Source of the DNA: a bacterium
Lineage (GTDB): Archaea > Thermoproteota > Bathyarchaeia > 40CM-2-53-6
Length of the DNA stretch: 64,000 nucleotides
NCBI GenBank assembly: GCA_021323995.1
Contig: JAJPJY010000066.1
Coordinates: 10,458-74,457, forward strand
Direction of reading: 5' to 3'
Shown: in pieces, positions 1 to 64,000 of the stretch
How the letters are laid out: the number at the start of each line of letters is the position of its first letter
Position numbering within the stretch: the stretch's first letter is position 1
Translations under genes and position numbers: made by a program
The notes under the pieces: generated by a model
Database searches by the model: none
Told to the model about the DNA's origin: nothing
What the model saw: only the letters and a program-made list of their open reading frames with translations

Positions 1-889
1 ACTCGCCTCGGACATCCTCGACAAGGTCGGATTGAAACAGCACGAGGTCCGGGTAAGCAATCGGAAACTCGCGGAAGGCTTCCTGCAAAGCATCGACATA
101 CGCACATCGGAAGAACTGGAGAGAATCCTCCGCATAATTGACAGCATCGCAAAGAAAGGCCGAGAAAAAGTCGAAGGAGAACTAACCAGAACGGGACTGT
201 CCAAGGCCAAAGTGGAACGAGTACTCGGATTCGCAGACATCTCAGGCAAACCTGACGATGTACTGTCGGAGCTGGAGAAAAAACTTCCAAAAAACGAGCT
301 CATCAGCAAGGGACAACAAGAACTGCGAGGAACAATCGACAACATCGACTCGCTAGGAAAAATGTCCAAGGTCCAGATCGACCTAGGAATTGTCCGGGGA
401 ATCAGCTACTACGACGGGACCGTGTTCGAAGCCTACGACCAGGCAGGCGAAGACGTGGGCGCGGTCTTCGGCGGAGGCCGATTCGACAAACTCTGCCGAA
501 TATACGGAAAACGGGACATGCCAGCAACAGGAGTAGCAGGAGGCTTCGAACGACTAATGCTCTCCCTGGAAAGAAAAGGACTCTTCCCAGACACAGACCA
601 GAACCTGCAAGTCCTGGTAGTAATGACAGGCGAAGAAGTCAGGAAAGAAACGATAGAGGTGCTAGGAAAGCTCCGAGAGGCCGGACTGAGAACCGACAGA
701 GACCTCAAGGAACGACCATTGAAGAAACAGATGGAGTATGCCTCATCCATCAAAGCCCGACTAGTCGTAATTGTAGGTCCGAGAGAGATCAAGGAAGGTA
801 AGTTCCGGCTCAGAGACATGAAAACAGGACAAGAAATAGACATCGAGAGAAGCAGGATAGTTGCTGAAGCAACGAAGATACTCTCTTAG
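1..889 (+). CDS. hisS: Histidyl-tRNA synthetase, C-terminal part (5' end outside window; reading frame open from nt 2)
   Basis: GGGRFD motif-3-like segment (GAVFGGGRFDKL) followed by an anticodon-binding-type C-terminal domain. ORF-track start 32 is TTG inside a frame that continues upstream. Confidence 0.75.
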   Translation, partial: LASDILDKVGLKQHEVRVSNRKLAEGFLQSIDIRTSEELERILRIIDSIAKKGREKVEGELTRTGLSKAKVERVLGFADISGKPDDVLSELEKKLPKNELISKGQQELRGTIDNIDSLGKMSKVQIDLGIVRGISYYDGTVFEAYDQAGEDVGAVFGGGRFDKLCRIYGKRDMPATGVAGGFERLMLSLERKGLFPDTDQNLQVLVVMTGEEVRKETIEVLGKLREAGLRTDRDLKERPLKKQMEYASSIKARLVVIVGPREIKEGKFRLRDMKTGQEIDIERSRIVAEATKILS

Positions 890-1290
890 GTCATAAGGTC
901 TTAAGTGAGCGATTTGTCTTCGTCTTGCCCTCTGAGCTGGTCTTAGGAGAAATCTCAGCGGATCGACTCACCCAAAGTTCATGACATCGCGAGCATCCTC
1001 GCAGTTCCATATCATTTTGGAAGAGCATGATGAGTTCGGCGGGTCAGTTGCACTTTGGACAGTTCATCATGGGACTCCCAGAAAGCTTTGGGATAAGGCG
1101 AATAGTAGATTGAGTTAGAGAAACTCGAAATTTTCACGGGAGCAATTTCGACCTACTTTCACTCGTTGGCCGGTAAGTCTCTGGGACAAATGCTTCCCCA
1201 AACACGAGTGGGAAGGCACGACGCTATGATGCAATCGACCGAGAGGCTGAAACATGAAAAATTCGTTTTAGGACTCTCGGCATTTCGGTC

Positions 1291-1572
1291 TTGATGCTAT
1301 CTCTTGCCCAGACAGGCTATCTTGCGTCAGTCGCCGTGCGTGCATCTCCTCATCCATCTCCTCATCCATCTCCTCATCCATCTCCTCATCCACCACTTAC
1401 ATTAGTGTACCAAAATTCAACGTTCGGCGGACCTGTAGCAACTCTCGTCTGCTCGTCCACCAACGGCGGAGATGTTCAAGTCTTGTTACAGAACATGGCA
1501 ATCAGTTCAGGCCATAAAGATACATTTTGCCTCCATCTTCAGAGCAGCCTTCAACGTCTCCTCCGCACCTGA
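1291..1572 (+). CDS. Possible small secreted Pro/His-rich protein with (SPHP)4 linker. May be non-coding.
   Basis: ORF with hydrophobic N-terminus MMLSLAQTGYLASVAVRA then four SPHP repeats. Lies in an otherwise 1-kb non-coding region. Confidence 0.2.
   Translation: MMLSLAQTGYLASVAVRASPHPSPHPSPHPSPHPPLTLVYQNSTFGGPVATLVCSSTNGGDVQVLLQNMAISSGHKDTFCLHLQSSLQRLLRT
1343..1390. repeat. Perfect tandem repeat, 12 bp x 4 (catctcctcatc)
   Basis: Read directly: catctcctcatc repeated four times head to tail. Confidence 0.9.
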
Positions 1573-1924
1573 TCCAATATACACGGTCGAGTTCTAGGTC
1601 AACGGATCGGCCTACGACTCTGTCTACTGACTCATCGATGACCTAGATTTTGTCAGGGCTGAGCCTAGCTACCTTAGCCAATATTTCCCTCTCGATCGAC
1701 CGGCCAACTCCTTCTTCGCTACCGAATTCCTTTGTCAGGTTCTTTGGCCCGCTTTGGATGCTTGACAAGGCGCACTAAGGCACCCTGTCGATACGAGGAG
1801 AGATTTCACTGGTGGAATGTGTCCTTGAGGGCATCCGAACTGACCGACTTGTGTCCCTTTGCCTGTCGATTCCCCATGGCACTGGGCTACGACTAGTCGA
1901 AATCCTGAGCTGTTGTTGTACTCA

Positions 1925-2617
1925 TTATTTCTCTCCTAAGACATAATCGTGCATCGGCCAGGGCCAGATTTTCTCCAACCGTCGGAGGATCCAGAGGAGC
2001 GAGCTTGGGCATCGTCGATAGAAAGTTACAGGTACGCGCATAACAGGGCCCCTTCTAACAATCCTGAATCCCGCTTTCACGAACAGTTCTTCAACCTCAG
2101 ATGTTCGGTAATAGTATTGCTCCGACGCTCCTATTCCGAAAAATAGTAGCAGTCGTCTCAGCGGATTGTCTGTCTCAAATGTAACGAGGCACTCGCCGCC
2201 AGGCTTTAGCGAGCCAAACATTCCCTGCAATGCCTCAGTGGGTTTCTGAAGAAAATGGAAGGTTCTGATGCATAGAACATGATCGAAATAGTTTCTGAAA
2301 CCTAAGTGAGATGCGTCCATCTGAACAAGAGAGATAGAATGATTCGTGTGTTCAGACGTTGTTCGTAGCATGTTCTGCGAAAGGTCTATGCCTGTGTACT
2401 TTGCTCCCCGCTGGGTAAGAGAAGTTGCGAATCGTCCCGTAGCGGTTCCCAACTCCAAGACTCTTGAGCCTTTGATTATGCTCGCGACGAACTCCTGCTC
2501 TCTCTTGTTGACATATTGTCCCCCCAGAGTTCCGAATCTAACTTTGTCATAATTGGTAGCATTCCTATCGTAGTCGGACTTGACAATAGCGGTCGCTCTG
2601 ATTTTCTTTGCAATCAA
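1925..2617 (-). CDS. Class I SAM-dependent methyltransferase
   Basis: Gly-rich motif I VLELGTATGRF and downstream LKPGG motif. Stop overlaps the start of the upstream GT2 gene by 4 nt. Confidence 0.7.
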   Translation of the reverse strand: MIAKKIRATAIVKSDYDRNATNYDKVRFGTLGGQYVNKREQEFVASIIKGSRVLELGTATGRFATSLTQRGAKYTGIDLSQNMLRTTSEHTNHSISLVQMDASHLGFRNYFDHVLCIRTFHFLQKPTEALQGMFGSLKPGGECLVTFETDNPLRRLLLFFGIGASEQYYYRTSEVEELFVKAGFRIVRRGPVMRVPVTFYRRCPSSLLWILRRLEKIWPWPMHDYVLGEK

Positions 2618-3513
2618 GAGTCATGGGCCTCCTTCCCAGTGCTCTCACGCCCTCTCCCATTCAGCAAGAGGCCAATCATCAAGAAGGCACTTAACAAGAA
2701 TCCAAAGAGAATGACCGGTAGCAGATCAGACTCCCGAACATCACTTTTCTTCCATGCCGTAACTTCCCGGAGTGGATTCATCCGCTTGATTGAAATCAGG
2801 GGATTCTTTGAAGCATACCCTAGGTAGTTCGACGAGTAATACATGCTCCGATTCACTAGTCCCCTCAAATCGACGGGAGAACCCAGATGCCACTCTGTTG
2901 CTCCCGAATACGCCATCTTGAAATCATTCAGGAGAAATCTTCTATGAAAATCGAGATCTTCCCCAGCAAAGAGGTCCGTATCGAAGCCCCCGAGACGATC
3001 AAACGAATCTCTTCTAACGAATCTGGCAGCGACGTTCAGGGGGTCGTGTGAGAGAAGCTTTCTTCTCGATGCGACGAGGCGCGATATCATGGAATTCCTT
3101 ACGATGTCCTGATCATTTACCAGGACGGCGTCGGCATTATCGATCATCTTAACGCAGGTCGTGATTACATTAGAGCCGAGTACGTGGTCAGCATCTACGA
3201 AGTAGAGATACTTGCCCTTCGCGCATTTCGCTCCCAAGTTCTTGGCCACAGATCTCTCGCTACGATGGGAGATCACTAGTGCTCCCATACTCTTGGCGAT
3301 TTCTCTCGTCGAGTCAGTGCTGAAACAGTCTACAACGATGATCTCGATTGGCCTATATGATTGCGAGATTATTGATCTCAAGCACTCCGCAATCGTCCAT
3401 TCCGAGTCTCTTGAAGGGATAATTATTGACACGAGGGGCGGGTCATCGAAGTTGGAGACCCGGAATTCCTTGTCAGGAGCTAAACCATCTGCTCCCTGAG
3501 TTTCTTTGAGCAT
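2614..3513 (-). CDS. Glycosyltransferase family 2
   Basis: IIIPSRDSE...VVDCFSTDST...FVDADH (DxD-type) GT-A signature. Translationally coupled on both sides. Confidence 0.75.
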   Translation of the reverse strand: MLKETQGADGLAPDKEFRVSNFDDPPLVSIIIPSRDSEWTIAECLRSIISQSYRPIEIIVVDCFSTDSTREIAKSMGALVISHRSERSVAKNLGAKCAKGKYLYFVDADHVLGSNVITTCVKMIDNADAVLVNDQDIVRNSMISRLVASRRKLLSHDPLNVAARFVRRDSFDRLGGFDTDLFAGEDLDFHRRFLLNDFKMAYSGATEWHLGSPVDLRGLVNRSMYYSSNYLGYASKNPLISIKRMNPLREVTAWKKSDVRESDLLPVILFGFLLSAFLMIGLLLNGRGRESTGKEAHDS

Positions 3514-4817
3514 TAAGATACACCGAGAATTCTGCCTACGCCGATAATCACAATCCAGAAGTATGCTTGAAGATAAAGTAACACAGTTAGAGGCACCACT
3601 TCTAATCTAAACGACTTGAGTTTTTTGGAAAAAGAGTAACCACAAAACATTAGGATCATTGTTGTAGTCATGACAGCGTAGAGAAAAACGGAACCAGGAA
3701 CGCTTTCAATGTATTCAAGAATGAATGCGGTGCTGCTTCCGATCAACATGTATGCGGTTCCCTGCAAAAGAGTGATTGTGAGAAATGTCGCGAACGTTCC
3801 AAACAGGTATGCAAAATACTGAAGCCCGATGCGTCCTGTGAGTGAACCATACAAGATCCCCATGGGAACGAGCCATAACAACCATTGAGGTTCTGAAGCA
3901 GAAAACAAGTTGAAAACTAATGCTGCTACAAGTGTCCACTTCACGAGAAGTAGTGACGGCAACCCTTTCGCTCTACTGGATTCGTAGGAAAATCCGATGC
4001 AAGTCAACGCCACCGCAACTGGGATCGTAGGCAGGATTCCACTGGGATTAATGTTGAACACCTCTCCTAGGAGGCCATAATGCGTTCCTCCAGTCCCGCT
4101 ACTCAACCCAATGAAACGATAAACTATCACTTGAAGAAAGGACTGAAAGCCTCCAAATAAAAGCACCGGGAATAGTATGGCAACCGTGATGCCTAGGCCG
4201 CCAAGAATTTCTAACGGAAGTTCGCCGCGAAAACGCCGATGGATAATCGATTCACAAATAACTAACACATAGGTAACAAACCCGAAGAGCTTCAGGAGCC
4301 CAGAGAGGACAAAAGTAAGACTCGAAGGGGTTCTGTTATTATGAGTCGCGAAGAAGTATAGTCCTAACAGTAGAGGAAAGAGCATCATAGAATCATACGT
4401 CCCCCACACCGACGACAGACAGATTGGAAGTGGATTCAAGAAGAAAAGTGTCGCGGGAATGAGTTTCCGAGTGTAGCTCAACAATACTAGGTAGATGCCC
4501 ACATCGCATAATATCGAAGGTAGTTTCAAGAACACGCCCTCGATCATCAACGTTGTATGGTAATAGTACTGAAAATCGGGCATTCCAGAGAGTCTCAGTA
4601 ATTGATAGGGAGCGTAGAACAGTAGCTGGATGTAATATACCGCTGGAAGTGTAGGAAAATATTTCAGGTCGACGGTGCCGGTTTGGAAGAACAGCCGCTG
4701 AGACGTTACGAAGAGTGCCATGTCGCCGGGATGGCCGGTCAACGGTGCGAGTCCAAGTCGTATTGCTAGTCCTGAGAGAAGGACCGAGCTAGCTGGCTTG
4801 GTTAGTTTCATGCGCAA
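3513..4817 (-). CDS. Polytopic membrane protein, GT-C-like glycosyltransferase or flippase candidate
   Basis: More than 10 predicted hydrophobic helices. 1-nt overlap with the GT2 gene. Sits in a glycosylation-type operon. Confidence 0.4.
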   Translation of the reverse strand: MRMKLTKPASSVLLSGLAIRLGLAPLTGHPGDMALFVTSQRLFFQTGTVDLKYFPTLPAVYYIQLLFYAPYQLLRLSGMPDFQYYYHTTLMIEGVFLKLPSILCDVGIYLVLLSYTRKLIPATLFFLNPLPICLSSVWGTYDSMMLFPLLLGLYFFATHNNRTPSSLTFVLSGLLKLFGFVTYVLVICESIIHRRFRGELPLEILGGLGITVAILFPVLLFGGFQSFLQVIVYRFIGLSSGTGGTHYGLLGEVFNINPSGILPTIPVAVALTCIGFSYESSRAKGLPSLLLVKWTLVAALVFNLFSASEPQWLLWLVPMGILYGSLTGRIGLQYFAYLFGTFATFLTITLLQGTAYMLIGSSTAFILEYIESVPGSVFLYAVMTTTMILMFCGYSFSKKLKSFRLEVVPLTVLLYLQAYFWIVIIGVGRILGVS

Positions 4818-5943
4818 ACAACCTTGATACCAAGATCACTATGGCCACAGGGGTCACAAAGAGAAAAGTGAGATAGTAGGCGAGAATAATACCTGGATCA
4901 ATATTAGTTGGCGTAGAGATTAGGGGAGCTTGGCTTAGATATCGTACTGAGAAACCTCCCAGTTGGAATGATAGAAACGATCCTTTACTCGGAGATAGAA
5001 TAATCGAGAATGTGTTGTTGCCAGTCAGGAATGGAGGATAACTCCTTATGTTGCTCGCCGAAAAAGTTGCGATATTGTACGTTAGCGAGTTGGCTGAATA
5101 ATCGTACCCCTGCCCGATGACCGTTAGGCCATGCATGAAGTAAACGGTGTAGACAAGGTCCTGCGTTCCCTTGACGTAGTAATCTATGTATCCCTGAGCG
5201 AAGTTGCTGTCTGTGTAATCCAGATCGTTTGTAGCATTCAGGGTTAAGGCTATTCCATCCATGCTACGTAGAACCTGACTAGCGGAATCGAAGGCGTACT
5301 GATTTGGGGAGACGACGGCTATCCGGTACACATCTAGAGCGAACTGCCCTATTTGGCCAGCCGTGGCTTCAATGTAGAATTGTAGACTCGTTATGCTGGA
5401 CCCTGCGGCTGGGAAGATTCCGTTGACCTTGTATGCTTCTACAGCAGCGTTTACTGTGAAGTTCTCCTTGTGGCCGAGTCCGCTTCTATGTTGCAGGTAT
5501 GATGATTCAGACCAGGCCTGAAACGGGTTGCCGGAGCTATCCTGTCCTGCTATCCTGATCCCGTAGTGGATTCCTACGCTTGCTTCTAGAGAGATTAAGA
5601 GCACGGGATCTTGTGCTATGGAGAAATTCACTGATCGGAACAGGTTTACGGCTTGAGGGTATGATTCTGGCGCAATGCTGGCATTCAGATGCAGTTCTCC
5701 GTCTGATGATAGACGAGACGTTATGTTTGACTGAGAAGAACTAACGTGCCATTGAGAGGGATCATTAAGCGGGTCTTGCCAAATCGTATTGTTGAGTCTA
5801 ACGTAGTAGGAAGATTCGAGGCTGTTCAGGTTAGAAGCGTTTAGAATGGTTGTTTGATCGATCTTGCCTCTAAGAACTACGACCATGCTTGCCATTACAA
5901 CAATGGCTATGACAAGCAGAGCATACAGATTCCTAGATCTCAA
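4789..5943 (-). CDS. Membrane-anchored extracellular protein, N-glycosylation sequon-rich
   Basis: N-terminal TM (LYALLVIAIVVMASMVVVL), many NxS/T sequons, C-terminal TM helix. Confidence 0.4.
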   Translation of the reverse strand: MRSRNLYALLVIAIVVMASMVVVLRGKIDQTTILNASNLNSLESSYYVRLNNTIWQDPLNDPSQWHVSSSQSNITSRLSSDGELHLNASIAPESYPQAVNLFRSVNFSIAQDPVLLISLEASVGIHYGIRIAGQDSSGNPFQAWSESSYLQHRSGLGHKENFTVNAAVEAYKVNGIFPAAGSSITSLQFYIEATAGQIGQFALDVYRIAVVSPNQYAFDSASQVLRSMDGIALTLNATNDLDYTDSNFAQGYIDYYVKGTQDLVYTVYFMHGLTVIGQGYDYSANSLTYNIATFSASNIRSYPPFLTGNNTFSIILSPSKGSFLSFQLGGFSVRYLSQAPLISTPTNIDPGIILAYYLTFLFVTPVAIVILVSRLFAHETNQAS

Positions 5944-5995
5944 AGCCTGGTCACATGGTGGAAATCCGCGAATAACTGGTTATACTCGGACTTCC

Positions 5996-7204
5996 TTATT
6001 TTTCAACCTCTTCCAGTAGCCTGGAAGTTGATCGTTCAAGCGTAAATTTCTTGACCATGTTCTCTCTGGCGCGCTTGCCCATGTCGTGTCTCAGCGTGCT
6101 ATCGTCTAGTAGCGCGTTCATCTTGGAGCCGATAAACCGGTGGTCTAGCGGGTCTACAATGTATCCTGTGACTCCGTCGACCACCACCTCAGGCGGACCG
6201 CCATGGTTTGTAACGATTGACGGCTTCGAGAACAACCCCGCCTCTACGGGCGTTAGTCCGAATGGCTCGTAAAGTGAGAGGTGTACGAGGAATTTGCATC
6301 CCCCGTACGCTTGGGCCAGGTCTTCTTCCCTGTTCATCATTCCTCTAAGCTCCATCGGAACGTCCAGCCTGGACGCCAAATCCTTCAGATTGCTCTTCTC
6401 CTGGCCGTCGCCAATTACCATAATCTTCGAGGATCGAACATGGGCTGCGGCGCGGATCATGCTCTCGACGTTCTTGAGAGGAATTAGTGACCCAACTACC
6501 AGCATGTAGTCCTCCTCTTGCGCCTGGCTCTTAGAAGCAAGTTGTTCTAGGAGCGGATCAGCGGCCGGATAGACGACACTAGGCGTCTCTCCTAGACGGT
6601 AGACGCGTTCTAGGAATTTGGAGAGGAAGAAACTATTCGCGATGATTCTCCCATATCCCCGCACAGTCTCAACGTCTACTACTTTGGCTACTCTGGCCGT
6701 GAGTCCATAGAATGGGTCTGAGAGCAGCATCTTCGCCATTAGGCCACCGTAATATTCGCCCCCAGTCCTCCTCACTGTCGGGCTTATTCGTCGATAGTCT
6801 ACTCCGGTGATTATTTCTTCCCATGCCAGTTCGAATACTGAGCCTGAGTACCAGACTATTCTATCGCCGAGAATTTTGGAGAGGTAGAAGGCTAGAACAG
6901 GCTCGATGTGGTGGTGGACGATAATTTTGTCATACTGTTTCAGCTCTTCCAGGAACTTGAATAACAGTCTCATTCGTTTAGGACGATTCACAATCGCTGT
7001 AGGAATATTCCTGATAGGCTCCTTCTCGAGCCTCTCCTTCCAGCCCTGAGACATTGTCCCAGTGTAGTAGAATGTGACATCCCGTCCGACCCTTCTCATC
7101 TCCACGTAGTGGCTAAGGGCCAGCCGCTCCGCTCCTCCGAATCTGCCGTACGACTGTTGGAGGATCGCTAACCGCATTGGGAAGAATGGAGTCTTCCGCT
7201 CCAT
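5996..7204 (-). CDS. Glycosyltransferase family 4 (GT-B fold)
   Basis: EPFGLTPVEAGLFSKPSIVTNHGGPPEVVVDGVTGYIV, the classic GT4 E-x7-E region. Confidence 0.8.
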   Translation of the reverse strand: MERKTPFFPMRLAILQQSYGRFGGAERLALSHYVEMRRVGRDVTFYYTGTMSQGWKERLEKEPIRNIPTAIVNRPKRMRLLFKFLEELKQYDKIIVHHHIEPVLAFYLSKILGDRIVWYSGSVFELAWEEIITGVDYRRISPTVRRTGGEYYGGLMAKMLLSDPFYGLTARVAKVVDVETVRGYGRIIANSFFLSKFLERVYRLGETPSVVYPAADPLLEQLASKSQAQEEDYMLVVGSLIPLKNVESMIRAAAHVRSSKIMVIGDGQEKSNLKDLASRLDVPMELRGMMNREEDLAQAYGGCKFLVHLSLYEPFGLTPVEAGLFSKPSIVTNHGGPPEVVVDGVTGYIVDPLDHRFIGSKMNALLDDSTLRHDMGKRARENMVKKFTLERSTSRLLEEVEK

Positions 7205-7273
7205 CCTTTATTATTGTCTACAGGCGGAACTTGGAGAATTCCGTGGACGACCAGAGTAGGCGTAGGATCGGTT

Positions 7274-8773
7274 CTAGATGAGAAGTATACCCTGCAACGC
7301 GTAGTTCGCAATCACGGTCATGAGCAGAGTCAGTACGAGCCCTGGCCACCGGATGCTCTTCGTTCCTACCACGGGAACAAGAATGACTGTTGCGAATGAC
7401 GTGAGAACCGGAATTGGTAAGTCATAGAGAATGCGTGCCTGGCTATAGCTGTCGAGTACGAGGAAGGGTATGGATGGCACAGCAACCCAAAGGAGCAGTA
7501 GCCGTTCGAACGGATCTCTGAACTTGAGAAGAAAGGCGGCCAATAGTCCCAGTCCCAAGATAAGCCAATCTGCCAGTAGTCCCCCGTGAGTGAAGAGCAA
7601 GGCCTCGACTAGGTTGTTCCAGAAACCTAGCAAAGATCCCAGCCCTGCGGGGCTCTTTGTCGCTATGTCTGCTGCCACGGTGCGGGTCGCGAAGACCCAG
7701 CTCTTCGCAACGTCAAGGATCACTCCGGTTGCGACGATTCCCATGATCGATATTACATGGATTGATTCCTGGGTTTCTCTCCAGAGGGTGATTGTATAGA
7801 CGAGCGCCACTGCGGCGACTAGGACCCATGTCCATGGGTGTGTAAGAAACAGGGCGATTGAGAGAAAGTACATCGCCATATAGCTGAAGGACCTAGGTGC
7901 TTTCGAGAAGATCAGTAGGCTTGTCATGAAGAGATAGACGAGGATCAAAGCGAGCCAGTTAGCATAGTAGCCACCCCACAACCCAACCGTTGAATAGAAC
8001 GAGAAAGAAGTGGATAGTCCGGTCAGCCCAGCAACGTTTGAACTGCCATGCCCGTACCGGACGAATACGTACGCTGAGAGTGTCAGCGCTGGAGCAAAGA
8101 TCATTGGCAGGTACTCGATAATTTGCGAGGGTGACGATCCTGCAGAGGCAAGGAGGTACAACGGGATCAACAGGAAGGGCCTGGACCCCTCCAGCCCCTC
8201 AACGAAAGAGTACTGTAATGCTTGCGGCAAAGGCCGGGCAAGCATCTGGCCAATCCAGCTGACATAGAGAGGGCTGTCGACTCCAACTAAGGCCCGCGTC
8301 GGATTTAGATCAGGCCGATACGGAATGAAGACAAGTAAGATGCTTACAACGAGGCTGACGACTATCATTAGCCTGGGACGAGACAGGGTCTTCAGGCTGT
8401 TGGCAGATTCGGACAGAGATGCATTCTTTACTGATGACACAGTGTTCTGAAAGGGTTCCGAGAGAAACCTTAGGAGCTTGTTGAACCTTGCGGACCGACG
8501 ACGTGTCTCTCGGGTCCCGAGCCTGACCACCCATGCATAAAGAACACCTGGTAGGAATGCTGTCGAGAGGGGAGCGAGGAAGGTGTAGATGCTCATGTTG
8601 AGGGCCGCGAACCCCATGTCCGGAATGTAAGGGAAGAACGCGAGAATTGATAGAACAATAACCTCGTATGCTAGGAGGCCGATGACGATTGTGGCGCCGA
8701 CGCTTTGACGAGCTGTCATCAACCGGCTCGATAAAACTGAGAATGGACCGTTTTTATGCTTCAACGCAACCAC
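7274..8773 (-). CDS. Polytopic integral membrane protein (glycosylation-cluster associated)
   Basis: About 12 hydrophobic helices and no soluble domain. First gene of the minus-strand cluster. Confidence 0.45.
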   Translation of the reverse strand: MVALKHKNGPFSVLSSRLMTARQSVGATIVIGLLAYEVIVLSILAFFPYIPDMGFAALNMSIYTFLAPLSTAFLPGVLYAWVVRLGTRETRRRSARFNKLLRFLSEPFQNTVSSVKNASLSESANSLKTLSRPRLMIVVSLVVSILLVFIPYRPDLNPTRALVGVDSPLYVSWIGQMLARPLPQALQYSFVEGLEGSRPFLLIPLYLLASAGSSPSQIIEYLPMIFAPALTLSAYVFVRYGHGSSNVAGLTGLSTSFSFYSTVGLWGGYYANWLALILVYLFMTSLLIFSKAPRSFSYMAMYFLSIALFLTHPWTWVLVAAVALVYTITLWRETQESIHVISIMGIVATGVILDVAKSWVFATRTVAADIATKSPAGLGSLLGFWNNLVEALLFTHGGLLADWLILGLGLLAAFLLKFRDPFERLLLLWVAVPSIPFLVLDSYSQARILYDLPIPVLTSFATVILVPVVGTKSIRWPGLVLTLLMTVIANYALQGILLI

Positions 8774-8878
8774 ACCCTCAGCTAAGCGACCGATACTGGG
8801 ATATCCTCAATCTGCTAGAAATGCCGTAACGACCCTGCAAAGCCAAGTCTTAAATTATTAAAACACGCCGGAAGACGT

Positions 8879-9328
8879 TTGCCATTGTTGAGTCTTATCA
8901 GAAGACGTACTCCGCACCTTCTGATAGGCCTCTCTATATCTTTGATAATGATCGGGGCCTACACGCTCGTTGGCTTCGCCTCGCTCACAGCGCCGAAAGC
9001 GGTCTGGTCGGCCAACCCAGTCACCATCACTTTCTCGGGTAGCGCCGGCACCGGAAGCTCCGGCAGCATTGGAGAATTTGTCAAATGCGCTCCAAAAGTT
9101 GGCAATGTTGTCTTTCACACAACAACCAGCAACCCTACGAAGGTAAGCCTCGCTGTAAGTCAAGGGGGGGAAGCGACGTGCGGTCCAGCACCAGACCCTG
9201 TAACAATTACCGCTCATTGTGTAATGGCAGCGCCGAACTGTAAAGGCGCTTACTCTGGCGCAGTGTCAATCTTGCAGAGATACGATTCTTTACCACCCAG
9301 CTTAGCCGTCATGATAGTCGTAACTTAA
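8879..9328 (+). CDS. Small secreted or membrane-anchored Cys-containing protein. Alternative ATG start at 8948.
   Basis: N-terminal hydrophobic segment, T/S-rich mature part with 4 Cys. An antisense ORF 8858..9217 competes. Confidence 0.3.
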   Translation: MPLLSLIRRRTPHLLIGLSISLIMIGAYTLVGFASLTAPKAVWSANPVTITFSGSAGTGSSGSIGEFVKCAPKVGNVVFHTTTSNPTKVSLAVSQGGEATCGPAPDPVTITAHCVMAAPNCKGAYSGAVSILQRYDSLPPSLAVMIVVT

Positions 9329-9374
9329 CGACCTACTGCAGGGACGTGTTCTCTTTCCTGAGTGGGTAAGTCAC

Positions 9375-9695
9375 ATGGGCAAGATCGGGGTTATTGCTGA
9401 CAAGGAGACAAGCATCTACTTTAGACTGGGAGGGGTCAAGAACACTTGGACGGTCGACTCCGAGGAAGATGCTCGAAGAACGTTCGATGAGATTAAGGCT
9501 AAACAGTTGGTGTCGCTTGTGATCGTCACTGAGCCCGTTTTCGACTGGATAAAGGACAGGCTGGGAAAGAGCAAGAAGGAGATCGAGCTTCCCTTGGTGG
9601 TGTCGATTCCTACACGGAAGGGTGGGAAGCCGCAGGTCGACCTTTTAGCTGATCTTATCAAACGGACCGTCGGTGTAGAAATCAGGGTACAATAG
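9375..9695 (+). CDS. atpF: A/V-type ATP synthase subunit F
   Basis: MGKIGVIADKETSIYFRLGG...LPLVVSIP...LIKRTVGVEI pattern typical of archaeal AtpF. About 106 aa. Confidence 0.65.
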   Translation: MGKIGVIADKETSIYFRLGGVKNTWTVDSEEDARRTFDEIKAKQLVSLVIVTEPVFDWIKDRLGKSKKEIELPLVVSIPTRKGGKPQVDLLADLIKRTVGVEIRVQ

Positions 9696-9764
9696 TCGCA
9701 ACGCGGGATACAAGGTCTTCAAATCACGCCGAAAACTCAAGTAAAAACAGGACGTGATGCTAGC

Positions 9765-10898
9765 GTGCGGTCTATCGTAGTCGAGGCCGTAGTGCCTACG
9801 GTGCCGTCAAGAGCAGACGAGGTCGAGACGATGGCGCGAAGCATCGGCTATGATGTCGTTGACAGGTTAATCCAGCACCGGAAGAGCATTCATCACACAT
9901 ACACCATTGGACCAGGAAAACTGGACGAGCTCAAACAGCTCACAAAGGAGAAGAAGATAGAAGCAGTCCTCTTCGCGAACCGGCTGCCAGGGTCCCAAGT
10001 CTTCAAGATACAGAAGGTCTTGGGAGGAACAGACATCAAAGTCATCGACCGAAACCTGCTGATCCTAGAAGTCTTCGACCAGCGCGCAATGACAAAAGAA
10101 GCTAAGCTACAGATCGAACTTGCAAAACTCAAGTACACTTTTTCCTGGGGCAAAGAATTTCTGCGATTGAAGGGCATCCTTGGAGAACAGGTCGGCTGGA
10201 GCGGTCCGGGGGAATACCCATATGCTGATTACGAGAGAGGAGCCAGGAAGAGAATCTCTCATGTGGAGAAGGAGTTGAAGGACGTAAATGCGAAAAGCAA
10301 GACTCTCAGGGAACACCGTAGAGAGCGTGGATTCCCGATAGTCGCTTTAGCAGGTTACACTCAGAGCGGGAAGACGACTTTCTTCAACAAGGTGGTTTCT
10401 GAGCACAAGGACACTGGGCTTGGGCCTTTCACGACCTTGTCGACCTATGCTCGGAGAGTAGACTTTCAAAACGGTGCAGATGCCTTCAGCTTTATTCTGA
10501 TAGACAGTATCGGTTTTATCGAAGATATGCATCCCACAATCCTCAAGGCTTTCAACACCACTCTAGGCGAGATCACTGATTCTGATCTGATTCTCCTCTT
10601 CGTAGACATTAGCGAGGATGAGGAAATAGTGTTCAGGAAAATTACGGCGTCGAACGACATACTGAAACGAATCGCGCCGAAGGTGCCAATCGTTGTCTGC
10701 ATAAACAAGATTGATCGTTGCAGTGATGATCAGCTTCAGGAGGGAACCAAGTTGGTCTCACGAATCTTCCCTGGGGTCCCTCACGTCGTTCTCAGTGCTC
10801 TGAACGGAATTAACACGGAAGAGGTTCTGCGTTTGGGCTACCAGCATCTGAGCAGCGGAAGCGCGCCTGAAACTCTAGAGTTGTCAACGTCATCATAG
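9765..10898 (+). CDS. hflX: GTPase HflX
   Basis: HflX N-terminal domain (IGYDVVDRLIQHRKSIHHTYTIGPGKLDEL) and G-domain P-loop AGYTQSGKTT. GTG start. Confidence 0.85.
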   Translation: MRSIVVEAVVPTVPSRADEVETMARSIGYDVVDRLIQHRKSIHHTYTIGPGKLDELKQLTKEKKIEAVLFANRLPGSQVFKIQKVLGGTDIKVIDRNLLILEVFDQRAMTKEAKLQIELAKLKYTFSWGKEFLRLKGILGEQVGWSGPGEYPYADYERGARKRISHVEKELKDVNAKSKTLREHRRERGFPIVALAGYTQSGKTTFFNKVVSEHKDTGLGPFTTLSTYARRVDFQNGADAFSFILIDSIGFIEDMHPTILKAFNTTLGEITDSDLILLFVDISEDEEIVFRKITASNDILKRIAPKVPIVVCINKIDRCSDDQLQEGTKLVSRIFPGVPHVVLSALNGINTEEVLRLGYQHLSSGSAPETLELSTSS

Positions 10899-10957
10899 TA
10901 GATTCAGCCAAACCCTAAAATTCTTCGTTGCCATACCAAGTTATACGGTCATCCTAG

Positions 10958-11926
10958 TTGGAATTACGCAAACTACAGCGAACCCCAGACGGCACCTATC
11001 TTGTCACGATTCCGAAAGCATGGGCCAAACGGGTCGGGCTCGACGCCGGGTCCGTCGTCTCATACGAAGAGCGCCAAGACGGAAGACTCCTGCTCTCACC
11101 CAAGATCGACGAAGAGAGAGCCCCCCTGGAAGTGGTCCTGGATGCCTCGCCGTTCGTCAGGCGAGAGATTATTGAAAGATACTTGCTCGGCTACGACATT
11201 ATCAGAGTCCAGTCAAAAGAGACACTCTCTCCCGATATTCGAGATGAAGTAAGACGGACAACCAAGCGTCTAGTGGGGCTGGAAGTGTTAGAGGAGGACT
11301 CGAAGAAAATAGTTCTCCAATGCCTTGTCGAACCCTCGCTATTGAACCCCGAGCGGATTCTGCGTCGTCTTGAGATGCTGTCCATGCCCATGCAGCTGGA
11401 CTCAGTTCAGGCATTCGTCTCGTCCAACGGAGAACTGGCGAAGGGTGTAGTGGAGAGAGATGAAGAAGTTGACAGGTGGTACTTCCTGTTAGTCCGGCTT
11501 GTGAGGGCTGCAATCTCCGATACTTATCTTCTCGAGAAGATCAAGGTCTCCTCGGTCGACTGCTTGGACTTTCGATTGCTGGCAAGCTATATCGAAACCT
11601 TCGCTGACTACTCCGTGACAATCGCTGAGAATACCCAGGATGGTGTATCCATCCCGAAAGAAGAACAGGGATTGTTAGAGAAGATTGGGACGTCAGTGAA
11701 CACCATGTACCGAGACGCAGTCGGCTCAGTCCTCTCACGAGACCTCAAACTAGCGTCATCGATAGCCCTCCGGTTCAAGGATACCAAGAGGCGGTTGTCC
11801 GAGGCAGAGCAACTGGTCGCAGGATCCTCAAGGCCACTTGTAAATCATTTGGTAGCAGTCACGATCGCGTTGAATAGAATGTGCGAAATTTCAGTGGACA
11901 TTTCAGATCTGACGATCACACGGTAA
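10958..11926 (+). CDS. PhoU-family phosphate-uptake regulator with N-terminal AbrB/SpoVT-like swapped-hairpin domain
   Basis: N-terminus TYLVTIPKAWAKRVGLDAGSVV (AbrB-like). Two PhoU-like helical repeats. Archaeal architecture of about 320 aa. Confidence 0.65.
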   Translation: MELRKLQRTPDGTYLVTIPKAWAKRVGLDAGSVVSYEERQDGRLLLSPKIDEERAPLEVVLDASPFVRREIIERYLLGYDIIRVQSKETLSPDIRDEVRRTTKRLVGLEVLEEDSKKIVLQCLVEPSLLNPERILRRLEMLSMPMQLDSVQAFVSSNGELAKGVVERDEEVDRWYFLLVRLVRAAISDTYLLEKIKVSSVDCLDFRLLASYIETFADYSVTIAENTQDGVSIPKEEQGLLEKIGTSVNTMYRDAVGSVLSRDLKLASSIALRFKDTKRRLSEAEQLVAGSSRPLVNHLVAVTIALNRMCEISVDISDLTITR

Positions 11927-11999
11927 GCACGCGAAACAGGCATAGTAGAATAAGTCCCTCTCCAGACTAAATAGAGCAGTCCTATCGGGAAGTATCTGT

Positions 12000-13514
12000 A
12001 TGTCTGAAAATCTTCGCGATGCAATAGGAGTGATATTGGAAGCAGGTTTTCAGATAGAATCGGACGCGTTCAAGACCCTGGTCCAGTTCGGCCGCGCAGA
12101 GACCCTGAGGCCGCTTATTGATGAAGTGTTGAAGGTGGCAGGCTCTGTTGAGCCTAGGCCCTTGTTCATCAGCTCGGACCTTGTGTTGAAGGCGGTCGAG
12201 AAGCTAGAGCTGATTGGGAACAGGCAACCCGAGGCAGGGACAAGCCTCGGAGCGGAGCGGCGTTTTGCCCAGGAGTACGAGGCGCGGCTGGAGGTCGTGT
12301 TTGATCCGACCGGAAAGTTGGGGACGACAGGGGTTTTCGACGATTTTCTCCACTACTTCCGTAGCCGGTTTGAGAAAATGAGCGCATTGTTTCGCCAGAG
12401 AATCGACACTCGGAGCGGTGGGACGATTGCCGACGCGTTGGCTTCTGGTGCGAACGGTCGGGGCCGCTTCGTCTGTATGGTGGTGGATAAGCGGGAGCGG
12501 GATAATCGGATCTTTCTGACGGTCGACGATTATGATGAGGAGGCGGTGGTGCTAGTGACTGATGCTAATCCGTCTTTGTGGCAGACTGCGCGGCGTTTGT
12601 CTCGTGACCAGGTCTTGTTCTTGGAGACTCGGAAGAGTTCTGGGAAGCTGTTAGTGGCTGAGAATATTGTCTTGCCGGAGATTCCTGAACATCGTCCGGG
12701 CCGGGCACAGGAGGAGGTCTACGCTGTTCTATTATCAGATGTCCATGTGGGAAGTAAAGTCTTCATGGAAGACGAGTTCAAGCGAGTCTTGGGCTGGCTA
12801 CGGGGCCAAGTGGGTGATCATAGCCAGCGCGAGATCGCGGACCGGGTCAAGCATGTAATAATCGGCGGCGATCTCGTGGACGGGATTGGAATCTATCCGC
12901 GCCAAGAAGTGGACCTGAAGATCCCGGATATCTACGAGCAATATCGTCTCGCCTCAAAATTTGTCGAGGAAATTCCAGAGCACATGGAAGTCATTCTGAT
13001 TCCTGGGAATCATGATGCTGTTCGCCAGGCGTTGCCCCAGCCGAGAATCCCACGGGATTTTGCTGGGCCCGTCTACGAGGGTCGGAAGGTTGTGTCTCTG
13101 GGTGATCCGTCTGAAGTACGCTTGGACGGTGTTGATTTTCTGCTCTTTCATGGGACTAGCTTGATGGATATTATTAGCGCGGTTCCGGGTTTTGATTATC
13201 GGCGTCCGGTGGAGGTTATGGAGTATCAGCTTCGTGCGCGGCATCTGGCACCGGAGTATGGGAAGAACACTCCCATTGGACCAGAATTGGAAGATTGGCT
13301 TGTAGTGGAGCATGTCCCGGACGTGTTCATCTCGGGCCATGTTCATGTGCCCGGCTCGGGTGCATACCGGGGGACGACGATTGTTAACGGTGGCGCATGG
13401 CAGGGACAGACGGACTACCAGAAACGCATGGGACTGGTGCCACAGCCGGGATTGTTGCCCGTGATCAATCTACAATCGTTGCAAGTACGCATGATAGACT
13501 TCCGTTCGGGATAG
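12000..13514 (+). CDS. dp1: DNA polymerase II (PolD) small subunit DP1
   Basis: Calcineurin-like phosphoesterase motifs HVIIGGDLVDGIG, IPGNHD, GHVHV. About 504 aa, typical of DP1. Confidence 0.88.
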   Translation: MSENLRDAIGVILEAGFQIESDAFKTLVQFGRAETLRPLIDEVLKVAGSVEPRPLFISSDLVLKAVEKLELIGNRQPEAGTSLGAERRFAQEYEARLEVVFDPTGKLGTTGVFDDFLHYFRSRFEKMSALFRQRIDTRSGGTIADALASGANGRGRFVCMVVDKRERDNRIFLTVDDYDEEAVVLVTDANPSLWQTARRLSRDQVLFLETRKSSGKLLVAENIVLPEIPEHRPGRAQEEVYAVLLSDVHVGSKVFMEDEFKRVLGWLRGQVGDHSQREIADRVKHVIIGGDLVDGIGIYPRQEVDLKIPDIYEQYRLASKFVEEIPEHMEVILIPGNHDAVRQALPQPRIPRDFAGPVYEGRKVVSLGDPSEVRLDGVDFLLFHGTSLMDIISAVPGFDYRRPVEVMEYQLRARHLAPEYGKNTPIGPELEDWLVVEHVPDVFISGHVHVPGSGAYRGTTIVNGGAWQGQTDYQKRMGLVPQPGLLPVINLQSLQVRMIDFRSG

Positions 13515-13826
13515 CTCGTTCTTTACGAGAGCTCTTGAGCAGATCGCGGTCCTCCGTCTTCCAGAAATTGTGCTAACTGCGGAATAGTCGGGACTGAAAG
13601 TAACTGAATGTTGAACGGCGGATTAGCGAAAAGCTTGTGCGGCGGCGCTGGAGAAAACGATACCCGGGAGGTCTAGAATAGTTAACGGTTTTTTTCACTG
13701 TGAAAAATGGTTGTAGGTGAAACTATCACGGGTTTGTTCGTGGTGTTGTGAAACTGAGTTCTGAGATGGGTTGCTCTATTGATTATCTTTTCGAGATGGA
13801 AAGATTTGTAGATTGGAAGAGTTTCG

Positions 13827-14105
13827 ATGGAGAGTGAAGCCGAGAAGAGTCAGGATGCGTGGCTGAAAGTGGTTGAGCGGTTCAGCAAAATATTGGGGGA
13901 ACAATTGGAACAGGAAAGAGCTAGACCAGATAGCGATGAGGAAGCGATCCGGGACATTGAGCAGACACAGCTCAAACTCTTAACGCTCTGGAGGAAGCAG
14001 CTCCCCCGCCCGCGAGAAAGCTCGAAAGCAGAGAGCAAGACCCGGTGGATAAGAAGAGAGCCTGAGACGACTCCACAACAGTCTAGTGTGGGCCAACTAG
14101 CCTGA
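13827..14105 (+). CDS. Hypothetical charged protein
   Basis: ATG-initiated ORF with no recognisable motif. Confidence 0.3.
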   Translation: MESEAEKSQDAWLKVVERFSKILGEQLEQERARPDSDEEAIRDIEQTQLKLLTLWRKQLPRPRESSKAESKTRWIRREPETTPQQSSVGQLA

Positions 14106-14238
14106 AACAGGCAACCATTTCCTGCCTTGTTTCGCGGGTCATCATGTTATGGTTATAGAACGCTTATTCGCGCGACAGGCTCAAGCCCACTTGTAAACGA
14201 GGGTCCTAGGGTTGCCGAACGATGGCGAGAGGGGCGAG

Positions 14239-14553
14239 ATGTACGCCGAGCTTGAGCGGGCGTGCGACGAGCTTGACAAAACCCTCGAGATGCTCAAGAA
14301 AGCAGGCTATACCCTCCGCGAGTTCTCCAAAGTCCTAGAAGCTGACCCTACTGGGATACTGATGACCCACTACCCAGAAGGCTACATGATCTACCCAGAC
14401 GAGATCAACAAGACACCATGGGACTATCCATCACTACGACCCATTGTCGACTTAGACTATCTCATCGAGCTCCTGAAACGTGCTAGACAGCTAAGGCGGG
14501 CTAAGATGGACATCGAAAGACGACTAGGAAAGAAGCTCGTACCATTGTCCTAA
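14239..14553 (+). CDS. Hypothetical protein (ATG at 14239; ORF track begins at TTG 14212)
   Basis: ORF MYAELERACDELDKTLEMLKKAGY... with no recognised domain. Confidence 0.35.
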   Translation: MYAELERACDELDKTLEMLKKAGYTLREFSKVLEADPTGILMTHYPEGYMIYPDEINKTPWDYPSLRPIVDLDYLIELLKRARQLRRAKMDIERRLGKKLVPLS

Positions 14554-14862
14554 TCAACTTCACCGAACGAAGATCTCGATATACCGTCGCCCGAGGCACC
14601 CGGCGCCAGAGAGTAAAGTCTATAATTCTCAAGCATCCAGTTTCCCCCTTGAGTGTTCAGGAGGCACTCTTTCGTATGTGTAAACGTCCAAACATTTCAA
14701 AACCAACCGTCGCAGTAGCCGCCTCCGAACTAGCCACTAGCGGCTAGCGGCGTACTGGCTCAAACTCCCCTGTTTTTCTCTGCGAGAATGCGCGCCTTAA
14801 TCGCTGGATTTTTCGAGAATAGTCTCAGCAATTTTTCCCTCTAAACAATTCCAGTTCGGTAC

Positions 14863-15207
14863 TCAAGCAGGCTTTAGACCATACGCGTTTGTGAAAAGCC
14901 AGTCAAGAACCTGGAGAACTTCGGGAGTAATTTTGCACCAGAGATGAATTCCACCCGGCAGGCAGTCGATCCGACCGTTCGAGAATTGGGCTTTGAAACC
15001 GTCCTGGTTGCGCATCAGCGGCTCAAAACGAAGAGGCTTCAGTTGTTCGAAGACTCTCTTGACATCCTCCTCAGAAAAGGGATAGAATTTCTCTTGTCTT
15101 CTGTGGACAAGAATCGAGAGGTCTTGGTGTCCCAGATCTTGCATTTGTAGTTCGAGGTGTCCCGGTGGGAAGTTGAGCTGGACAACAATCCCGTAGCGTT
15201 GTCCCAC
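14863..15207 (-). CDS. Hypothetical protein; start uncertain
   Basis: Frame is open a further 39 codons upstream with no start codon. Adjacent to the receiver-like gene. Confidence 0.3.
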   Translation of the reverse strand: MGQRYGIVVQLNFPPGHLELQMQDLGHQDLSILVHRRQEKFYPFSEEDVKRVFEQLKPLRFEPLMRNQDGFKAQFSNGRIDCLPGGIHLWCKITPEVLQVLDWLFTNAYGLKPA

Positions 15208-15323
15208 CTCATAGGCGATCCGATTGATTATGACGAACGCTCGAAGCTTATCATTGTCGACAAAAGGCGTGTACTCGTCGCGTCCTGCTTCGAGGCTTGA
15301 CCAAAGGTCCCGTACTATCCAGC

Positions 15324-17866
<2,543 letters not shown>

Positions 17867-17999
17867 CTTGATCTTGTCGAAGAGAAAGGCGAAGACATGA
17901 GCCGCAAAAAGGAGGAGAACGAGGGCAACGAAAAACCGCGCCAGTTCGAGATTACTCAGGGTTATTGTTTGGGCGAGAGTCAGGGCTCGGGTCCTTCGC

Positions 18000-20246
18000 T
18001 TACGAAAAATCGTATGGAATAATGCGGTCTAGGTCTCGCTTTCTCGCGTCTGACATCAGGTCTACGGGGCGCATGTTTCCGCCCAGCTTCGCCAAGACTG
18101 TCAAATGTTCGAATCCGCAATTCTCGCATCTCGCCCGAACTCCTACGCTCGTGTTGTAGCATCGTCGACACCTTGAGTAGAACGAGGAGAACGTGAAGTA
18201 TCGGACCCCCGCCTCTGCCAACTGTTTTGAAGCTCTGATTAGAGAAGATCTGTCGGCCTTGTGTCCTATCAAGAGTGGGAGTATCGAGCCTCCGTCGAAG
18301 ATTCTCTGGAGTTCTCCTTCGATAGTCGCCCTAGTTGCGATCGGAACTTTCTGGGTAAGTGGAATTACAGGTACGTCATTGTAGTACGGATATTTCTTGG
18401 ACCCTTGATAGACCACGGTTGAGAACCCGTACTTCTCGGCATCTATAGAGGCAAACCGCGCTGCGGCCTCGGGTGAGGCATGGACTCCAACTCTTATTCT
18501 GATATCACGAGCGTCAGCCTCTGCTACTGCTCGCCGCGCAGCCTCGACGATCTTCCCGGAAAAAGCTGCGCTTGATTTCTCCCAGATATCATTCTGAGTG
18601 TGATACTTGACCGCCTCCGCTAGTCCAAGCAAACCAATCTCTCCGTGTGCTCTTTGTGGGTCGTAGTAGTTTGCTCCGTTTGCTTGCCATGCTAAGAGTG
18701 GTAAGACTCCTTCAGACACCCTATCGTTGATAGCTTGTTGTTTGAGTTGCAGAGCCTTTACTGCTTCCAAGGTTCCAGCCTGGACTGCTTGTAGGAGTCG
18801 CTCGTCCTTTCTTGAGGATTCGTAGGCAGTTCGGGGTAGGTTAAGCTGGACGGTTCCCACAATGGCACCTGCGCCTTTCGTCCAGTCTCTGTCCTCGGCA
18901 AGAATCGGTCCTTCGGATGATGTCGAATAGTTGTGCTCGAATGGCTGGATGAGAAAGTTGGGAACCGAATATTTGGCTGAACTTTCGAATGCGAGGTTGA
19001 GAAGCTCGTCGGTGGATTCCATCTTACGATCGTGGGTCCGTACGATGATTGATGGATTTAGGACGGGCTGTTGACGCCCGATTTCTAGGCATGCATCGAT
19101 TATTGTTGTGAAAATCTCTTCGGCTTCTCTTGAAAAGTCACCATAGATTCCTTCACTCTTTCCGCTTGGACCAACCGCCTCGAGGTTCTGAAGATGAATC
19201 GGGACCTGGTGATCGAGGCCTATCGAGACTCGGGCTGGTATTGTGTTGGAGAGTCCATCCCAGTTGAGGTCATTGATGAACCGCGTGATTGCTTCTTGGA
19301 CCCGCTGGCGTGGAAGTCCCCTGATGAATGGTGAAAGGATGATGTTGAAGTGGTCGAAGACCTGTTCGCTCGAGACTTCACGTTCGGCGGCTCGAACAAT
19401 CTTTAGCAGGGACCCGAGAGCATCTTCAAGCGACGAGGGAGGACTAGTGGAGGGGGCTCCCTTATGGAGGAAGAGCCTCGCTTCATGGAAGAATATGCTA
19501 GGTTTCAGGAACCATGATGATGCATTTTCGAGATGTAGTTGTCCGGAAAGATGAGCGTCGACGGTGGCTCTCGGGAGACTGTTCATCAAGACGTACTCTT
19601 CAGTGACTCTTTGTCCAGCGGATTGTTGGACCCAGCTCGCGTCGAATTGTTTCTGACCAGCCTCGCGTAAGAGGACTGTTACGTCGTTAACGGGCAGTCC
19701 CAACCGGGTGAGTTTGTGGCGATACTCCTCCAGTTTTCTCTCGATAAGAATAACGTTGACCAGTTCTCGGACTAGTGGGCCGCTTAGGTAGATGATCCCG
19801 AATTTGAGGAGTCTGTCTTCAGCTTCTGCAGCGACCTCGTCTGCAAGGGTTTGGGGCATTCCCGCCTCTGTTAGGAGGGACCGGGCGATCCTGGTGCGGT
19901 CGAACTCTTCGATAGTCATGCGGGAAGTACGGACGAACATCCGCCCACGTTTTACTGCAATGTACTCCTCTAGGTCACGGGAGAACTCGACGAGTATCTT
20001 CCCAAGATCAGTGATGCTGTACTTTTTCGTGCCTTTTTCGATCGAAATCAGGCCGGCCTTCCCTAGCGTCTTGAGATGGTAGACAAATTTGCCTGCGTCC
20101 CGTACGGGATCGAGCTTGACCTCGTACATCATTTCCGTGTAAGGGAGCGGGCCTTTCGAGACGAGTAGCTTGAGAACATGCAGCCGGACGGGCGCGGAGG
20201 CAGCGTCGAGAACGTCAGAGCTGAAGCGTTCGTAGGATCGCTGCAA
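18000..20246 (-). CDS. wHTH + ATP-cone protein with NrdD-like large domain and C-terminal CxxC..CxxC zinc ribbon. Probably not a catalytic ribonucleotide reductase.
   Basis: N-terminal ArsR-like wHTH. ATP-cone (MFVRTSRMTIEEFDRTRIARSL...). HLSGQLHLEN resembles the NrdD HxHD region. C-terminus CRRCY...CENCG. Only one Cys outside the ribbon and no RVxGY glycyl-radical motif. Confidence 0.45.
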   Translation of the reverse strand: MQRSYERFSSDVLDAASAPVRLHVLKLLVSKGPLPYTEMMYEVKLDPVRDAGKFVYHLKTLGKAGLISIEKGTKKYSITDLGKILVEFSRDLEEYIAVKRGRMFVRTSRMTIEEFDRTRIARSLLTEAGMPQTLADEVAAEAEDRLLKFGIIYLSGPLVRELVNVILIERKLEEYRHKLTRLGLPVNDVTVLLREAGQKQFDASWVQQSAGQRVTEEYVLMNSLPRATVDAHLSGQLHLENASSWFLKPSIFFHEARLFLHKGAPSTSPPSSLEDALGSLLKIVRAAEREVSSEQVFDHFNIILSPFIRGLPRQRVQEAITRFINDLNWDGLSNTIPARVSIGLDHQVPIHLQNLEAVGPSGKSEGIYGDFSREAEEIFTTIIDACLEIGRQQPVLNPSIIVRTHDRKMESTDELLNLAFESSAKYSVPNFLIQPFEHNYSTSSEGPILAEDRDWTKGAGAIVGTVQLNLPRTAYESSRKDERLLQAVQAGTLEAVKALQLKQQAINDRVSEGVLPLLAWQANGANYYDPQRAHGEIGLLGLAEAVKYHTQNDIWEKSSAAFSGKIVEAARRAVAEADARDIRIRVGVHASPEAAARFASIDAEKYGFSTVVYQGSKKYPYYNDVPVIPLTQKVPIATRATIEGELQRIFDGGSILPLLIGHKADRSSLIRASKQLAEAGVRYFTFSSFYSRCRRCYNTSVGVRARCENCGFEHLTVLAKLGGNMRPVDLMSDARKRDLDRIIPYDFS

Positions 20247-20299
20247 GAAAGGGTCCTTCGCCTCAGCGGGCGACCCCTGTTTAAAAAAGTAGTGTGAAA

Positions 20300-20659
20300 C
20301 TACTCGATGATTTTCAGGTTCTTCAACGGGACCCAGCCTGTTTCATCGGTCATGTTGGTGACCCAGGCCCAACCGCTTTCGACTTTCTCTATTCTGACTA
20401 TCTCGCCCTCCATCACGGTCACTTCGCTTGCTTCGTAGTTCTGTTGTGCGACCGCACTGTCAGCGCCTATCTTGATACTGTTTTCCGGGACCCATCCTTT
20501 CTTCCCACTGTGGCTTTCACAGAACACCCATCCAGGCCATTCCACATCGATTCGCTTCACTATCTTTAGCTCGTCGCCGGTTTTCATGATTAATGGATCA
20601 GGATACTGCTTGTCGTAGCTGATGGCTACTAGCGCCATCGTCCCGGAATCGCCCTGCAA
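20300..20659 (-). CDS. Tandem SH3-like domain protein
   Basis: Two repeats of the pattern GDELKIVK..WPGWVFCES..GKKGWVPENSIK and GEIVRIEKVESGWAWV..GWVPLKNLKII. Confidence 0.45.
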   Translation of the reverse strand: MQGDSGTMALVAISYDKQYPDPLIMKTGDELKIVKRIDVEWPGWVFCESHSGKKGWVPENSIKIGADSAVAQQNYEASEVTVMEGEIVRIEKVESGWAWVTNMTDETGWVPLKNLKIIE

Positions 20660-20754
20660 ACGTAACCATGAGAGATATGGGTCCAGAGCTATTAAACTGA
20701 GACGGTTGTGAAGGGTCTAACCTGCGCCATGGGACCCCTCTGGTGTTGTCCCTT

Positions 20755-21990
20755 CTATAGCTGGATGGACAGTTGGGGGAGTGTCTGATAGTTTGGCTCG
20801 ATCTCTGTCTTGGTCCATTTGGGAATTAGGTTGTCGACGGTCTTCAAGTATTCCCTGCTGTCGTAGCTCCATCCTTTCTCGTCATTGTATTCTTTGTGGG
20901 AGAATGTTTGCGATTCGATGGTCATCGGATCGATGACCAGGTAAGAATAATTCGTGAGAACTCCCTTCGAGACCAGCAATGAAAGGAATGCGAATAGGTT
21001 GCTGACTTCGACTTGGGGCAAGTATATTCTCACTGTCATCGAGTTGAGTCCTGTTATTCGAGAATAGCTCTGGACTATGGGAAGATCAGGTAGTGCGTTT
21101 TCAACAGCTCGCATTGAGCCTTCACTCTTGAAATCTAGCCGTGCATCTATGAGTTTGGAAATTTGTGGGGCAAAGGGCAACAGGTCGATCACGTATTCCT
21201 GTACGAGACCGCGTGCGACCAGCTTGTCGAAGCGATATTTTGTTGCGGGTAAAGTAAGTCCGAGAAGCTTTGACAAATCCGCCAGGGTCGTTCTTGCATC
21301 TTTGGCAAGTTCCCTTAGAATTACAAGGTCTCGCTTATCGAAACTGTCCGTCTGAGTCGACTGTCTAGTTGCCTCGGTCTTGGCCCGAGTTGTTGTTAGC
21401 TTGTCGAGCCACCCTCTCCAGTCGAACTTCCACGAATGGTCCTTCGGCTTGAAATAGTCAAAGTTCGTCAATGGAAAACCAGCATCGCCTAGCCAGTACA
21501 CACGGTATTTTTTGATAACCCCACGTTCGACGAGCTGTTCGAGATACAGCTCGAAATCATGCCGGTTCGGCGTAGGGACGGCATGTTGCGAATAGTATCC
21601 GTTAGTGTCCCCTAGGCAGCGGGCGATTTTCAGCCAGAAGCCAGGAACCTTGAGCGCTTCCCTTGCGAAAACCTCTTTGCCAGGATGAGGAGTTGCCAGA
21701 ACGACTGCGCGGCTCAATCCGATCTTCGAATAATTTGGATAAACCCAGGTCTTTAGAACTCCCTGGCTCTCAAGTTTCGTCACACGATTATAGACGGTAG
21801 TGTAGGGTAACTTGGCCTTCCGGGCGATTTCCAACAGGTTTCTCGGACCATGTTGTTTCATGGTTCTCAAGATCGTCACGTTTTCCTCGTCAAGGAGAGA
21901 GACTATTCTATGTACACTGTCAAAGTAGTCATCTGCACTGATCGTACTCAAGGGAAGTTCTGAACGAGCCGCAGGTCCTGTGCTTTTCAA
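20755..21990 (-). CDS. Transcriptional regulator with two Lrp/AsnC-type wHTH domains
   Basis: Two HTH segments: ILRTMKQHGPRNLLEIARKAKLPYTTVYNRVTKLESQGVL and ILRELAKDARTTLADLSKLLGLTLPATKYRFDKLVARGLV. Confidence 0.5.
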   Translation of the reverse strand: MKSTGPAARSELPLSTISADDYFDSVHRIVSLLDEENVTILRTMKQHGPRNLLEIARKAKLPYTTVYNRVTKLESQGVLKTWVYPNYSKIGLSRAVVLATPHPGKEVFAREALKVPGFWLKIARCLGDTNGYYSQHAVPTPNRHDFELYLEQLVERGVIKKYRVYWLGDAGFPLTNFDYFKPKDHSWKFDWRGWLDKLTTTRAKTEATRQSTQTDSFDKRDLVILRELAKDARTTLADLSKLLGLTLPATKYRFDKLVARGLVQEYVIDLLPFAPQISKLIDARLDFKSEGSMRAVENALPDLPIVQSYSRITGLNSMTVRIYLPQVEVSNLFAFLSLLVSKGVLTNYSYLVIDPMTIESQTFSHKEYNDEKGWSYDSREYLKTVDNLIPKWTKTEIEPNYQTLPQLSIQL

Positions 21991-22366
21991 GCTTTTCGGA
22001 TAGACGCGGATTGATCGGATCTGTGAAACTGGGAAATTTGGGGTTTAGACGCAAGGCAAAACGCCGGCTAGGACACAATAAACTAACGGGTTTCACAATG
22101 CTCGATTAACAGATTGCACAAAAACGCATCATCATCGGGTCACATGACGAGATTGGTTGCCCAAAACTCTACGGCCGCCTGGACTCGGTTGGACCCAGTC
22201 AGCCCAAGGATTTAGGCGGAAAGGAATGGCAGGGTCTCTGAAGTTGGGAACCCGCAAAAATCGCCTTTCTCTGCTCGAATCCTTATTCTTTGCCCGCGGG
22301 TAACTTAACGTTAGGGGATAACTATAAAACCGCTACATGGGCTACCTTTAGAAGTCTAGAGCTACC

Positions 22367-22537
22367 ATGGGAAAAGTAATGGTCTCTTTGACTGATGAAG
22401 CCGAGGATCTTGTGAGGACTGAGGTAGACAAACTCTACTACGGAAGGACTGGGGGATTCAGCATTTTCTTCGAGAAGCTGATCCGCCAATACTTCAATGG
22501 AAACATGAAAGACCCTGCCGGAAAAAAGCTAAGATAG
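22367..22537 (+). CDS. Small hypothetical protein (56 aa, below the ORF-track cutoff)
   Basis: ATG-initiated ORF MGKVMVSLTDEAEDLVRTEVDKLYYGRTGGFSIFFEKLIRQYF... about 135 nt upstream of tRNA-Pro. Confidence 0.25.
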   Translation: MGKVMVSLTDEAEDLVRTEVDKLYYGRTGGFSIFFEKLIRQYFNGNMKDPAGKKLR

Positions 22538-22672
22538 CTTAGCTTGAATCCGAGCCATCCATGTCGTCTCAAACAAGATAGTTCGAGAACTAGTAGCCAG
22601 AGATGTCCCTCCGAGGTTTGCAAGGTTAATTGAATGGTTTATTTGTGCAACCAAATCCATCGCCGCTTTGTA

Positions 22673-22767
22673 GGGGCGGTGGTCCAGACCACCATAGTGG
22701 GGACAGCTTGGTCTAAGATACCTGGCTCGGGCCCAGGTGATCGTGGGTTCAAATCCCACCCGCCCCA
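22673..22767 (+). tRNA. tRNA-Pro (anticodon CGG) with a putative 19-nt non-canonical intron in the D-arm (between positions 13 and 14)
   Basis: Acceptor ggggcgg/ccgcccc with discriminator A. Anticodon arm cctgg-ctCGGgc-ccagg (U33, G37). 5-nt variable loop. T-arm gtggg-ttcaaat-cccac. Removing 22686..22704 gives a 76-nt cloverleaf with D-loop agcttggtcta. CCA not encoded. Confidence 0.6.
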
Positions 22768-23019
22768 CTATTACAATCCTGCCGTTTCCAAGGAACGGCA
22801 AAACACACATCGTTTCACATCCGATCTAGCCTTCGTTTCGGACTCTATGCGCCTCCTCAGAATCTTGAATTTTGCAAGAGACGTTATCTGATCATATTAC
22901 AGTCTCCTACCGCTGGTCGTAACACAATCTTCATCCTCGTTGTTTTCCTCTTTTCATTTTGTTAAGCCGCTTCAGGCTGGCTGGCGAACTATTCGCGAAA
23001 CGGATCCACGAGGGCACTG

Positions 23020-24588
23020 TTGGCACTGCTTGTACTAGCAGCAATGCTCATGGTTGAAGCTGTTCCAAGAGTGAGTGCTGTGGAGAGCTTCTCTCTCACT
23101 ACTAACCCGGGTCGTACCCTGGAGGGAGACCCTGTGGGAATTGGCCTAACGCTTAGTGTGACCAACGCTATGTATTCTGTTCCGACGCCCTACTCTTTCG
23201 TCTGGACTGTGACCGACCCTTCAGGAGCATCCACGACTTACACACAGAACATGGTGTCAACACAGCCTTCATGGTCCCTTATGGCATACTATCCGACCAA
23301 CTTTACAGGCGGTGCTTTGAATCATGCCGGAATCTACGAGATCAGCATAGCCGAGACACTGCCGTCATCAAAGCCCGCTACCTCGGGTCAGTTTCAGATC
23401 GGACTCACATCTAGCATTAGTTATCAAAGAACCTATCCTGTATCGATCATCGGCGCCGGCTATGCTGCCTTTGAGAATGTGACAGTTAACCTGACCGGTG
23501 GGTCCAGCATTACCTCGGGATTTCCAACGTCAAAACTGGCTGACGCCGGAGGGAAATTCTCCTTGACATGGTATTCTCCGCCGAATTCCAGCCCAGGCAA
23601 CTACACTGTCGCGTTGACAGGCAGTACCACAAAGAGTGCTGCAGACTCCCAATGGTTCATCCTCTATCCAACGAATGTCACGATCATAAACTCATGGACG
23701 AGTAAGATCATAGTTCAGAGAACACAGACGATCGAATTTCGGTTTAACGCCACTTATCTCAGTGGAATACCCGTGACGTCTGGAACATGCGTTCTGAACA
23801 TTATAGAGCCAGACGGTTTGACCTCACATTCTGTAACTGCCCTCTACGATTCTGTCCTAGCGACCTTCAGAGCGAACTACACAACGACGCTCGCAAGTAC
23901 TACGGGAGGTTGGACATGGAACATTGCTGCGGATAGTTTGAACGATGGTTCCGGGAATGGAGGTCCTCTCACACCGTCATCACACAATTTCAACATACAA
24001 TCTGCCTCGTTCAGCGTCAACATCTTGTCTTACGGCTCAGTTTATTCTTCTGGAATGACTGTTCCAATATCTGCAGACGTCGTGATGCCCAACGGTGCTA
24101 ACTTTACACAGGGAACAGTCACTGCAACAATTACCTCATCAGGTCGCCAAGTCACCGCACCCCTGAGTCTTGTGTACAATGCGTCTTCAGGAAGATGGTC
24201 GGGCGGCTACAAGGTCAACCCGAATGATCCATCAGGAACATGGCTCATCACAGTAAATGCCAACGATGCTTACGGAAATTCTGGCCAGAGCGGTGCCCCG
24301 CTCAACGTGAACATTACGGGAGCTCCCCCAGCCTCTCCGCCCGCCTGGTTCATGACTTGGAGCTTCCTACTGGTTGTACTTGTTGCTGCAGGGATAGGTG
24401 TCGGAATACTAATCTTGAGACGGAAAGAGGTGACTCATCGAGAGGTCAAGCTTGACGTTACTGCGATCAAACATCAAGCTGACCAAGTGAAGGGTGACGA
24501 TTTCCTGCAGTCAATCCAAGCACAGTTGAAGAAGCGAGCAGAGCGAATGGCCGCAGAACATGACGCGGCAGAGAAGGAGAAGCCATGA
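23020..24588 (+). CDS. Secreted sequon-rich surface protein with C-terminal TM anchor and charged cytoplasmic tail
   Basis: TTG start with signal-like N-terminus MALLVLAAMLMVEAVPRVSA. Many NxS/T sequons. C-terminal TM FLLVVLVAAGIGVGILIL plus coiled tail. Stop overlaps the parA-like start (ATGA). Confidence 0.55.
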   Translation: MALLVLAAMLMVEAVPRVSAVESFSLTTNPGRTLEGDPVGIGLTLSVTNAMYSVPTPYSFVWTVTDPSGASTTYTQNMVSTQPSWSLMAYYPTNFTGGALNHAGIYEISIAETLPSSKPATSGQFQIGLTSSISYQRTYPVSIIGAGYAAFENVTVNLTGGSSITSGFPTSKLADAGGKFSLTWYSPPNSSPGNYTVALTGSTTKSAADSQWFILYPTNVTIINSWTSKIIVQRTQTIEFRFNATYLSGIPVTSGTCVLNIIEPDGLTSHSVTALYDSVLATFRANYTTTLASTTGGWTWNIAADSLNDGSGNGGPLTPSSHNFNIQSASFSVNILSYGSVYSSGMTVPISADVVMPNGANFTQGTVTATITSSGRQVTAPLSLVYNASSGRWSGGYKVNPNDPSGTWLITVNANDAYGNSGQSGAPLNVNITGAPPASPPAWFMTWSFLLVVLVAAGIGVGILILRRKEVTHREVKLDVTAIKHQADQVKGDDFLQSIQAQLKKRAERMAAEHDAAEKEKP

Positions 24589-25349
24589 CTAGAAGCATAG
24601 CCGTACACTCCTACAAAGGAGGCACTGGAAAGAGCACCATAACCGCCAACGTAGCCGTCGCCTTAGCCCTGAAAGGCCGCAGAGTAGGAGTAATGGACAT
24701 GGATCTAGAAGGCCCCGGCCTACACGTTTTCTTCGACATCGACCCAAGCGATTTGAGGTTCACTCTCAATGACGTCCTAGCCGGTGTAGCTCCCCCCGAG
24801 GCTGCGTGCGTCCGCATGAGCGAAAAGATGAACCTCAACGGTGGAGAACTCTACTACAGTCCCGCAAGCGTCCGCTTGTCAGAGATAATGAGAACCCTAA
24901 AGACCGGCTACGAAGTGGACATGTTCGAGAATGCGATAAAGCGTCTCCAAGAAAAGTTCGGCCTACACTATCTGTTGATAGACACCCATCCTGGAATAAT
25001 GCATGACACGCTTCTCGCCCTTGGCGTCTGCGACCATCAGATCATCGTGTCTAGAGTTGATCAGCAGGACATATTCGGAACGGGGGTCCTGATCGAAGTG
25101 TCCAGCTCGTTCGAGAAGCCGGTCCATCTTGTTCTGAACATGATTCCTCCCGGAGTGAAAGAATCGGAAGTATCCAAATTTGCAAGGGTAATTGGCGCCC
25201 ACTTCACAACCGAGATGGCAGGATGGCTGCCGTGGTCGGAAGAGGTTATTGGCTCCCTAAGCAGGTCCGTTCTGACATTGAAGCAGCCGAAACATGCAAT
25301 CTCCTTAAGATTCCGCGCGCTAGCCGAGACCATTGAAGGCTTCGCATAG
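24585..25349 (+). CDS. ParA/MinD-family P-loop ATPase
   Basis: Deviant Walker A SYKGGTGKSTITANVA, and Walker B region LLIDTHPG. Confidence 0.8.
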   Translation: MTRSIAVHSYKGGTGKSTITANVAVALALKGRRVGVMDMDLEGPGLHVFFDIDPSDLRFTLNDVLAGVAPPEAACVRMSEKMNLNGGELYYSPASVRLSEIMRTLKTGYEVDMFENAIKRLQEKFGLHYLLIDTHPGIMHDTLLALGVCDHQIIVSRVDQQDIFGTGVLIEVSSSFEKPVHLVLNMIPPGVKESEVSKFARVIGAHFTTEMAGWLPWSEEVIGSLSRSVLTLKQPKHAISLRFRALAETIEGFA

Positions 25350-25351
25350 GG

Positions 25352-26038
25352 CTACTTGAAGATCCAACCAGTTTCCTTAGACCAGAACAACAGATCAAGA
25401 TCTGCCATAGGTATTCGTATCTCTGCGGAAAACCGTCGCAGTTTCTCCTCAATCTCTAGGTAGCGTTTCTTTGTCAAGGAAATCGGTATTTCTGGAATGA
25501 TTCCGAGACTTGCCAAGTTGCGCAGAATATGTCGGTCCAAGATTGCGAACCCTTCTCCAAGTCCTATGTTTCGGAGGAAATGGCTGGCTTCCTTGTAGCC
25601 TAGTCCCTTGACGTTCTCGACCAGCCATTCGCGCAGTTCGAAAGGGTTGTAGAAGCTCTCGATCTTCGCCTTCAGTAGAAGACCTCCATCCCTGGTAAAC
25701 ATGTCCCTAGCCTCTACAATGTACCGCGCCTTGCTCTCTCCAAACCTAACCTGGTTAAGATAGGGTCCGAGATCGGCTGGCGTGCCTTTCAAGAGAAGTT
25801 TTTCTTGTTTTAGCTTTGAGACTGCGGCCCAGCACACCTTGGCAGATGATTGAGGGGTTAGGAGACAGAATGCAAGTTCGCCGAAGACATCTTCATCGCT
25901 CCACTGCATTACTTGTTTGAATTCCGACAGCCGCTTCCCAATCGCGTCTTTCCTCTCTAGATACAACGATTGAAGCGTCTGGATCTGATCCTCAGAACTT
26001 CCGACCGTCATCTGTGCGCTAGAACTGTTTGAGAACAT
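25352..26038 (-). CDS. ogg: 8-oxoguanine DNA glycosylase / N-glycosylase-DNA lyase (archaeal Ogg-type HhH-GPD)
   Basis: HhH-GPD region GLGYKEASHFLRNIGLGEGFAILDRHI. Size of about 228 aa fits the archaeal Ogg2 family. Confidence 0.65.
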   Translation of the reverse strand: MFSNSSSAQMTVGSSEDQIQTLQSLYLERKDAIGKRLSEFKQVMQWSDEDVFGELAFCLLTPQSSAKVCWAAVSKLKQEKLLLKGTPADLGPYLNQVRFGESKARYIVEARDMFTRDGGLLLKAKIESFYNPFELREWLVENVKGLGYKEASHFLRNIGLGEGFAILDRHILRNLASLGIIPEIPISLTKKRYLEIEEKLRRFSAEIRIPMADLDLLFWSKETGWIFK

Positions 26039-26495
26039 CTGTCTTTTCCATTATTCTTGAGCAGTAGAAGCATCTTAGCCTCAGAGGATCTTGCCGTTCA
26101 ACCATGAAAGTTGGCTCTACTGGTTCTCCCGCGTTCGAGACACATGCAGGATTGGCGCATCTAACGATTCCTCTTATTGAGCTCGGGAGCTTGACACGTG
26201 TCTTTTCGGCCACCTCATAGTCTCGAATAATGTTGATTGTTGCTCCTGGTGCGATGAGGGCTATCTTGTCAACCTCTCCTGGCTTCAGCTCCCTATTTTC
26301 AACCTTGACAATGTCCTTCTTACTATCTGTCTTTGATGGAACGTTCATTGCCACACTGACAATATCCCCCTCTCCTCCGCCGATCCTGAGAATTTTCAGA
26401 ACGTCGAGGGCATGCCCGGCGGAGATATGGTCGATGACGGTGCCGTTCCGGATCTTTTTGACGTAAAGATCTTTGACACCGACCATCTTTGACAA
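26019..26495 (-). CDS. pyrI: Aspartate carbamoyltransferase regulatory subunit
   Basis: YVKKIRNGTVIDHISAGHAL N-domain and C-terminal zinc site CANPACV...CFYC. Confidence 0.85.
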   Translation of the reverse strand: MSKMVGVKDLYVKKIRNGTVIDHISAGHALDVLKILRIGGGEGDIVSVAMNVPSKTDSKKDIVKVENRELKPGEVDKIALIAPGATINIIRDYEVAEKTRVKLPSSIRGIVRCANPACVSNAGEPVEPTFMVERQDPLRLRCFYCSRIMEKTDVLKQF

Positions 26496-26852
26496 GAGCG
26501 TGAATGATCAACAGAGGTCTACACTCTTAATTCCTTCTCCACTCCAACAGCATCGTCCCGATCCAAATGTTGTTGTGACACGATAGGACGACGGTGGATC
26601 CATAAAATTTGAAGCGTGAGCGATAGGCCCATACCCCTTCCTTTCCTCTGGAAACCTTACATTCGTTGCGTCCGCAGAGTCCTAACGATTTTCGTATAGT
26701 AAATTATCGGTTGCTGTGTATAGGACAGGCTAAATGAGGAATAATCGCTAAGGACCATCAGGAGTATTTCATACAAAGAACAGATCCAACCCCACTCCAA
26801 CCATCACGAGACCGCATAGGAAACGCAGGGGTGGGCGGGATGGTTTTAGTGG

Positions 26853-26897
26853 GTCCAGTCGAAATGGTTGTACGAGAACCCTTAATTCCACTGGAAC
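26853..26897. promoter_or_regulatory. Inverted pair of ORB-like origin recognition boxes 40 bp upstream of orc1/cdc6
   Basis: Plus-strand gtccagtCgaaatgg (26853..26867). Minus-strand gttccagtggaattaagggttctc (revcomp of 26874..26897). Compare the canonical box at 48424. Confidence 0.45.
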
Positions 26898-26936
26898 TAT
26901 GATTCGAGAAATATTCTCTCTGAGGATTGTCTCGGC

Positions 26937-28181
26937 GTGTCACAGCAAGGTTTGGATCTTATCTTCGAACAAGTACTGTCTGGCGGTCAGATCTTCAGGG
27001 ACAGAAATCTTCTCAGACACGACTACATGCCGGCGAGCCTTCCTCACCGTGAGGAACAGATCAAAAGGCTTGGATCCGTCCTAGCACCGGCTCTTTCCAA
27101 AGAGCGGGTGTCCAACCTTTTCGCTTATGGAAAGACTGGAACTGGCAAGACGATTGTTGCCAAGTTTGTCCTGGACAGGTTGCAGAAGAAGGCGAGGGAC
27201 TATGGCAGGGCTGTTGATACGAGCTATGTGAACTGTCGGCTTGCTGGGACGAACTATCGAGTTATCGCTGATCTCTGTCGCGGCCTTGGCCAGGACGTGC
27301 CGTTTACTGGATTGGCGGTAGGAGAGTTGTTTGATCGGCTGCGGGAGGCTCTGCAGTCGCGCGGTTCCGCATTCCTTGTTGTCTTAGACGAGATTGACGC
27401 CTTGGTCAAGAGGAGTGAGGATGATAGTCTTCTCTACGAACTTACTCGGATTAACGAGAGACTGGATGGAGGGTGGATAGGCGTGATCGGGATTTCAAAT
27501 GATCTTCATTTCAAGGATTTCCTGGATCCTCGCGTCCTGAGTTCTTTGGGAGAGGAGGAGCTAGTCTTCAAACCGTACACATCTGATGAGTTGTACGACA
27601 TTTTGAAGGGTCGCGCGGAGCAGGCTTTCCAGCCAGATGTATTAAATGATGGCGCGCTACGCCTCTGTGCTGCCTTAGCGGCTGGAGAGCATGGCGATGC
27701 GAGGAGAGCCCTGGATCTTCTAAGAGTCGCGGGCGAGATAGGCGAACGGTCGAGAGAGAAGAATGTTCTAGAGTGTCACGTACGTATGGCGCAGCAGAAA
27801 GTGGAACACGACAGAGTGACGGAGGTCCTGTCCTCTCTGCCTCTTCATTCTAGAATTCTCCTTATCTCTGTGATGAATTTGGAGAGTTCTCGGAAGGAGA
27901 GTTCTGTAACGGGTGATGTGTACGAGGTCTATCGGGAGTTGTGCGGGGCTGCCGCGATCGAATCATTGACACAGAGGAGGATCAGCGGTCTCTTGAACGA
28001 GCTGGACATTATGGGTATCATCAACGCACGAGTCGTGAGTTTTGGGCGGTATGGTCGGACGAAAAAGATTCGTCTCGGGGTTGAGCCTCGCGTTGTGAGC
28101 TCGGCTTTTGGAACCGATGAGCTTGTGAAGGGGCTACTGGGGCATATGCCGCGTGGTCTTACAGGTCAGCACGTTCACTAG
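26937..28181 (+). CDS. cdc6: Orc1/Cdc6 replication initiator
   Basis: GTG start. DYMPASLPHREEQIKRLGSVL...FAYGKTGTGKT Walker A, AAA+ core and C-terminal winged helix. Confidence 0.9.
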   Translation: MSQQGLDLIFEQVLSGGQIFRDRNLLRHDYMPASLPHREEQIKRLGSVLAPALSKERVSNLFAYGKTGTGKTIVAKFVLDRLQKKARDYGRAVDTSYVNCRLAGTNYRVIADLCRGLGQDVPFTGLAVGELFDRLREALQSRGSAFLVVLDEIDALVKRSEDDSLLYELTRINERLDGGWIGVIGISNDLHFKDFLDPRVLSSLGEEELVFKPYTSDELYDILKGRAEQAFQPDVLNDGALRLCAALAAGEHGDARRALDLLRVAGEIGERSREKNVLECHVRMAQQKVEHDRVTEVLSSLPLHSRILLISVMNLESSRKESSVTGDVYEVYRELCGAAAIESLTQRRISGLLNELDIMGIINARVVSFGRYGRTKKIRLGVEPRVVSSAFGTDELVKGLLGHMPRGLTGQHVH

Positions 28182-28740
28182 TTGCATTGGAATCGAGGAC
28201 GGGCCTTTCCTTCCGAGAAGACTGGGCGGGACCAGAGCACCGTTAGTGGCAGTCAAGCTCGAGGGTCCCCATATGACCCGGGCTAGGGCCGGCTGGATCA
28301 TTGTGGATGGCATGGACGGGACCGAGCGGGCTTTGGAGTTGTTGTCCTCCCGATCTATGATGCGCTATCCAATTCTCCTGGGAGGAGTGACATTTGGCGG
28401 TTTCAACCTAATTGATCCTCGACGGCTTCAGAAGAGGTTCAAGACCCCGACAATAGTCGTGGTAGGGTTTAGGCCGAATAACAGGGCTGTGAAACATGCC
28501 CTCGTAAAGCACTTTCCGGACTGGAGGAAGAGATGGGGAGTGATACGCTCGCTCGGCCCGTTACGGACCGTCCGGACTATGGCGAGCGAGAATCCCATCT
28601 TCTATGAAGCGTTTGGCTGTTCGAGTAGTGTTGCCAGGAAGATCCTGACCAGTTGGGCGTTGGTGTCGAGGGTTCCTGAGCCGTTGAGGGTGGCAGGGCT
28701 GGTTGCTAGAGGATTGTTTCCGGCACAACCTCTCGGCTGA
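28153..28740 (+). CDS. DUF99 / UPF0215 family protein (endonuclease V-like fold)
   Basis: CIGIEDGPF...IIVDGMDGTE...GGVTFGGFNLID matches the DUF99 pattern. Start overlaps the cdc6 3' end, so exact start is uncertain. Confidence 0.55.
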   Translation: MVLQVSTFTSCIGIEDGPFLPRRLGGTRAPLVAVKLEGPHMTRARAGWIIVDGMDGTERALELLSSRSMMRYPILLGGVTFGGFNLIDPRRLQKRFKTPTIVVVGFRPNNRAVKHALVKHFPDWRKRWGVIRSLGPLRTVRTMASENPIFYEAFGCSSSVARKILTSWALVSRVPEPLRVAGLVARGLFPAQPLG

Positions 28741-29019
28741 ATGCGTTGGTTACATGAGATTTTAGTCGTTCGCGGGTGGTGGTGTGGACCGTCCGCGGAG
28801 GTCTTCCGTGGACGGTCGGGAGGGAGTTGGAAAGTGTTGGACAGAGAGACTGGAAAAGAGAACAAGCTGAACGATTACTTCCGGAGACGATGCGTCAACT
28901 ATGAGCGTTTTCTCTGTGACCGGGTCTGGGAGTGTGCTTTGTGTGCGAAGCAGGCTGGAAAGGTGCAGCTGGTTGAGATTTCTCTGCCGACTAAGGTTGA
29001 GGCTTTGAGGCGGAGGTGA
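28741..29019 (+). CDS. Hypothetical Cys/Trp-containing small protein
   Basis: ORF only. Confidence 0.2.
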   Translation: MRWLHEILVVRGWWCGPSAEVFRGRSGGSWKVLDRETGKENKLNDYFRRRCVNYERFLCDRVWECALCAKQAGKVQLVEISLPTKVEALRRR

Positions 29020-29023
29020 AAAA

Positions 29024-29251
29024 TTGGAGACTTTGAGAGAAGAGGAAGTTCTGGCGCTCGAGGAGGATCTGCTAGTGAGACTTGTGGAGCGGCTTACACC
29101 ATTAGTCCAACGGGCGGCGGCGGACGCAGCTAAGACTGCTATGCACCAGTTGAGACTCGACCTAATGACACATATCAGCAGGCACGAGGACACTATTCGG
29201 CGACTGAAAAGGTCCGAGCAGGCGCTGAACCACGTCCCAAGTACGCGCTAG
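29024..29251 (+). CDS. Hypothetical coiled-coil small protein
   Basis: ATG ORF with charged helical composition. Confidence 0.3.
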   Translation: METLREEEVLALEEDLLVRLVERLTPLVQRAAADAAKTAMHQLRLDLMTHISRHEDTIRRLKRSEQALNHVPSTR

Positions 29252-29374
29252 TGTCAGCGATCGGTCCTCCTCTGGAAGCAGTTGTTTGGTTAGAATATAG
29301 CGCGGCTGTCCCGTGAGAACTGAATAGGACCAAGGCTGGGCCTGAGGAAGGGTCAGATGCTCCTGACTATAGGA

Positions 29375-30493
29375 TCATCCGTGACAGTTATGGCAGAGCG
29401 GAGTCTTGTTGATGACTCCCTTAGTGGTTACGCATTCGGTGCAAAGATGTTTTCTGCAAGAGTTGCAGAGACGCATATGTTCTTCGCATACGACCGCTCC
29501 ACAGTCTTCGCAGACGGCTCTCGTTGGGCTCTCGCAGAGAGTACATTTCCGGGTCTCATCCCAGATCATCTTCCCCGTGGCGCCCTGCAGGATCTTCCGG
29601 TAGGCCCTGTTTCCAGCCTGAAGCTCAACCGTAACTATTGGAATGTGAAGAAGTCGAATGCTGGAAATAGTGACATCATCAGGATGAGCGTTCGACTCTT
29701 GCAGTAGGATATTCGCTACCTTGGCTCTGATCGATTCCTCGCCGGCAGAAGCGGGTGCTACGGTTACACTGTTCTTCATCTGCAGCTCCTGAGGAAGCTT
29801 AGGCATCGAACCGATCGAGGGCTCGATCTCTAAACAGTCGAGGAATAATCCAGAACCAGGTAGATTCTTTAATTGGCCTTCGAAAAGTCCAGCATCGCAC
29901 TCCCGACCGTCCACTCCATCGAAAACGATTATGCCGCGCGCGATTTTCTTCTTGCTCTGCGCAAGAGCGAAGTCGGCAAAGTAGTAGGGGCGGAACTCGA
30001 GCTTCGGCATAGAAGCAAGACGGAGTGCCTTTCCATTCTCAAGACCATGCGCAAGAATCTGAGAGGCAACCGCCCGGGAGACTGGTAGGGTCCCGGGGAC
30101 CCTGTCCCGTTCAGGAGGCTTGATCTTCTCGACGCGTTCCTTGAGTCTAGCGATGTCCCACAGCTCTACTCCATACTTTCTCGCCATGAACTCGGCGTCT
30201 CCCGTGAAACCTTTAGGTGAGACATAGATTCCACTTGGCAGCCCGCCATTCTTCAGTCTCATAGCGAAGCCTTCTACCTCGCGACCGTTCACTTGACGGT
30301 CGCCTTCCCAGCATTCAAAAGCGATTTTCTGGGTTTTTTTCCCCGATTTCTTTGAAGCGACTATGTCGACAACACGAGAATTCGACTGGTCCGCCTGAAC
30401 GTTTTTCTCTACATCGAATCCTTCGATGCGACAGACGTCGCAGACCATGTCGACTACAAAATTGTTAGAGTCTCGACTGGTCTGAGCGGCCAT
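29375..30493 (-). CDS. Restriction-endonuclease-like (Mrr-cat-type PD-(D/E)xK) protein with C-terminal cluster of four CxxC zinc ribbons
   Basis: N-terminus VVDIVASKK...IAFECWEG...GIYVSPKGFT resembles an Mrr catalytic core. C-terminus CTLCESP..CEDCGAVVCEEH..CNSCRKHLCTECV..CHNCHG. Confidence 0.5.
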   Translation of the reverse strand: MAAQTSRDSNNFVVDMVCDVCRIEGFDVEKNVQADQSNSRVVDIVASKKSGKKTQKIAFECWEGDRQVNGREVEGFAMRLKNGGLPSGIYVSPKGFTGDAEFMARKYGVELWDIARLKERVEKIKPPERDRVPGTLPVSRAVASQILAHGLENGKALRLASMPKLEFRPYYFADFALAQSKKKIARGIIVFDGVDGRECDAGLFEGQLKNLPGSGLFLDCLEIEPSIGSMPKLPQELQMKNSVTVAPASAGEESIRAKVANILLQESNAHPDDVTISSIRLLHIPIVTVELQAGNRAYRKILQGATGKMIWDETRKCTLCESPTRAVCEDCGAVVCEEHMRLCNSCRKHLCTECVTTKGVINKTPLCHNCHG

Positions 30494-30673
30494 AACCTAT
30501 CCGCGGCCCCAAAATCGAATTTCGAGAGATATCGAATAAGCCTACTGTAACCAGACGAGTTCCCCAGCGACTCGAGTGCTGCTGAACGAAACTCGCGGGA
30601 GAGGGAGGAAGCGACTCCTGGAAGCGTTGCCAAAGCACATAGGCATGGATACAAGACAGTATCCGTTAGGACC

Positions 30674-31156
30674 TTGACTCGATCCGACACTTGGCAAGAA
30701 GGAACCCGACAATCTGTGAAGGACATTCTCGGAGACCCGATCATATCGAAGCTTCTCAGTCGAAGCGGCCTGACTAAGGCTCAGTTCGAAACGCTATTAA
30801 TTGACCAGTTAGGAGATGATATGGCGAACAAAAGACTAACACGCGAAGAAATGGCACAGATCATGCGCAAACAAGGAGGAATCAGCCGCGGATCAATGAA
30901 CAGGACCCTTAGGCAGGCGAGGAAGAATACGTCGGAAGCCATTCACACCATACTACTATTAGGGTATGGAGGACTGTTCGACAGCCCTAGCCTGGCCCCC
31001 TTCGTCGAGGCTTCCGAACAGTTGAAGAGCCAGACCGAAAGATTACTAGCCCCCGGAGAGGAAGATGAGAATACGTACCGAGCGAACATTGAGACTCTTC
31101 TCCAAAATCTTGAGGACGCCTTCAACGCGCTCTACGGAAAAACACGTGACACGTGA
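30674..31156 (+). CDS. HTH DNA-binding protein
   Basis: LTREEMAQIMRKQGGISRGSMNRTLRQARKN helix-turn-helix. Start may be at an internal Met. Confidence 0.45.
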   Translation: MTRSDTWQEGTRQSVKDILGDPIISKLLSRSGLTKAQFETLLIDQLGDDMANKRLTREEMAQIMRKQGGISRGSMNRTLRQARKNTSEAIHTILLLGYGGLFDSPSLAPFVEASEQLKSQTERLLAPGEEDENTYRANIETLLQNLEDAFNALYGKTRDT

Positions 31157-31412
31157 TATGTGATGTCACGTCCCTCTCGTTCAACGTCACATTGTATCAC
31201 GTCACGATAAGGCCACTGATCCCTCTTCTGAATACTAATCTGTGCGTGATCCTTGAGATTATGTCACCCGCTTGACGTCAAGCCGCAACTAGTCTGTCAC
31301 GCGGTTATCACCCGTGACAGCCAAATCACAGGTCACGCAGCTCTGTGACAGTTAGTCTTAAATGCCGACAGGTTGCGTGTGACGTCACGCTCTAGGTGCG
31401 TGATGTCACACT
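31140..31412. promoter_or_regulatory. Dense array of GTCAC/GTGAC half-sites arranged as palindromes, including perfect GTGACGTCAC and TGACGTCA
   Basis: At least 10 half-sites in about 270 bp: cacgtgacacgtga, ctgtcac-N12-gtgacag, gtcac-N8-gtgac, gtgacgtcac (31379..31388). Confidence 0.5.
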
Positions 31413-32094
31413 TTTGCTTGGTTTCAAGTTGTCCCGTGGACAGGAAGAATCTGTTGGGGATTCTGGGAATCGTGATATTGCCAGGCTATTCTTCGACTCA
31501 TTCTCAAAGCGCCTGGAAGGTGTAGAAACTGAAGTGCGACGGATGGAGTCAGAGTTTGAGAAGCTAAAGCTGTCGACCGACACGAATCAGATCTCTGACT
31601 TGGTTCTCCTCGAGAGGCTGCAAAAGTCGGAAGCCTTCATCAGAGAATCTCTAAGCTCCCTTAAGGTTGCGGTGGAGAAAGCTCTCGACACTGATCGGAC
31701 GGGGTCCAATCCAAGTGCCGACGGATTCCAGAATGGGAAGGTAAGGAGAATCGAGCCGGTCGCCCCAAGGGAATTGGGAATTGTGTCGCGTGTGCTGTCT
31801 CCGACTGGTGAAATTGGTTCTCTTCCATTAATAACCACTCCTACAGAGCTGCAAGTGTTGACATTGCTCGTTGCTGAGGGCCCCAAGTCGGCGCCAGAAA
31901 TTGGTCAAGCAGTGGGGCGTTCCCGTGAGCATACTGCTCGGCTGATGAAGAAGTTGTACGAGGAGGGTTACATCCGGCGGGACCAGACTCGTATTCCTTT
32001 CAGGTATTCGGTCGTAGATAGGATCAAGCAGGCTGCGAAGAAGCCTGGGGCTATGGACGAAGAGAAAGAACCGATTTCGGTTCCTCAACCCTGA
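31396..32094 (+). CDS. MarR/TrmB-like regulator with C-terminal wHTH (start likely downstream of 31396)
   Basis: C-terminus ELQVLTLLVAEGPKSAPEIGQAVGRSREHTARLMKKLYEEGYIRR. Confidence 0.5.
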   Translation: MRDVTLLLGFKLSRGQEESVGDSGNRDIARLFFDSFSKRLEGVETEVRRMESEFEKLKLSTDTNQISDLVLLERLQKSEAFIRESLSSLKVAVEKALDTDRTGSNPSADGFQNGKVRRIEPVAPRELGIVSRVLSPTGEIGSLPLITTPTELQVLTLLVAEGPKSAPEIGQAVGRSREHTARLMKKLYEEGYIRRDQTRIPFRYSVVDRIKQAAKKPGAMDEEKEPISVPQP

Positions 32095-32461
32095 CCGCGT
32101 AACTGACCGCACGTCCGTTCGCTGTTCTGTCGAGGATTCCTCGGTCAGCCAGCCTTGTAAGATACGTCGACACAGTGCTTATCGGAATCTTTTCGGAGAA
32201 CGAGGTCTCAAAGGCTTTCTTTGCCTCGAGTGCGGTGAAGCTTTTGTCTTTCAAAGTGGAAATTATTGTACTAGCAAGCCTGTCAAACTTGTGGGGAGAC
32301 ACGCTAAGGGCCGAGGCGGTACCGCGAGGAGTCCCTGCCATTATCTCCACTAGGTCTAGGAGCTTGCCAACCTTCTCGCGAGTAATCTGGCCGTCAACAG
32401 TGATGGAATGTCTCACCCCTTGGTCATCGTAGAATTCGAGTTTGAAACGGCGAGGCTTCAC
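32051..32461 (-). CDS. wHTH DNA-binding protein
   Basis: C-terminus ISTVSTYLTRLADRGILDRTANGRAVSYAV winged helix. Confidence 0.45.
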   Translation of the reverse strand: MKPRRFKLEFYDDQGVRHSITVDGQITREKVGKLLDLVEIMAGTPRGTASALSVSPHKFDRLASTIISTLKDKSFTALEAKKAFETSFSEKIPISTVSTYLTRLADRGILDRTANGRAVSYAVRVEEPKSVLSLRP

Positions 32462-32480
32462 AACAGAATACTCCGGGGAG

Positions 32481-32509
32481 GAGTTTCACACTTCACCGTT
32501 CACATGTAG
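32481..32509 (+). repeat. Candidate attL (left copy of imperfect direct repeat)
   Basis: gagtttcacacttcaccgttcacatgtag. The 18-nt core 32492..32509 matches 48335..48352 at 17/18. Triple TTCAC unit in both copies. Confidence 0.5.
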
Positions 32510-32692
32510 AAAAGAGCTTCCCTTATGCGAGTAACCATCGCAGTGAAAGCAGTCTGGTCAGATCGTCGTCATTTTCCAGTTCTTCCAGTGGAAAACCATG
32601 GCTGTACCCCATCGTTCCAATACCTGAATGCCCGGCTGTTGGTAACACAACACCCGCCCGTCCGGACTTCGTGGTTTTCGTGGAGAACAAGC

Positions 32693-33919
32693 ATGGAGAG
32701 AGATATCTCCGCGAAAGGTTGGGTCAACCAGGCTACAGAAGCGGCTACTCAGACTATCCGTATCCGCGTACTCCGAGTATGGGCTACTGCCAACGGTTGG
32801 CTCAAGATAGACCACCCTTCGAGTGCCGATATCTACATGGCGGCAGAAGAAGGGGTCGATGAGATCAATTCGAACGCTGTAAGTCTCTACGACGCCGCGA
32901 ATCGGATGCTGTCCTCGATGATGAAACGGGGATTAGGAGCATCCAACTCTGCCAGCTACTACCGGGGCAGACTAGCCGAGTTCATGAAATGGGCAAAGCT
33001 CGGTGTGGACGACACAGATTGGGACGTGTCGGTCAAGAAGATACACCGTATCGTCAGGGACGCTGGAAACCTCGACGCCAAGGGCGTAAAGTCGATGATC
33101 ATCGGGGCACGCTCCAAAAAGGGCAAGGCCCTAGTCAGCTTCGTCGCGAATACTGGCTGTCGTCCGAGCGAGGCCCTCCTTACCAAGATTTCTGATCTTG
33201 ACTTGACAAAGACACCAGCGCGTGTCCACTTCAGGGCAGAGATCACCAAGACCAGACGAGATCGATACTCGTTTCTCAGCACAGAGTGTATGAGCTTGTT
33301 GAAGGATTATTGGGGCGACAGAAAGACCGGCTACATCTTCGAGGGTCAGAAAGAGGGAACTCCAACCGACAAGTCGTCCGCTTGGGAGATGCTTCATCGG
33401 ATCATCGAAGAAGCGGGTCTGCTGGGAGAGAAGGGCGAGACTGGCACTTTCGAGATCAAACCGTACACTTTCCGAGCTTTTGCCGAGGGGGTCATGACGA
33501 CCTGTGGTATGCCGGAGAAATGGATCGACTGGTTGGTCGGGCACGGTTCAGGGGTCAAGGAACACTACCGACAGAGCGGAGTGTTCGACCGAGACATCGC
33601 CCCGGCTTGGCAAACAAAATGTAACTCAGCTTTCTGCTTCATGGCTGACACAGCTGAGACAGTCCTGAGTCTCAAGGAAGAATTAACGGAGCTGAAGAAG
33701 GGGATCGAAGTGGACAGGCAGATCATCGAGGAACAGTTTCTCAAACCGGGTATGAACGCCCCGAATCTTGGGGTCAGCACGCCACGTCCGAAGTTTGAGA
33801 CTAAGAAGATCGACAGCTCGAACGAAGAGTCTCTGGAGAAAGCTGTGGCAGAGGGATACGAACCAGTGCCAGGACTGGCGGTCAACGGGCACATCTTCCT
33901 CCGGAGAAAAGTCGCATAG
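32693..33919 (+). CDS. int: Tyrosine recombinase / integrase (start uncertain; ORF open from 32525, alternative ATG at 32837)
   Basis: TGCRPSEAL (box I Arg), KPYTFRAF, WLVGHGSGVKEHY (H..R...Y catalytic tail). Confidence 0.8.
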   Translation: MERDISAKGWVNQATEAATQTIRIRVLRVWATANGWLKIDHPSSADIYMAAEEGVDEINSNAVSLYDAANRMLSSMMKRGLGASNSASYYRGRLAEFMKWAKLGVDDTDWDVSVKKIHRIVRDAGNLDAKGVKSMIIGARSKKGKALVSFVANTGCRPSEALLTKISDLDLTKTPARVHFRAEITKTRRDRYSFLSTECMSLLKDYWGDRKTGYIFEGQKEGTPTDKSSAWEMLHRIIEEAGLLGEKGETGTFEIKPYTFRAFAEGVMTTCGMPEKWIDWLVGHGSGVKEHYRQSGVFDRDIAPAWQTKCNSAFCFMADTAETVLSLKEELTELKKGIEVDRQIIEEQFLKPGMNAPNLGVSTPRPKFETKKIDSSNEESLEKAVAEGYEPVPGLAVNGHIFLRRKVA

Positions 33920-33980
33920 AGGGTTCCTGATTTCTTGACAACTTGTCTTAGCGGAGCGTTCGAATAAGGGAGGTGATCTT

Positions 33981-34382
33981 ATGCAAAGGAAAATCGGACT
34001 AGTCGTTAGTGCGATCATCGTAGTGGCCGCGATCGGAGGAGTCTTCGGCTCTGGAATGCTGAGCCACGCACCACAGACGACTACAACTACCACGCCCAAC
34101 GTGTGCTTACATTGCTACAGTCTATCGCTGGTCAACACAACTTTCCTGAGCAACTCTACAGCGAGACTTTTCTTGAACGCCACAGCCCACCCGTTAACAG
34201 TCTACTCTTGGGAGCTTTACAACAGCACGGGCCTAGTCAGCTACGGCAACGTCAGCATCAGCATCCAACACAACGAAGTCGGTGCTGTCTCAGTATACCC
34301 AATATCCGCACCCGGCGCATACACCGTTGAAGTAACAACCACAGATCAGACCGTGTGGGCGTACACTGTCCATCGGTTGTAG
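33981..34382 (+). CDS. Secreted or membrane-anchored sequon-rich small protein
   Basis: N-terminal TM LVVSAIIVVAAIGGVFG, then a T-rich region with several NxT/S sequons. Confidence 0.4.
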   Translation: MQRKIGLVVSAIIVVAAIGGVFGSGMLSHAPQTTTTTTPNVCLHCYSLSLVNTTFLSNSTARLFLNATAHPLTVYSWELYNSTGLVSYGNVSISIQHNEVGAVSVYPISAPGAYTVEVTTTDQTVWAYTVHRL

Positions 34383-34391
34383 CCGCCTTTC

Positions 34392-34589
34392 TTAGGCTAC
34401 GACTTCTTTCTTTGGCATCGGCCAACCTCGCTGTTCGATGATCCGCTTCGCTTCTTCTGCTATCTCTGGAGTCGCGGCTCGGAGGCCTTTCTGTCCGCAC
34501 TTGCTACACTCAACAAAAGTTATTGGTTCCTTGAAGTCGAAGGTGCCGACAAAGTGGCAGTTGGGGCATTCGATCTTTTCTTGTGACAT
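34392..34589 (-). CDS. Zn-ribbon small protein
   Basis: CPNCHF...CSKCG. Confidence 0.4.
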   Translation of the reverse strand: MSQEKIECPNCHFVGTFDFKEPITFVECSKCGQKGLRAATPEIAEEAKRIIEQRGWPMPKKEVVA

Positions 34590-34591
34590 GG

Positions 34592-35587
34592 TTAGAACTT
34601 CTCGAAAGTGATCGTCGCTGTGTAGTCGAAACGACTGAACTTGTTTTGGAATCCGGCAGATGTCCCTACGCTAGTCGGGAAGTAAACGTCTGTCTTGCCT
34701 AGCCTGTTCTGTGTCGCAACGAAGCTGGTTGTAATGTCCACTTGTGAGTAACCCTGAGCCGCTCCCGGAGGGCTAATAGCTTGGAAAGCGTTGCCTTGGC
34801 CTAGACTGTCCCACACAGTAAGGATGTTTCCGTTTCCGTATCCGGTTGCTCCTGCACTGTTCAGAGCAAGCTGTGGGTAGAGGTTGTAGTGTATGTCGGG
34901 TTGATTTCCAGTCCACTTGACGCCATCTGAGCTGGTCGCTCCCGGTTCGTGCGATGGGTTCTGGTTCGCCCCGGATGTAACGATTGTAACGTCTGTACTT
35001 CCCGCAGACTGTGTGGAGAGAGCTATCCAGAAATACTGACCGGGTACGATTGGAGTCTGCGATAAGTCGAACTCTGCTGTGGTTGTTGTGGCATCGCCCA
35101 CAGGTTTCGACGTGGGCAGTTGTCCGAATGGAATCGCGACGCTTGGGCCTTTTCTCTGTGGCTCTGCAGGTATTCCGACTTTGGCGGCTCCGAGGATGGC
35201 TCCTCCTAGCGCATACAATCCCGAGATACCGGATAGAACCCAGAGATTTGATGGAACTGGCCCGGAAGAAGCTGTGGTTGTGTCGGTGTAGATTGTGGCG
35301 AAGAGTGTAGAACCGGCGTTGTAGTTAGTGTCGCTTAGGTAAGCTTCAAAGTCGAATCTCAGCCGTCCGACCGACTGTGTTGAGAAAATGAAGCGCTGTG
35401 CATAGTAGCTGGTGTCATCAACATCGGCCGACCCACCAGTCCCCGTACTTCCTATGGAGTTGTTGACATCCCACCCGTCCAGAGAATTGAGGGAGTTCTG
35501 CTTTCCAGTCTGCAGAGCGGAGAGAAGCCTTGAGGTAGTCAGGGTGACGTGCTTGATGTGGGAAGTTTCAGCGATTCGGGTTGCCAA
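34592..35587 (-). CDS. Putative virion structural or receptor-binding protein (S/T/G-rich beta protein)
   Basis: 331 aa with low-complexity S/T/G-rich composition and no enzyme motifs. Largest non-enzymatic ORF at this end of the element. Confidence 0.3.
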   Translation of the reverse strand: MATRIAETSHIKHVTLTTSRLLSALQTGKQNSLNSLDGWDVNNSIGSTGTGGSADVDDTSYYAQRFIFSTQSVGRLRFDFEAYLSDTNYNAGSTLFATIYTDTTTASSGPVPSNLWVLSGISGLYALGGAILGAAKVGIPAEPQRKGPSVAIPFGQLPTSKPVGDATTTTAEFDLSQTPIVPGQYFWIALSTQSAGSTDVTIVTSGANQNPSHEPGATSSDGVKWTGNQPDIHYNLYPQLALNSAGATGYGNGNILTVWDSLGQGNAFQAISPPGAAQGYSQVDITTSFVATQNRLGKTDVYFPTSVGTSAGFQNKFSRFDYTATITFEKF

Positions 35588-35882
35588 GTTTTTCTAATGT
35601 CTCCGACAGATACTTCTCGGTCTCAGCGAATACATAGTAGTCGTCTTGTACAAGCGCGAGTATCCACAGCTTTGCGAAATCGTCTTTGTCGAAAGCCCCG
35701 TCTTGTTCCGGTCGCCCAAGGACACAAACGAAATCGCTAGGGAAATACTGCCAGTAAACCCATAGCTCTGGATGGGCATCGGAGGGCATCAATCCTTGTC
35801 CTTCAGCTCTTTCAGTAGCTCGGGGCAGAGTAGGTGCATCTCGTCCTTGATGATGTACTTGCCGTGCGGGTCGCCCCAACAT
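35568..35882 (-). CDS. Hypothetical protein (element)
   Basis: ORF; start probably at an internal Met. Confidence 0.25.
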   Translation of the reverse strand: MLGRPARQVHHQGRDAPTLPRATERAEGQGLMPSDAHPELWVYWQYFPSDFVCVLGRPEQDGAFDKDDFAKLWILALVQDDYYVFAETEKYLSETLEKLGNPNR

Positions 35883-36007
35883 CCCTGACGTACGAGAGGC
35901 ATTACATCAAGAGCAAAGTAGAACCCTGCCGCGTCCGAGACACGCTCGAAGTACGACCTAGTCCAACGGCGAAGATCAGCGCGAGCTTCTTTCTCCTCAG
36001 TGTCCAA
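35789..36007 (-). CDS. Hypothetical protein (element)
   Basis: ATG ORF of 72 aa. Confidence 0.3.
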   Translation of the reverse strand: MDTEEKEARADLRRWTRSYFERVSDAAGFYFALDVMPLVRQGCWGDPHGKYIIKDEMHLLCPELLKELKDKD

Positions 36008-36350
36008 GTCTCAGATGCCCCACAGTGAAGTGAAGAACAGAAAGTAGAAGGCTAGTAACCCGGCGATGCCCACAGCCAACAAGAAGCGATTATGAAGTTC
36101 CAAAGCTACAACCCCGCTCTTCTAAGAGTACGTTGGTAGCGTTTCTTCCAGTCGAGGCAGACGGTCAGGACGACCTCCACCGGAGGAAGACGCCAAGACT
36201 GTATGTACCTACTCTGTGCTTTCTTGTCCAAGTTCAGATATTTCCTGTACGGTTTAGTTGGAGGCCCCGCCGCTTGATGCAGAGAAAGTTGGTGTACCAA
36301 AATCTGCCTCGCCCAGCGGCGGAGCAACCCTACCCTCCCCAGAGCAGGGC

Positions 36351-36563
36351 TCAGGAATTGGGCGAGCTTGCTTGGTATACCTTGACGATATACCCATTAA
36401 TCTCAAGAAAGCCAAAACCCCGAGCTTTGAGCTGTCGCTGAAACTCCGGGTCGTGCAATATCTCATCGGGCAGTTTGATTCGCTCCGGGAGACCTTGGCG
36501 TGGTTGGTTGACCATGATTGTACTACCTATATCCCCATACTCGCTGGGCTTGGAACCGGGCAT
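36351..36563 (-). CDS. Hypothetical protein (element)
   Basis: ATG ORF of 70 aa. Confidence 0.3.
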   Translation of the reverse strand: MPGSKPSEYGDIGSTIMVNQPRQGLPERIKLPDEILHDPEFQRQLKARGFGFLEINGYIVKVYQASSPNS

Positions 36564-36845
36564 ATCTGGAGTAGCCGAGGTAGGGATATACCCACGTTAA
36601 TTTGAGGATCGGCCGGACGCGGAGTTGAAGGTAACAGAAGTCCTACGGTAAGGGCCCATACCCTCGAGCCGTTTGACGCCATACACCCGTACGTTTCCTA
36701 TAGAACGCCTTGGCTACGCTTCGGCTACTCGTAGATGTATACCCACAATATGCTAGCACAGTGCGCACGTGAGACAAGACAACACAAGACAGACAGGGCT
36801 CGTGGTAACAGTTGTATGTGCTGTATGTACATCGCGATACGTATC

Positions 36846-37088
36846 CTACTTCTGTTCTTGTTTAGCACGCGCTCGACGCCGCTTCTCAGTATCTAGTCGA
36901 AGTCTCCATCTACGTATGTGCTCTGGATCGTCGCACGCCTTCCTGACGTATAGACGCTGACAGCGTGCACATACCTTCGAAATAGATAGTGGTGACTTCT
37001 TGGGTAGCTCAGCGATGAAGACTTTGGGCTTCGGCTTCTCGTAGGGATAATCGTCAATTGGAAAGCTTCGATGGAATGGGCTGTTCAA
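36846..37088 (-). CDS. Small basic Cys-containing protein
   Basis: CARCQ..C plus an Arg/Lys-rich tail. Confidence 0.3.
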   Translation of the reverse strand: MNSPFHRSFPIDDYPYEKPKPKVFIAELPKKSPLSISKVCARCQRLYVRKACDDPEHIRRWRLRLDTEKRRRARAKQEQK

Positions 37089-37626
37089 TCTTGAACCAGC
37101 AACCTTCGCCTTGGAATACTATGTGGACGCGCTTCAACACGCCGAACTCATCAACCTCTTGGTCGTCAACCAGTGGCTCACCATTCCACAAGGCAGTAGC
37201 CAACGACTGGTAGTCGATTGGTGTCTCTCCGCGCTTGTCAGGCAGATTCGCTTTCTTCATGTCGAGGAGGGTCTTCGTCCAATTCAGCAAAAGCTGGTTC
37301 TCGTCTGAGGTCAGCACGCTCGACTTGCCCTTCTCTGTGAGCGTCTTGATCTGGTCGTAGATTAGCTCAGCCAAAGCTGGGTCGGGCACGCCACTGACAT
37401 CTATCGGATCGGATATACTCGGACTGAAGCTTGTTGAATGCTGTTTGTGTCTAGACACGTTCATGAGGTTCAGGTCTATACCAAGCTGTTGGGCGTAGCT
37501 GACTACATCTGACAGCGTCGAGCCTCCAGCTATCCGCTTGTCAAGCAATTCTCTGATCTCGTCGCTCTGACTACAGATACGGCAGAAGCGATTTGGTTCG
37601 TAGCCTGTCAATGCCTTCTTCTCCAA
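37054..37626 (-). CDS. HTH-containing protein. Candidate regulator or terminase-small-subunit-like.
   Basis: STLSDVVSYAQQLGIDLNLMNVSRHKQ HTH-like segment. 190 aa. Confidence 0.3.
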   Translation of the reverse strand: MEKKALTGYEPNRFCRICSQSDEIRELLDKRIAGGSTLSDVVSYAQQLGIDLNLMNVSRHKQHSTSFSPSISDPIDVSGVPDPALAELIYDQIKTLTEKGKSSVLTSDENQLLLNWTKTLLDMKKANLPDKRGETPIDYQSLATALWNGEPLVDDQEVDEFGVLKRVHIVFQGEGCWFKIEQPIPSKLSN

Positions 37627-37832
37627 GTTCCTCTATCAACGCTTCCATCCAAGTAGACCTCACAGATGTCGGAAACTCTGCACGCTCTTTGATGACACCG
37701 ATTACACGCGAACCATGATGACTTCAAGTCTTGGATTGACTGGTTGTCCACATGGAAATCCGCGATGCTCTCACAGCTTGGACATTTGGCCTCGAATACA
37801 AACTCTCCAAGCCAACGAATGACTTCGATCAA
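37608..37832 (-). CDS. Zn-finger small protein
   Basis: CPSCES...CNRCHQRAC. Confidence 0.35.
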   Translation of the reverse strand: MIEVIRWLGEFVFEAKCPSCESIADFHVDNQSIQDLKSSWFACNRCHQRACRVSDICEVYLDGSVDRGTWRRRH

Positions 37833-38098
37833 GTAAACATCTTCTCGACTAACTCGAATGCATCTTTGGCGTCGGAGAAATACTGTTTCGTAATCGGGTG
37901 ATTGACTCCACGAATCGGGATTGAGTGCACGAGCTTGTCGATGCTCGTGTAGAGATTGTGCACGGCTACTTGTTGTTCGTTTGTGTTCATTCCCAATCGA
38001 TCTCTGGTTCGGCGTGTACTCTTACGACTGGCTTTGGTTTCGGTCGATGTAAGCTGGCTTCTTGGACGAAGTCGTAGTTCGGTAGCAAGTATCGCCAC
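37829..38098 (-). CDS. Hypothetical protein (element)
   Basis: ATG ORF of 89 aa, 4-nt overlap with neighbour. Confidence 0.3.
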   Translation of the reverse strand: MAILATELRLRPRSQLTSTETKASRKSTRRTRDRLGMNTNEQQVAVHNLYTSIDKLVHSIPIRGVNHPITKQYFSDAKDAFELVEKMFT

Positions 38099-38129
38099 AA
38101 GACCTGTTCAGGGTTTGCTAAGACTACGT

Positions 38130-38489
38130 TCATCGATGTGTTGTCTGACGTTGATGAGTATGCGATTTAACCTGGTAATGCACAAGCACAGGTTTCTTGC
38201 CAAGCGCGTACTTGTCTCTCTGTTCCTCAGCACACGCTGGACACATCTTCGATCCAAGGAGGCTGTCAGACGGGGAGTAACGAAGGCCGCACTCAGGGCA
38301 CTTGACTGGAAACTCAGGCTTCGGCTCGGAGTGCGAACCGAGATACTCCCATTTTCTCGAGCCAAAGTTTCGATCCAGATCACGATCCATCTTTAAGCAC
38401 TCGAACGTTGTCTGCCTCGGCTTGTCTGTTGTAATCGCTCGGCAGAGCCCGCTTGTAATCTCGGGGTTTGAGGTAGATTTGACCACCAA
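38130..38489 (-). CDS. Zn-ribbon protein
   Basis: CPECGLRYSP...CPACAEE. Confidence 0.4.
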   Translation of the reverse strand: MVVKSTSNPEITSGLCRAITTDKPRQTTFECLKMDRDLDRNFGSRKWEYLGSHSEPKPEFPVKCPECGLRYSPSDSLLGSKMCPACAEEQRDKYALGKKPVLVHYQVKSHTHQRQTTHR

Positions 38490-38566
38490 TATGTACTTCT
38501 TCGAGTCTACGTTCGTTGTCCATGATTCGAGAAGCGTGCGACTTTCGATGTCCCAAAATTACCAAC

Positions 38567-38833
38567 TCAGTTTGAGGTCAAGACGAGTTCGTAAGACGCG
38601 CTACCTCGTTGAGTAACCGTAAACGTCCATGCCGCGAAGGTTGCTCCAGCAGAAGACTTTGCTATCGCCATGATCGTGGTTCCCGCGCTCTGCAGACTCC
38701 CACAGGTTATGGTGACGCCTGCTTCCTTCGTTGGATATTTGACGAACAGGTCTTTGAGATTTGGATTGTTGGCACTCGATCCGACCGAGCCCGTTTCTCT
38801 CCAAATGCCCTCAATTACTACAGGTGTAGTCAT
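38567..38833 (-). CDS. Small beta-rich protein. Possible minor structural protein.
   Basis: 88 aa, S/T/G/A-rich. Confidence 0.3.
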   Translation of the reverse strand: MTTPVVIEGIWRETGSVGSSANNPNLKDLFVKYPTKEAGVTITCGSLQSAGTTIMAIAKSSAGATFAAWTFTVTQRGSASYELVLTSN

Positions 38834-38998
38834 GTCGTTTCACTTGTTATTACAAACGGCTCGTTTTCCTGCACTCGCACGAGCCCGAGCGAGTGGAATG
38901 TTGGTGCTGGATGACAGAACAGCACGAAGCAAGTATGAAAGTGCTGGCTTATTTATTCAGGAGTCCAGCTTCCTGACTGATTGGTGCGCGGATCAGTT

Positions 38999-39232
38999 CT
39001 AGTCAGTCGTGCCGCCGAATACAAACTTGTATCGTCTTCCGAAGATCGCGATACCTTCTGTTCTTGCAAACTGAAACTCGATCTTCCATCGGACGAACGT
39101 GACTCCGAACAGATTCCAGATGTGTTGGTAAGTGTTGCAAGCAGATGTCTCTACTTCGTCCGTCATGAAGTCGAGAGCTGTAATCTTGCCGACATCAACA
39201 GCCAAGTTCAGATATGGTATACGAGCGTACAA
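38999..39232 (-). CDS. Hypothetical protein (element)
   Basis: 77 aa ORF immediately downstream of the protease-like gene. Confidence 0.25.
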   Translation of the reverse strand: MYARIPYLNLAVDVGKITALDFMTDEVETSACNTYQHIWNLFGVTFVRWKIEFQFARTEGIAIFGRRYKFVFGGTTD

Positions 39233-39237
39233 GCGTT

Positions 39238-48299: not shown

Positions 48300-48320
48300 A
48301 CTCGGTGTCTTTTCGGCACC

Positions 48321-48352
48321 GAGACCCTTCACCTTTCACCCTTCACATGTAG
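48321..48352 (+). repeat. Candidate attR (right copy of imperfect direct repeat)
   Basis: gagacccttcacctttcacccttcacatgtag. The 18-nt core ttcacccttcacatgtag matches 32492..32509 at 17/18. Confidence 0.5.
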
Positions 48353-48420
48353 TTCTGTGATACACCCCTCTGCTTCCTCTGGAGCCTGTGGAAGTGTGCT
48401 GAAACAAAGGGCTGAAATGC

Positions 48421-48447
48421 GTGTTTCCAGTGGAAACAGAGGGGTTC
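48421..48447 (+). promoter_or_regulatory. Canonical archaeal origin recognition box (ORB) with G-string
   Basis: gtgTTTCCAGTGGAAACagaGGGGttc matches the ORB dyad TCCAGTGGAAAC plus downstream G-rich element. Confidence 0.55.
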
Positions 48448-48488
48448 TAGGGCTTGTTCACTGGTAGTGAAGCCGATCTTGCCCTTGT

Positions 48489-51092
48489 CTACGAAGATGG
48501 AGGCTGGCCGCTTCCGCCAGCTGTTTGGGGGGTCTTAGGCAGGTCCGTTTGAGGCGCTATTGCCTGGGGCGGAGCTGAGAGCAATGCCTTCTCTCTTTTT
48601 CTCTGCGCACGCCGACGGAACAACCGGTAAGTCTCGATTACAGGTGTGAGAATGAGCGGGACCAGGAGGAGGTACGAGTAGGGTTGTAGGTCATTGAAAG
48701 TGGTAGTGAATTGAACCCATGGACTGCTGAGTGAGTCGAATTGCGCAGGGTTCGTGTTTATTGTGTAAGTGATCATGGTACCGTTGGGGGCTGTCCACTG
48801 GAAAGCTACTGATGACGGGGACAGTACGTATACTCCGCTGCTACCGGTCGTTACAGTGTAGCTCATAGTGAGACTGTTGCCCGGTGCCAGTATCGGGGAT
48901 TGTGCGGTCTGAGGGCCTGAAGGCGAGACGACTAGGGTCTGCAGGTACTGTGATGTTGCTTGAGGGTCCGTCGCTGCCACGTTTCTTACGGTGACATTGT
49001 CTAGGTTCTGAACAGTCACAAGTACTGCATGTGTTGTGCCGACCGGCCCTGATGTTGGAGTGATCGCCTTCTGGATTACGACATCAGGGGCGAATGGGTA
49101 GTTGAACCTGGCTACGAAATCTTGCTGAGAGCTTGAAGTTACATTGAGGTAGTAAGTTGAGGTGGCGTTGTTGTAGAACGGGTTCGGGAAAAGCGAGCTG
49201 TACAGGATTGTCCCAGGCTGAAAGCTCATGCTGATGATAGATGCGTTTGCTCCCGGGTCCCCGACAATATTGTTCTGGAATCCGAGAAGAGATTTGAGGT
49301 CAAGCTGATGGGTTCCACCCTTGTAATATTGACGCGGATACTGAATGTGCAGATAGAAACTGAGACCGGTTATTTGTATCCCGTTAATGTTGAGAGGTAC
49401 GAGGCCCAAGGCGGCAAAGTAGCTCATGTTCTGAATGTCTGCAGTGTTGATGAGGCTAGAGAAGCTCTGGCCTGGGAGTAGACTAAGCAGTCTTGTCAGA
49501 GCGTCATCGTTTGAGAGTTCTGGGTTCGGCGCGTAGATAGTTGCAGTTCCTCCCTGTCCCATCGGGAGAGAGAATATTGTAGTGAAGGGGAGGCCGAGTG
49601 CCTGGGAAAACTGAGCCTCAATGGCGCTCGACTGAGAGCTCGGGGAAATTGTGCTCCCGTTGAAGAATGTGACGAGAGCTGGTTGGGAGATAATCTGCAA
49701 AAACTGGCCTGGCCCCTGGCCTTGTCCCTGTTGTCCGTTTCCAAAAGGCTGCGAGTCGTTGTTGTTGATGATGAACGCGGCTACATTCGCACCAGCATAG
49801 TTGTTGTCGATGACCAGGCCTTGGCTTGAGAGATCGAGATTCGTCATCTCAAGAGACGCGTTCGGAGCGCCGAGCATGTTGAGGCCGATGGCGAGCTGTT
49901 GTTCGTACTTTCCCGACGGAGGGGCTTGAAAGATCAGATGCGATGTTGACGCTGATGGAATTGCAAAGAGAGGGAGAAGCATCAGTAGGACCACCGCGGT
50001 TTTCAGAGTGGGTTGGTTGAGAATCTTATGATCAGTTGTCATCGCTGGTTTTCTCCGGAGGGCTAGGAAGACATACTTGGCGGCATCAACGCCGCCTTGC
50101 CAAGCAAGGCAGGCTGCACGCCCCGAGATTGTGACTATTGCAAAGACCAGTCCAGCGTTCCGGGCCAGTGTCAGCGCGACATTCTCAAGAAAGGCCGGGC
50201 TTGTAGGTGAGGAGGCTTGAAGAAAGAGTGGAAGAAGGTCACTCGCAACTGGTCCCGTAGCCGCACTGATGAGCGAAAAACCTGCTGGAGGTAGAGGAAT
50301 TCCCGGTAAGCCGCCGGACGAGACTTTTTGGAAGATGGTTAGCGCGGCGAGCCCCATTGCTCCAAGTGCTGAGAGGAAGACTGCCAATCCTACCATGAAT
50401 CCTCGTCCAACTTTTCCTCCCGCGATGATTCCCCCCAGAAGCCCTACCGTGACCCACAACGAGAAGATTGGCGGATAGGTCAGAGGGTTGGTGAAGATCA
50501 AGTAGACCGCCACGATCAGAGTAGTGAAATGGACCCCGAGGACCGGTGAGAGCCAGTCGCTGACACTTCTCAACCCTATCGGCAATTGGGTGTAGCCGAT
50601 GTAGAGGACGAGAAGGTATGCTAATCCCCATCCGATGTAGCGGCCTAGAAAGAGTCCTTCGCTAGGATGCGGTAAAAGATAGATCGTTCGCGGATCATCG
50701 GGTCTCCGCCTGACCAGTATGGTTCCTACTTTCATGTAGAGAAGAATGTAGAGAACACCGGGCATCACTCCGGCTAGAACGAAGCCAAGGATGGCTGCTG
50801 AGAGACTAGAGCCTCGCGCCTTCTCATACTGTCTTGACGCGATCTCTTCTCTAATCCGAGATCCTTTGCCGGCGACTATAATGCACCCGATGGTCAAAAC
50901 AAGGAGTGCGATTGGGAATGGCTGATACGCTAAGAGCCCGGGGACCCAAGTTGGCAGCGTTGCGATGATTACCGTGCTGAATAGGATTCCGAGAGCCCGA
51001 GTGAACGAGCTACATATGAGTGCAACAGTGGCGGCTCTTCGGATCTCCTTGGGCGCATCTTTCAATGCTTGATATGGTACGTACTGAGCCAC
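48489..51092 (-). CDS. Large polytopic membrane protein with sequon-rich extracellular domain and C-terminal TM anchor
   Basis: About 10 N-terminal TM helices, then about 450 aa with many NxS/T sequons, then a C-terminal TM and a basic tail. No WWDYG motif, so not AglB. Confidence 0.45.
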   Translation of the reverse strand: MAQYVPYQALKDAPKEIRRAATVALICSSFTRALGILFSTVIIATLPTWVPGLLAYQPFPIALLVLTIGCIIVAGKGSRIREEIASRQYEKARGSSLSAAILGFVLAGVMPGVLYILLYMKVGTILVRRRPDDPRTIYLLPHPSEGLFLGRYIGWGLAYLLVLYIGYTQLPIGLRSVSDWLSPVLGVHFTTLIVAVYLIFTNPLTYPPIFSLWVTVGLLGGIIAGGKVGRGFMVGLAVFLSALGAMGLAALTIFQKVSSGGLPGIPLPPAGFSLISAATGPVASDLLPLFLQASSPTSPAFLENVALTLARNAGLVFAIVTISGRAACLAWQGGVDAAKYVFLALRRKPAMTTDHKILNQPTLKTAVVLLMLLPLFAIPSASTSHLIFQAPPSGKYEQQLAIGLNMLGAPNASLEMTNLDLSSQGLVIDNNYAGANVAAFIINNNDSQPFGNGQQGQGQGPGQFLQIISQPALVTFFNGSTISPSSQSSAIEAQFSQALGLPFTTIFSLPMGQGGTATIYAPNPELSNDDALTRLLSLLPGQSFSSLINTADIQNMSYFAALGLVPLNINGIQITGLSFYLHIQYPRQYYKGGTHQLDLKSLLGFQNNIVGDPGANASIISMSFQPGTILYSSLFPNPFYNNATSTYYLNVTSSSQQDFVARFNYPFAPDVVIQKAITPTSGPVGTTHAVLVTVQNLDNVTVRNVAATDPQATSQYLQTLVVSPSGPQTAQSPILAPGNSLTMSYTVTTGSSGVYVLSPSSVAFQWTAPNGTMITYTINTNPAQFDSLSSPWVQFTTTFNDLQPYSYLLLVPLILTPVIETYRLFRRRAQRKREKALLSAPPQAIAPQTDLPKTPQTAGGSGQPPSS

Positions 51093-51229
51093 GCCACGCT
51101 CCTCTCGGAAATTGCTCTTTCCGAAGAGGCGAACAAAGGGATTCTGATACCCAAGTTGCTTGATCAGTTGTTCGCGATAGGCAAGTCAAAATACGAGTAA
51201 GATGGCGGTGTTCGCTTAAGGTAGGACTA

Positions 51230-51889
51230 GTGTCATCCCAGTTCAGTCCTGGCGAATTAAGCTCGATCATAGTTGCCTGGATAGTTCTATCGTTCGGGCT
51301 CACCTACACGAATTTCATAGGACTGATCAACGGAACCGGAGGAAGTCTAGACATCGTTGTTGCCGGTTTCATCGCTACCGCCACAGGTTTCATCATTCAC
51401 GAGATGGGTCACAAATTCGTCGCCATCAAACATGGATATGTGGCTCATTTTCGTCTCTGGACGTGGGGACTATTGCTAACCATATTCACCGTTGTTGCAA
51501 CGGGCGGGAGTTTTCTCTTCGGTGCTCCCGGAGCCGTTTACATCGCCCCCGCTGCTACACTTGGATATGGCTACGGATACAGCTGGTCTAACAGAGCCAC
51601 TGACGAGGAACATGAGAACATGGTCATCTCGGCCGCCGGACCCGGGATCAACCTCGCGTTTGCCCTTGGTTTTCTCGCAACCCTGCTGGCCTTACCTTCT
51701 TCGTCGGGACTGTTGTACGACATCGCCGTCTTCGGATTCTCACTTAATGTTGGACTGGGGTCGTTCAACATGTTGCCTGTCCCACCACTCGACGGATCTA
51801 AGATTTTCAGAAAGAGCATTCCAATCGCACTTGCAATAGCTCTTCCCCTCTGGGGACTATTCCTTACTCTCGTAACCGGAATACTCTGA
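51230..51889 (+). CDS. Site-2 protease family zinc metalloprotease (peptidase M50)
   Basis: HEMGHKF (HExxH within a TM helix) and NMLPVPPLDGSKIF (LDG motif). Confidence 0.75.
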   Translation: MSSQFSPGELSSIIVAWIVLSFGLTYTNFIGLINGTGGSLDIVVAGFIATATGFIIHEMGHKFVAIKHGYVAHFRLWTWGLLLTIFTVVATGGSFLFGAPGAVYIAPAATLGYGYGYSWSNRATDEEHENMVISAAGPGINLAFALGFLATLLALPSSSGLLYDIAVFGFSLNVGLGSFNMLPVPPLDGSKIFRKSIPIALAIALPLWGLFLTLVTGIL

Positions 51890-51940
51890 AACCATATGTC
51901 TCCAGAACAAGCCTAGAACAATCGAAAGAAGGCTGACCAT

Positions 51941-52912
51941 TTGTGGACAGAAGAAGCAGGACTCGGGCTTCTCTTCATCTTAGCTTTTGCAAATGGTGCT
52001 AACGATGTGGGAAAAAGCGTTGCATCTCTACTACATATTGGACCCTCCGGTTTGGCTGGACGCAAACCACTTCTCTGGGGAGGACTGTTCAGCGGCATAG
52101 GAAGCATCGCAGCGATCATAGTCTCTACTAGACTCCTCTCAACCTTTACACCCGCGAAGATTGTAAACGTCCCGATCCAATCGTCGTTTGTCCTAGCAGT
52201 TCTTGCCGCAACCACTCTATGGGTACTAGTTGCCACTCTCGGTCGATTACCAGTCTCCACTACTCATGCAATCTTGGGAGCAATCATGATACAAGGAATC
52301 TTCCTGTTCGGAGCGTCAAGTCTAGCCTGGGACTTTGTCACCATACACGTCCTTCTCCCTCTAGCCGCAGGTCCACTAGCGGCATTGGTTGGAATCTATC
52401 TCTTTGAGCGTCTCATACCACATCCTCAAGTGGCAAAGCAAGAAAGCCCGAGGTGGGCTGGGTTGTCGCACTGGGGCTCTGCGGCTGCCACCGCGCTTGC
52501 AAGAGGGGTCAATGACGCGCCTAAGATGGCGGCATTGGGAGCTTTCTTCTTAGCCGCAAACTCGGTTGAGGGAACATGGGTCCCATATTCCACTGTCGCA
52601 GTAGCAGTTGTTGTTGGCTCAATGGTCCTAGGACATCGTGTTGCCATAACCCTCATGGGACGGGCCGTTCCTCTCGACCATGGTCAGAGGTTCAGGGCCG
52701 GAATTGCAACGGCGGCTCTGGTGTCCGCTGGAGCCTATTTCGGAGCACCTCTATCAACTACTCACATGCACGCAGGGGCTACTGCCGGAGCTAGTGGTCT
52801 CAAACAATCGATCCGATCAGCTTTACGTGGTATGATATTGCCCTGGCTTGTGACGCTACCCATAGCAGGATTGCTTGCTGTCCTGATTGCTTTTCTAGGA
52901 GCAAGACTCTGA
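51941..52912 (+). CDS. Inorganic phosphate transporter, PiT family
   Basis: Duplicated signature FANGANDVGKSVA and ARGVNDAPKMAALG. TTG start. Confidence 0.85.
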   Translation: MWTEEAGLGLLFILAFANGANDVGKSVASLLHIGPSGLAGRKPLLWGGLFSGIGSIAAIIVSTRLLSTFTPAKIVNVPIQSSFVLAVLAATTLWVLVATLGRLPVSTTHAILGAIMIQGIFLFGASSLAWDFVTIHVLLPLAAGPLAALVGIYLFERLIPHPQVAKQESPRWAGLSHWGSAAATALARGVNDAPKMAALGAFFLAANSVEGTWVPYSTVAVAVVVGSMVLGHRVAITLMGRAVPLDHGQRFRAGIATAALVSAGAYFGAPLSTTHMHAGATAGASGLKQSIRSALRGMILPWLVTLPIAGLLAVLIAFLGARL

Positions 52913-52983
52913 TTTTTACCCAGAATGGTCTAATCGATCCAACGAGCGACCTTCGAGTCCGTTCCCAAGACATGGGAAGCTGG

Positions 52984-53892
52984 TTAATGCGGTCGCTGCG
53001 ATGGTGCAGATGCTCTTCGCCTTATCATGAAATAGAGAATTGTCGAGCCTCCTGCGACGAAAGAATAGAGCCCGACCCATACGCCTGTGACAAGCGTACT
53101 TGGGCTCTCAGTGGCTATAGTGTTCCAGCCAAGAGCGACGGCGAGCAGTGCAAGCGACGGAAAGGTCGCGTCGAGAGGTAGTAGCACGATTATTCTGAAA
53201 GGGTCTCGTTGGAAAAATGCCCATCCTGTGGCCAAGCATGTCGCGAGAAATAGGGCGCCAAATGTCTGTAGTGTCGGAGTTGCAACTTTCCACGGCCAGA
53301 ACTGTTCCTGAGCTACGGAGGGCAGTAGTAGCATCATAGCGCCAAAGATCCCTACCACGCTCGTCTGGACGCCGAAGAAGACCCTACTTGGAGTCAGGAC
53401 ACTTGTTCTACCGGGATCCATCGATTGTTTTCGATGCCATCTATGTCTCATTATCAGGATGAAACAGCCGGCTCCAGCCGCTAGGAAATAGACTGTCCAT
53501 ATCCAGATTATTTCAGTACCGCCTACCGTTAGTCCTCTAGCAAGTGAGATTATTCCGGTAAGGCCGAGGAAAGTGCCTCCGACGAGTACGAGAATTTTTG
53601 CTCTCTGCCAAAGTTTCGCTTGTATGGCTGACCAGCAACCGAGCGATATTGCGAGGAATATTGCGCCGATAAATCTCACTGCCAACTCCTTTACTGGCCA
53701 AGGCCAATACGGGATTACGCTCGCGGGAGCAATGTAGAACATTAGGCCAAGTCCAAGGTTGATCATTGAAAGTAAGAGCAGAAAGGCCCGAGGCGACTGT
53801 TTGAGAGTGACCTGAGCTAAACTGGATAAACTCAAGCTACGTCTCTGGGTCCATTCATCGTTGTTGCATTCTCGGAATTCCTCATCCGGCAA
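52984..53892 (-). CDS. Polytopic membrane protein of unknown function
   Basis: About 8 hydrophobic helices. Confidence 0.4.
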   Translation of the reverse strand: MPDEEFRECNNDEWTQRRSLSLSSLAQVTLKQSPRAFLLLLSMINLGLGLMFYIAPASVIPYWPWPVKELAVRFIGAIFLAISLGCWSAIQAKLWQRAKILVLVGGTFLGLTGIISLARGLTVGGTEIIWIWTVYFLAAGAGCFILIMRHRWHRKQSMDPGRTSVLTPSRVFFGVQTSVVGIFGAMMLLLPSVAQEQFWPWKVATPTLQTFGALFLATCLATGWAFFQRDPFRIIVLLPLDATFPSLALLAVALGWNTIATESPSTLVTGVWVGLYSFVAGGSTILYFMIRRRASAPSQRPH

Positions 53893-54022
53893 CTTGAGCG
53901 CTATAGGAACCTTGTTAATTGCAGATATGTCCGGAGCCGCCTAATGATACTATGCCGGTAGTAGCTCTTATTAAGAGCGACTCTCGCGGTGCCCTGATCG
54001 CGGTCGAGCGTCTTCGGAAACA

Positions 54023-55009
54023 TTGGATGGTGGCCTCTTGATCCCGGACAAGACGATTGACGAGATCAGATTGCTATCATCAATCGCCAAATCTAACGGG
54101 TCCCTGTTATCGCTACAAGACATAGCCACACTCACAGATGTCAATCTTACAGAGGAGCAGCTTGAGGCCGGCTGGCCAACAATTCCTGGTCTAGCAGAAA
54201 CTTACGATCTGAAGCATGGATTCATGATTGAGCGAGAACATGCCAATAGTAGTAGCCATCCGACCATCCTCCAGAGGGAAATAGAGAAACGAGAGAGGGG
54301 AGAGAAGTATGCCAACTTCGCGAGGAAACTCGCTTCGTACTGTATCGGCCGAGAGACCAAGCTGATCGCCGTCAGCGGATCAACTTCCTACCACGCTGTG
54401 TCGGAGACGGACGACCTAGACCTTTTTTGCGTAACAAAACCTGAATCTCTCTGGATGTTTCTAACCAAGTCTCTGCTGTTTTCACGGGCTTTTCGACTCG
54501 CAGGAAGGGACAGGCCGAGAATATGTTTCAGCTATGCGGTCGACCAAAGCTTCGCGGAGAATGAGTTCACATCCCCAAATGATCCACTCTTCGCCAGGGA
54601 CGCTCTTGCCGCAATAGTGATTCACGGAGTAGGGTCCTACAAAGGCCTCTTGAAGAGAAGCTCTTGGATCGCAAGCTATTTTCCTCGACTCTATCAGCAG
54701 CGAACTGAGTCAGCTGATGCGGGAGATGTCTTGGAACCGCGCTCAAAGCCATCTCCGGGCCAGAAATTCCTGAACCTTCTGCTCTGTTTCCTGGTCGGCA
54801 ACTACATAACAACCAAGTCCACAATGTTGAATCGCAAATTCAGAAAACAGAGCAAATCATCCTCTTTCTTCACAGTAAGGATCGGCTCCGACCATTGCAT
54901 CTTCGAATCTGTTCGCTACTCACATCTCAAAACCATGTACAACAAACTCGATGGAAAGCCATCAGCGAAAGACGATAGCATCTCGGTTTCAGGAGCATAT
55001 GGTCACTAG
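54023..55009 (+). CDS. Hypothetical protein with minimal nucleotidyltransferase-like motif
   Basis: AVSGSTSYHAVSETDDLDLF fits GS-x10-DxD. First gene of a coupled four-gene cluster. Confidence 0.35.
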   Translation: MDGGLLIPDKTIDEIRLLSSIAKSNGSLLSLQDIATLTDVNLTEEQLEAGWPTIPGLAETYDLKHGFMIEREHANSSSHPTILQREIEKRERGEKYANFARKLASYCIGRETKLIAVSGSTSYHAVSETDDLDLFCVTKPESLWMFLTKSLLFSRAFRLAGRDRPRICFSYAVDQSFAENEFTSPNDPLFARDALAAIVIHGVGSYKGLLKRSSWIASYFPRLYQQRTESADAGDVLEPRSKPSPGQKFLNLLLCFLVGNYITTKSTMLNRKFRKQSKSSSFFTVRIGSDHCIFESVRYSHLKTMYNKLDGKPSAKDDSISVSGAYGH

Positions 55010-56244
55010 TGCTACAGCCTCGAACACTTGCAGTGACCAACTCTCAACAGACGCTCAAACTCATTACAAGCGGTCGGCTCACCGGTCTGCCTCACATAGT
55101 GGAGCTCCGTTACACCTTCATTGACGGGAGGTTCTATGCTGTTGCGGGCAATGCCAGAAGCGATTGGGCGCTCAACATTCTGAAGTCAGGCACCGGTAAG
55201 ATAAGCATCGGAGAAATCGTCTACCTGGTCACGGCTACCTCCGAGACGGGCGTTGAGAAGGAAAAGGTGTTGGAGAGCTTTCGGAGAAAATACGGACCCG
55301 CTATTGTGAATCAATGGTACCGAAACGCGCAGATGTGCATTCGGCTCGAGCCACTTGGACTACCAAGTAAAAGAGGAGCTATCAAGGGTGAGTTACAAGC
55401 TTCCACTAATTTCTCCGAATGGAGACGCAAGGGGATCGACTACTACCAGTATGTTGCAGAGGCATTCGATTCCGCTTCAGAAGAATATGACTACACAATC
55501 AGCCACAACTACATCAATTCATGGATACGAAGGCGTTCCATCAGTGAACTCATCAGTCTAACCAGACCGAGCGATGTGCTTCTGGAAATCGGTTGCGGCA
55601 CAGGCACGGAAGCAATCCAGATCTCCAAGCGGGTTGCTAGAATAGTAGCGACGGACATCTCAGAAAAGATGCTTCACGTCCTTGAGCGAAAAGTGTTCGC
55701 CAAGAAATACGGCAAGAAGATCACCGGTATTAGAGCCAGAGCCGCGGAGATATCTGCCGTTCAACCCTTTCTGCCCAACGGTAAGGTAAGGATCGCCTAT
55801 TCCTTCAACGGCGCGCTGAACTGCGAACCGGAACTCTACAAGGTCCCAGAGCAGCTCGCACAGGTCATCGACGACAAAGGCTACTTTGTCTGCTCAATAC
55901 GCAACACACTCTGCCTCCCGGAGACCATGTCCCACTCACTTGCGCTACAATTCGACAAGCTGGCGGTTCGTAGGACCCAGCCGACGATGGTCTCGGTCGG
56001 AGGAATGGACATTCCCTCATACTACTATTCGCCTGCAGCTTTCACGAGGTTCTTCCAGTCATATTTTCATGTGCGGCGGATTATCGGGCTTCCGGCTTTT
56101 CTGCCTCCAGCATATCTCAACAAGTATTATCTCAGGACCGGAGTCTTCAGACCATTTCTAGAGAAGGTAGAACTCGCTGTCGGAGGCTGGTTCCCGTTCA
56201 ACAGACTTGGCGACCAGACACTCTTCATGTTTCAGAAAGCTTGA
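55009..56244 (+). CDS. SAM-dependent methyltransferase with extra N-terminal domain
   Basis: LLEIGCGTGTEAIQISKRVARIVATDISEKML motif I and acidic loop. Start overlaps the upstream stop. Confidence 0.7.
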   Translation: MLQPRTLAVTNSQQTLKLITSGRLTGLPHIVELRYTFIDGRFYAVAGNARSDWALNILKSGTGKISIGEIVYLVTATSETGVEKEKVLESFRRKYGPAIVNQWYRNAQMCIRLEPLGLPSKRGAIKGELQASTNFSEWRRKGIDYYQYVAEAFDSASEEYDYTISHNYINSWIRRRSISELISLTRPSDVLLEIGCGTGTEAIQISKRVARIVATDISEKMLHVLERKVFAKKYGKKITGIRARAAEISAVQPFLPNGKVRIAYSFNGALNCEPELYKVPEQLAQVIDDKGYFVCSIRNTLCLPETMSHSLALQFDKLAVRRTQPTMVSVGGMDIPSYYYSPAAFTRFFQSYFHVRRIIGLPAFLPPAYLNKYYLRTGVFRPFLEKVELAVGGWFPFNRLGDQTLFMFQKA

Positions 56245-57185
56245 TCACCTTGCAAGCTCAGACAATTCTGATACAAGCCGAAACCGCGGTCTCGGTCGGG
56301 ATCTGCGCAACCTCCGAGCTAGAAAACACAACGCTACTAACGGATCTGATACTAAGCCTCGACAATTCACAGCTAAAACTTCGGGAACTAATCGTTGCAA
56401 CCCCCAACCAGAAACTTGCACGCGCGTTGATGAACCGGGACCCCCGGATTCTGGTGGAGCTTGAGACACGGCCGGGAGGGAAAGCGTCAGCTCTCAATAG
56501 GATACTAAGCCGAGCATCTGGAGACATACTCGTCCTATCCTCCGCGGACATCAAATTCGCAAGAAACGCCATTCCGAAGCTCGTCGAAGGCCTGGTGAGA
56601 CACAGCGACTGGGGCGCCGTAGACTCGAGGGTCGAACTTGTAAATGGTGACGATCGACTCATGGACAGGGTCAGCACTCTTCTCTGGGACGTTCATAACG
56701 CGACCCTGGACGAGCTCGACGGGGACGATCGTCTCGGCCACATCGCTGGAGACCTGATCGCTGTAAGACGGGACCTGATCGACACCCTTCCAGAAGTGAT
56801 CAACGACGACGCCTATGTCGCCCTCAGAGTACGGGAGAAAGGATTCCGCGTCAAGAGAGTTCACGATGCTTTTGTCTGGATAGTCGGCCCGCGAAACCCG
56901 GCTGACTATATCTCCCAGAGGAGCAGGGTGATACAAGGCCACCTGCAGCTCGTCGGATTATTCAGGAGGATACCCTCAACCTTCGAGTTCATGATCGTCC
57001 GCAAGCCCCGACAGTATCTCCACCTACTCGTGCGTATAGTTACGAAGCTTGGACCTTCCCACTTTCCGGCCCTACTCGTCGGAGGCTTTCTAGAAACTCT
57101 AAGCCTTCAACTAGCAATAGTCTCCAGTCTCATGGGCCGTAGGAATCAGCCGTGGAGGACCCCGGAAACCACCAAGCAGATCTAA
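56241..57185 (+). CDS. Glycosyltransferase family 2
   Basis: GGKASALNRILSRASGDILVLSSADIKF is GT2-like. 4-nt overlap with the methyltransferase gene. Confidence 0.65.
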   Translation: MITLQAQTILIQAETAVSVGICATSELENTTLLTDLILSLDNSQLKLRELIVATPNQKLARALMNRDPRILVELETRPGGKASALNRILSRASGDILVLSSADIKFARNAIPKLVEGLVRHSDWGAVDSRVELVNGDDRLMDRVSTLLWDVHNATLDELDGDDRLGHIAGDLIAVRRDLIDTLPEVINDDAYVALRVREKGFRVKRVHDAFVWIVGPRNPADYISQRSRVIQGHLQLVGLFRRIPSTFEFMIVRKPRQYLHLLVRIVTKLGPSHFPALLVGGFLETLSLQLAIVSSLMGRRNQPWRTPETTKQI

Positions 57186-57231
57186 ACGAGATCGGGCATA
57201 CGATGGTTGGAATATAATCCTTACAAAAGAA

Positions 57232-58557
57232 GTGGTTGAGACGACCAGGCTCAACAGAATAACTGGTCTCCCGCTGAAACACATTCTCGCCGGCCTCACG
57301 ATAAGGGAGCTTCTTTCACCGTGGACAGGGCACCCGTATGATTTTGAGATTTGGACGAGGCTGGGCTTCTACATGCAGAGTCTCGCCAGTCCCTACAAGA
57401 CGCTCGCGTACATTCCTTGGCTGAGTTTTTCTCCCTACCCAACGACCGGTTCTATCGGGTATCCTCCGCTCTCGGCATTCATCTTCGGCCTAACCTACCG
57501 CGTGTATCTTCTGCTGAGTGAACCTTCTAGGTTCCTTTACTACTTCCTATTGAAACAGCCTATGGTCCTCGCCGATGTCGGCGTGGCAATTGTCCTCGCA
57601 AAGATCATCCTCCTCTCCGGAGACAGAAAGTCCGCCCAGAATGTCTCTCTAATCTGGCTGTACTTTCCGTTTGGAATAATCCTCTCCAGTATGTGGGGTC
57701 AGCTCGATCCCATAGCCTTGCTTCTCTCCCTTCTTGCCACCTACTATTTCCTCTTGTCGAGATGGGCTCTCTCTGCCGTAATGCTAGGCTTAGCCGTGTA
57801 CCTCAAGATTCTGCCTATTGTCTTCCTACCGATCTTCCTTCTCCAACCTCGCCTTGGAACAACCGGGAGGTTCCTCTATTCGCTAGTGTCAATGGGGATC
57901 CCAGTCGCTGGAACCCTATTTCCCGCTGAAGCTCTTGGTTGGAGCCTTCAAGGAATCTACAGCTATCTAGAATTCCAGGCAGCGATTCCCGGGACAGGGG
58001 GGATGAGCCTCCTAGGAATATTCTACATCACACCCGTAGTCTCAGGATTGGCCCGTTACTTCACCCCTTTCGTGTGGGCACCGATCTTGGCTGTCGCCTA
58101 CATCTACGTTCGGAAGCGGGGCCTCGAGCTCTTCCAAGGTCTTACTGTTGTTATGCTAGCATTCATTGTTTCCAGGTCCTTCTTTTCAGAACAGTACATG
58201 CTCTATCCGCTCGCGTTCCTCTTGGTGAAGACGAGCAAGCAAAACATGCTACACTTTCTCAGCCTAGCCTTCGCTTCTACTATCTTCCTAGTGGCAAACA
58301 ACACGCTTCTAGTCAGTTTCTTCTCGCCCATCTTCGCAGGAGTGTACCAATGGAATATCGTCGCATGGAATCTCTTCGTTCCTGGACAATCACCTTACTT
58401 GTCCCTCCGCGCAATTGTGATGCTAGTCTCGGTAGCTTTTTGTTACCTTGAGTCATTCTCCGTTCTCTTCAGACGAGGGTCGATTATCTCTCGACTACTC
58501 TCCCTTAGAAGACTCCCTTTGTGGATACGCAAGCCAAAATTCCTCCAGCTAGGGTGA
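57232..58557 (+). CDS. Polytopic membrane protein, GT-C-like glycosyltransferase candidate
   Basis: About 11 TM helices. Resembles 3513..4817 in architecture. Confidence 0.4.
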   Translation: MVETTRLNRITGLPLKHILAGLTIRELLSPWTGHPYDFEIWTRLGFYMQSLASPYKTLAYIPWLSFSPYPTTGSIGYPPLSAFIFGLTYRVYLLLSEPSRFLYYFLLKQPMVLADVGVAIVLAKIILLSGDRKSAQNVSLIWLYFPFGIILSSMWGQLDPIALLLSLLATYYFLLSRWALSAVMLGLAVYLKILPIVFLPIFLLQPRLGTTGRFLYSLVSMGIPVAGTLFPAEALGWSLQGIYSYLEFQAAIPGTGGMSLLGIFYITPVVSGLARYFTPFVWAPILAVAYIYVRKRGLELFQGLTVVMLAFIVSRSFFSEQYMLYPLAFLLVKTSKQNMLHFLSLAFASTIFLVANNTLLVSFFSPIFAGVYQWNIVAWNLFVPGQSPYLSLRAIVMLVSVAFCYLESFSVLFRRGSIISRLLSLRRLPLWIRKPKFLQLG

Positions 58558-58581
58558 CCGGATTCGTAAGCTCATTGGTCT

Positions 58582-59532
58582 CTATCTGGATTGACTTCTA
58601 TAGTATGACACTGCATCGGGTTTCATGGTCATTCGAAGTCCCTCTAGGTAGCCCCTCAGGAGATTCTGTACTAGAACGAGCCGAGTTCGTCCTCGCACAA
58701 TGTATGCGAGAATGTTGGGTACTACGAACCGTGATTCCGCTATGGCTTGTATGGCGAAGAGAGGGTTGTTGCCTCGCAGCCGACGCATGATAATGAACCA
58801 GTCTCGGATCTCATACCGCACTCTTTCGGGGTCCGAGGCTCCGTGAACTGCCCACCAGCCAAGTTGACCCGGCGGCTCCACGTCGTGATAGACGAATGCC
58901 CCTGTGAATGAAAAAACCTTCCAATTCTTCGCTTTCATACGAAGGCAAAGATCCATTGAACTGTTCACAACTAGTTGCTCGTCGAATCCTCCAATGTCTT
59001 CCAGCGCATGTCTCCTCATGATAGAGGCGTTAGGGAGCGCATCCGTCTGTAGGAGTGTGTTCTCGAAAGTATTGTTGCGCGGAAGGTTGCGCCCAACCAA
59101 ATCATGCTTCAGTCGCCCATTCAACAATGGGGTCGCATATACCCAGACGAGATCGGGTCTTGACTTGTAGAGGACTGCTGGCATTAATGCTCCGATCCGG
59201 TCAGAGCTCGAGATCGTGTTAAGCAGGGGCGTGATTGTACAGTCATCTATCTGATTGTCGTCGTCGATGAAGTAAACGTAGTCTGTCTTGGTCCTCTTCC
59301 AGCCGATGTTTTTCGCTCTCGAGATGAATACTCGACTGTCGAGAATGATTTGTTGTAGACCAATGTGTTGAAACTCGGACCCGAGCAGTTCCGGCCGAGT
59401 TGAATCATCGACAACGACGACCGACTCGATCTTGTCTGTCCAGTGTTCAGCTATGCTGTTTAGTAGTGCTCTCAGTTTCTCGTATCTATTATGGGTCGGA
59501 ATGACGATCCCTATTGACGGTCGATTCCGCAA
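58582..59532 (-). CDS. Glycosyltransferase family 2
   Basis: IGIVIPTHNRYEKL, VVVDDSTRPE, FIDDDN (DxD). Confidence 0.8.
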   Translation of the reverse strand: MRNRPSIGIVIPTHNRYEKLRALLNSIAEHWTDKIESVVVVDDSTRPELLGSEFQHIGLQQIILDSRVFISRAKNIGWKRTKTDYVYFIDDDNQIDDCTITPLLNTISSSDRIGALMPAVLYKSRPDLVWVYATPLLNGRLKHDLVGRNLPRNNTFENTLLQTDALPNASIMRRHALEDIGGFDEQLVVNSSMDLCLRMKAKNWKVFSFTGAFVYHDVEPPGQLGWWAVHGASDPERVRYEIRDWFIIMRRLRGNNPLFAIQAIAESRFVVPNILAYIVRGRTRLVLVQNLLRGYLEGLRMTMKPDAVSYYRSQSR

Positions 59533-59736
59533 CCTAAGATTCTGCCTGGCCCCGAAGAGGAATCGAATATTTCACGGATGAACCCAGAACAAAATCGGAT
59601 ACTTTTGAAGTTCTTACGAGTTTTACAAATTGTTCAAATCGCAAGTCTGCGAACTAAACTCGGATAACAATGACGCTGGGGTAGTTCTGACAATGGTAGA
59701 GACTTATATTCACATCCAACAGCCCATAGATCTGAC

Positions 59737-60120
59737 ATGGAACTCGGCGACCTAGAGGCAGCGGTCCTCGGTAGTGTCCTTAAGCTGAACAAAGCCTCCG
59801 CAAGACAAGTTGCGAAAGATCTTGAGCCGTCACGCGGACTCGCCTACTCTACCATAAGCACGACGCTCGACCGGCTCTACAAGAAAGGAGTACTTGGCAG
59901 AGAAGAGGAAGTAGGGAGGGGCGGAGCTCGATACATCTACGTGATCCGATCGGAAGAGAAGATCAAGGGCAGGGTTGTCAAGGGGGTCGTTGACCGGCTC
60001 CTTGTCGCGTTTGGGCCGAGCGTGCTCTCAACATTGAACGAGTATGTTGATGATATTCCTAAGGACGAGCTGAAGCGATTGGAGGAGAAGATCCAGAAGG
60101 GATCAAAACGGCAATCCTAG
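59737..60120 (+). CDS. BlaI/MecI/CopY-family wHTH transcriptional repressor
   Basis: LEAAVLGSVLKLNKASARQVAKDL...AYSTISTTLDRLYKKGVLGREEE..GRGGARYIY. Confidence 0.6.
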   Translation: MELGDLEAAVLGSVLKLNKASARQVAKDLEPSRGLAYSTISTTLDRLYKKGVLGREEEVGRGGARYIYVIRSEEKIKGRVVKGVVDRLLVAFGPSVLSTLNEYVDDIPKDELKRLEEKIQKGSKRQS

Positions 60121-60173
60121 AACTCTTCCAAGCCTACTTTCTTTCTACAAGGTCCCTTGCTGTTTTCGGAATA

Positions 60174-61019
60174 GTGGCAGCAGTGTACGCCACATGTTCT
60201 GTTCTCTATTTTCTGAATAGGAACAATCCAGGTAGGAGGGCTCGACTCCTGCAGCCGATGCTATTCTCCTCTCTGTTCTCTTGGTCATTTGTAGGAGCGA
60301 GTCTACTAATGTGCGTAGCTATGCTAAACCAGTACGAGCAGAATTGGAGCCTGACTGTCCGAGAGGTTCTCGGCGGTTCGCTAATCTCCGCGCTGACATT
60401 TTCCACCATAGTCAGCTTAGTGGGCCGTAGACACGTCTTTTCGAAAGCCCTCACGGAGATGACGGGGGACCCTCGATCATTAGCGAGGATTACAACCATC
60501 TTCTCAGAACTTAAAGGTCGAATGGGACTTCAGCACGTTTCTCTACGAGAGGCGAGACTTGGAACCGCTTTCTCTGTAAGTTTGAACCGACGCGCATTCG
60601 TGGCGGTATCGCCAGGGCTGGCGAGCTCTCTTTCTGAGGACGAAGCAGAAGCCGTCCTAGCTCATGAGCTTTCTCACATCAAGAATGGTGATTCTCGAGC
60701 CAAGGGAGTTGCGAGACTCGCTAGATTCGCTTTCAGATTTGATCCACTGTTACGTCTGGTCGAGGCGGCTATCCATAGAGAGCGCGAACTCTGGGCAGAC
60801 CGTGCAGCTATCGTATTTACGAGGAAACCCATCGCTCTAGCTTCCGCCCTGGTCAAGGCTAATGCGCAACCAAAGCTCAGCGCTAGTCTTCTAACAGCGG
60901 GTCTCTTCGTAGGGAGCGGGGGCAAAGGGCTCCTAAGCTTCTATCCCAACCTCGAGAGACGTGTGGACGCTCTTCTAGAGCTCTCAAGGAAGATGGAAGT
61001 CCCCCAAGCTGTCGCTTGA
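60174..61019 (+). CDS. Membrane zinc metalloprotease, BlaR1/M56-M48-like
   Basis: N-terminal TM helices and AVLAHELSHIKNGDS (HExxH). Follows the BlaI-like gene. Confidence 0.6.
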   Translation: MAAVYATCSVLYFLNRNNPGRRARLLQPMLFSSLFSWSFVGASLLMCVAMLNQYEQNWSLTVREVLGGSLISALTFSTIVSLVGRRHVFSKALTEMTGDPRSLARITTIFSELKGRMGLQHVSLREARLGTAFSVSLNRRAFVAVSPGLASSLSEDEAEAVLAHELSHIKNGDSRAKGVARLARFAFRFDPLLRLVEAAIHRERELWADRAAIVFTRKPIALASALVKANAQPKLSASLLTAGLFVGSGGKGLLSFYPNLERRVDALLELSRKMEVPQAVA

Positions 61020-61108
61020 ACATGCCGTGTGACGGACCTTCTGGTCTCCCGATACGCTGAAGTAAGTGACACGCCTCATCATCTAAAGATTCGGCGGCTG
61101 GAAACATC

Positions 61109-61576
61109 TTGGCAGAGTGCCACTACTGCGGCAGAAGATTTCCCCAGCTATACAAGCTAACCTCGGAGGACATTCAGAAAGAGCATCTGCCGCCAATAGC
61201 CTCCCAAGTAGCATGCGCCGAGTGCCTTGATAGAGTTAGGCTTGCTTCAAGACTATTACCAGAGCAGAGTCCCACAGGAACAATCCGAAATCTGTCTTGG
61301 ATGATCCTGCTTTTGGCCACAGTAACAGCGTCTGTAGTAATAGCCACTTCTGTTGCTAGAGCACGAGGGCTCGGCGAGGTAGGTATATCCCTTCGATGGT
61401 TTGGAACAATGGCCGTTCTAGTCGGGACCGTCATGACCTGGGACAGGACAAAAAACAGATACGCATTTACCCACGATCTCAAATGGTCCCTGAGCTCAAA
61501 AAGAGTCAACTTCGCTTTCGCGATCGTACTCACCGGACTGGTCGTCTTACTCGTTTCAGTGCTGCTTCCAGTGTAG
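61109..61576 (+). CDS. Membrane protein with N-terminal Zn ribbon
   Basis: CHYCGRRF...CAEC followed by two TM helices. Confidence 0.4.
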   Translation: MAECHYCGRRFPQLYKLTSEDIQKEHLPPIASQVACAECLDRVRLASRLLPEQSPTGTIRNLSWMILLLATVTASVVIATSVARARGLGEVGISLRWFGTMAVLVGTVMTWDRTKNRYAFTHDLKWSLSSKRVNFAFAIVLTGLVVLLVSVLLPV

Positions 61577-61590
61577 TCAGCATCCTATGC

Positions 61591-62196
61591 TTAGAGCTGT
61601 CTTCTGACTATCGCGAATCGTTCGAGCTGCCGGTGAATCGCGAAGCCGTTCTTCAAATACACATTCAGCGGTCCCTTGTAATTCGCTTCTGCCCAAGGAA
61701 TATTCCCGAATCTCTTCTGTGAATCTGTCGTAGGATATCCTTCCGCCACATGCAGCCCTGCGTGGCGGAATGTTTCACATGCTGCCCGAAGAAGTGATGT
61801 GCATACACCTTTTCCTCTCTGCTCAGGCGCTACGACGAAGCACATTATGGATCCCACCAGCTCACCCGGATCGGTCAAAGCGACCCGATACGACCGCATG
61901 TTGACGAAGCTTGTTCGGGGCTGGGCATTGCACCACCCAACCGGCTTGTCGTCAATGTATGCGAGTAGCCCCTGGACTTTGCCGGCGCTAATCCGCTTGA
62001 TTCGAGCTTCTCGATGTTCGGGACCAGCCTTAGGCCCCGCGTCCCAATCGGTTGGGGACGCTGGAGTGTCGTAGAAGCCACAGTAGCAGCCCGCCCAGTC
62101 GGGAAAATCCGAGAAGGCCCGGTCGAAAAGGCTCAGATAGTCGGGGAGAAGGCTCGGCTTCAGTTCTCGGACCTCAATCTGAGTTGATTCGGCCAT
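61591..62196 (-). CDS. GNAT-family N-acetyltransferase
   Basis: FVVAPEQRGKGVCTSLL acetyl-CoA binding motif (Q/R-x-x-G-x-G). Confidence 0.7.
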   Translation of the reverse strand: MAESTQIEVRELKPSLLPDYLSLFDRAFSDFPDWAGCYCGFYDTPASPTDWDAGPKAGPEHREARIKRISAGKVQGLLAYIDDKPVGWCNAQPRTSFVNMRSYRVALTDPGELVGSIMCFVVAPEQRGKGVCTSLLRAACETFRHAGLHVAEGYPTTDSQKRFGNIPWAEANYKGPLNVYLKNGFAIHRQLERFAIVRRQL

Positions 62197-62242
62197 GAAT
62201 CATCTATCGTGTCCTATTGTATAAGGAAGGAGGAAGCGCGCT

Positions 62243-63496
62243 TTGAGCAACGAGGCCCTGGGTTTAGGCAAAATGATAAGTCAGCTGAGCTCTACGGCAC
62301 CATCTGTGAAACTCGACAGTTCGCCTCTCCGGATGGAGTTCTTGCGAAGGAAGCTGAAGTTCATCCAGGACACGATGAAAGAGCAGGGTGTTGACATGTG
62401 GATAACGTTCAGTCGAGAGGGCAATGAGGATCCGCTGGCCCACGATCTGCGGTTCAGTGATCTGACCTGGAGGTCAGCGGCAATTATCGAGCAGAACGGC
62501 AAGAGGACCGCTATTGTTGGAAGCCTAGAGTCTGAAACTGTCAGACAGGAAAAATTCTATGATGAAATTATTGGGTATGGTAGTGAAGGCGCGGCGCCTA
62601 AGCTGCGAGACTTTGTCAAGAAGAGAAAGCCGCAGAAGATCGCTGTCAACAAGAGCCACGACGAGGGAGCGGCTGACGGCCTGACCTCAGGCATGGAGAC
62701 CTATCTCAGAGCTGCGTTGAAGGACTATGCGAAACGATTAGTCTCTGCTGAGGATCTTGCGATCGCTCTGCGGGCGAGACTGGTCCCGGGAGAGGTCGAG
62801 CTTGTGAAGAAGGCTATTCGAGAATGCGAGAACATCTACGACTCGCTGGAAGAAATGATCAAGCCGGGTAAGAAGGACAAGGAGGTGCACGAGTTCGCCC
62901 ACAAGCTTCTCAAAGAAAAAAAGCTCAGCCCCGCATGGGCCATCGATCGGTGTCCTTCAGTCCTTGTCGGAAATAATCCAATGTCACATGTAGGATACTT
63001 CGGCGCCAAGATCAAGAGAGGAGACTTTGTCAAGCTTGACTTTGGCGTAAAATACGAAGGTTACTGCAGCGACATTCAGCGGAACTATTTCGTCGGACCC
63101 GGGCTCGTGCCAAAGACCGTCCAACGAATGTTCGACACCGCTCGGGAGGCTAACAATGCGGCCCTTTCAGTCCTGAAGCCGGGGCTTCCAGGCTACAAGG
63201 TAGACGAGGCAGGACGAAGACTAATCGTCAGAGGAGGCTTCCCTGAATACAAACATGCGCTCGGACATGCCCTTGGACGGAGCACACACGAGATAGGACC
63301 CCTGCTGGGTCCAAGGTGGCCCAACAGGTATGGCAGGCAAGGCGAGAAGGCTGTCCAGAAGGACATGGTCTTCACCATCGAACCGTCAGTGACCAGCAAA
63401 CTCGGCACATGCAATCTGGAGCAGGATGTTCTCGTCACATCAAAGGGCTACGAGGAACTTTCCAAGCCCCAAGAAGCACTAATACAAGTAGGATGA
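62243..63496 (+). CDS. Xaa-Pro aminopeptidase/dipeptidase, peptidase M24B
   Basis: Creatinase-like N-domain, then pita-bread domain with HALGHALGRSTHEIGP. Confidence 0.85.
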   Translation: MSNEALGLGKMISQLSSTAPSVKLDSSPLRMEFLRRKLKFIQDTMKEQGVDMWITFSREGNEDPLAHDLRFSDLTWRSAAIIEQNGKRTAIVGSLESETVRQEKFYDEIIGYGSEGAAPKLRDFVKKRKPQKIAVNKSHDEGAADGLTSGMETYLRAALKDYAKRLVSAEDLAIALRARLVPGEVELVKKAIRECENIYDSLEEMIKPGKKDKEVHEFAHKLLKEKKLSPAWAIDRCPSVLVGNNPMSHVGYFGAKIKRGDFVKLDFGVKYEGYCSDIQRNYFVGPGLVPKTVQRMFDTAREANNAALSVLKPGLPGYKVDEAGRRLIVRGGFPEYKHALGHALGRSTHEIGPLLGPRWPNRYGRQGEKAVQKDMVFTIEPSVTSKLGTCNLEQDVLVTSKGYEELSKPQEALIQVG

Positions 63497-63509
63497 TTGC
63501 GGCCCGCGT

Positions 63510-64000
63510 TCACAGCAGTTCGAGATATGTGTGCGCCAGGATCTTCGTGATACTCACTAGATCAGCTATTCGGACATGCTCGTCTATCCCGTGGATATTG
63601 CTGTCCAGACGAGTTGTGCCTAATACGACTACGGGGACGCCGAGCGCGGTGACTGCGGACACATCGGTGGATCCTTGACTACCGCATGGTGGCACGTCTC
63701 GGCCTAGAACCTTCCGGGCAACTTTTCGAACCGTTCTAACAAGAGGATGGTCAGGCCTTGTAAGCATCGGGTCGTAACCGAGGACTGGTTTGAAAGCCAC
63801 TTTGACCTCACGGTGTTTCGCGGCAAAGTCTCTCACGACTCGTTCTACCTCTCGCTGAACCTGCATATCCTTCTCTTCAGGGATGAACCGTCGGTCTACT
63901 AGAATTTCGAAAGTGTCTGGTATGATGTTACCCTTGAGGCCGCCCTTTGCAGTGTTAACGTAGAGTCCGGGTCTCATCTTCTTCGTCCCATAGATTGGCT
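63510..64000 (-). CDS. M20-family peptidase/deacylase (ArgE/DapE-like), 3' part only; gene continues past window end
   Basis: Dimerisation-domain region and C-terminal IHGIDEHVRIADL motif. No upstream stop before the window edge. Confidence 0.6.
   Translation of the reverse strand, partial: PIYGTKKMRPGLYVNTAKGGLKGNIIPDTFEILVDRRFIPEEKDMQVQREVERVVRDFAAKHREVKVAFKPVLGYDPMLTRPDHPLVRTVRKVARKVLGRDVPPCGSQGSTDVSAVTALGVPVVVLGTTRLDSNIHGIDEHVRIADLVSITKILAHTYLELL

Follow-up and report, generated by a model that had tools for sequence, protein, structure and literature searches.

Here we describe a 748-residue archaeal protein whose sequence strongly supports its being a catalytically dead derivative of the class III ribonucleotide reductase (RNR) NrdD, carrying a winged helix-turn-helix (wHTH) domain and a divergent ATP-cone ahead of the enzyme-like core. 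Since genes of this family (pseudo-NrdD hereafter) adjoin real RNR genes and have promoter motifs in common with them, the protein is most likely a regulator of DNA-precursor synthesis. It is encoded on the minus strand at 18000..20246 of a 64-kb window (the whole stretch of DNA that was analysed), in an open reading frame that begins with TTG; coordinates below refer to the minus strand unless stated otherwise. Public metagenomes contain an entry of 748 residues that is 100 % identical to it.

Domain architecture and family

An earlier note on this DNA, written from the letters alone, had proposed the order wHTH, ATP-cone, NrdD-like core and C-terminal Cys4 ribbon, and this layout is borne out by Pfam, AlphaFold (AF2) and alignments. 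The catalytically degenerate alpha/beta-barrel core with its C-terminal domain (residues 206-738; 18033..19631) is identified by PF13597, TIGR02487 and Foldseek. The PF13597 (NRDD) match extends over all of these residues above the Pfam threshold (4e-52, 178 bits). For the NrdD equivalog TIGR02487, whose cut-off is 326.35 bits, the score is 170.2 bits, and the protein stays below threshold in all eight NCBIfam NrdD equivalogs. When the AF2 model (pLDDT 87.2) was compared with the PDB by Foldseek, the best 36 matches were all class III RNRs (E 3e-25 to 1e-15, target-normalised TM of about 0.7). Structure prediction, which the note had named as the check on its likening of the large domain to NrdD, thus led to class III RNR structures only, and the core as modelled has the fold of a class III RNR, a ten-stranded alpha/beta barrel with a finger loop. 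A search for phage homologues returned only ordinary NrdDs at 20-23 % identity.

The wHTH occupies residues 11-94 (19965..20216), as delimited by Pfam, the AF2 model and conservation, and its likely recognition helix reads 'DAGKFVYHLKTL'. The wHTH models DUF7347, HTH_45, HTH_20 and HTH_5 match these residues, each just under threshold in the 748-residue protein (DUF7347 26.3 against 27.6; HTH_20 18.3 against 27). In the relatives P0166, P0214 and P0240 wHTH models rise above the Pfam threshold, P0166 scoring 41.5 bits for DUF7347, 32.1 for HTH_20 and 33.7 for the ATP-cone. The topology in the AF2 model, H-H-H-beta-beta (helices 19-31, 36-42 and 51-63; strands 67-69 and 75-78), fits a winged helix, and the residues of this domain that are invariant in the family include R21, L28, G52, H57, Y76 and G82.

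The divergent ATP-cone (residues 103-178; 19713..19940) is assigned from PF03477, from a hairpin and helices in the AF2 model and from family invariants. Over residues 103-175 PF03477 gives 19.5 bits against a cut-off of 25.8, with relatives above threshold at 33-38 bits, and the modelled hairpin (strands 104-106 and 112-114) and four helices fit the ATP-cone fold. Residues of the cone were mapped onto the ligands of the P. copri ATP-cone, which are K7, R8, Y83, R87 and R91 (PMC11226230). Its roof is V105-R-T-S-R109 as against the canonical V-x-K-R-D-G, the K-R pair being replaced by T107-S108 with R106 and R109 on either side, and Y175, R176 and R181 are retained at the C-terminal helix of the cone and in the linker. 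Because the canonical K-R phosphate-binding roof is missing, nucleotide binding by the cone is uncertain. The linker from cone to core, 'YRHKLTRLGLPVNDV...' (19632..19712), is nearly invariant across Bathyarchaeia and Thaumarchaeota in the family consensus sequences.

The family is large, with members in Bathyarchaeia, in MAGs labelled Nitrososphaerales and in Caldarchaeales. Thousands of its database entries bear the label 'anaerobic ribonucleoside-triphosphate reductase (formate)', and others are called 'ArsR family regulator'. No description of the family was found by full-text literature search, nor in the RNR phylogeny, RNRdb or NrdR papers. The named members are all MAGs labelled Nitrososphaerales or Nitrososphaerota, with neither a cultured host nor a cultured ammonia oxidiser among them; for this reason the argument that an O2-sensitive enzyme would be useless in an aerobic host was dropped.

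Measured against close relatives, dN/dS of the gene is 0.05-0.09, and omega by module is 0.028 for the wHTH, 0.027 for cone and linker together and 0.112 for the core; 28 of the 39 family-invariant columns fall within residues 21-185. The gene is under purifying selection and still functional, the wHTH, cone and linker being its best-conserved parts. Cores share about 24 % identity within the family and about 22 % with real NrdDs. A neighbour-joining tree built from the core domain gave no clear monophyly, and some members lack large parts of the core or the C-terminal domain. The shared derived N-terminal features 'VRTSR' and 'YRHxLTRLGLPVYDV' make a better argument for a single origin than the core tree.

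Degeneration of the NrdD-like core

Residues were audited in 54 full-length family members and in a set of 120 close homologues, with the roles of the HxHD motif, NxN flap, loop 2 and specificity-site residues in NrdD taken from PMC11226230. The NrdD-like segment HLSGQLHLEN singled out by the earlier note is present at residues 232-241 (19524..19553), where it aligns as a remnant of the NrdD sequence AHxxGxIHxHD; where NrdD has the substrate triphosphate motif HxHD, the protein reads H238-L-E-N, and the second His of HxHD is retained in only 2 % of the family. At the position of the first-strand active-site Cys the alignments place S250-I251 (19494..19499), equivalent to C175 of E. coli, C79 of T4 and C171 of P. 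copri, and not one of the 54 full-length members has a Cys there. The finger-loop tip, which is G-C-R in real enzymes, aligns with G446-P447-I448 (18903..18911), and the thiyl-radical site (E. coli C384, T4 C290, P. copri C416) likewise holds no Cys. This tip reads 'SSEGPI' in 86 of the 120 close homologues and G-[L/S/T/N/V]-R in the wider family. The absence of the catalytic cysteines, first claimed on the basis of a simple count, is therefore confirmed on alignment for both active-site columns. The count was also right: the cysteines of the protein are 386, 693, 696, 707 and 710, of which only C386 lies outside the ribbon.

Other parts of the substrate and allosteric machinery have gone the same way. 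The NxN flap is deleted after the linker (the columns of E. coli 117-119 are gapped in 54/54 full-length members), loop 2 (the 'RGGQxF' region) is deleted or unconserved in the family, and conservation is down to 2-13 % of members at the specificity-site columns of E. coli 269, 272 and 277. The equivalent of T4 N311 is also substituted or deleted, both in the 748-residue protein and across the wHTH family. What has been kept includes 'N469-L-P-R472' (18831..18842), by family conservation one of the few core motifs in common with real NrdDs (N in 100 % of members, P and R in 94 %), and the Cys4 zinc ribbon C693-x2-C696-x10-C707-x2-C710 (18117..18170). The ribbon aligns with E. coli C644, C647, C662 and C665 and is kept in 94-96 % of the full-length family; its spacing is CxxC-x10-CxxC, which corrects the CxxC-x11-CxxC given before.

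At the glycyl-radical site the picture is mixed. The stretch K-L-G-G723-N (18075..18089) is, by alignment to the T. maritima, E. coli and PhiF1 NrdDs, a degenerate remnant of R-V-x-G-Y, and 105 of the 120 close homologues have K[LY][GA]G[NR] here. Across the family the radical-Gly column is occupied by G, A, S, T, N, D or P, with Gly in 24 % and the following Tyr in 2 %. The glycyl-radical motif had been reported as missing; this stands for the literal RVxGY, the Tyr of which is lost, and does not stand for the glycine itself, in that G723 fills the radical-Gly column of the 748-residue protein.

Could the protein still be a genuine class III RNR, working by unusual chemistry or a radical relay? 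The retained NrdD fold and zinc ribbon, the Gly at the radical position in the subfamily of the window and the database annotation as an anaerobic RNR are on its side. Yet the thiyl Cys, the second Cys, HxHD, loop 2 and the NxN flap are all missing, the Gly column varies within the family, the scores lie below all equivalog cut-offs, an intact NrdD or NrdJ adjoins in relatives, and no activase was found close by, either in the 64-kb window or in thaumarchaeal loci. We give this reading next to no credence: the lost catalytic residues, the sub-cut-off scores and the adjoining intact RNR effectively refute it. The alternative raised in the earlier note, an enzyme family that had simply not been recognised, is disfavoured. 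Its main proposal, that of a pseudo-enzyme, is strongly supported by a class III fold that has lost its catalytic and substrate motifs and by an intact NrdD that adjoins in eight loci.

Another possibility is a bifunctional protein comparable to BirA, NadR or PutA, in which a remodelled barrel with a new, non-radical nucleotide activity is combined with DNA binding. A core omega of about 0.1 and a set of polar core residues that are invariant or nearly so in the family (D230, H232, N301, N469, E544, R597, D602 and Y622) would suit it. True NrdDs, however, conserve most of these polar residues too, in structural or phosphate-binding roles, and cores that are about 24 % identical, with big deletions or no C-terminal domain in some members, are unusual for an active site. 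We regard a second activity of this kind as improbable. The regulator reading, for its part, accounts for the core of about 500 residues only as a scaffold, the substrate and specificity sites of NrdD being degraded.

Linkage to RNR genes and shared promoter motifs

Where a thaumarchaeal locus leaves room of 900 bp or more downstream, a class II-type (B12-dependent) RNR gene follows the family gene directly and on the same strand in every case (72/72), with a median gap of 179 bp. In the three examples tested TIGR02504 confirms it as NrdJ (550-776 bits against a cut-off of 400). In 13 loci of Bathyarchaeia the gene after the family gene is a canonical NrdD (8 loci) or an NrdJ (5 loci), and these adjoining real NrdDs score 532-569 bits on TIGR02487. 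No NrdG-like ORF was found in the thaumarchaeal loci, and the sole weak NrdG-like match in the loci examined lies after the canonical NrdD in locus L062.

The genes pyrB and pyrI are conserved beyond the RNR gene. The former, encoding the aspartate carbamoyltransferase catalytic chain, is a conserved synteny partner: it lies downstream of and convergent to the family gene in 41 Bathyarchaeial loci, and just past the RNR gene in thaumarchaeal loci. In the window it is found at 15615..16679 on the plus strand (Pfam OTCace_N and OTCace). The 64-kb window contains no other RNR gene and no NrdG, pyrB alone being retained beside the family gene. As the locus of the window is without an adjoining RNR gene, the regulon proposed for this organism is extrapolated from its relatives.

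A putative promoter or operator element, 'TCACACTACTTTTTTAAACAGG' (20276..20297), lies upstream of the family gene in the 53-bp gap that follows an upstream SH3 gene, its T-run starting 42 nt before the TTG. Scored with a position weight matrix (PWM) trained on other loci only, it reaches 23.1 bits, and nothing else in the 64-kb window reaches 12 bits; 'TTTTTTAAA' likewise occurs once there. In 46 of 78 loci the element precedes the family gene, a position that also accounts for 32 of the 36 matches in 1.16 Mb. The best non-self matches of the matrix are upstream of NrdD (L062, 26.1 bits) and NrdJ (L063, 20.1 bits; L070, 14.7 bits). The pattern TACA-N8(AT-rich)-WACA was found in 5/10 regions upstream of RNR genes as against 4/554 other intergenic regions, the loci being related to one another so that enrichment p-values are inflated. 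The motif overlaps a TATA-like T/A run and is present in only about half of the adjoining RNR promoters.

The Thaumarchaeota have a different motif. An unbiased ranking of 6-mers put TGTCAA first, with 61/73 RNR promoters and 28/79 family-gene promoters containing it as against 18/192 controls. Enumeration of exact palindromes gave GTCAA-N6-TTGAC, from one sub-lineage only; in locus L084 it has exactly two copies, one in the promoter of the family gene and one in that of the RNR gene. Exact 9-mers common to both promoters of a thaumarchaeal locus are rare. In each lineage particular motifs are common to the promoter of the family gene and those of RNR genes, and a different factor could bind them.

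With RNR adjacency in 72/72 and a further 13 loci and common promoter motifs behind it, the suggestion in the earlier note of an NrdR-like transcription factor gains support, and we consider it probable that the wHTH protein with the dead NrdD is such a factor, autoregulated and acting on RNR genes. The model that we propose is as follows. A derivative of NrdD gained a winged-helix DNA-binding domain at its N-terminus and retained an ATP-cone, now divergent. Its NrdD-like core may dimerise as NrdD does, presenting two wHTH domains. These would bind a lineage-specific operator, which in Bathyarchaeia may be 'ACTACAa-TTTTTT-AAAC' (core TACA-N8-wACA) and in Thaumarchaeota a set of sites with TGTCAA. 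This putative operator, which is either next to the TATA box of the family gene or overlaps with it, also lies upstream of nrdJ or nrdD. Nucleotide occupancy of the ATP-cone, relayed by the linker, would change the geometry or oligomeric state of the protein and with it DNA binding. The lost catalytic residues, the fold, the purifying selection, the adjacency to real RNR genes and the common promoter motifs are shown by the data; that the protein binds DNA and forms dimers, which ligand it senses and in which direction it regulates are what we infer.

Tight adjacency to RNR genes is equally what a physical partner would predict, and regulation might take place at the protein level instead, the dead core or the ATP-cone acting as a subunit that binds the neighbouring NrdJ or NrdD to inhibit or chaperone it, with the wHTH serving protein contacts or being secondary. 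ATP-cones do mediate oligomerisation in real RNRs (PMC11226230), and the core, which has no obvious ligand site, evolves under purifying selection. One conserved interface is nevertheless hard to reconcile with partners from two unrelated RNR classes, the wHTH is the most conserved module and has a conserved ArsR-like recognition helix, and each of the two genes has a promoter of its own, with motifs common to both. We consider this alternative unlikely.

For the lineage of the window it might also be that the protein controls something else (pyrB/pyrI, or only itself) and that the link with RNR is ancestral. The conserved presence of pyrB in the 41 Bathyarchaeial loci and a 64-kb window with no RNR, in which the only copy of the motif is that of the gene itself, fit this view. 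Against it, pyrB is convergent to the family gene and therefore not co-transcribed with it, no motif was seen in the pyrB or pyrI promoters examined, and the operator and the N-terminal modules are shared, in conserved form, with lineages whose RNR gene adjoins. Such a change of target strikes us as very unlikely, and control of RNR genes is the reading that we retain.

Significance and comparison with known systems

To our knowledge the control of RNR expression in archaea is largely unknown, NrdR being essentially bacterial. The pseudo-NrdD family is most likely an undescribed RNR regulator that is mislabelled as an enzyme in databases. NrdD is used as a marker of anaerobic capability, and the mislabelling can therefore distort metabolic inference for Bathyarchaeia and Thaumarchaeota. 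If the proposal is true, a dedicated regulator whose gene invariably accompanies nrdJ in thaumarchaeal MAGs gives a concrete, testable way into dNTP homeostasis for very abundant archaea of soils and oceans. It would also be a clean case in which a copy of an essential radical enzyme lost its activity after duplication and came to regulate the pathway of its parent, outliving that parent in lineages that now use a B12-dependent RNR. In its widest form the proposal holds the family to be an NrdD-derived, RNR-specific master regulator in Bathyarchaeia, Nitrososphaeria and Caldarchaeales, which would control NrdJ or NrdD according to ATP/dATP balance through its remodelled cone, convergent with NrdR and the first use of an RNR/glycyl-radical-enzyme fold as a transcription-factor module; on this combination of claims our judgement is evenly divided.

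With the class III NrdDs of T4, E. coli, T. maritima and P. copri the family shares the alpha/beta-barrel fold, an ATP-cone N-terminal to the core and a Cys4 zinc ribbon, and pseudo-NrdD has kept the motifs AHxxGxxH, NLPR, GLxE and GG. It differs from them in its extra wHTH, in lacking the catalytic Cys pair and the Gly-Tyr motif and in having, in some genomes, the gene of a genuine NrdD next to its own. The first 90 residues of pseudo-NrdD fit the wHTH models of ArsR/SmtB and DUF7347; unlike the ArsR/SmtB proteins, small metal sensors of about 100-120 residues, pseudo-NrdD has this domain only as the head of a 748-residue protein.

Enzyme-derived one-component regulators are known in MocR/GabR, which combine a wHTH with an aminotransferase-like domain. 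We take pseudo-NrdD to resemble them in having a full-size enzyme fold fused to an N-terminal winged helix and a gene beside the pathway genes to be controlled. It would differ in the recruited fold, here the glycyl-radical-enzyme/RNR barrel, and in that conservation has been lost at the parent enzyme's canonical ligand sites. We know of no description of that barrel as a transcription-factor module.

The closest functional parallel is NrdR. NrdR is not reported in Thermoproteota, and the only archaea listed as having it are a few haloarchaea (PMC3019208, PMC2795772). Like NrdR, the family has an ATP-cone, is linked to RNR genes of different classes and has an element common to its own promoter and those of RNR genes, which fits autoregulation. 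The two proteins as wholes are not homologous: NrdR carries an N-terminal zinc ribbon, whereas DNA binding by pseudo-NrdD would be through the N-terminal wHTH, its only zinc ribbon being C-terminal and derived from NrdD. Pseudo-NrdD further differs in its dead NrdD core of about 500 residues and in a cone roof without the K-R pair. Its motifs are unrelated to NrdR boxes, and the likeness to NrdR is therefore one of analogy, not of membership.

A class III reductase fold without radical chemistry

The family gene of the window (18000-20246, minus strand) is a 748-aa ORF with a TTG start, and an identical 748-aa protein is found in public metagenomes together with hundreds of close relatives. 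An earlier note, made from the sequence alone, had described a winged helix-turn-helix (wHTH), an ATP-cone, an NrdD-like domain with the segment HLSGQLHLEN and a C-terminal cysteine ribbon, an anatomy that Pfam, secondary structure and residue positions all bear out. The NRDD domain (PF13597) is a strong Pfam match at residues 206-738 (4e-52), with HLSGQLHLEN at 232-241. The winged helix (residues 11-94; DUF7347, HTH_45, HTH_20 and HTH_5) and the ATP-cone (residues 103-175) score slightly below Pfam thresholds in this protein and above them in relatives, and its predicted secondary structure agrees with both calls. Of its five cysteines, C386 is indeed the only one outside the ribbon (C693-x2-C696-x10-C707-x2-C710), which is present as described except that its spacer is x10 and not x11. 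An AlphaFold2 model based on 29 diverse family members was confident (mean pLDDT 87.2, pTM 0.75), and its top 36 Foldseek matches in the PDB were exclusively class III ribonucleotide reductases (RNRs) from T. maritima, P. copri, S. thermophilus and T4 (E 3e-25 to 1e-15, target-normalised TM ~0.7, identity 14-19 %), far ahead of class I RNRs and other glycyl-radical enzymes; the proposed likeness of the large domain to NrdD thus holds at the level of predicted structure.

The protein nevertheless falls far under every curated NrdD equivalog cut-off (TIGR02487, 170 bits against 326). It was aligned with E. coli NrdD (K-12 record) and a methanogen-virus NrdD, and then with the representatives of 115 clusters, obtained by searching 1.8 billion proteins exhaustively. 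The column of E. coli C175 holds Ser/Ile in the window protein and Cys in no wHTH-bearing member, and the finger loop reads G446-P447-I448, or G-[L/S/T/N/V]-R in most relatives, against the canonical G-C-R, so the suspected absence of the catalytic cysteines is real. The claim that the glycyl-radical motif is missing needs qualification: R-V-x-G-Y is absent and its conserved Tyr lost, but Gly723 does occupy the site within K-L-G-G723-N, and K[LY][GA]G[NR] is kept in 105/120 close homologues, so that this subfamily retains a Gly in a column which across the whole family is G/A/S/T/N/D/P. Residue-by-residue comparison with eight canonical NrdDs, with roles taken from the P. copri NrdD cryo-EM study (PMC11226230) and transferred via PDB alignments, found that the HxHD triphosphate motif has lost its second His (the window protein has H-L-E-N), that the NxN flap is deleted, and that the loop-2 region, the specificity-site columns and the equivalent of T4 N311 are lost; AHxxGxxH (in part), NLPR, GLxE, R597, D602, Y622, G652-G653 and the Zn ribbon are kept. 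Together, these data show an NrdD fold that has lost both its radical chemistry and the canonical nucleotide sites.

A few members still carry the finger-loop Cys as ATGCR or SSGCR (loci L068 256-2574, L077 2975-5299 and L082 185-2446; proteins P0132 and P0152). They have neither the first-strand Cys nor the radical Gly, adjoin intact NrdDs, and look like evolutionary intermediates. The C175-equivalent Cys is also missing from the wHTH-less NrdD-like proteins P0185, P0198, P0201, P0216, P0220, P0231, P0236, P0247 and P0258, and the C-terminal radical domain is often absent too; in P0185, which has a pair of ATP-cones, the Gly motif reads DTGHM. NrdD may have been inactivated more than once, or its dead forms may occur in other architectures.

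Distribution, annotation and selection

The wHTH/ATP-cone/pseudo-NrdD architecture was confirmed in at least 563 stretches of GTDB species representatives, the best 80 of which derive nearly all from Bathyarchaeia or Hecatellales metagenome-assembled genomes (MAGs). A very large branch (4,821 proteins, E ≤ 1e-10), some of whose sequences come from Tara Oceans, resides in MAGs labelled Nitrososphaerales or Nitrososphaerota, and further members occur in Ca. Methylarchaceae and Ca. Terraquivivens. Source labels conflict, from 'anaerobic ribonucleoside-triphosphate reductase (formate)' to 'ArsR family transcriptional regulator' and 'helix-turn-helix domain-containing protein'. Family members score 56-224 bits against PF13597, compared with 480-570 bits for canonical archaeal NrdDs, which, as in Methanococcus vannielii, have two ATP-cones and no wHTH. 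Three contigs with the family gene and archaeal neighbours (L007, L037, L050) are filed under Dormiibacterota, Acidiferrales and Methylomirabilota MAGs, probably through binning contamination.

Conservation is concentrated at the N-terminus, where residues 21-185 (wHTH, cone and linker) hold 28/39 invariant columns; the conserved stretches VRTSR, SLVREAG.P, YLTAPLIRE.VNA.LIE and EEYRH.LTRLGLPVYDV recur in the thaumarchaeal consensus. Between the window gene and its nearest relative (L003), dN/dS was 0.028 for the wHTH, 0.027 for cone plus linker, 0.112 for the core and 0.093 for the ribbon and C-terminus, values that are approximate because dS is near saturation. The window gene is clearly functional and under strong purifying selection, with the wHTH and divergent ATP-cone modules its most constrained and best-conserved parts.

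Genomic coupling to RNR genes and promoter motifs in common

Bathyarchaeial loci have a downstream, convergent pyrB in 41/78 cases, often with pyrI beyond, NrdJ (class II RNR) just downstream of the family gene in five loci, and canonical NrdD, which retains C, CCR and R[V/I]TGYY, in eight. Thaumarchaeal contigs carry a class II-type RNR gene immediately behind the family gene, in its orientation, with convergent pyrB and pyrI next in line. A metagenome scan added 80 thaumarchaeal loci (43-99 % identity), and in all 72 with ≥900 bp of downstream sequence an RNR lies directly downstream on the same strand (median gap 179 bp). NCBIfam confirmed tested neighbours as NrdJ (TIGR02504, 550-776 bits, cut-off 400) and NrdD (TIGR02487, 532-569 bits, cut-off 326). 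The family is thus encoded beside real RNR genes of two classes, a dead paralogue that coexists with the organism's real RNR, whatever its class, and is linked to it in the genome. Synteny of the pyrB-pyrI pair with the family gene is conserved in both lineages (L084 15014-16491, L016-L061), pyrB always converging on the family or RNR gene and pyrI diverging from pyrB; thymidylate synthase lies nearby in L084-L086.

Within the window, a Na+/H+ exchanger gene and convergent pyrB (15615-16679, plus strand) lie downstream, while a PyrI-like-clustering ORF (26019-26495, minus strand) has moved ~6 kb upstream. Genes for a 119-aa SH3-domain protein (20300-20659, minus strand), directly upstream, and a 411-aa Lrp-like protein with two wHTH/AsnC-type domains (20755-21990, minus strand) keep this place only in the closest relatives (L003, L006, L007, L024), and the 53-bp gap behind the SH3 gene nonetheless holds the family gene's own promoter element. 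RNR and activase genes were not found within the 64 kb. A PolD small subunit (DP1-like) and an Orc1/Cdc6 gene (12000-13514 and 26937-28181, both plus strand) flank the family gene within ~8 kb, and the surroundings may be a replication-related neighbourhood or origin region. An Mrr-type restriction endonuclease (29375-30493, minus strand) and a phage-type integrase (32525-33919, plus strand), a few kb apart, may mark an integrated element; a tRNA-Pro gene lies at 22700-22768 (plus strand). Five large minus-strand ORFs of 384-867 aa (39238-41331, 48489-51092, 7274-8773, 3513-4817, 4789-5943) had no Pfam match at E ≤ 1e-4.

A near-identical element, aAcTacAa-TTTTTT-AAAC, precedes the family gene in 46/78 Bathyarchaeial loci, at protein identities of 36-82 %. 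It is gene-specific, since 32/36 pattern matches in 1.16 Mb lie within the 150 bp that precede the family gene. In the window, TTTTTTAAA occurs once, in the family gene promoter, and a PWM trained exclusively on sites upstream of family genes found this site (23.1 bits) as the only match ≥12 bits. Its best other matches lie upstream of canonical NrdD (L062, 26.1 bits) and NrdJ (L063, 20.1; L070, 14.7), besides one just past the family gene on the truncated contig L058 (28.2). The core TACA-N8(AT-rich)-WACA was present in 5/10 regions upstream of RNR genes and 10/59 upstream of family genes, against 4/554 other intergenic regions. Some RNR promoters carry an extended element, ACTACAT7ATACATTTTTGTAG (12331-12365 in both L063 and L070; L058 4607-4640), in which TACA is directly repeated at a distance of 12 bp and an inverted TGTAG comes after. 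Such an arrangement points to three or more half-sites and perhaps to a higher-order oligomer as the binding form.

In Thaumarchaeota the element differs in sequence and follows the same logic. Unbiased 6-mer ranking placed TGTCAA/TTGACA first (61/73 RNR promoters, 28/79 family-gene promoters, 18/192 control regions; p ~2e-23, inflated by relatedness of the loci). In L084, whose family protein is likewise among the Tara sequences, the palindrome GTCAA-N6-TTGAC has exactly two copies in 22 kb, one in the family gene promoter and one in that of the RNR. Family-gene and RNR promoters therefore have specific motifs in common. The site in thaumarchaeal family-gene promoters immediately follows a TATA-like TTAAATA; archaeal repressors typically block polymerase recruitment from a position just behind the TATA box. 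Part of the GC-rich palindromes upstream of the family gene is explained by tRNA-like sequences (T-loop GGTTCAAATCC), found directly upstream of it in L083 (9757-9950) and upstream of thyA in L084 (6040-6180).

A candidate RNR regulator

We propose that the family protein binds the common promoter motifs as a dimer, with the NrdD-like core as scaffold, and that it would thereby regulate transcription of both its own gene and RNR genes. This regulation could be modulated by nucleotides bound to the cone, by analogy with the bacterial RNR repressor NrdR (PMC9110341). The proposal has three weak points: the K-R roof of the cone is replaced by T107-S108, between the invariant R106 on one side and R109 on the other; the large core has no role in it beyond that of a scaffold; and no RNR adjoins the family gene in the window.

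Literature searches turned up no account of the family. It is broad and testable, and it exposes misannotation on a large scale. Although homologous to class III RNR, it fails the defining catalytic features and should therefore not be filed as such. It may work like NrdR, yet is not an NrdR: the N-terminal Zn ribbon is absent and the putative operators differ. There is a conceptual likeness to enzyme-derived one-component regulators such as MocR/GabR, and we group the family, as a candidate, with nucleotide-linked regulators of RNR and transcription factors derived from enzymes.

Follow-up and report, generated by a model that had tools for sequence, protein, structure and literature searches.

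Introns of archaeal pre-tRNAs that depart from the canonical 37/38 position are well known from Crenarchaeota, Thaumarchaeota, Aigarchaeota and soil Asgard archaea, where they take non-canonical BHB, HBh' and hBH forms, occur in the D arm as well as elsewhere, and may interrupt a single gene more than once (PMC4090602, PMC8450103, PMC3293823, PMC11291895, PMC12397907). In the literature, only (alpha-beta)2 and epsilon2 endonucleases with a specific loop remove introns that are relaxed or lie outside the anticodon (PMC5829648, PMC7714728), and the (alpha-beta)2 type with its specific loop is reported to be a conserved feature of the surveyed TACK and Asgard species (PMC5829648). For two D-loop introns the enzymology is direct: crenarchaeal (alpha-beta)2 EndA cleaves in vitro both the D-loop intron of Aeropyrum pernix pre-tRNA-Thr2 (PMC3241643) and the HBh' intron at 20b/21 of Methanopyrus kandleri pre-tRNA-Glu (PMC5829648). 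The gene described here is very probably that of a Bathyarchaeota-like pre-tRNA-Pro(CGG) with one 19-nt, protein-spliced BHB-type intron at 15/16, of the relaxed HBh' type and with splicing predicted from the sequence.

The gene, its cloverleaf and the insert

The tRNA-Pro(CGG) gene occupies 95 nt on the plus strand of the 64,000-nucleotide stretch of DNA that was analysed as a whole (the window). The 5' strand of its acceptor stem, GGGGCGG (22673..22679), is the exact complement of CCGCCCC (22760..22766), and A73 is next, at 22767. The anticodon loop CUCGGGC (22726..22732) carries the anticodon CGG at 22728..22730 with U33 and G37, the variable loop UGAUC has 5 nt, and the T arm reads GTGGG/TTCAAAT/CCCAC, all of it as in the preliminary description, which had called these parts canonical. 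Excision of 19 nt leaves 76 nt that ARAGORN names tRNA-Pro(CGG), the standard cloverleaf that had been proposed, in which the acceptor stem pairs perfectly over 7 bp, the D-stem combines the pairs G10/U25, U11-A24 and C12-G23 with a C13/A22 mismatch, and the D-loop has 11 nt, AGCUUGGUCUA. The spliced product keeps the canonical cloverleaf nucleotides U8, A14, G15, G18 G19, U33, G37, the T-loop and A73. The window gene encodes no CCA, having CTA after A73; 75 of 117 relatives among the matches listed do encode it. From end to end, the precursor is ordered GGGGCGG UG GUCC AG A CCAC CAUA GUGG GGAC AG C UUGGUCUA AGAU A CCUGG CUCGGGC CCAGG UGAUC GUGGG UUCAAAU CCCAC CCGCCCC A.

Within this order the insert has a structure of its own. 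The hairpin CCAC-CAUA-GUGG and the pairing of GUCC with GGAC, both noted before, are present in the MFE as well as the centroid fold of the window precursor. A central helix of 4 bp (H) lies between the cut sites, and the 3-nt 5' bulge (AG↓N; arrows mark the predicted cut or junction) is closed by H and by the intron hairpin h' (CCAC/GUGG, 4-5 bp). On the 3' side, NN↓C16 is followed by UUGG, and G7 U8 G9 opposite gives one G/U pair at most (G9/U17); the exon-side helix h, which closes the 3' bulge in a strict hBHBh' motif, is absent. As there is no closing exon helix at the 3' site, the motif is relaxed and would be no substrate for endonucleases of strict specificity. The combination of H, one intact bulge, h' and a disrupted second bulge is the HBh' type in the nomenclature of Marck and Grosjean as used in PMC5829648, PMC4090602 and PMC7714728, and the insert is best read as an archaeal BHB intron of this relaxed type, with splicing predicted. 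Because global MFE folding recovered the full cloverleaf for neither the precursor nor the mature tRNA, comparative pair counts were relied on instead.

Table 1. Positions in the window of the tRNA-Pro(CGG) gene, the parts of its predicted intron motif, and neighbouring features.
Feature	Position	Strand	Remarks
Anaerobic ribonucleotide reductase-like (NrdD-like) protein	18000..20246	-	NRDD domain at residues 206-738
119-aa ORF	20300..20659	-	SH3_2, E = 7e-15; SH3_1, E = 8.5e-13
56-aa ORF, MGKVMVSLTDEAEDLVRTEVDKLYYGRTGGFSIFFEKLIRQYF...	22367..22537	+	135 nt upstream of the tRNA gene; no Pfam match
Promoter-like box, TTGAATGGTTTATTTG	22630..22645	+	TATA-like TTTATTT at 22638..22644, centred about 32 nt upstream of tRNA nt 1
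tRNA-Pro(CGG) gene	22673..22767	+	95 nt
5' exon, tRNA nt 1-15 (GGGGCGG, U8, G9, D-stem GUCC, A14, G15)	22673..22687	+	(near-)invariant in the 58 variants among the matches listed
Central helix H, exon strand GUCC (tRNA nt 10-13)	22682..22685	+	pairs with GGAC at 22701..22704
5' splice-site bulge, A14 G15↓A	22686..22688	+	predicted cut 22687/22688; from relatives
Intron, ACCACCAUAGUGGGGACAG, tRNA positions 15/16	22688..22706	+	19 nt, predicted; from BHB geometry and relatives
Intron hairpin h'	22689..22700	+	CCAC 22689..22692, loop CAUA 22693..22696, GUGG 22697..22700; from covariation
Central helix H, intron strand GGAC	22701..22704	+	variants GGAU and GGGC still pair through G-U wobbles
3' splice-site nucleotides, A G↓C16	22705..22707	+	predicted cut 22706/22707; from relatives
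3' exon, tRNA nt 16-73 (D-loop remainder, AGAU, anticodon arm, UGAUC, T arm, acceptor 3' strand, A73)	22707..22767	+	
Downstream hairpin, GCCGTT-N7-AACGGC	22781..22799		
Gap upstream of cdc6	26496..26936		440 nt
Cdc6/Orc1	26937..28181		
Endonuclease dU	28153..28740		
Mrr-type restriction endonuclease domain protein	29375..30493		

Related loci and the position of the predicted cuts

A metagenome scan whose pattern required nothing beyond CTCGGG, the T arm and the 3' strand of the acceptor returned at least 119 further loci. The comparison set consists of 121 loci (L001-L121) among the matches listed, mostly on syntenic contigs; as the pattern fixes the T arm and the acceptor 3' strand, these loci sample one clade only. 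In many of the longer ones the genes next to the tRNA are those of the window, with nucleotide identities of about 70-84%, so that the tRNA loci are orthologous. Comparison with the tRNA-Pro genes of relatives, which the preliminary description had suggested as a check, came out in its favour: an insert of 19-23 nt is found at the same place in 113-114 of the 121 loci among the matches listed, in 58 sequence variants. This first insert is the only one in 25 loci, the window included, and is joined by a second insert in 89, while three loci (L012, L059, L070) have the second insert alone (all counts among the matches listed); L046, a more divergent locus of 75 nt, has no intron at all. Where the first insert is missing, in L012, L059 and L070, the sequence reads GGTCCAG↓CTTGG or GGTCCAG↓CATGG, which is the exact predicted junction, and L001 minus both introns is identical to the spliced window tRNA over 76/76 nt.

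The insert varies in sequence and keeps its structure. All 58 variants among the matches listed parse as GUCC - AG↓N - stem - loop - stem - GGRY - NN↓C. Across the two helices of these variants, 99.6% of cells pair, versus 39-53% when the partners are slid by 1-3 columns, and 25 cells are changed on both sides, versus 5.7 in shuffles, 0/500 of which reached 25; kinship of the loci inflates this shuffle control and does not affect the slid-partner control and the counts of pair types in the same way. Helix H, which appears in the local MFE fold of 57 of the 58 variants listed, is 100% paired in them and changes by wobble only (GC to GU in 4, UA to UG in 2), as expected of a helix with one strand in a constrained exon. 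The hairpin h' is 99.1% paired, with compensatory changes at three of its four pairs (CG to UA in 9 variants, AU to GC in 14 and CG to UA in 2), and its loop varies freely among the variants listed in both sequence and length (3-8 nt). The first intron base, third in the 5' bulge, is A, C, G or U in relatives, next to an invariant A14 and G15; the last two intron bases likewise vary (AG, UG, AA, AC, UA, AU), next to an invariant C16. Helices that are kept while the remaining sequence is free point to an RNA in which the helices matter, akin to a splicing motif and unlike a functional element of a tRNA. An arrangement that recurs, with covariation, in 113-114 of the 121 loci listed is far beyond chance. 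Taken together, the archaeal host (see below), the canonical spliced tRNA, the covarying helices and the insert-free relatives with the predicted junction uphold the central proposal of the preliminary description, a tRNA-Pro(CGG) gene with a 19-nt non-canonical intron in the D arm, and its relaxed BHB-like arrangement is borne out by two helices kept with compensatory changes and by the missing closing helix on the 3' side.

The exact boundary was a separate matter. Excisions of 22685..22703, 22686..22704, 22687..22705 and 22688..22706 all give one identical product in the window, so that the excised segment is not uniquely defined there; the boundary is ambiguous from the window alone and its assignment to 15/16 rests on the relatives and on the BHB rule. 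This equivalence would allow for an intron of the same kind with its boundary at 13/14 (22686..22704, the position first proposed, which is not supported), 14/15 or 16/17, to which we give a slim chance, and the relatives tell the four apart. In some variants, such as L005 (AG↓G...AC↓C) and L008 (AG↓U...AA↓C), the boundaries are not redundant. Among the variants listed, excision at 13/14 would retain A14 in 53 of 58 (U14 in 5) and G15 in 41 of 58 (another base in 17), and excision at 14/15 would retain A14 in 58/58, again with G15 in 41/58 and another base in 17/58. A cut at 16/17 does as well as one at 15/16 in retaining A14 and G15 in 58/58 variants; it leaves A, G, U or C at position 16, however, and fails to give the C16 of the three insert-free alleles, whereas the 15/16 excision yields three products, and two of these match the D-loops of the insert-free alleles.

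The geometry of the motif leads to the same boundary. In canonical 37/38 introns, the first two anticodon bases are within the 4-bp central helix (PMC4090602), so that positions 32-35 form the helix and 36-37 with the first intron base the bulge; the 5' exon thus ends two bases past the helix strand and, by the symmetry of the motif, so does the intron. With nt 10-13 as helix strand, this rule places the cuts after G15 and two bases past GGAC. Among the boundaries compared, the predicted cut at 15/16 is the only one to fit four helix and two bulge bases on both strands (PMC4090602). Cut in this way, the intron would lie within the D-loop and not in the D-stem.

A mature tRNA that retains the 19 nt as an enlarged D-loop with an extra hairpin would be another way to read the insert, since its presence in more than 90% of the related loci listed could reflect a structural requirement. 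We consider this very unlikely for four reasons: (i) the conserved pairing occupies the 5' strand of the D-stem (nt 10-13) and would abolish the mature D-stem; (ii) sequence and length of the hairpin loop vary freely, as they would not in a functional element of a tRNA; (iii) insert-free orthologues have otherwise the same exons; (iv) the arrangement shows the exact spacing of a BHB motif. We know of no description of a tRNA whose D-loop bears a hairpin of this sort.

That the real gene is instead the 68-nt tRNA at 22700..22767/8, which is all that ARAGORN and the Rfam tRNA model, the standard tools, report for the unspliced sequence, or that the locus is a decaying tRNA pseudogene, is extremely unlikely, because the 68-nt call has two A/C mismatches in its acceptor stem, an aberrant D arm and a score of 30.4 bits, just above the Rfam gathering score of 29, because the 15 nt upstream of the intron are invariant or nearly so in the 58 variants listed and complete a perfect acceptor stem, because a conserved promoter-like box is placed relative to 22673 and so argues against a gene start at 22700, and because the exons are conserved across loci whose flanks differ by 16-30%, around an intron with compensatory changes. 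The box in question, TTGAATGGTTTATTTG, is found at the same upstream distance in most of the 112 loci with upstream sequence among the matches listed, and we infer that it could be an archaeal TATA/BRE promoter with a start a few bases before 22673. Another clade of loci has a different conserved block, AACCAAAGCATTTTGAATCATTGA, within the upstream 60 nt.

The hairpin downstream of the gene had been put forward as terminator-like, at 22782..22800, one base off its actual position. Relatives do not conserve this hairpin, the bases after it are AAAA and not a T-run, and a terminator scan came up empty, so it is not counted in the gene.

A second intron site, tool calls and the gene neighbourhood

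Relatives of the window gene also differ at a second site in the D arm. Of about 118 orthologous tRNA-Pro(CGG) genes among the matches listed, 89 are interrupted again, by 15-32 nt inserted between the 3' end of the D-loop and nt 26, for example L001 (7972..7852, minus strand) and L002 (4495..4374, minus strand). The inserts belong to several dissimilar sequence families, and the window gene is without one (the site would be 22718/22719), as are 24 others listed. Parsed by hand, the second intron of L001 forms a full hBHBh' motif at 24/25 (GGU/ACC, CUAA/UUAG, GA↓U, CG↓U, CUCUGG/CCGGAG); the central helix of the relatives' second intron is A/U-rich and was missed by MFE folding. From these sequences, the second site seems to be a hotspot at which introns are gained, lost or replaced. 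The locus as a whole offers a natural series for the study of tRNA intron evolution, with one deeply conserved D-loop intron and a variable second site adjoining it.

We also entertain, as a speculation with a small chance of being right, that the 15/16 intron is kept for a reason: it may order the folding of the D arm and the modification of G15, the archaeosine site of archaeal tRNAs, or it may protect the gene as an integration target. This reading draws on the presence of the intron in more than 90% of over 110 orthologous loci whose flanks have diverged by 16-30%, and on the sequestering of the 5' strand of the D-stem together with the placement of G15 in the splice-site bulge. If it were true, the adjoining region 22-26 would act as a hotspot for the repeated gain and loss of unrelated introns.

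One locus, L036, on the minus strand of WNGN01330057.1, holds a tRNA copy without a 5' exon (the break is about 60 nt upstream of where the pattern matched), in which the 56-aa ORF that lies upstream of the other tRNA genes is joined straight to the hairpin of the first intron (...CATCAGACG followed by ACCACCC...) and then reads into the tRNA remnant. A split tRNA was considered and rejected, as the sequence fused to the intron is that of the conserved upstream ORF; judged by its sequence, L036 is most likely a deletion or an assembly artefact.

Standard finders handle these genes poorly. With its intron option, ARAGORN gave only 71 matches on the 121 loci listed, leaving many loci without a call. 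It named two-intron relatives Ser(ACT), Gly(ACC), Asp(ATC), His(GTG), Arg, Thr or Glu, among others, and assigned them fictitious introns in the anticodon loop. At a permissive threshold, Rfam matched a tmRNA (RF00023) to 22673..22770 (+), with 27.1 bits against a threshold of 47 and E = 4.5e-07; this reading was discarded, as the sub-threshold match only pairs the tRNA-like ends and ARAGORN finds no tmRNA. Rfam at permissive E-values identified no other tRNA in the 64-kb window and, besides the tmRNA match, gave two chance matches. Since standard finders truncate or misname the gene, tRNA complements and completeness estimates of Bathyarchaeota MAGs will be wrong unless BHB-aware tools are used.

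Splicing of this type calls for an archaeon or another organism with an EndA-type enzyme, and both the genes of the window and the nearest genomes are archaeal. Among the products of the window are Cdc6/Orc1, a reductase resembling NrdD, HTH regulators of archaeal type, endonuclease dU and PyrI, along with a protein that combines DNA polymerase subunit-B and phosphoesterase domains, as expected of the small subunit of archaeal PolD. Only two species-representative genomes match the 3' half of the gene, one from a 'Candidatus Bathyarchaeota archaeon' and one an unclassified soil 'archaeon' MAG. The kingdom Thermoproteati, in the TACK group, includes the Bathyarchaeota, which are counted within TACK in PMC7714728.

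Several neighbouring features are of interest in their own right (Table 1). The 56-aa ORF upstream of the tRNA gene has about 80-93% amino-acid identity in 97 related loci among the matches listed and always adjoins this tRNA gene; it is a small conserved protein without assigned function. The 119-aa ORF with SH3 matches lies between the NrdD-like gene and an HTH regulator. The NrdD-like protein itself begins with a winged-helix region (DUF7347/HTH_45, below or near cut-off), and its gene is syntenic with the tRNA in many related loci. Further downstream (26019..30493), Cdc6/Orc1 is flanked by PyrI, endonuclease dU and a protein with an Mrr-type restriction endonuclease domain, and the gap upstream of cdc6 could hold a replication origin.

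Predicted splicing and comparison with known systems

The motif suggests how the precursor would be processed. The D-stem strand GUCC (nt 10-13) would pair in the precursor with GGAC of the intron, and not with its mature partner, to form the 4-bp helix H; A14, G15 and the first intron base would bulge out, the bulge being closed by the 4-bp h' of the intron, and the 3' cut site would fall two bases past H, without a closing exon helix. A broad-specificity archaeal endonuclease, expected to be an (alpha-beta)2-type enzyme with the Crenarchaea-specific loop, would cut after G15 and before C16, and the exons would presumably be joined by an RtcB-type ligase. The D-stem could then refold onto AGAU (nt 22-25), and the resulting standard tRNA of 76 nt would receive its CCA. 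Transcription from the TATA-like box, cleavage and ligation are put forward here as probable steps, and the type of enzyme is suggested by the TACK literature in general.

M. kandleri pre-tRNA-Glu(UUC), likewise archaeal, resembles the window gene in that its D-loop carries a relaxed HBh' intron (PMC5829648). Removal of this intron in vitro by crenarchaeal (alpha-beta)2 EndA is on record, as is the mature tRNA, the latter by RNA-seq (PMC5829648). The two differ in that the M. kandleri intron is at 20b/21, on the other side of the D-loop, that the same tRNA, unlike the window gene, is also interrupted at the canonical 37/38 position, and that its host is a euryarchaeon whose own enzyme is without the specific loop (PMC5829648). 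The pre-tRNA-Thr2(UGU) of A. pernix likewise has a D-loop intron, which (alpha-beta)2 EndA cuts without other factors and whose maturation is confirmed in cells; as opposed to the window gene, where the 3' bulge has no closing helix, the motif is described as a full BHB, and the tRNA, the host lineage and the exact position are different (PMC3241643).

In Caldiarchaeum subterraneum, tRNA-Thr(GGU) is interrupted at 24/25 and at 45/46, and the intron at 24/25, in the D arm, shows a presence/absence polymorphism among close genomes (PMC3293823). Together with the tRNA gene fragments of that species, this polymorphism, which is linked to an insertion element, parallels the second intron of the relatives and L036 (PMC3293823); the parallel concerns an intron that the window gene does not have, in another tRNA and another lineage (PMC3293823).

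A broader parallel is found in Thermoproteales, Thaumarchaeota and soil Asgard archaea, lineages with broad-specificity endonucleases, in which short BHB, HBh' or hBH introns occupy many positions other than 37/38, as many as three in one gene, and often escape standard finders or lead them to wrong calls (PMC4090602, PMC8450103, PMC11291895). The positions given in the accessible text of these papers (3/4, 20/21, 22/23, 25/26, 29/30, 30/31, 45/46, 53/54, 56/57 and 59/60) do not include 15/16. In the papers searched, we found no description of tRNA introns in Bathyarchaeota. The locus leaves the current understanding of archaeal tRNA splicing unchallenged. Its value is that of a well-resolved, deeply conserved D-loop intron and of a warning on ARAGORN and Rfam calls; the kind of intron is already known in related archaea, among which the present case is well supported but ordinary.

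Follow-up and report, generated by a model that had tools for sequence, protein, structure and literature searches.

According to our analysis, the stretch of DNA studied here (64,000 nt of the bathyarchaeal contig JAJPJY010000066.1, hereafter the window) carries a virus-like mobile element of 15.8 kb whose two ends meet host DNA within an origin box (ORB). The explanation that best accounts for the observations as a whole, and to which we assign a probability of about 0.8, is that this element integrated in the dyad of the box, a predicted binding site for the host replication initiator, and that its attP arm mimics the host module to which the box belongs. Lysogeny by means of a tyrosine integrase is a known kind of event, while the ORB target is new in that no archaeal report of it was found: searches of the literature on ORBs with integrases, proviruses, Bathyarchaeia, and viruses with Orc1 yielded no account of an ORB used as an att site, and surveys of Bathyarchaeia viruses mention neither the element type nor the ORB target. 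The window sequence, from a soil member of the Bathyarchaeia, is part of the ENA metagenome contig ERZ27279682 k141_1062683.

An earlier note on this DNA had called attention to a canonical ORB at 48424..48447, and the sequence at this position, TTTCCAGTGGAAACAGAGGGGTTC, is the best PWM match of the window. The mini-ORB that it had quoted at 32581..32597 is also present, as TTCTTCCAGTGGAAAACC at 32580-32597, one base away from the quoted start, and the half-site ahead of it reads TTTCCAGT (32573-32580). The 12-mer TTCCAGTGGAAA occurs exactly at both 32583-32594 and 48425-48436. Matches to the dyad with at most one mismatch number six in the window against 0.36 expected, a count that none of 100 shuffles reached. 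With a PWM built from 67 bathyarchaeal ORBs, the score at 48422(+) is 34.8 bits, the window maximum, compared with 20.4 bits for the highest score in 30 shuffles; the mini-ORB at attL scores 15.1 bits. The box at 48424-48447 combines a TCCAGTGGAAAC-like dyad with a G-string, as an ORB should, and it is of the same sequence type as the boxes upstream of orc1, a motif type found directly upstream of this gene in the window genome and in at least 60 related loci. Of 173 strong matches (>=20 bits) in 1.10 Mb of sequence from related bathyarchaeal loci, 160 (92%) lie upstream of orc1 or of a winged-helix (wHTH) gene, that is, within 900 nt of the former or within 400 nt of the latter, which is not what would be seen if the motif were common at random positions, as the earlier note had considered. 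Given the excess over expectation, the PWM score far above shuffles, and this placement, the motif is not random.

The earlier note had also suggested looking for an empty site in related genomes. Such a site was found in 13 loci from MAGs of related soil Bathyarchaeia, in which wHTH is followed directly by the gene of an 867-aa membrane protein and the whole 15.8 kb is absent. The host features around the element and its two junctions are the following:

32051..32461, minus strand: host winged-helix regulator wHTH, Penicillinase_R-like, 136 aa (Pfam)
32485..32509, plus strand: host block of three TTCAC heptads with CATGTAG, 23 nt upstream of the wHTH start codon, conserved in 13 of 13 empty sites
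32510..32582, plus strand: host spacer of 73 nt, which aligns with the empty sites and is above shuffle level for the closest ones
32583..32594, plus strand: attL core, ORB dyad TTCCAGTGGAAA; end of the host-type sequence, at a junction shared by L084 and L085
48425..48436, plus strand: attR core, ORB dyad TTCCAGTGGAAA; exact 12-nt repeat with host-type sequence directly after it
48437..48471, plus strand: host G-string CAGAGGGGTTC and host palindrome TTCACTGGTAGTGAA (48457-48471), conserved in all empty sites
48489..51092, minus strand: host membrane protein, 867 aa (tblastn synteny)

The intergenic DNA between the wHTH and membrane-protein genes of the relatives (~190-370 nt) has a conserved layout, which runs from the wHTH gene through three TTCAC heptads, a spacer, the ORB, and a TTCAC palindrome to the membrane-protein gene. 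The heptads, ~25-35 nt past the wHTH start codon, read TTCACnnTTC(A/G)CnnTTCACATGTAG and are followed by AAAAG; the spacer is variable in sequence, with a fixed GTGAA within it; the ORB part reads TTTCCAnnnG and then TTCCAGTGGAAAC(A/G)(G/A)AGGGGT; and ~10 nt beyond the ORB stands TTCACnnGTAGTGAAGCC. In L019 the spacer from heptads to dyad is 60 nt long, and in the 12 other empty sites it measures 71-73 nt.

When the window is aligned to these sites, host-type sequence extends from the left through 32594 and starts again at 48437. To the right of the left heptad block all the host landmarks are in place, namely AAAAGAGCTTCCC, GTGAA (32543-32547), and the half-site TTTCCAGT (32573-32580), up to TTCCAGTGGAAA (32583-32594), after which the sequence diverges into ACCATGGCTGTACCCC. 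To the right of the right heptad block there is no host landmark before TTCCAGTGGAAA (48425-48436), and then the host pattern returns with CAGAGGGGTTCTAGGGCTTGTTCACTGGTAGTGAAGCC. In other words, attL follows the host pattern up to GGAAA and attR follows it from CAGAGGGG on, the host G-string CAGAGGGGTTC completing the ORB 48424-48447. With host sequence ending at 32594 and returning at 48437, it follows that the 12-bp ORB dyad is itself the att core and that the insert spans 32595-48436 (15,842 bp with the core counted once); the attL copy is now a mini-ORB because element DNA has replaced its G-string. Identity between the attL spacer and the six closest host spacers is 0.64-0.73 (shuffle maximum 0.60-0.64), the attR spacer is 0.43-0.58 identical to host spacers, which is the shuffle level, and the two spacers of the window are 0.49 identical to each other. 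At the level of sequence comparison, we regard the position of the junctions and the assignment of each block to host or element as demonstrated. Several of the features that define an integrated element were found here, namely a direct repeat at each end, relatives in which the site is unoccupied, and the same site used by independent related elements (L084 and L085).

The earlier note had drawn the boundaries elsewhere. It took the 25-nt repeat at 32485-32509 and 48328-48352 (88% identical; three phased TTCACNN units ending in CATGTAG) as the att core, so that the mini-ORB would be element DNA inside attL and the full ORB would be untouched host DNA 72 nt outside attR. The repeat does bracket the element, flanking identity blocks are the usual signature of att sites, and the near-equal spacing described between repeat and 12-mer is real, with spacers of 73 and 72 nt. 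We nevertheless consider this geometry very improbable: the spacer of the left repeat is of host type and that of the right repeat is not, two other elements join differing host spacers to the same P' arm at the dyad, and the three mismatches between the repeat copies all fall on degenerate heptad positions, as in a binding motif rather than in a crossover core. A reconstruction with the crossover in the dyad scores 76.5-93 against 56.5-63 for that of the earlier note and is the better one for 5 of the 5 closest empty sites. The mini-ORB and the 73 nt before it, which align with the empty sites, are host DNA, the crossover lies in the ORB dyad itself, and 48328-48352 with the following 72 nt is element DNA; the suggestion that the element targeted origin-like DNA is borne out by a junction in an ORB dyad. 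For excision at the dyad, the predicted attP junction string is GCGTGTTTCCAGTGGAAAACCATGG and the predicted attB string is CAGTTCTTCCAGTGGAAACAGAGGGG; under a heptad crossover, TTCACATGTAGAAAAG would be expected joined to the right end of the element.

The possibility that two 12-mers and two heptad blocks coincide by chance has the shortness of the motifs in its favor and nothing further. We judge it negligible, given that 22 of 25 positions match within 1 nt of an equal offset from an exact 12-mer (p ~1e-10 by our own calculation), and that the shuffles, the PWM, the ORB placement, and the occurrence of phased TTCAC pairs, of which the 64 kb contain two (the host block and the element block) and none elsewhere, all oppose it.

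The recognizable features of the element are these:

32595..32692, plus strand: P' arm and integrase upstream region, ACCATGGCTGTACCCCATCGTTCCAATACC...GGTAACACAACACCCG, 90% identical in L084
32693..33919, plus strand: tyrosine integrase, 408 aa (Pfam Phage_integrase PF00589, E 5.9e-13)
39238..41331, minus strand: fusion of prohead protease and major capsid protein, a virus hallmark (Pfam Peptidase_S78; PHROGs major head protein and maturation protease)
46110..47189, plus strand: TIR-domain gene, CAP12/Pycsar-effector-like, cargo (Pfam PF10137, E 9.6e-15)
48099..48299, plus strand: last gene of the element, 66 aa as called (gene calls), followed by a hairpin at 48302-48323
48328..48352, plus strand: element block of three TTCAC heptads with CATGTAG, attP arm, inside DNA absent from all empty sites
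48361..48387, minus strand: complete ORB carried by the element, inverted, AGGCTCCAGAGGAAGCAGAGGGGTGTA (PWM 22.9 bits; highest shuffle score 20.4)

The integrase ORF is intact and starts 98 nt downstream of the attL core. It has the catalytic domain of a tyrosine recombinase, and its closest solved relative is the archaeal XerA 5hxy (E 9.5e-14), with which the R, K, R, H, and Y positions are aligned. A search among 5.8 billion proteins found very few relatives. The integrase of L084 (P0002; 78% identical) adjoins a wHTH gene on a JGI contig whose host spacer is unlike that of the window, and its left junction reads TTTCCAGTTGTTCCAGTGGAAA/ACCATGGCTAAACCCCATCGTTCCAATACC; next to the integrase of L085 (P0003; 73% identical), an L005-like host spacer is joined at TTCCAGTGGGAAA/ACCTGACTGAACCCCATCGTTCCAATACC. 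Both left junctions fall at the same base as that of the window element. The three ORB integrations all come from metagenome contigs, and L083, from an independent sequencing run, has an attL identical to that of the window. The attL of L085 (40-60) reads TTCCAGTGGGAAAACC, with one extra G that may be a core variant belonging to the element itself; it hints at strand exchange within the dyad, on the left side of GGAAA. No right end was recovered for a second ORB-targeting element; the L085 contig ends before attR, and L099 is too short.

Integrases at a greater distance (29-35% identity), together with capsid-bearing relatives of the element, are located at or beside intron-containing tRNA genes, at their 3' ends. 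The tRNA genes that abut these relatives were confirmed with Rfam in L086 (25-137) and L088 (16-123), and read by eye in L094 (about 17000-17400) and L098 (about 5640-5700); the two known from Rfam went undetected by ARAGORN in its bacterial mode. When the capsid relatives (P0009/L094) and the TIR relative (P0016/L098) were examined for an ORB site, they too appeared at tRNA genes. The tRNA-sited relatives have a common P'-arm motif, CCAAT...GGTAACACAAnACCCG, and the window element shares P'-arm motifs with L085 and with the tRNA-targeting relatives. Because the distant relatives sit at tRNA genes, ORB targeting is a derived specificity in an otherwise tRNA-targeting family. The window element itself is not at a tRNA gene, the only one in the window being at 22700, and an RNA gene as its target was discarded, with no match to an Rfam family and no compensatory pairs in 12 orthologous sites. 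The integrase is also not of the SSV (suicidal) type, in which att lies inside the integrase gene and integration splits that gene.

Free or excised forms were sought in several ways. A scan of IMG/VR with the integrase gave no match, and a scan of JGI metagenomes with an integrase alignment gave two distant loci only. In the attP searches, the heptad pattern, the junction 21-mer, and the element-ORB 22-mer had 0 matches, and the three matches to the P'-arm 18-mer were all unrelated coding sequence of bacterial phages. No excised circular attP was present in IMG/VR or in the JGI metagenomes, where sampling is thin, and when wHTH and the last element ORF were looked up by exact match for an empty attB of the same strain, the result was lysogen contigs or nothing.

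The ancestry of the targeted box can be read from the organization of the orc1 loci. The corresponding features of the window are:

26630..26656, minus strand: host oriC ORB, 295 nt upstream of orc1, GGTTTCCAGAGGAAAGGAAGGGGTATG (PWM 30.9 bits)
26873..26899, minus strand: host oriC ORB, 50 nt upstream of orc1, TAGTTCCAGTGGAATTAAGGGTTCTCG (PWM 25.0 bits)
26937..28181, plus strand: orc1/cdc6 initiator gene (Pfam Cdc6_C, Cdc6_lid, AAA domains)

The Orc1 protein is 83-91% identical to those of the closest soil Bathyarchaeia MAGs (grassland soil series, e.g. 13_1_40CM, BA_x). The position of the first box is kept in close relatives and the second box is near-identical in about 15 relatives. According to tblastn of the flanking proteins over 80 orc1 loci, the gene order is orc1, EndoU-like, Mrr, p146, TrmB, wHTH(-). 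In most other Bathyarchaeia, the block p146, TrmB, wHTH(-) stands directly upstream of orc1 with divergent transcription, and the wHTH-orc1 intergenic region of 550-850 bp contains 2-3 ORBs interspersed with TTCAC/GTGAA motifs, the orthologue of the targeted box being one of the boxes within this origin region. A wHTH homologue with >=300 nt of upstream sequence, the region that is the integration target, is present in 53 bathyarchaeal loci, and in 50 of them an ORB in the same orientation is found at a stereotyped distance, which for the majority of soil-clade loci is 123-129 nt from wHTH and for the majority of the others about 190-203 nt; in 44 of these 50, TTCAC follows within about 20 nt. 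The targeted box is therefore the wHTH-proximal ORB of the ancestral oriC. In the soil clade a rearrangement separated it from orc1, and the box is now found, ~5.6 kb downstream from the start of that gene, in an intergenic region of about 185-370 nt. Within the same comparative frame, the conservation and ancestry of the module and the recurrence of the junction appear firmly established. The wHTH protein, encoded next to the TTCAC motifs, is an obvious candidate for binding them.

Could the wHTH-proximal ORB still be a working second origin, at which the element inserts for early replication or to disrupt or hijack initiation? The derivation of the box from oriC and its perfect conservation in the soil-clade relatives (TTCCAGTGGAAAC.GAGGGGT) would agree with such a role. 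However, the box is solitary in the soil clade, not part of a multi-box origin adjacent to orc1; it consists of a single ORB and a half-site, confined by a promoter on one side and by the 3' end of a gene on the other, no AT-rich stretch accompanies it, and the GC-skew profile has no switch at the locus. Present-day origin activity there is doubtful, and a role as an Orc1-dependent promoter element of wHTH, or the status of a relic, is at least as likely; we hold the second-origin explanation to be improbable.

The right end of the element resembles the host module in its architecture. The heptads and the inverted ORB occupy the 125 nt between the last element gene and the core, and the reconstructed attP consists, in order, of the heptads, 8 nt, the ORB on the minus strand, 37 nt, the dyad, the P' arm, and the integrase. 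The element heptads differ from the host block at variable NN positions only, and their distance from the dyad, 72 nt, compares with 71-73 nt in 12 of 13 empty host sites. The inverted ORB, which confirms the suspicion of the earlier note that the element carries a box of its own, is 95% identical over 21 nt to host ORBs of L007, L012, L013, and L065 (BLAST) and resembles the common bathyarchaeal variant CTCCAGTAGAAGCAGAGGGGTG; no host spacer has an inverted ORB. As to the homology of ~120 bp that the same note had proposed between attB and attP, an architecture of ~110 bp is indeed shared, but between the blocks there is an inverted ORB instead of diverged homology. Integration leaves attR with two full ORBs in inverted orientation, 52 bp from centre to centre, and attL with a mini-ORB 98 nt ahead of the integrase gene. 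This attP arm of heptads and ORB is known from one right end, that of the window element.

This resemblance might be a relic, if aberrant excision (specialized transduction) had captured the left flank of an earlier host and the dyad alone were functional. Such an event would put heptads, spacer, and dyad between the right end and P', and the 72-nt spacing would be inherited for free. On the other hand, the element spacer is without the host landmarks AAAAG, mid-spacer GTGAA, and TTTCCA half-site, it contains an inverted ORB that is in no host spacer, and the similarity ends exactly at the left edge of the heptads; the persistence of three perfect TTCAC units while the DNA up to the dyad is randomized suggests selection. 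For these reasons a relic seems unlikely to us.

A somewhat stronger, although still minority, candidate is that the ORB pair and TTCAC motifs of attP are primarily the own origin of the element, fired by host Orc1, with integration as a by-product of the shared dyad. No replication initiator was recognized in the element, inverted ORBs with TTCAC are the exact motif set of bathyarchaeal oriC regions, and the element ORB belongs to a typical bathyarchaeal type. One preprint argues against autonomous replication of a virus from its lack of ORBs (10.1101/2021.04.21.440749). Against an origin as the primary role, the boxes are 52 bp apart compared with about 170 bp in host origins, and the equality of the heptad-to-core distance with that of the host is left without explanation. 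The DNA near the element ORBs (~50% GC) also has no AT-rich unwinding element, a further point against an origin. The ORB pair may still serve as an Orc1-dependent origin of the episome, as the element has no recognizable replication gene.

We favor integration in the ORB dyad with an attP arm that copies the host module, and the mechanism that we propose is as follows. The module upstream of wHTH comprises three TTCAC heptads, a variable spacer of fixed length (~72 nt), a half-ORB with a full ORB, and the TTCAC palindrome. The element, which has its own tyrosine integrase, inserted by site-specific recombination inside the palindromic dyad TTCCAGTGGAAA, so that the dyad ends up at both junctions, its palindrome presumably acting as a pair of core-type integrase sites. 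At attL, host heptads and spacer are kept with the dyad as a mini-ORB, and at attR element DNA, dyad, and host G-string regenerate a full ORB. The attP arm copies the host geometry (three TTCAC 72 nt from the dyad) and adds an inverted complete ORB, and host Orc1 and a TTCAC-binding host factor, possibly wHTH, may occupy equivalent positions on attP and attB. By analogy with the IHF and arm sites of lambda, the heptads and ORB of the arm most likely serve site selection and synapsis, a role favored because the heptad-core distance is equal on both partners and constrained in length in the hosts while the sequence is free. Such a role would account, too, for the use of the wHTH box over the two boxes near orc1, whose dyads are imperfect and which are without heptads.

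Among the ~20 ORFs of the element, the integrase, the capsid fusion, and the TIR protein are the only ones with a match in Pfam or PHROGs. No Orc1, wHTH, or other replication homologue was found in the element with Pfam, PHROGs, and homology searches, no terminase, portal, or tail genes were recognized, and no annotated phage in INPHARED resembles it. Of a tailed-virus (Caudoviricetes-like) gene set the protease-capsid fusion alone is recognized. Because terminase, portal, tail, and replication genes are not recognizable, the element may be satellite-like or a very divergent virus. The TIR gene is at the integrase-distal end in L094 (4047-5093) too, and it heads the same end-of-element gene order in L098 (2961-4073); its homologues are very widespread, with 592 matches at E<=1e-30.

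A review of archaeal tyrosine recombinases gives their targets as tRNA genes, certain protein-coding genes, and intergenic sites; origin boxes are not on its list (PMC8371274). Like the proviruses with tRNA-targeting integrases (PMC8371274), to which kind its distant relatives L086, L088, and L094 belong, the element has an intact integrase at one junction and a duplicated short identity block, the function of its target would be restored at one junction, and it carries a look-alike of the target. It differs from them in that the target is a putative protein-binding DNA site, the ORB dyad, and not an RNA gene, and in that the look-alike is kept at the binding motifs and their spacing only and not as continuous sequence.

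ORB and mini-ORB elements are described in general terms for the oriC of Sulfolobus, Pyrococcus, and Aeropyrum (PMC5333045). The dyad TCCAGTGGAAAC with its downstream G-string is the same here as in those boxes; unlike them, the targeted box stands alone, 5.6 kb downstream from the start of orc1 and with no unwinding element beside it, and one ORB copy is on a mobile element. Sequence details of the archaeal ORBs were reportedly given by Robinson et al. in 2004.

IMEX elements such as CTXphi integrate at dif, a terminus site, by borrowing the XerCD of the host. With them the element shares an att that is a short palindromic chromosome-maintenance site, but it encodes an Xer-like integrase itself and has an initiator site as its target. 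The attP of lambda has arm-type sites in addition to IHF, Xis, and Fis sites, and its arm sites are on attP only. The arrangement proposed here is similar in having accessory protein-binding sites (heptads, inverted ORB) at fixed distances from the core, and differs in that the same motifs at the same spacing are on attB too, as conserved host elements. Robinson and Bell are said to have put forward in 2007 an "extrachromosomal element capture" model for extra archaeal replication origins. As in that model, an integrated element is linked to an ORB locus and an inverted ORB pair is made at attR; unlike in it, the host ORB is older than the element, as the conserved empty sites indicate, and firing of the new attR pair is speculation.

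A bolder idea, which we offer as a tentative one and consider doubtful, is that a virus lineage switched its integrase from tRNA genes to an initiator site, with attP as a small copy of the origin-proximal module of the host (TTCAC heptads and ORBs) and with Orc1 and the TTCAC factor acting as integration factors while also firing replication of the episome. If so, the inverted pair of full ORBs at attR would be a concrete first step toward seeding chromosomal origins. Involvement of Orc1, if true, would link the replication initiator with site-specific recombination and lysogeny, and the element-capture model of origin evolution would gain a testable intermediate. The division of the box into an attL mini-ORB and a rebuilt attR full ORB is a natural perturbation of an ORB, and an integrase with a 12-bp palindromic core that is present in many archaeal origins is a possible genetic tool. 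For Bathyarchaeia, this is the first motif-level description of oriC that we found, including the conserved wHTH gene and the TTCAC motif set.

Some additional observations concern the host locus. The two strong ORBs upstream of orc1 (26630-26899 in the window) share their orientation, on the minus strand, in the soil clade, and the wHTH ORB, 5.7 kb from them, is the only strong host ORB of opposite orientation in the window; this geometry, with same-strand ORBs at orc1 and an opposite one at wHTH, is unusual. The soil subclade of L007, L012, L013, and L065 has an extra inverted ORB pair (7457(-)/7645(+) in L007), ~190 nt apart and 2.4 kb upstream of orc1, which looks closer to a classical origin than the orc1-proximal boxes. 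A copy of the dyad with one mismatch at 48792-48803 (-), inside the ORF of the 867-aa membrane protein, was judged to be chance or coding sequence, being without a G-string, below 10 bits, and within a coding ORF. The p146, TrmB-like, and wHTH block (30716-32461 in the window; around 7200-9200 in L022-L064) is syntenic with oriC across Bathyarchaeia, and between orc1 and this block stand a Mrr-type restriction endonuclease gene (29375-30493), absent in some relatives such as L019, and an EndoU-like gene (28273-28740). Bathyarchaeal orc1 synteny is also seen on two contigs filed under MAGs of Dormiibacterota and Acidoferrum, L004 (DASPWZ010000012.1) and L039 (DATIXS010000275.1), which are probably mis-binned.
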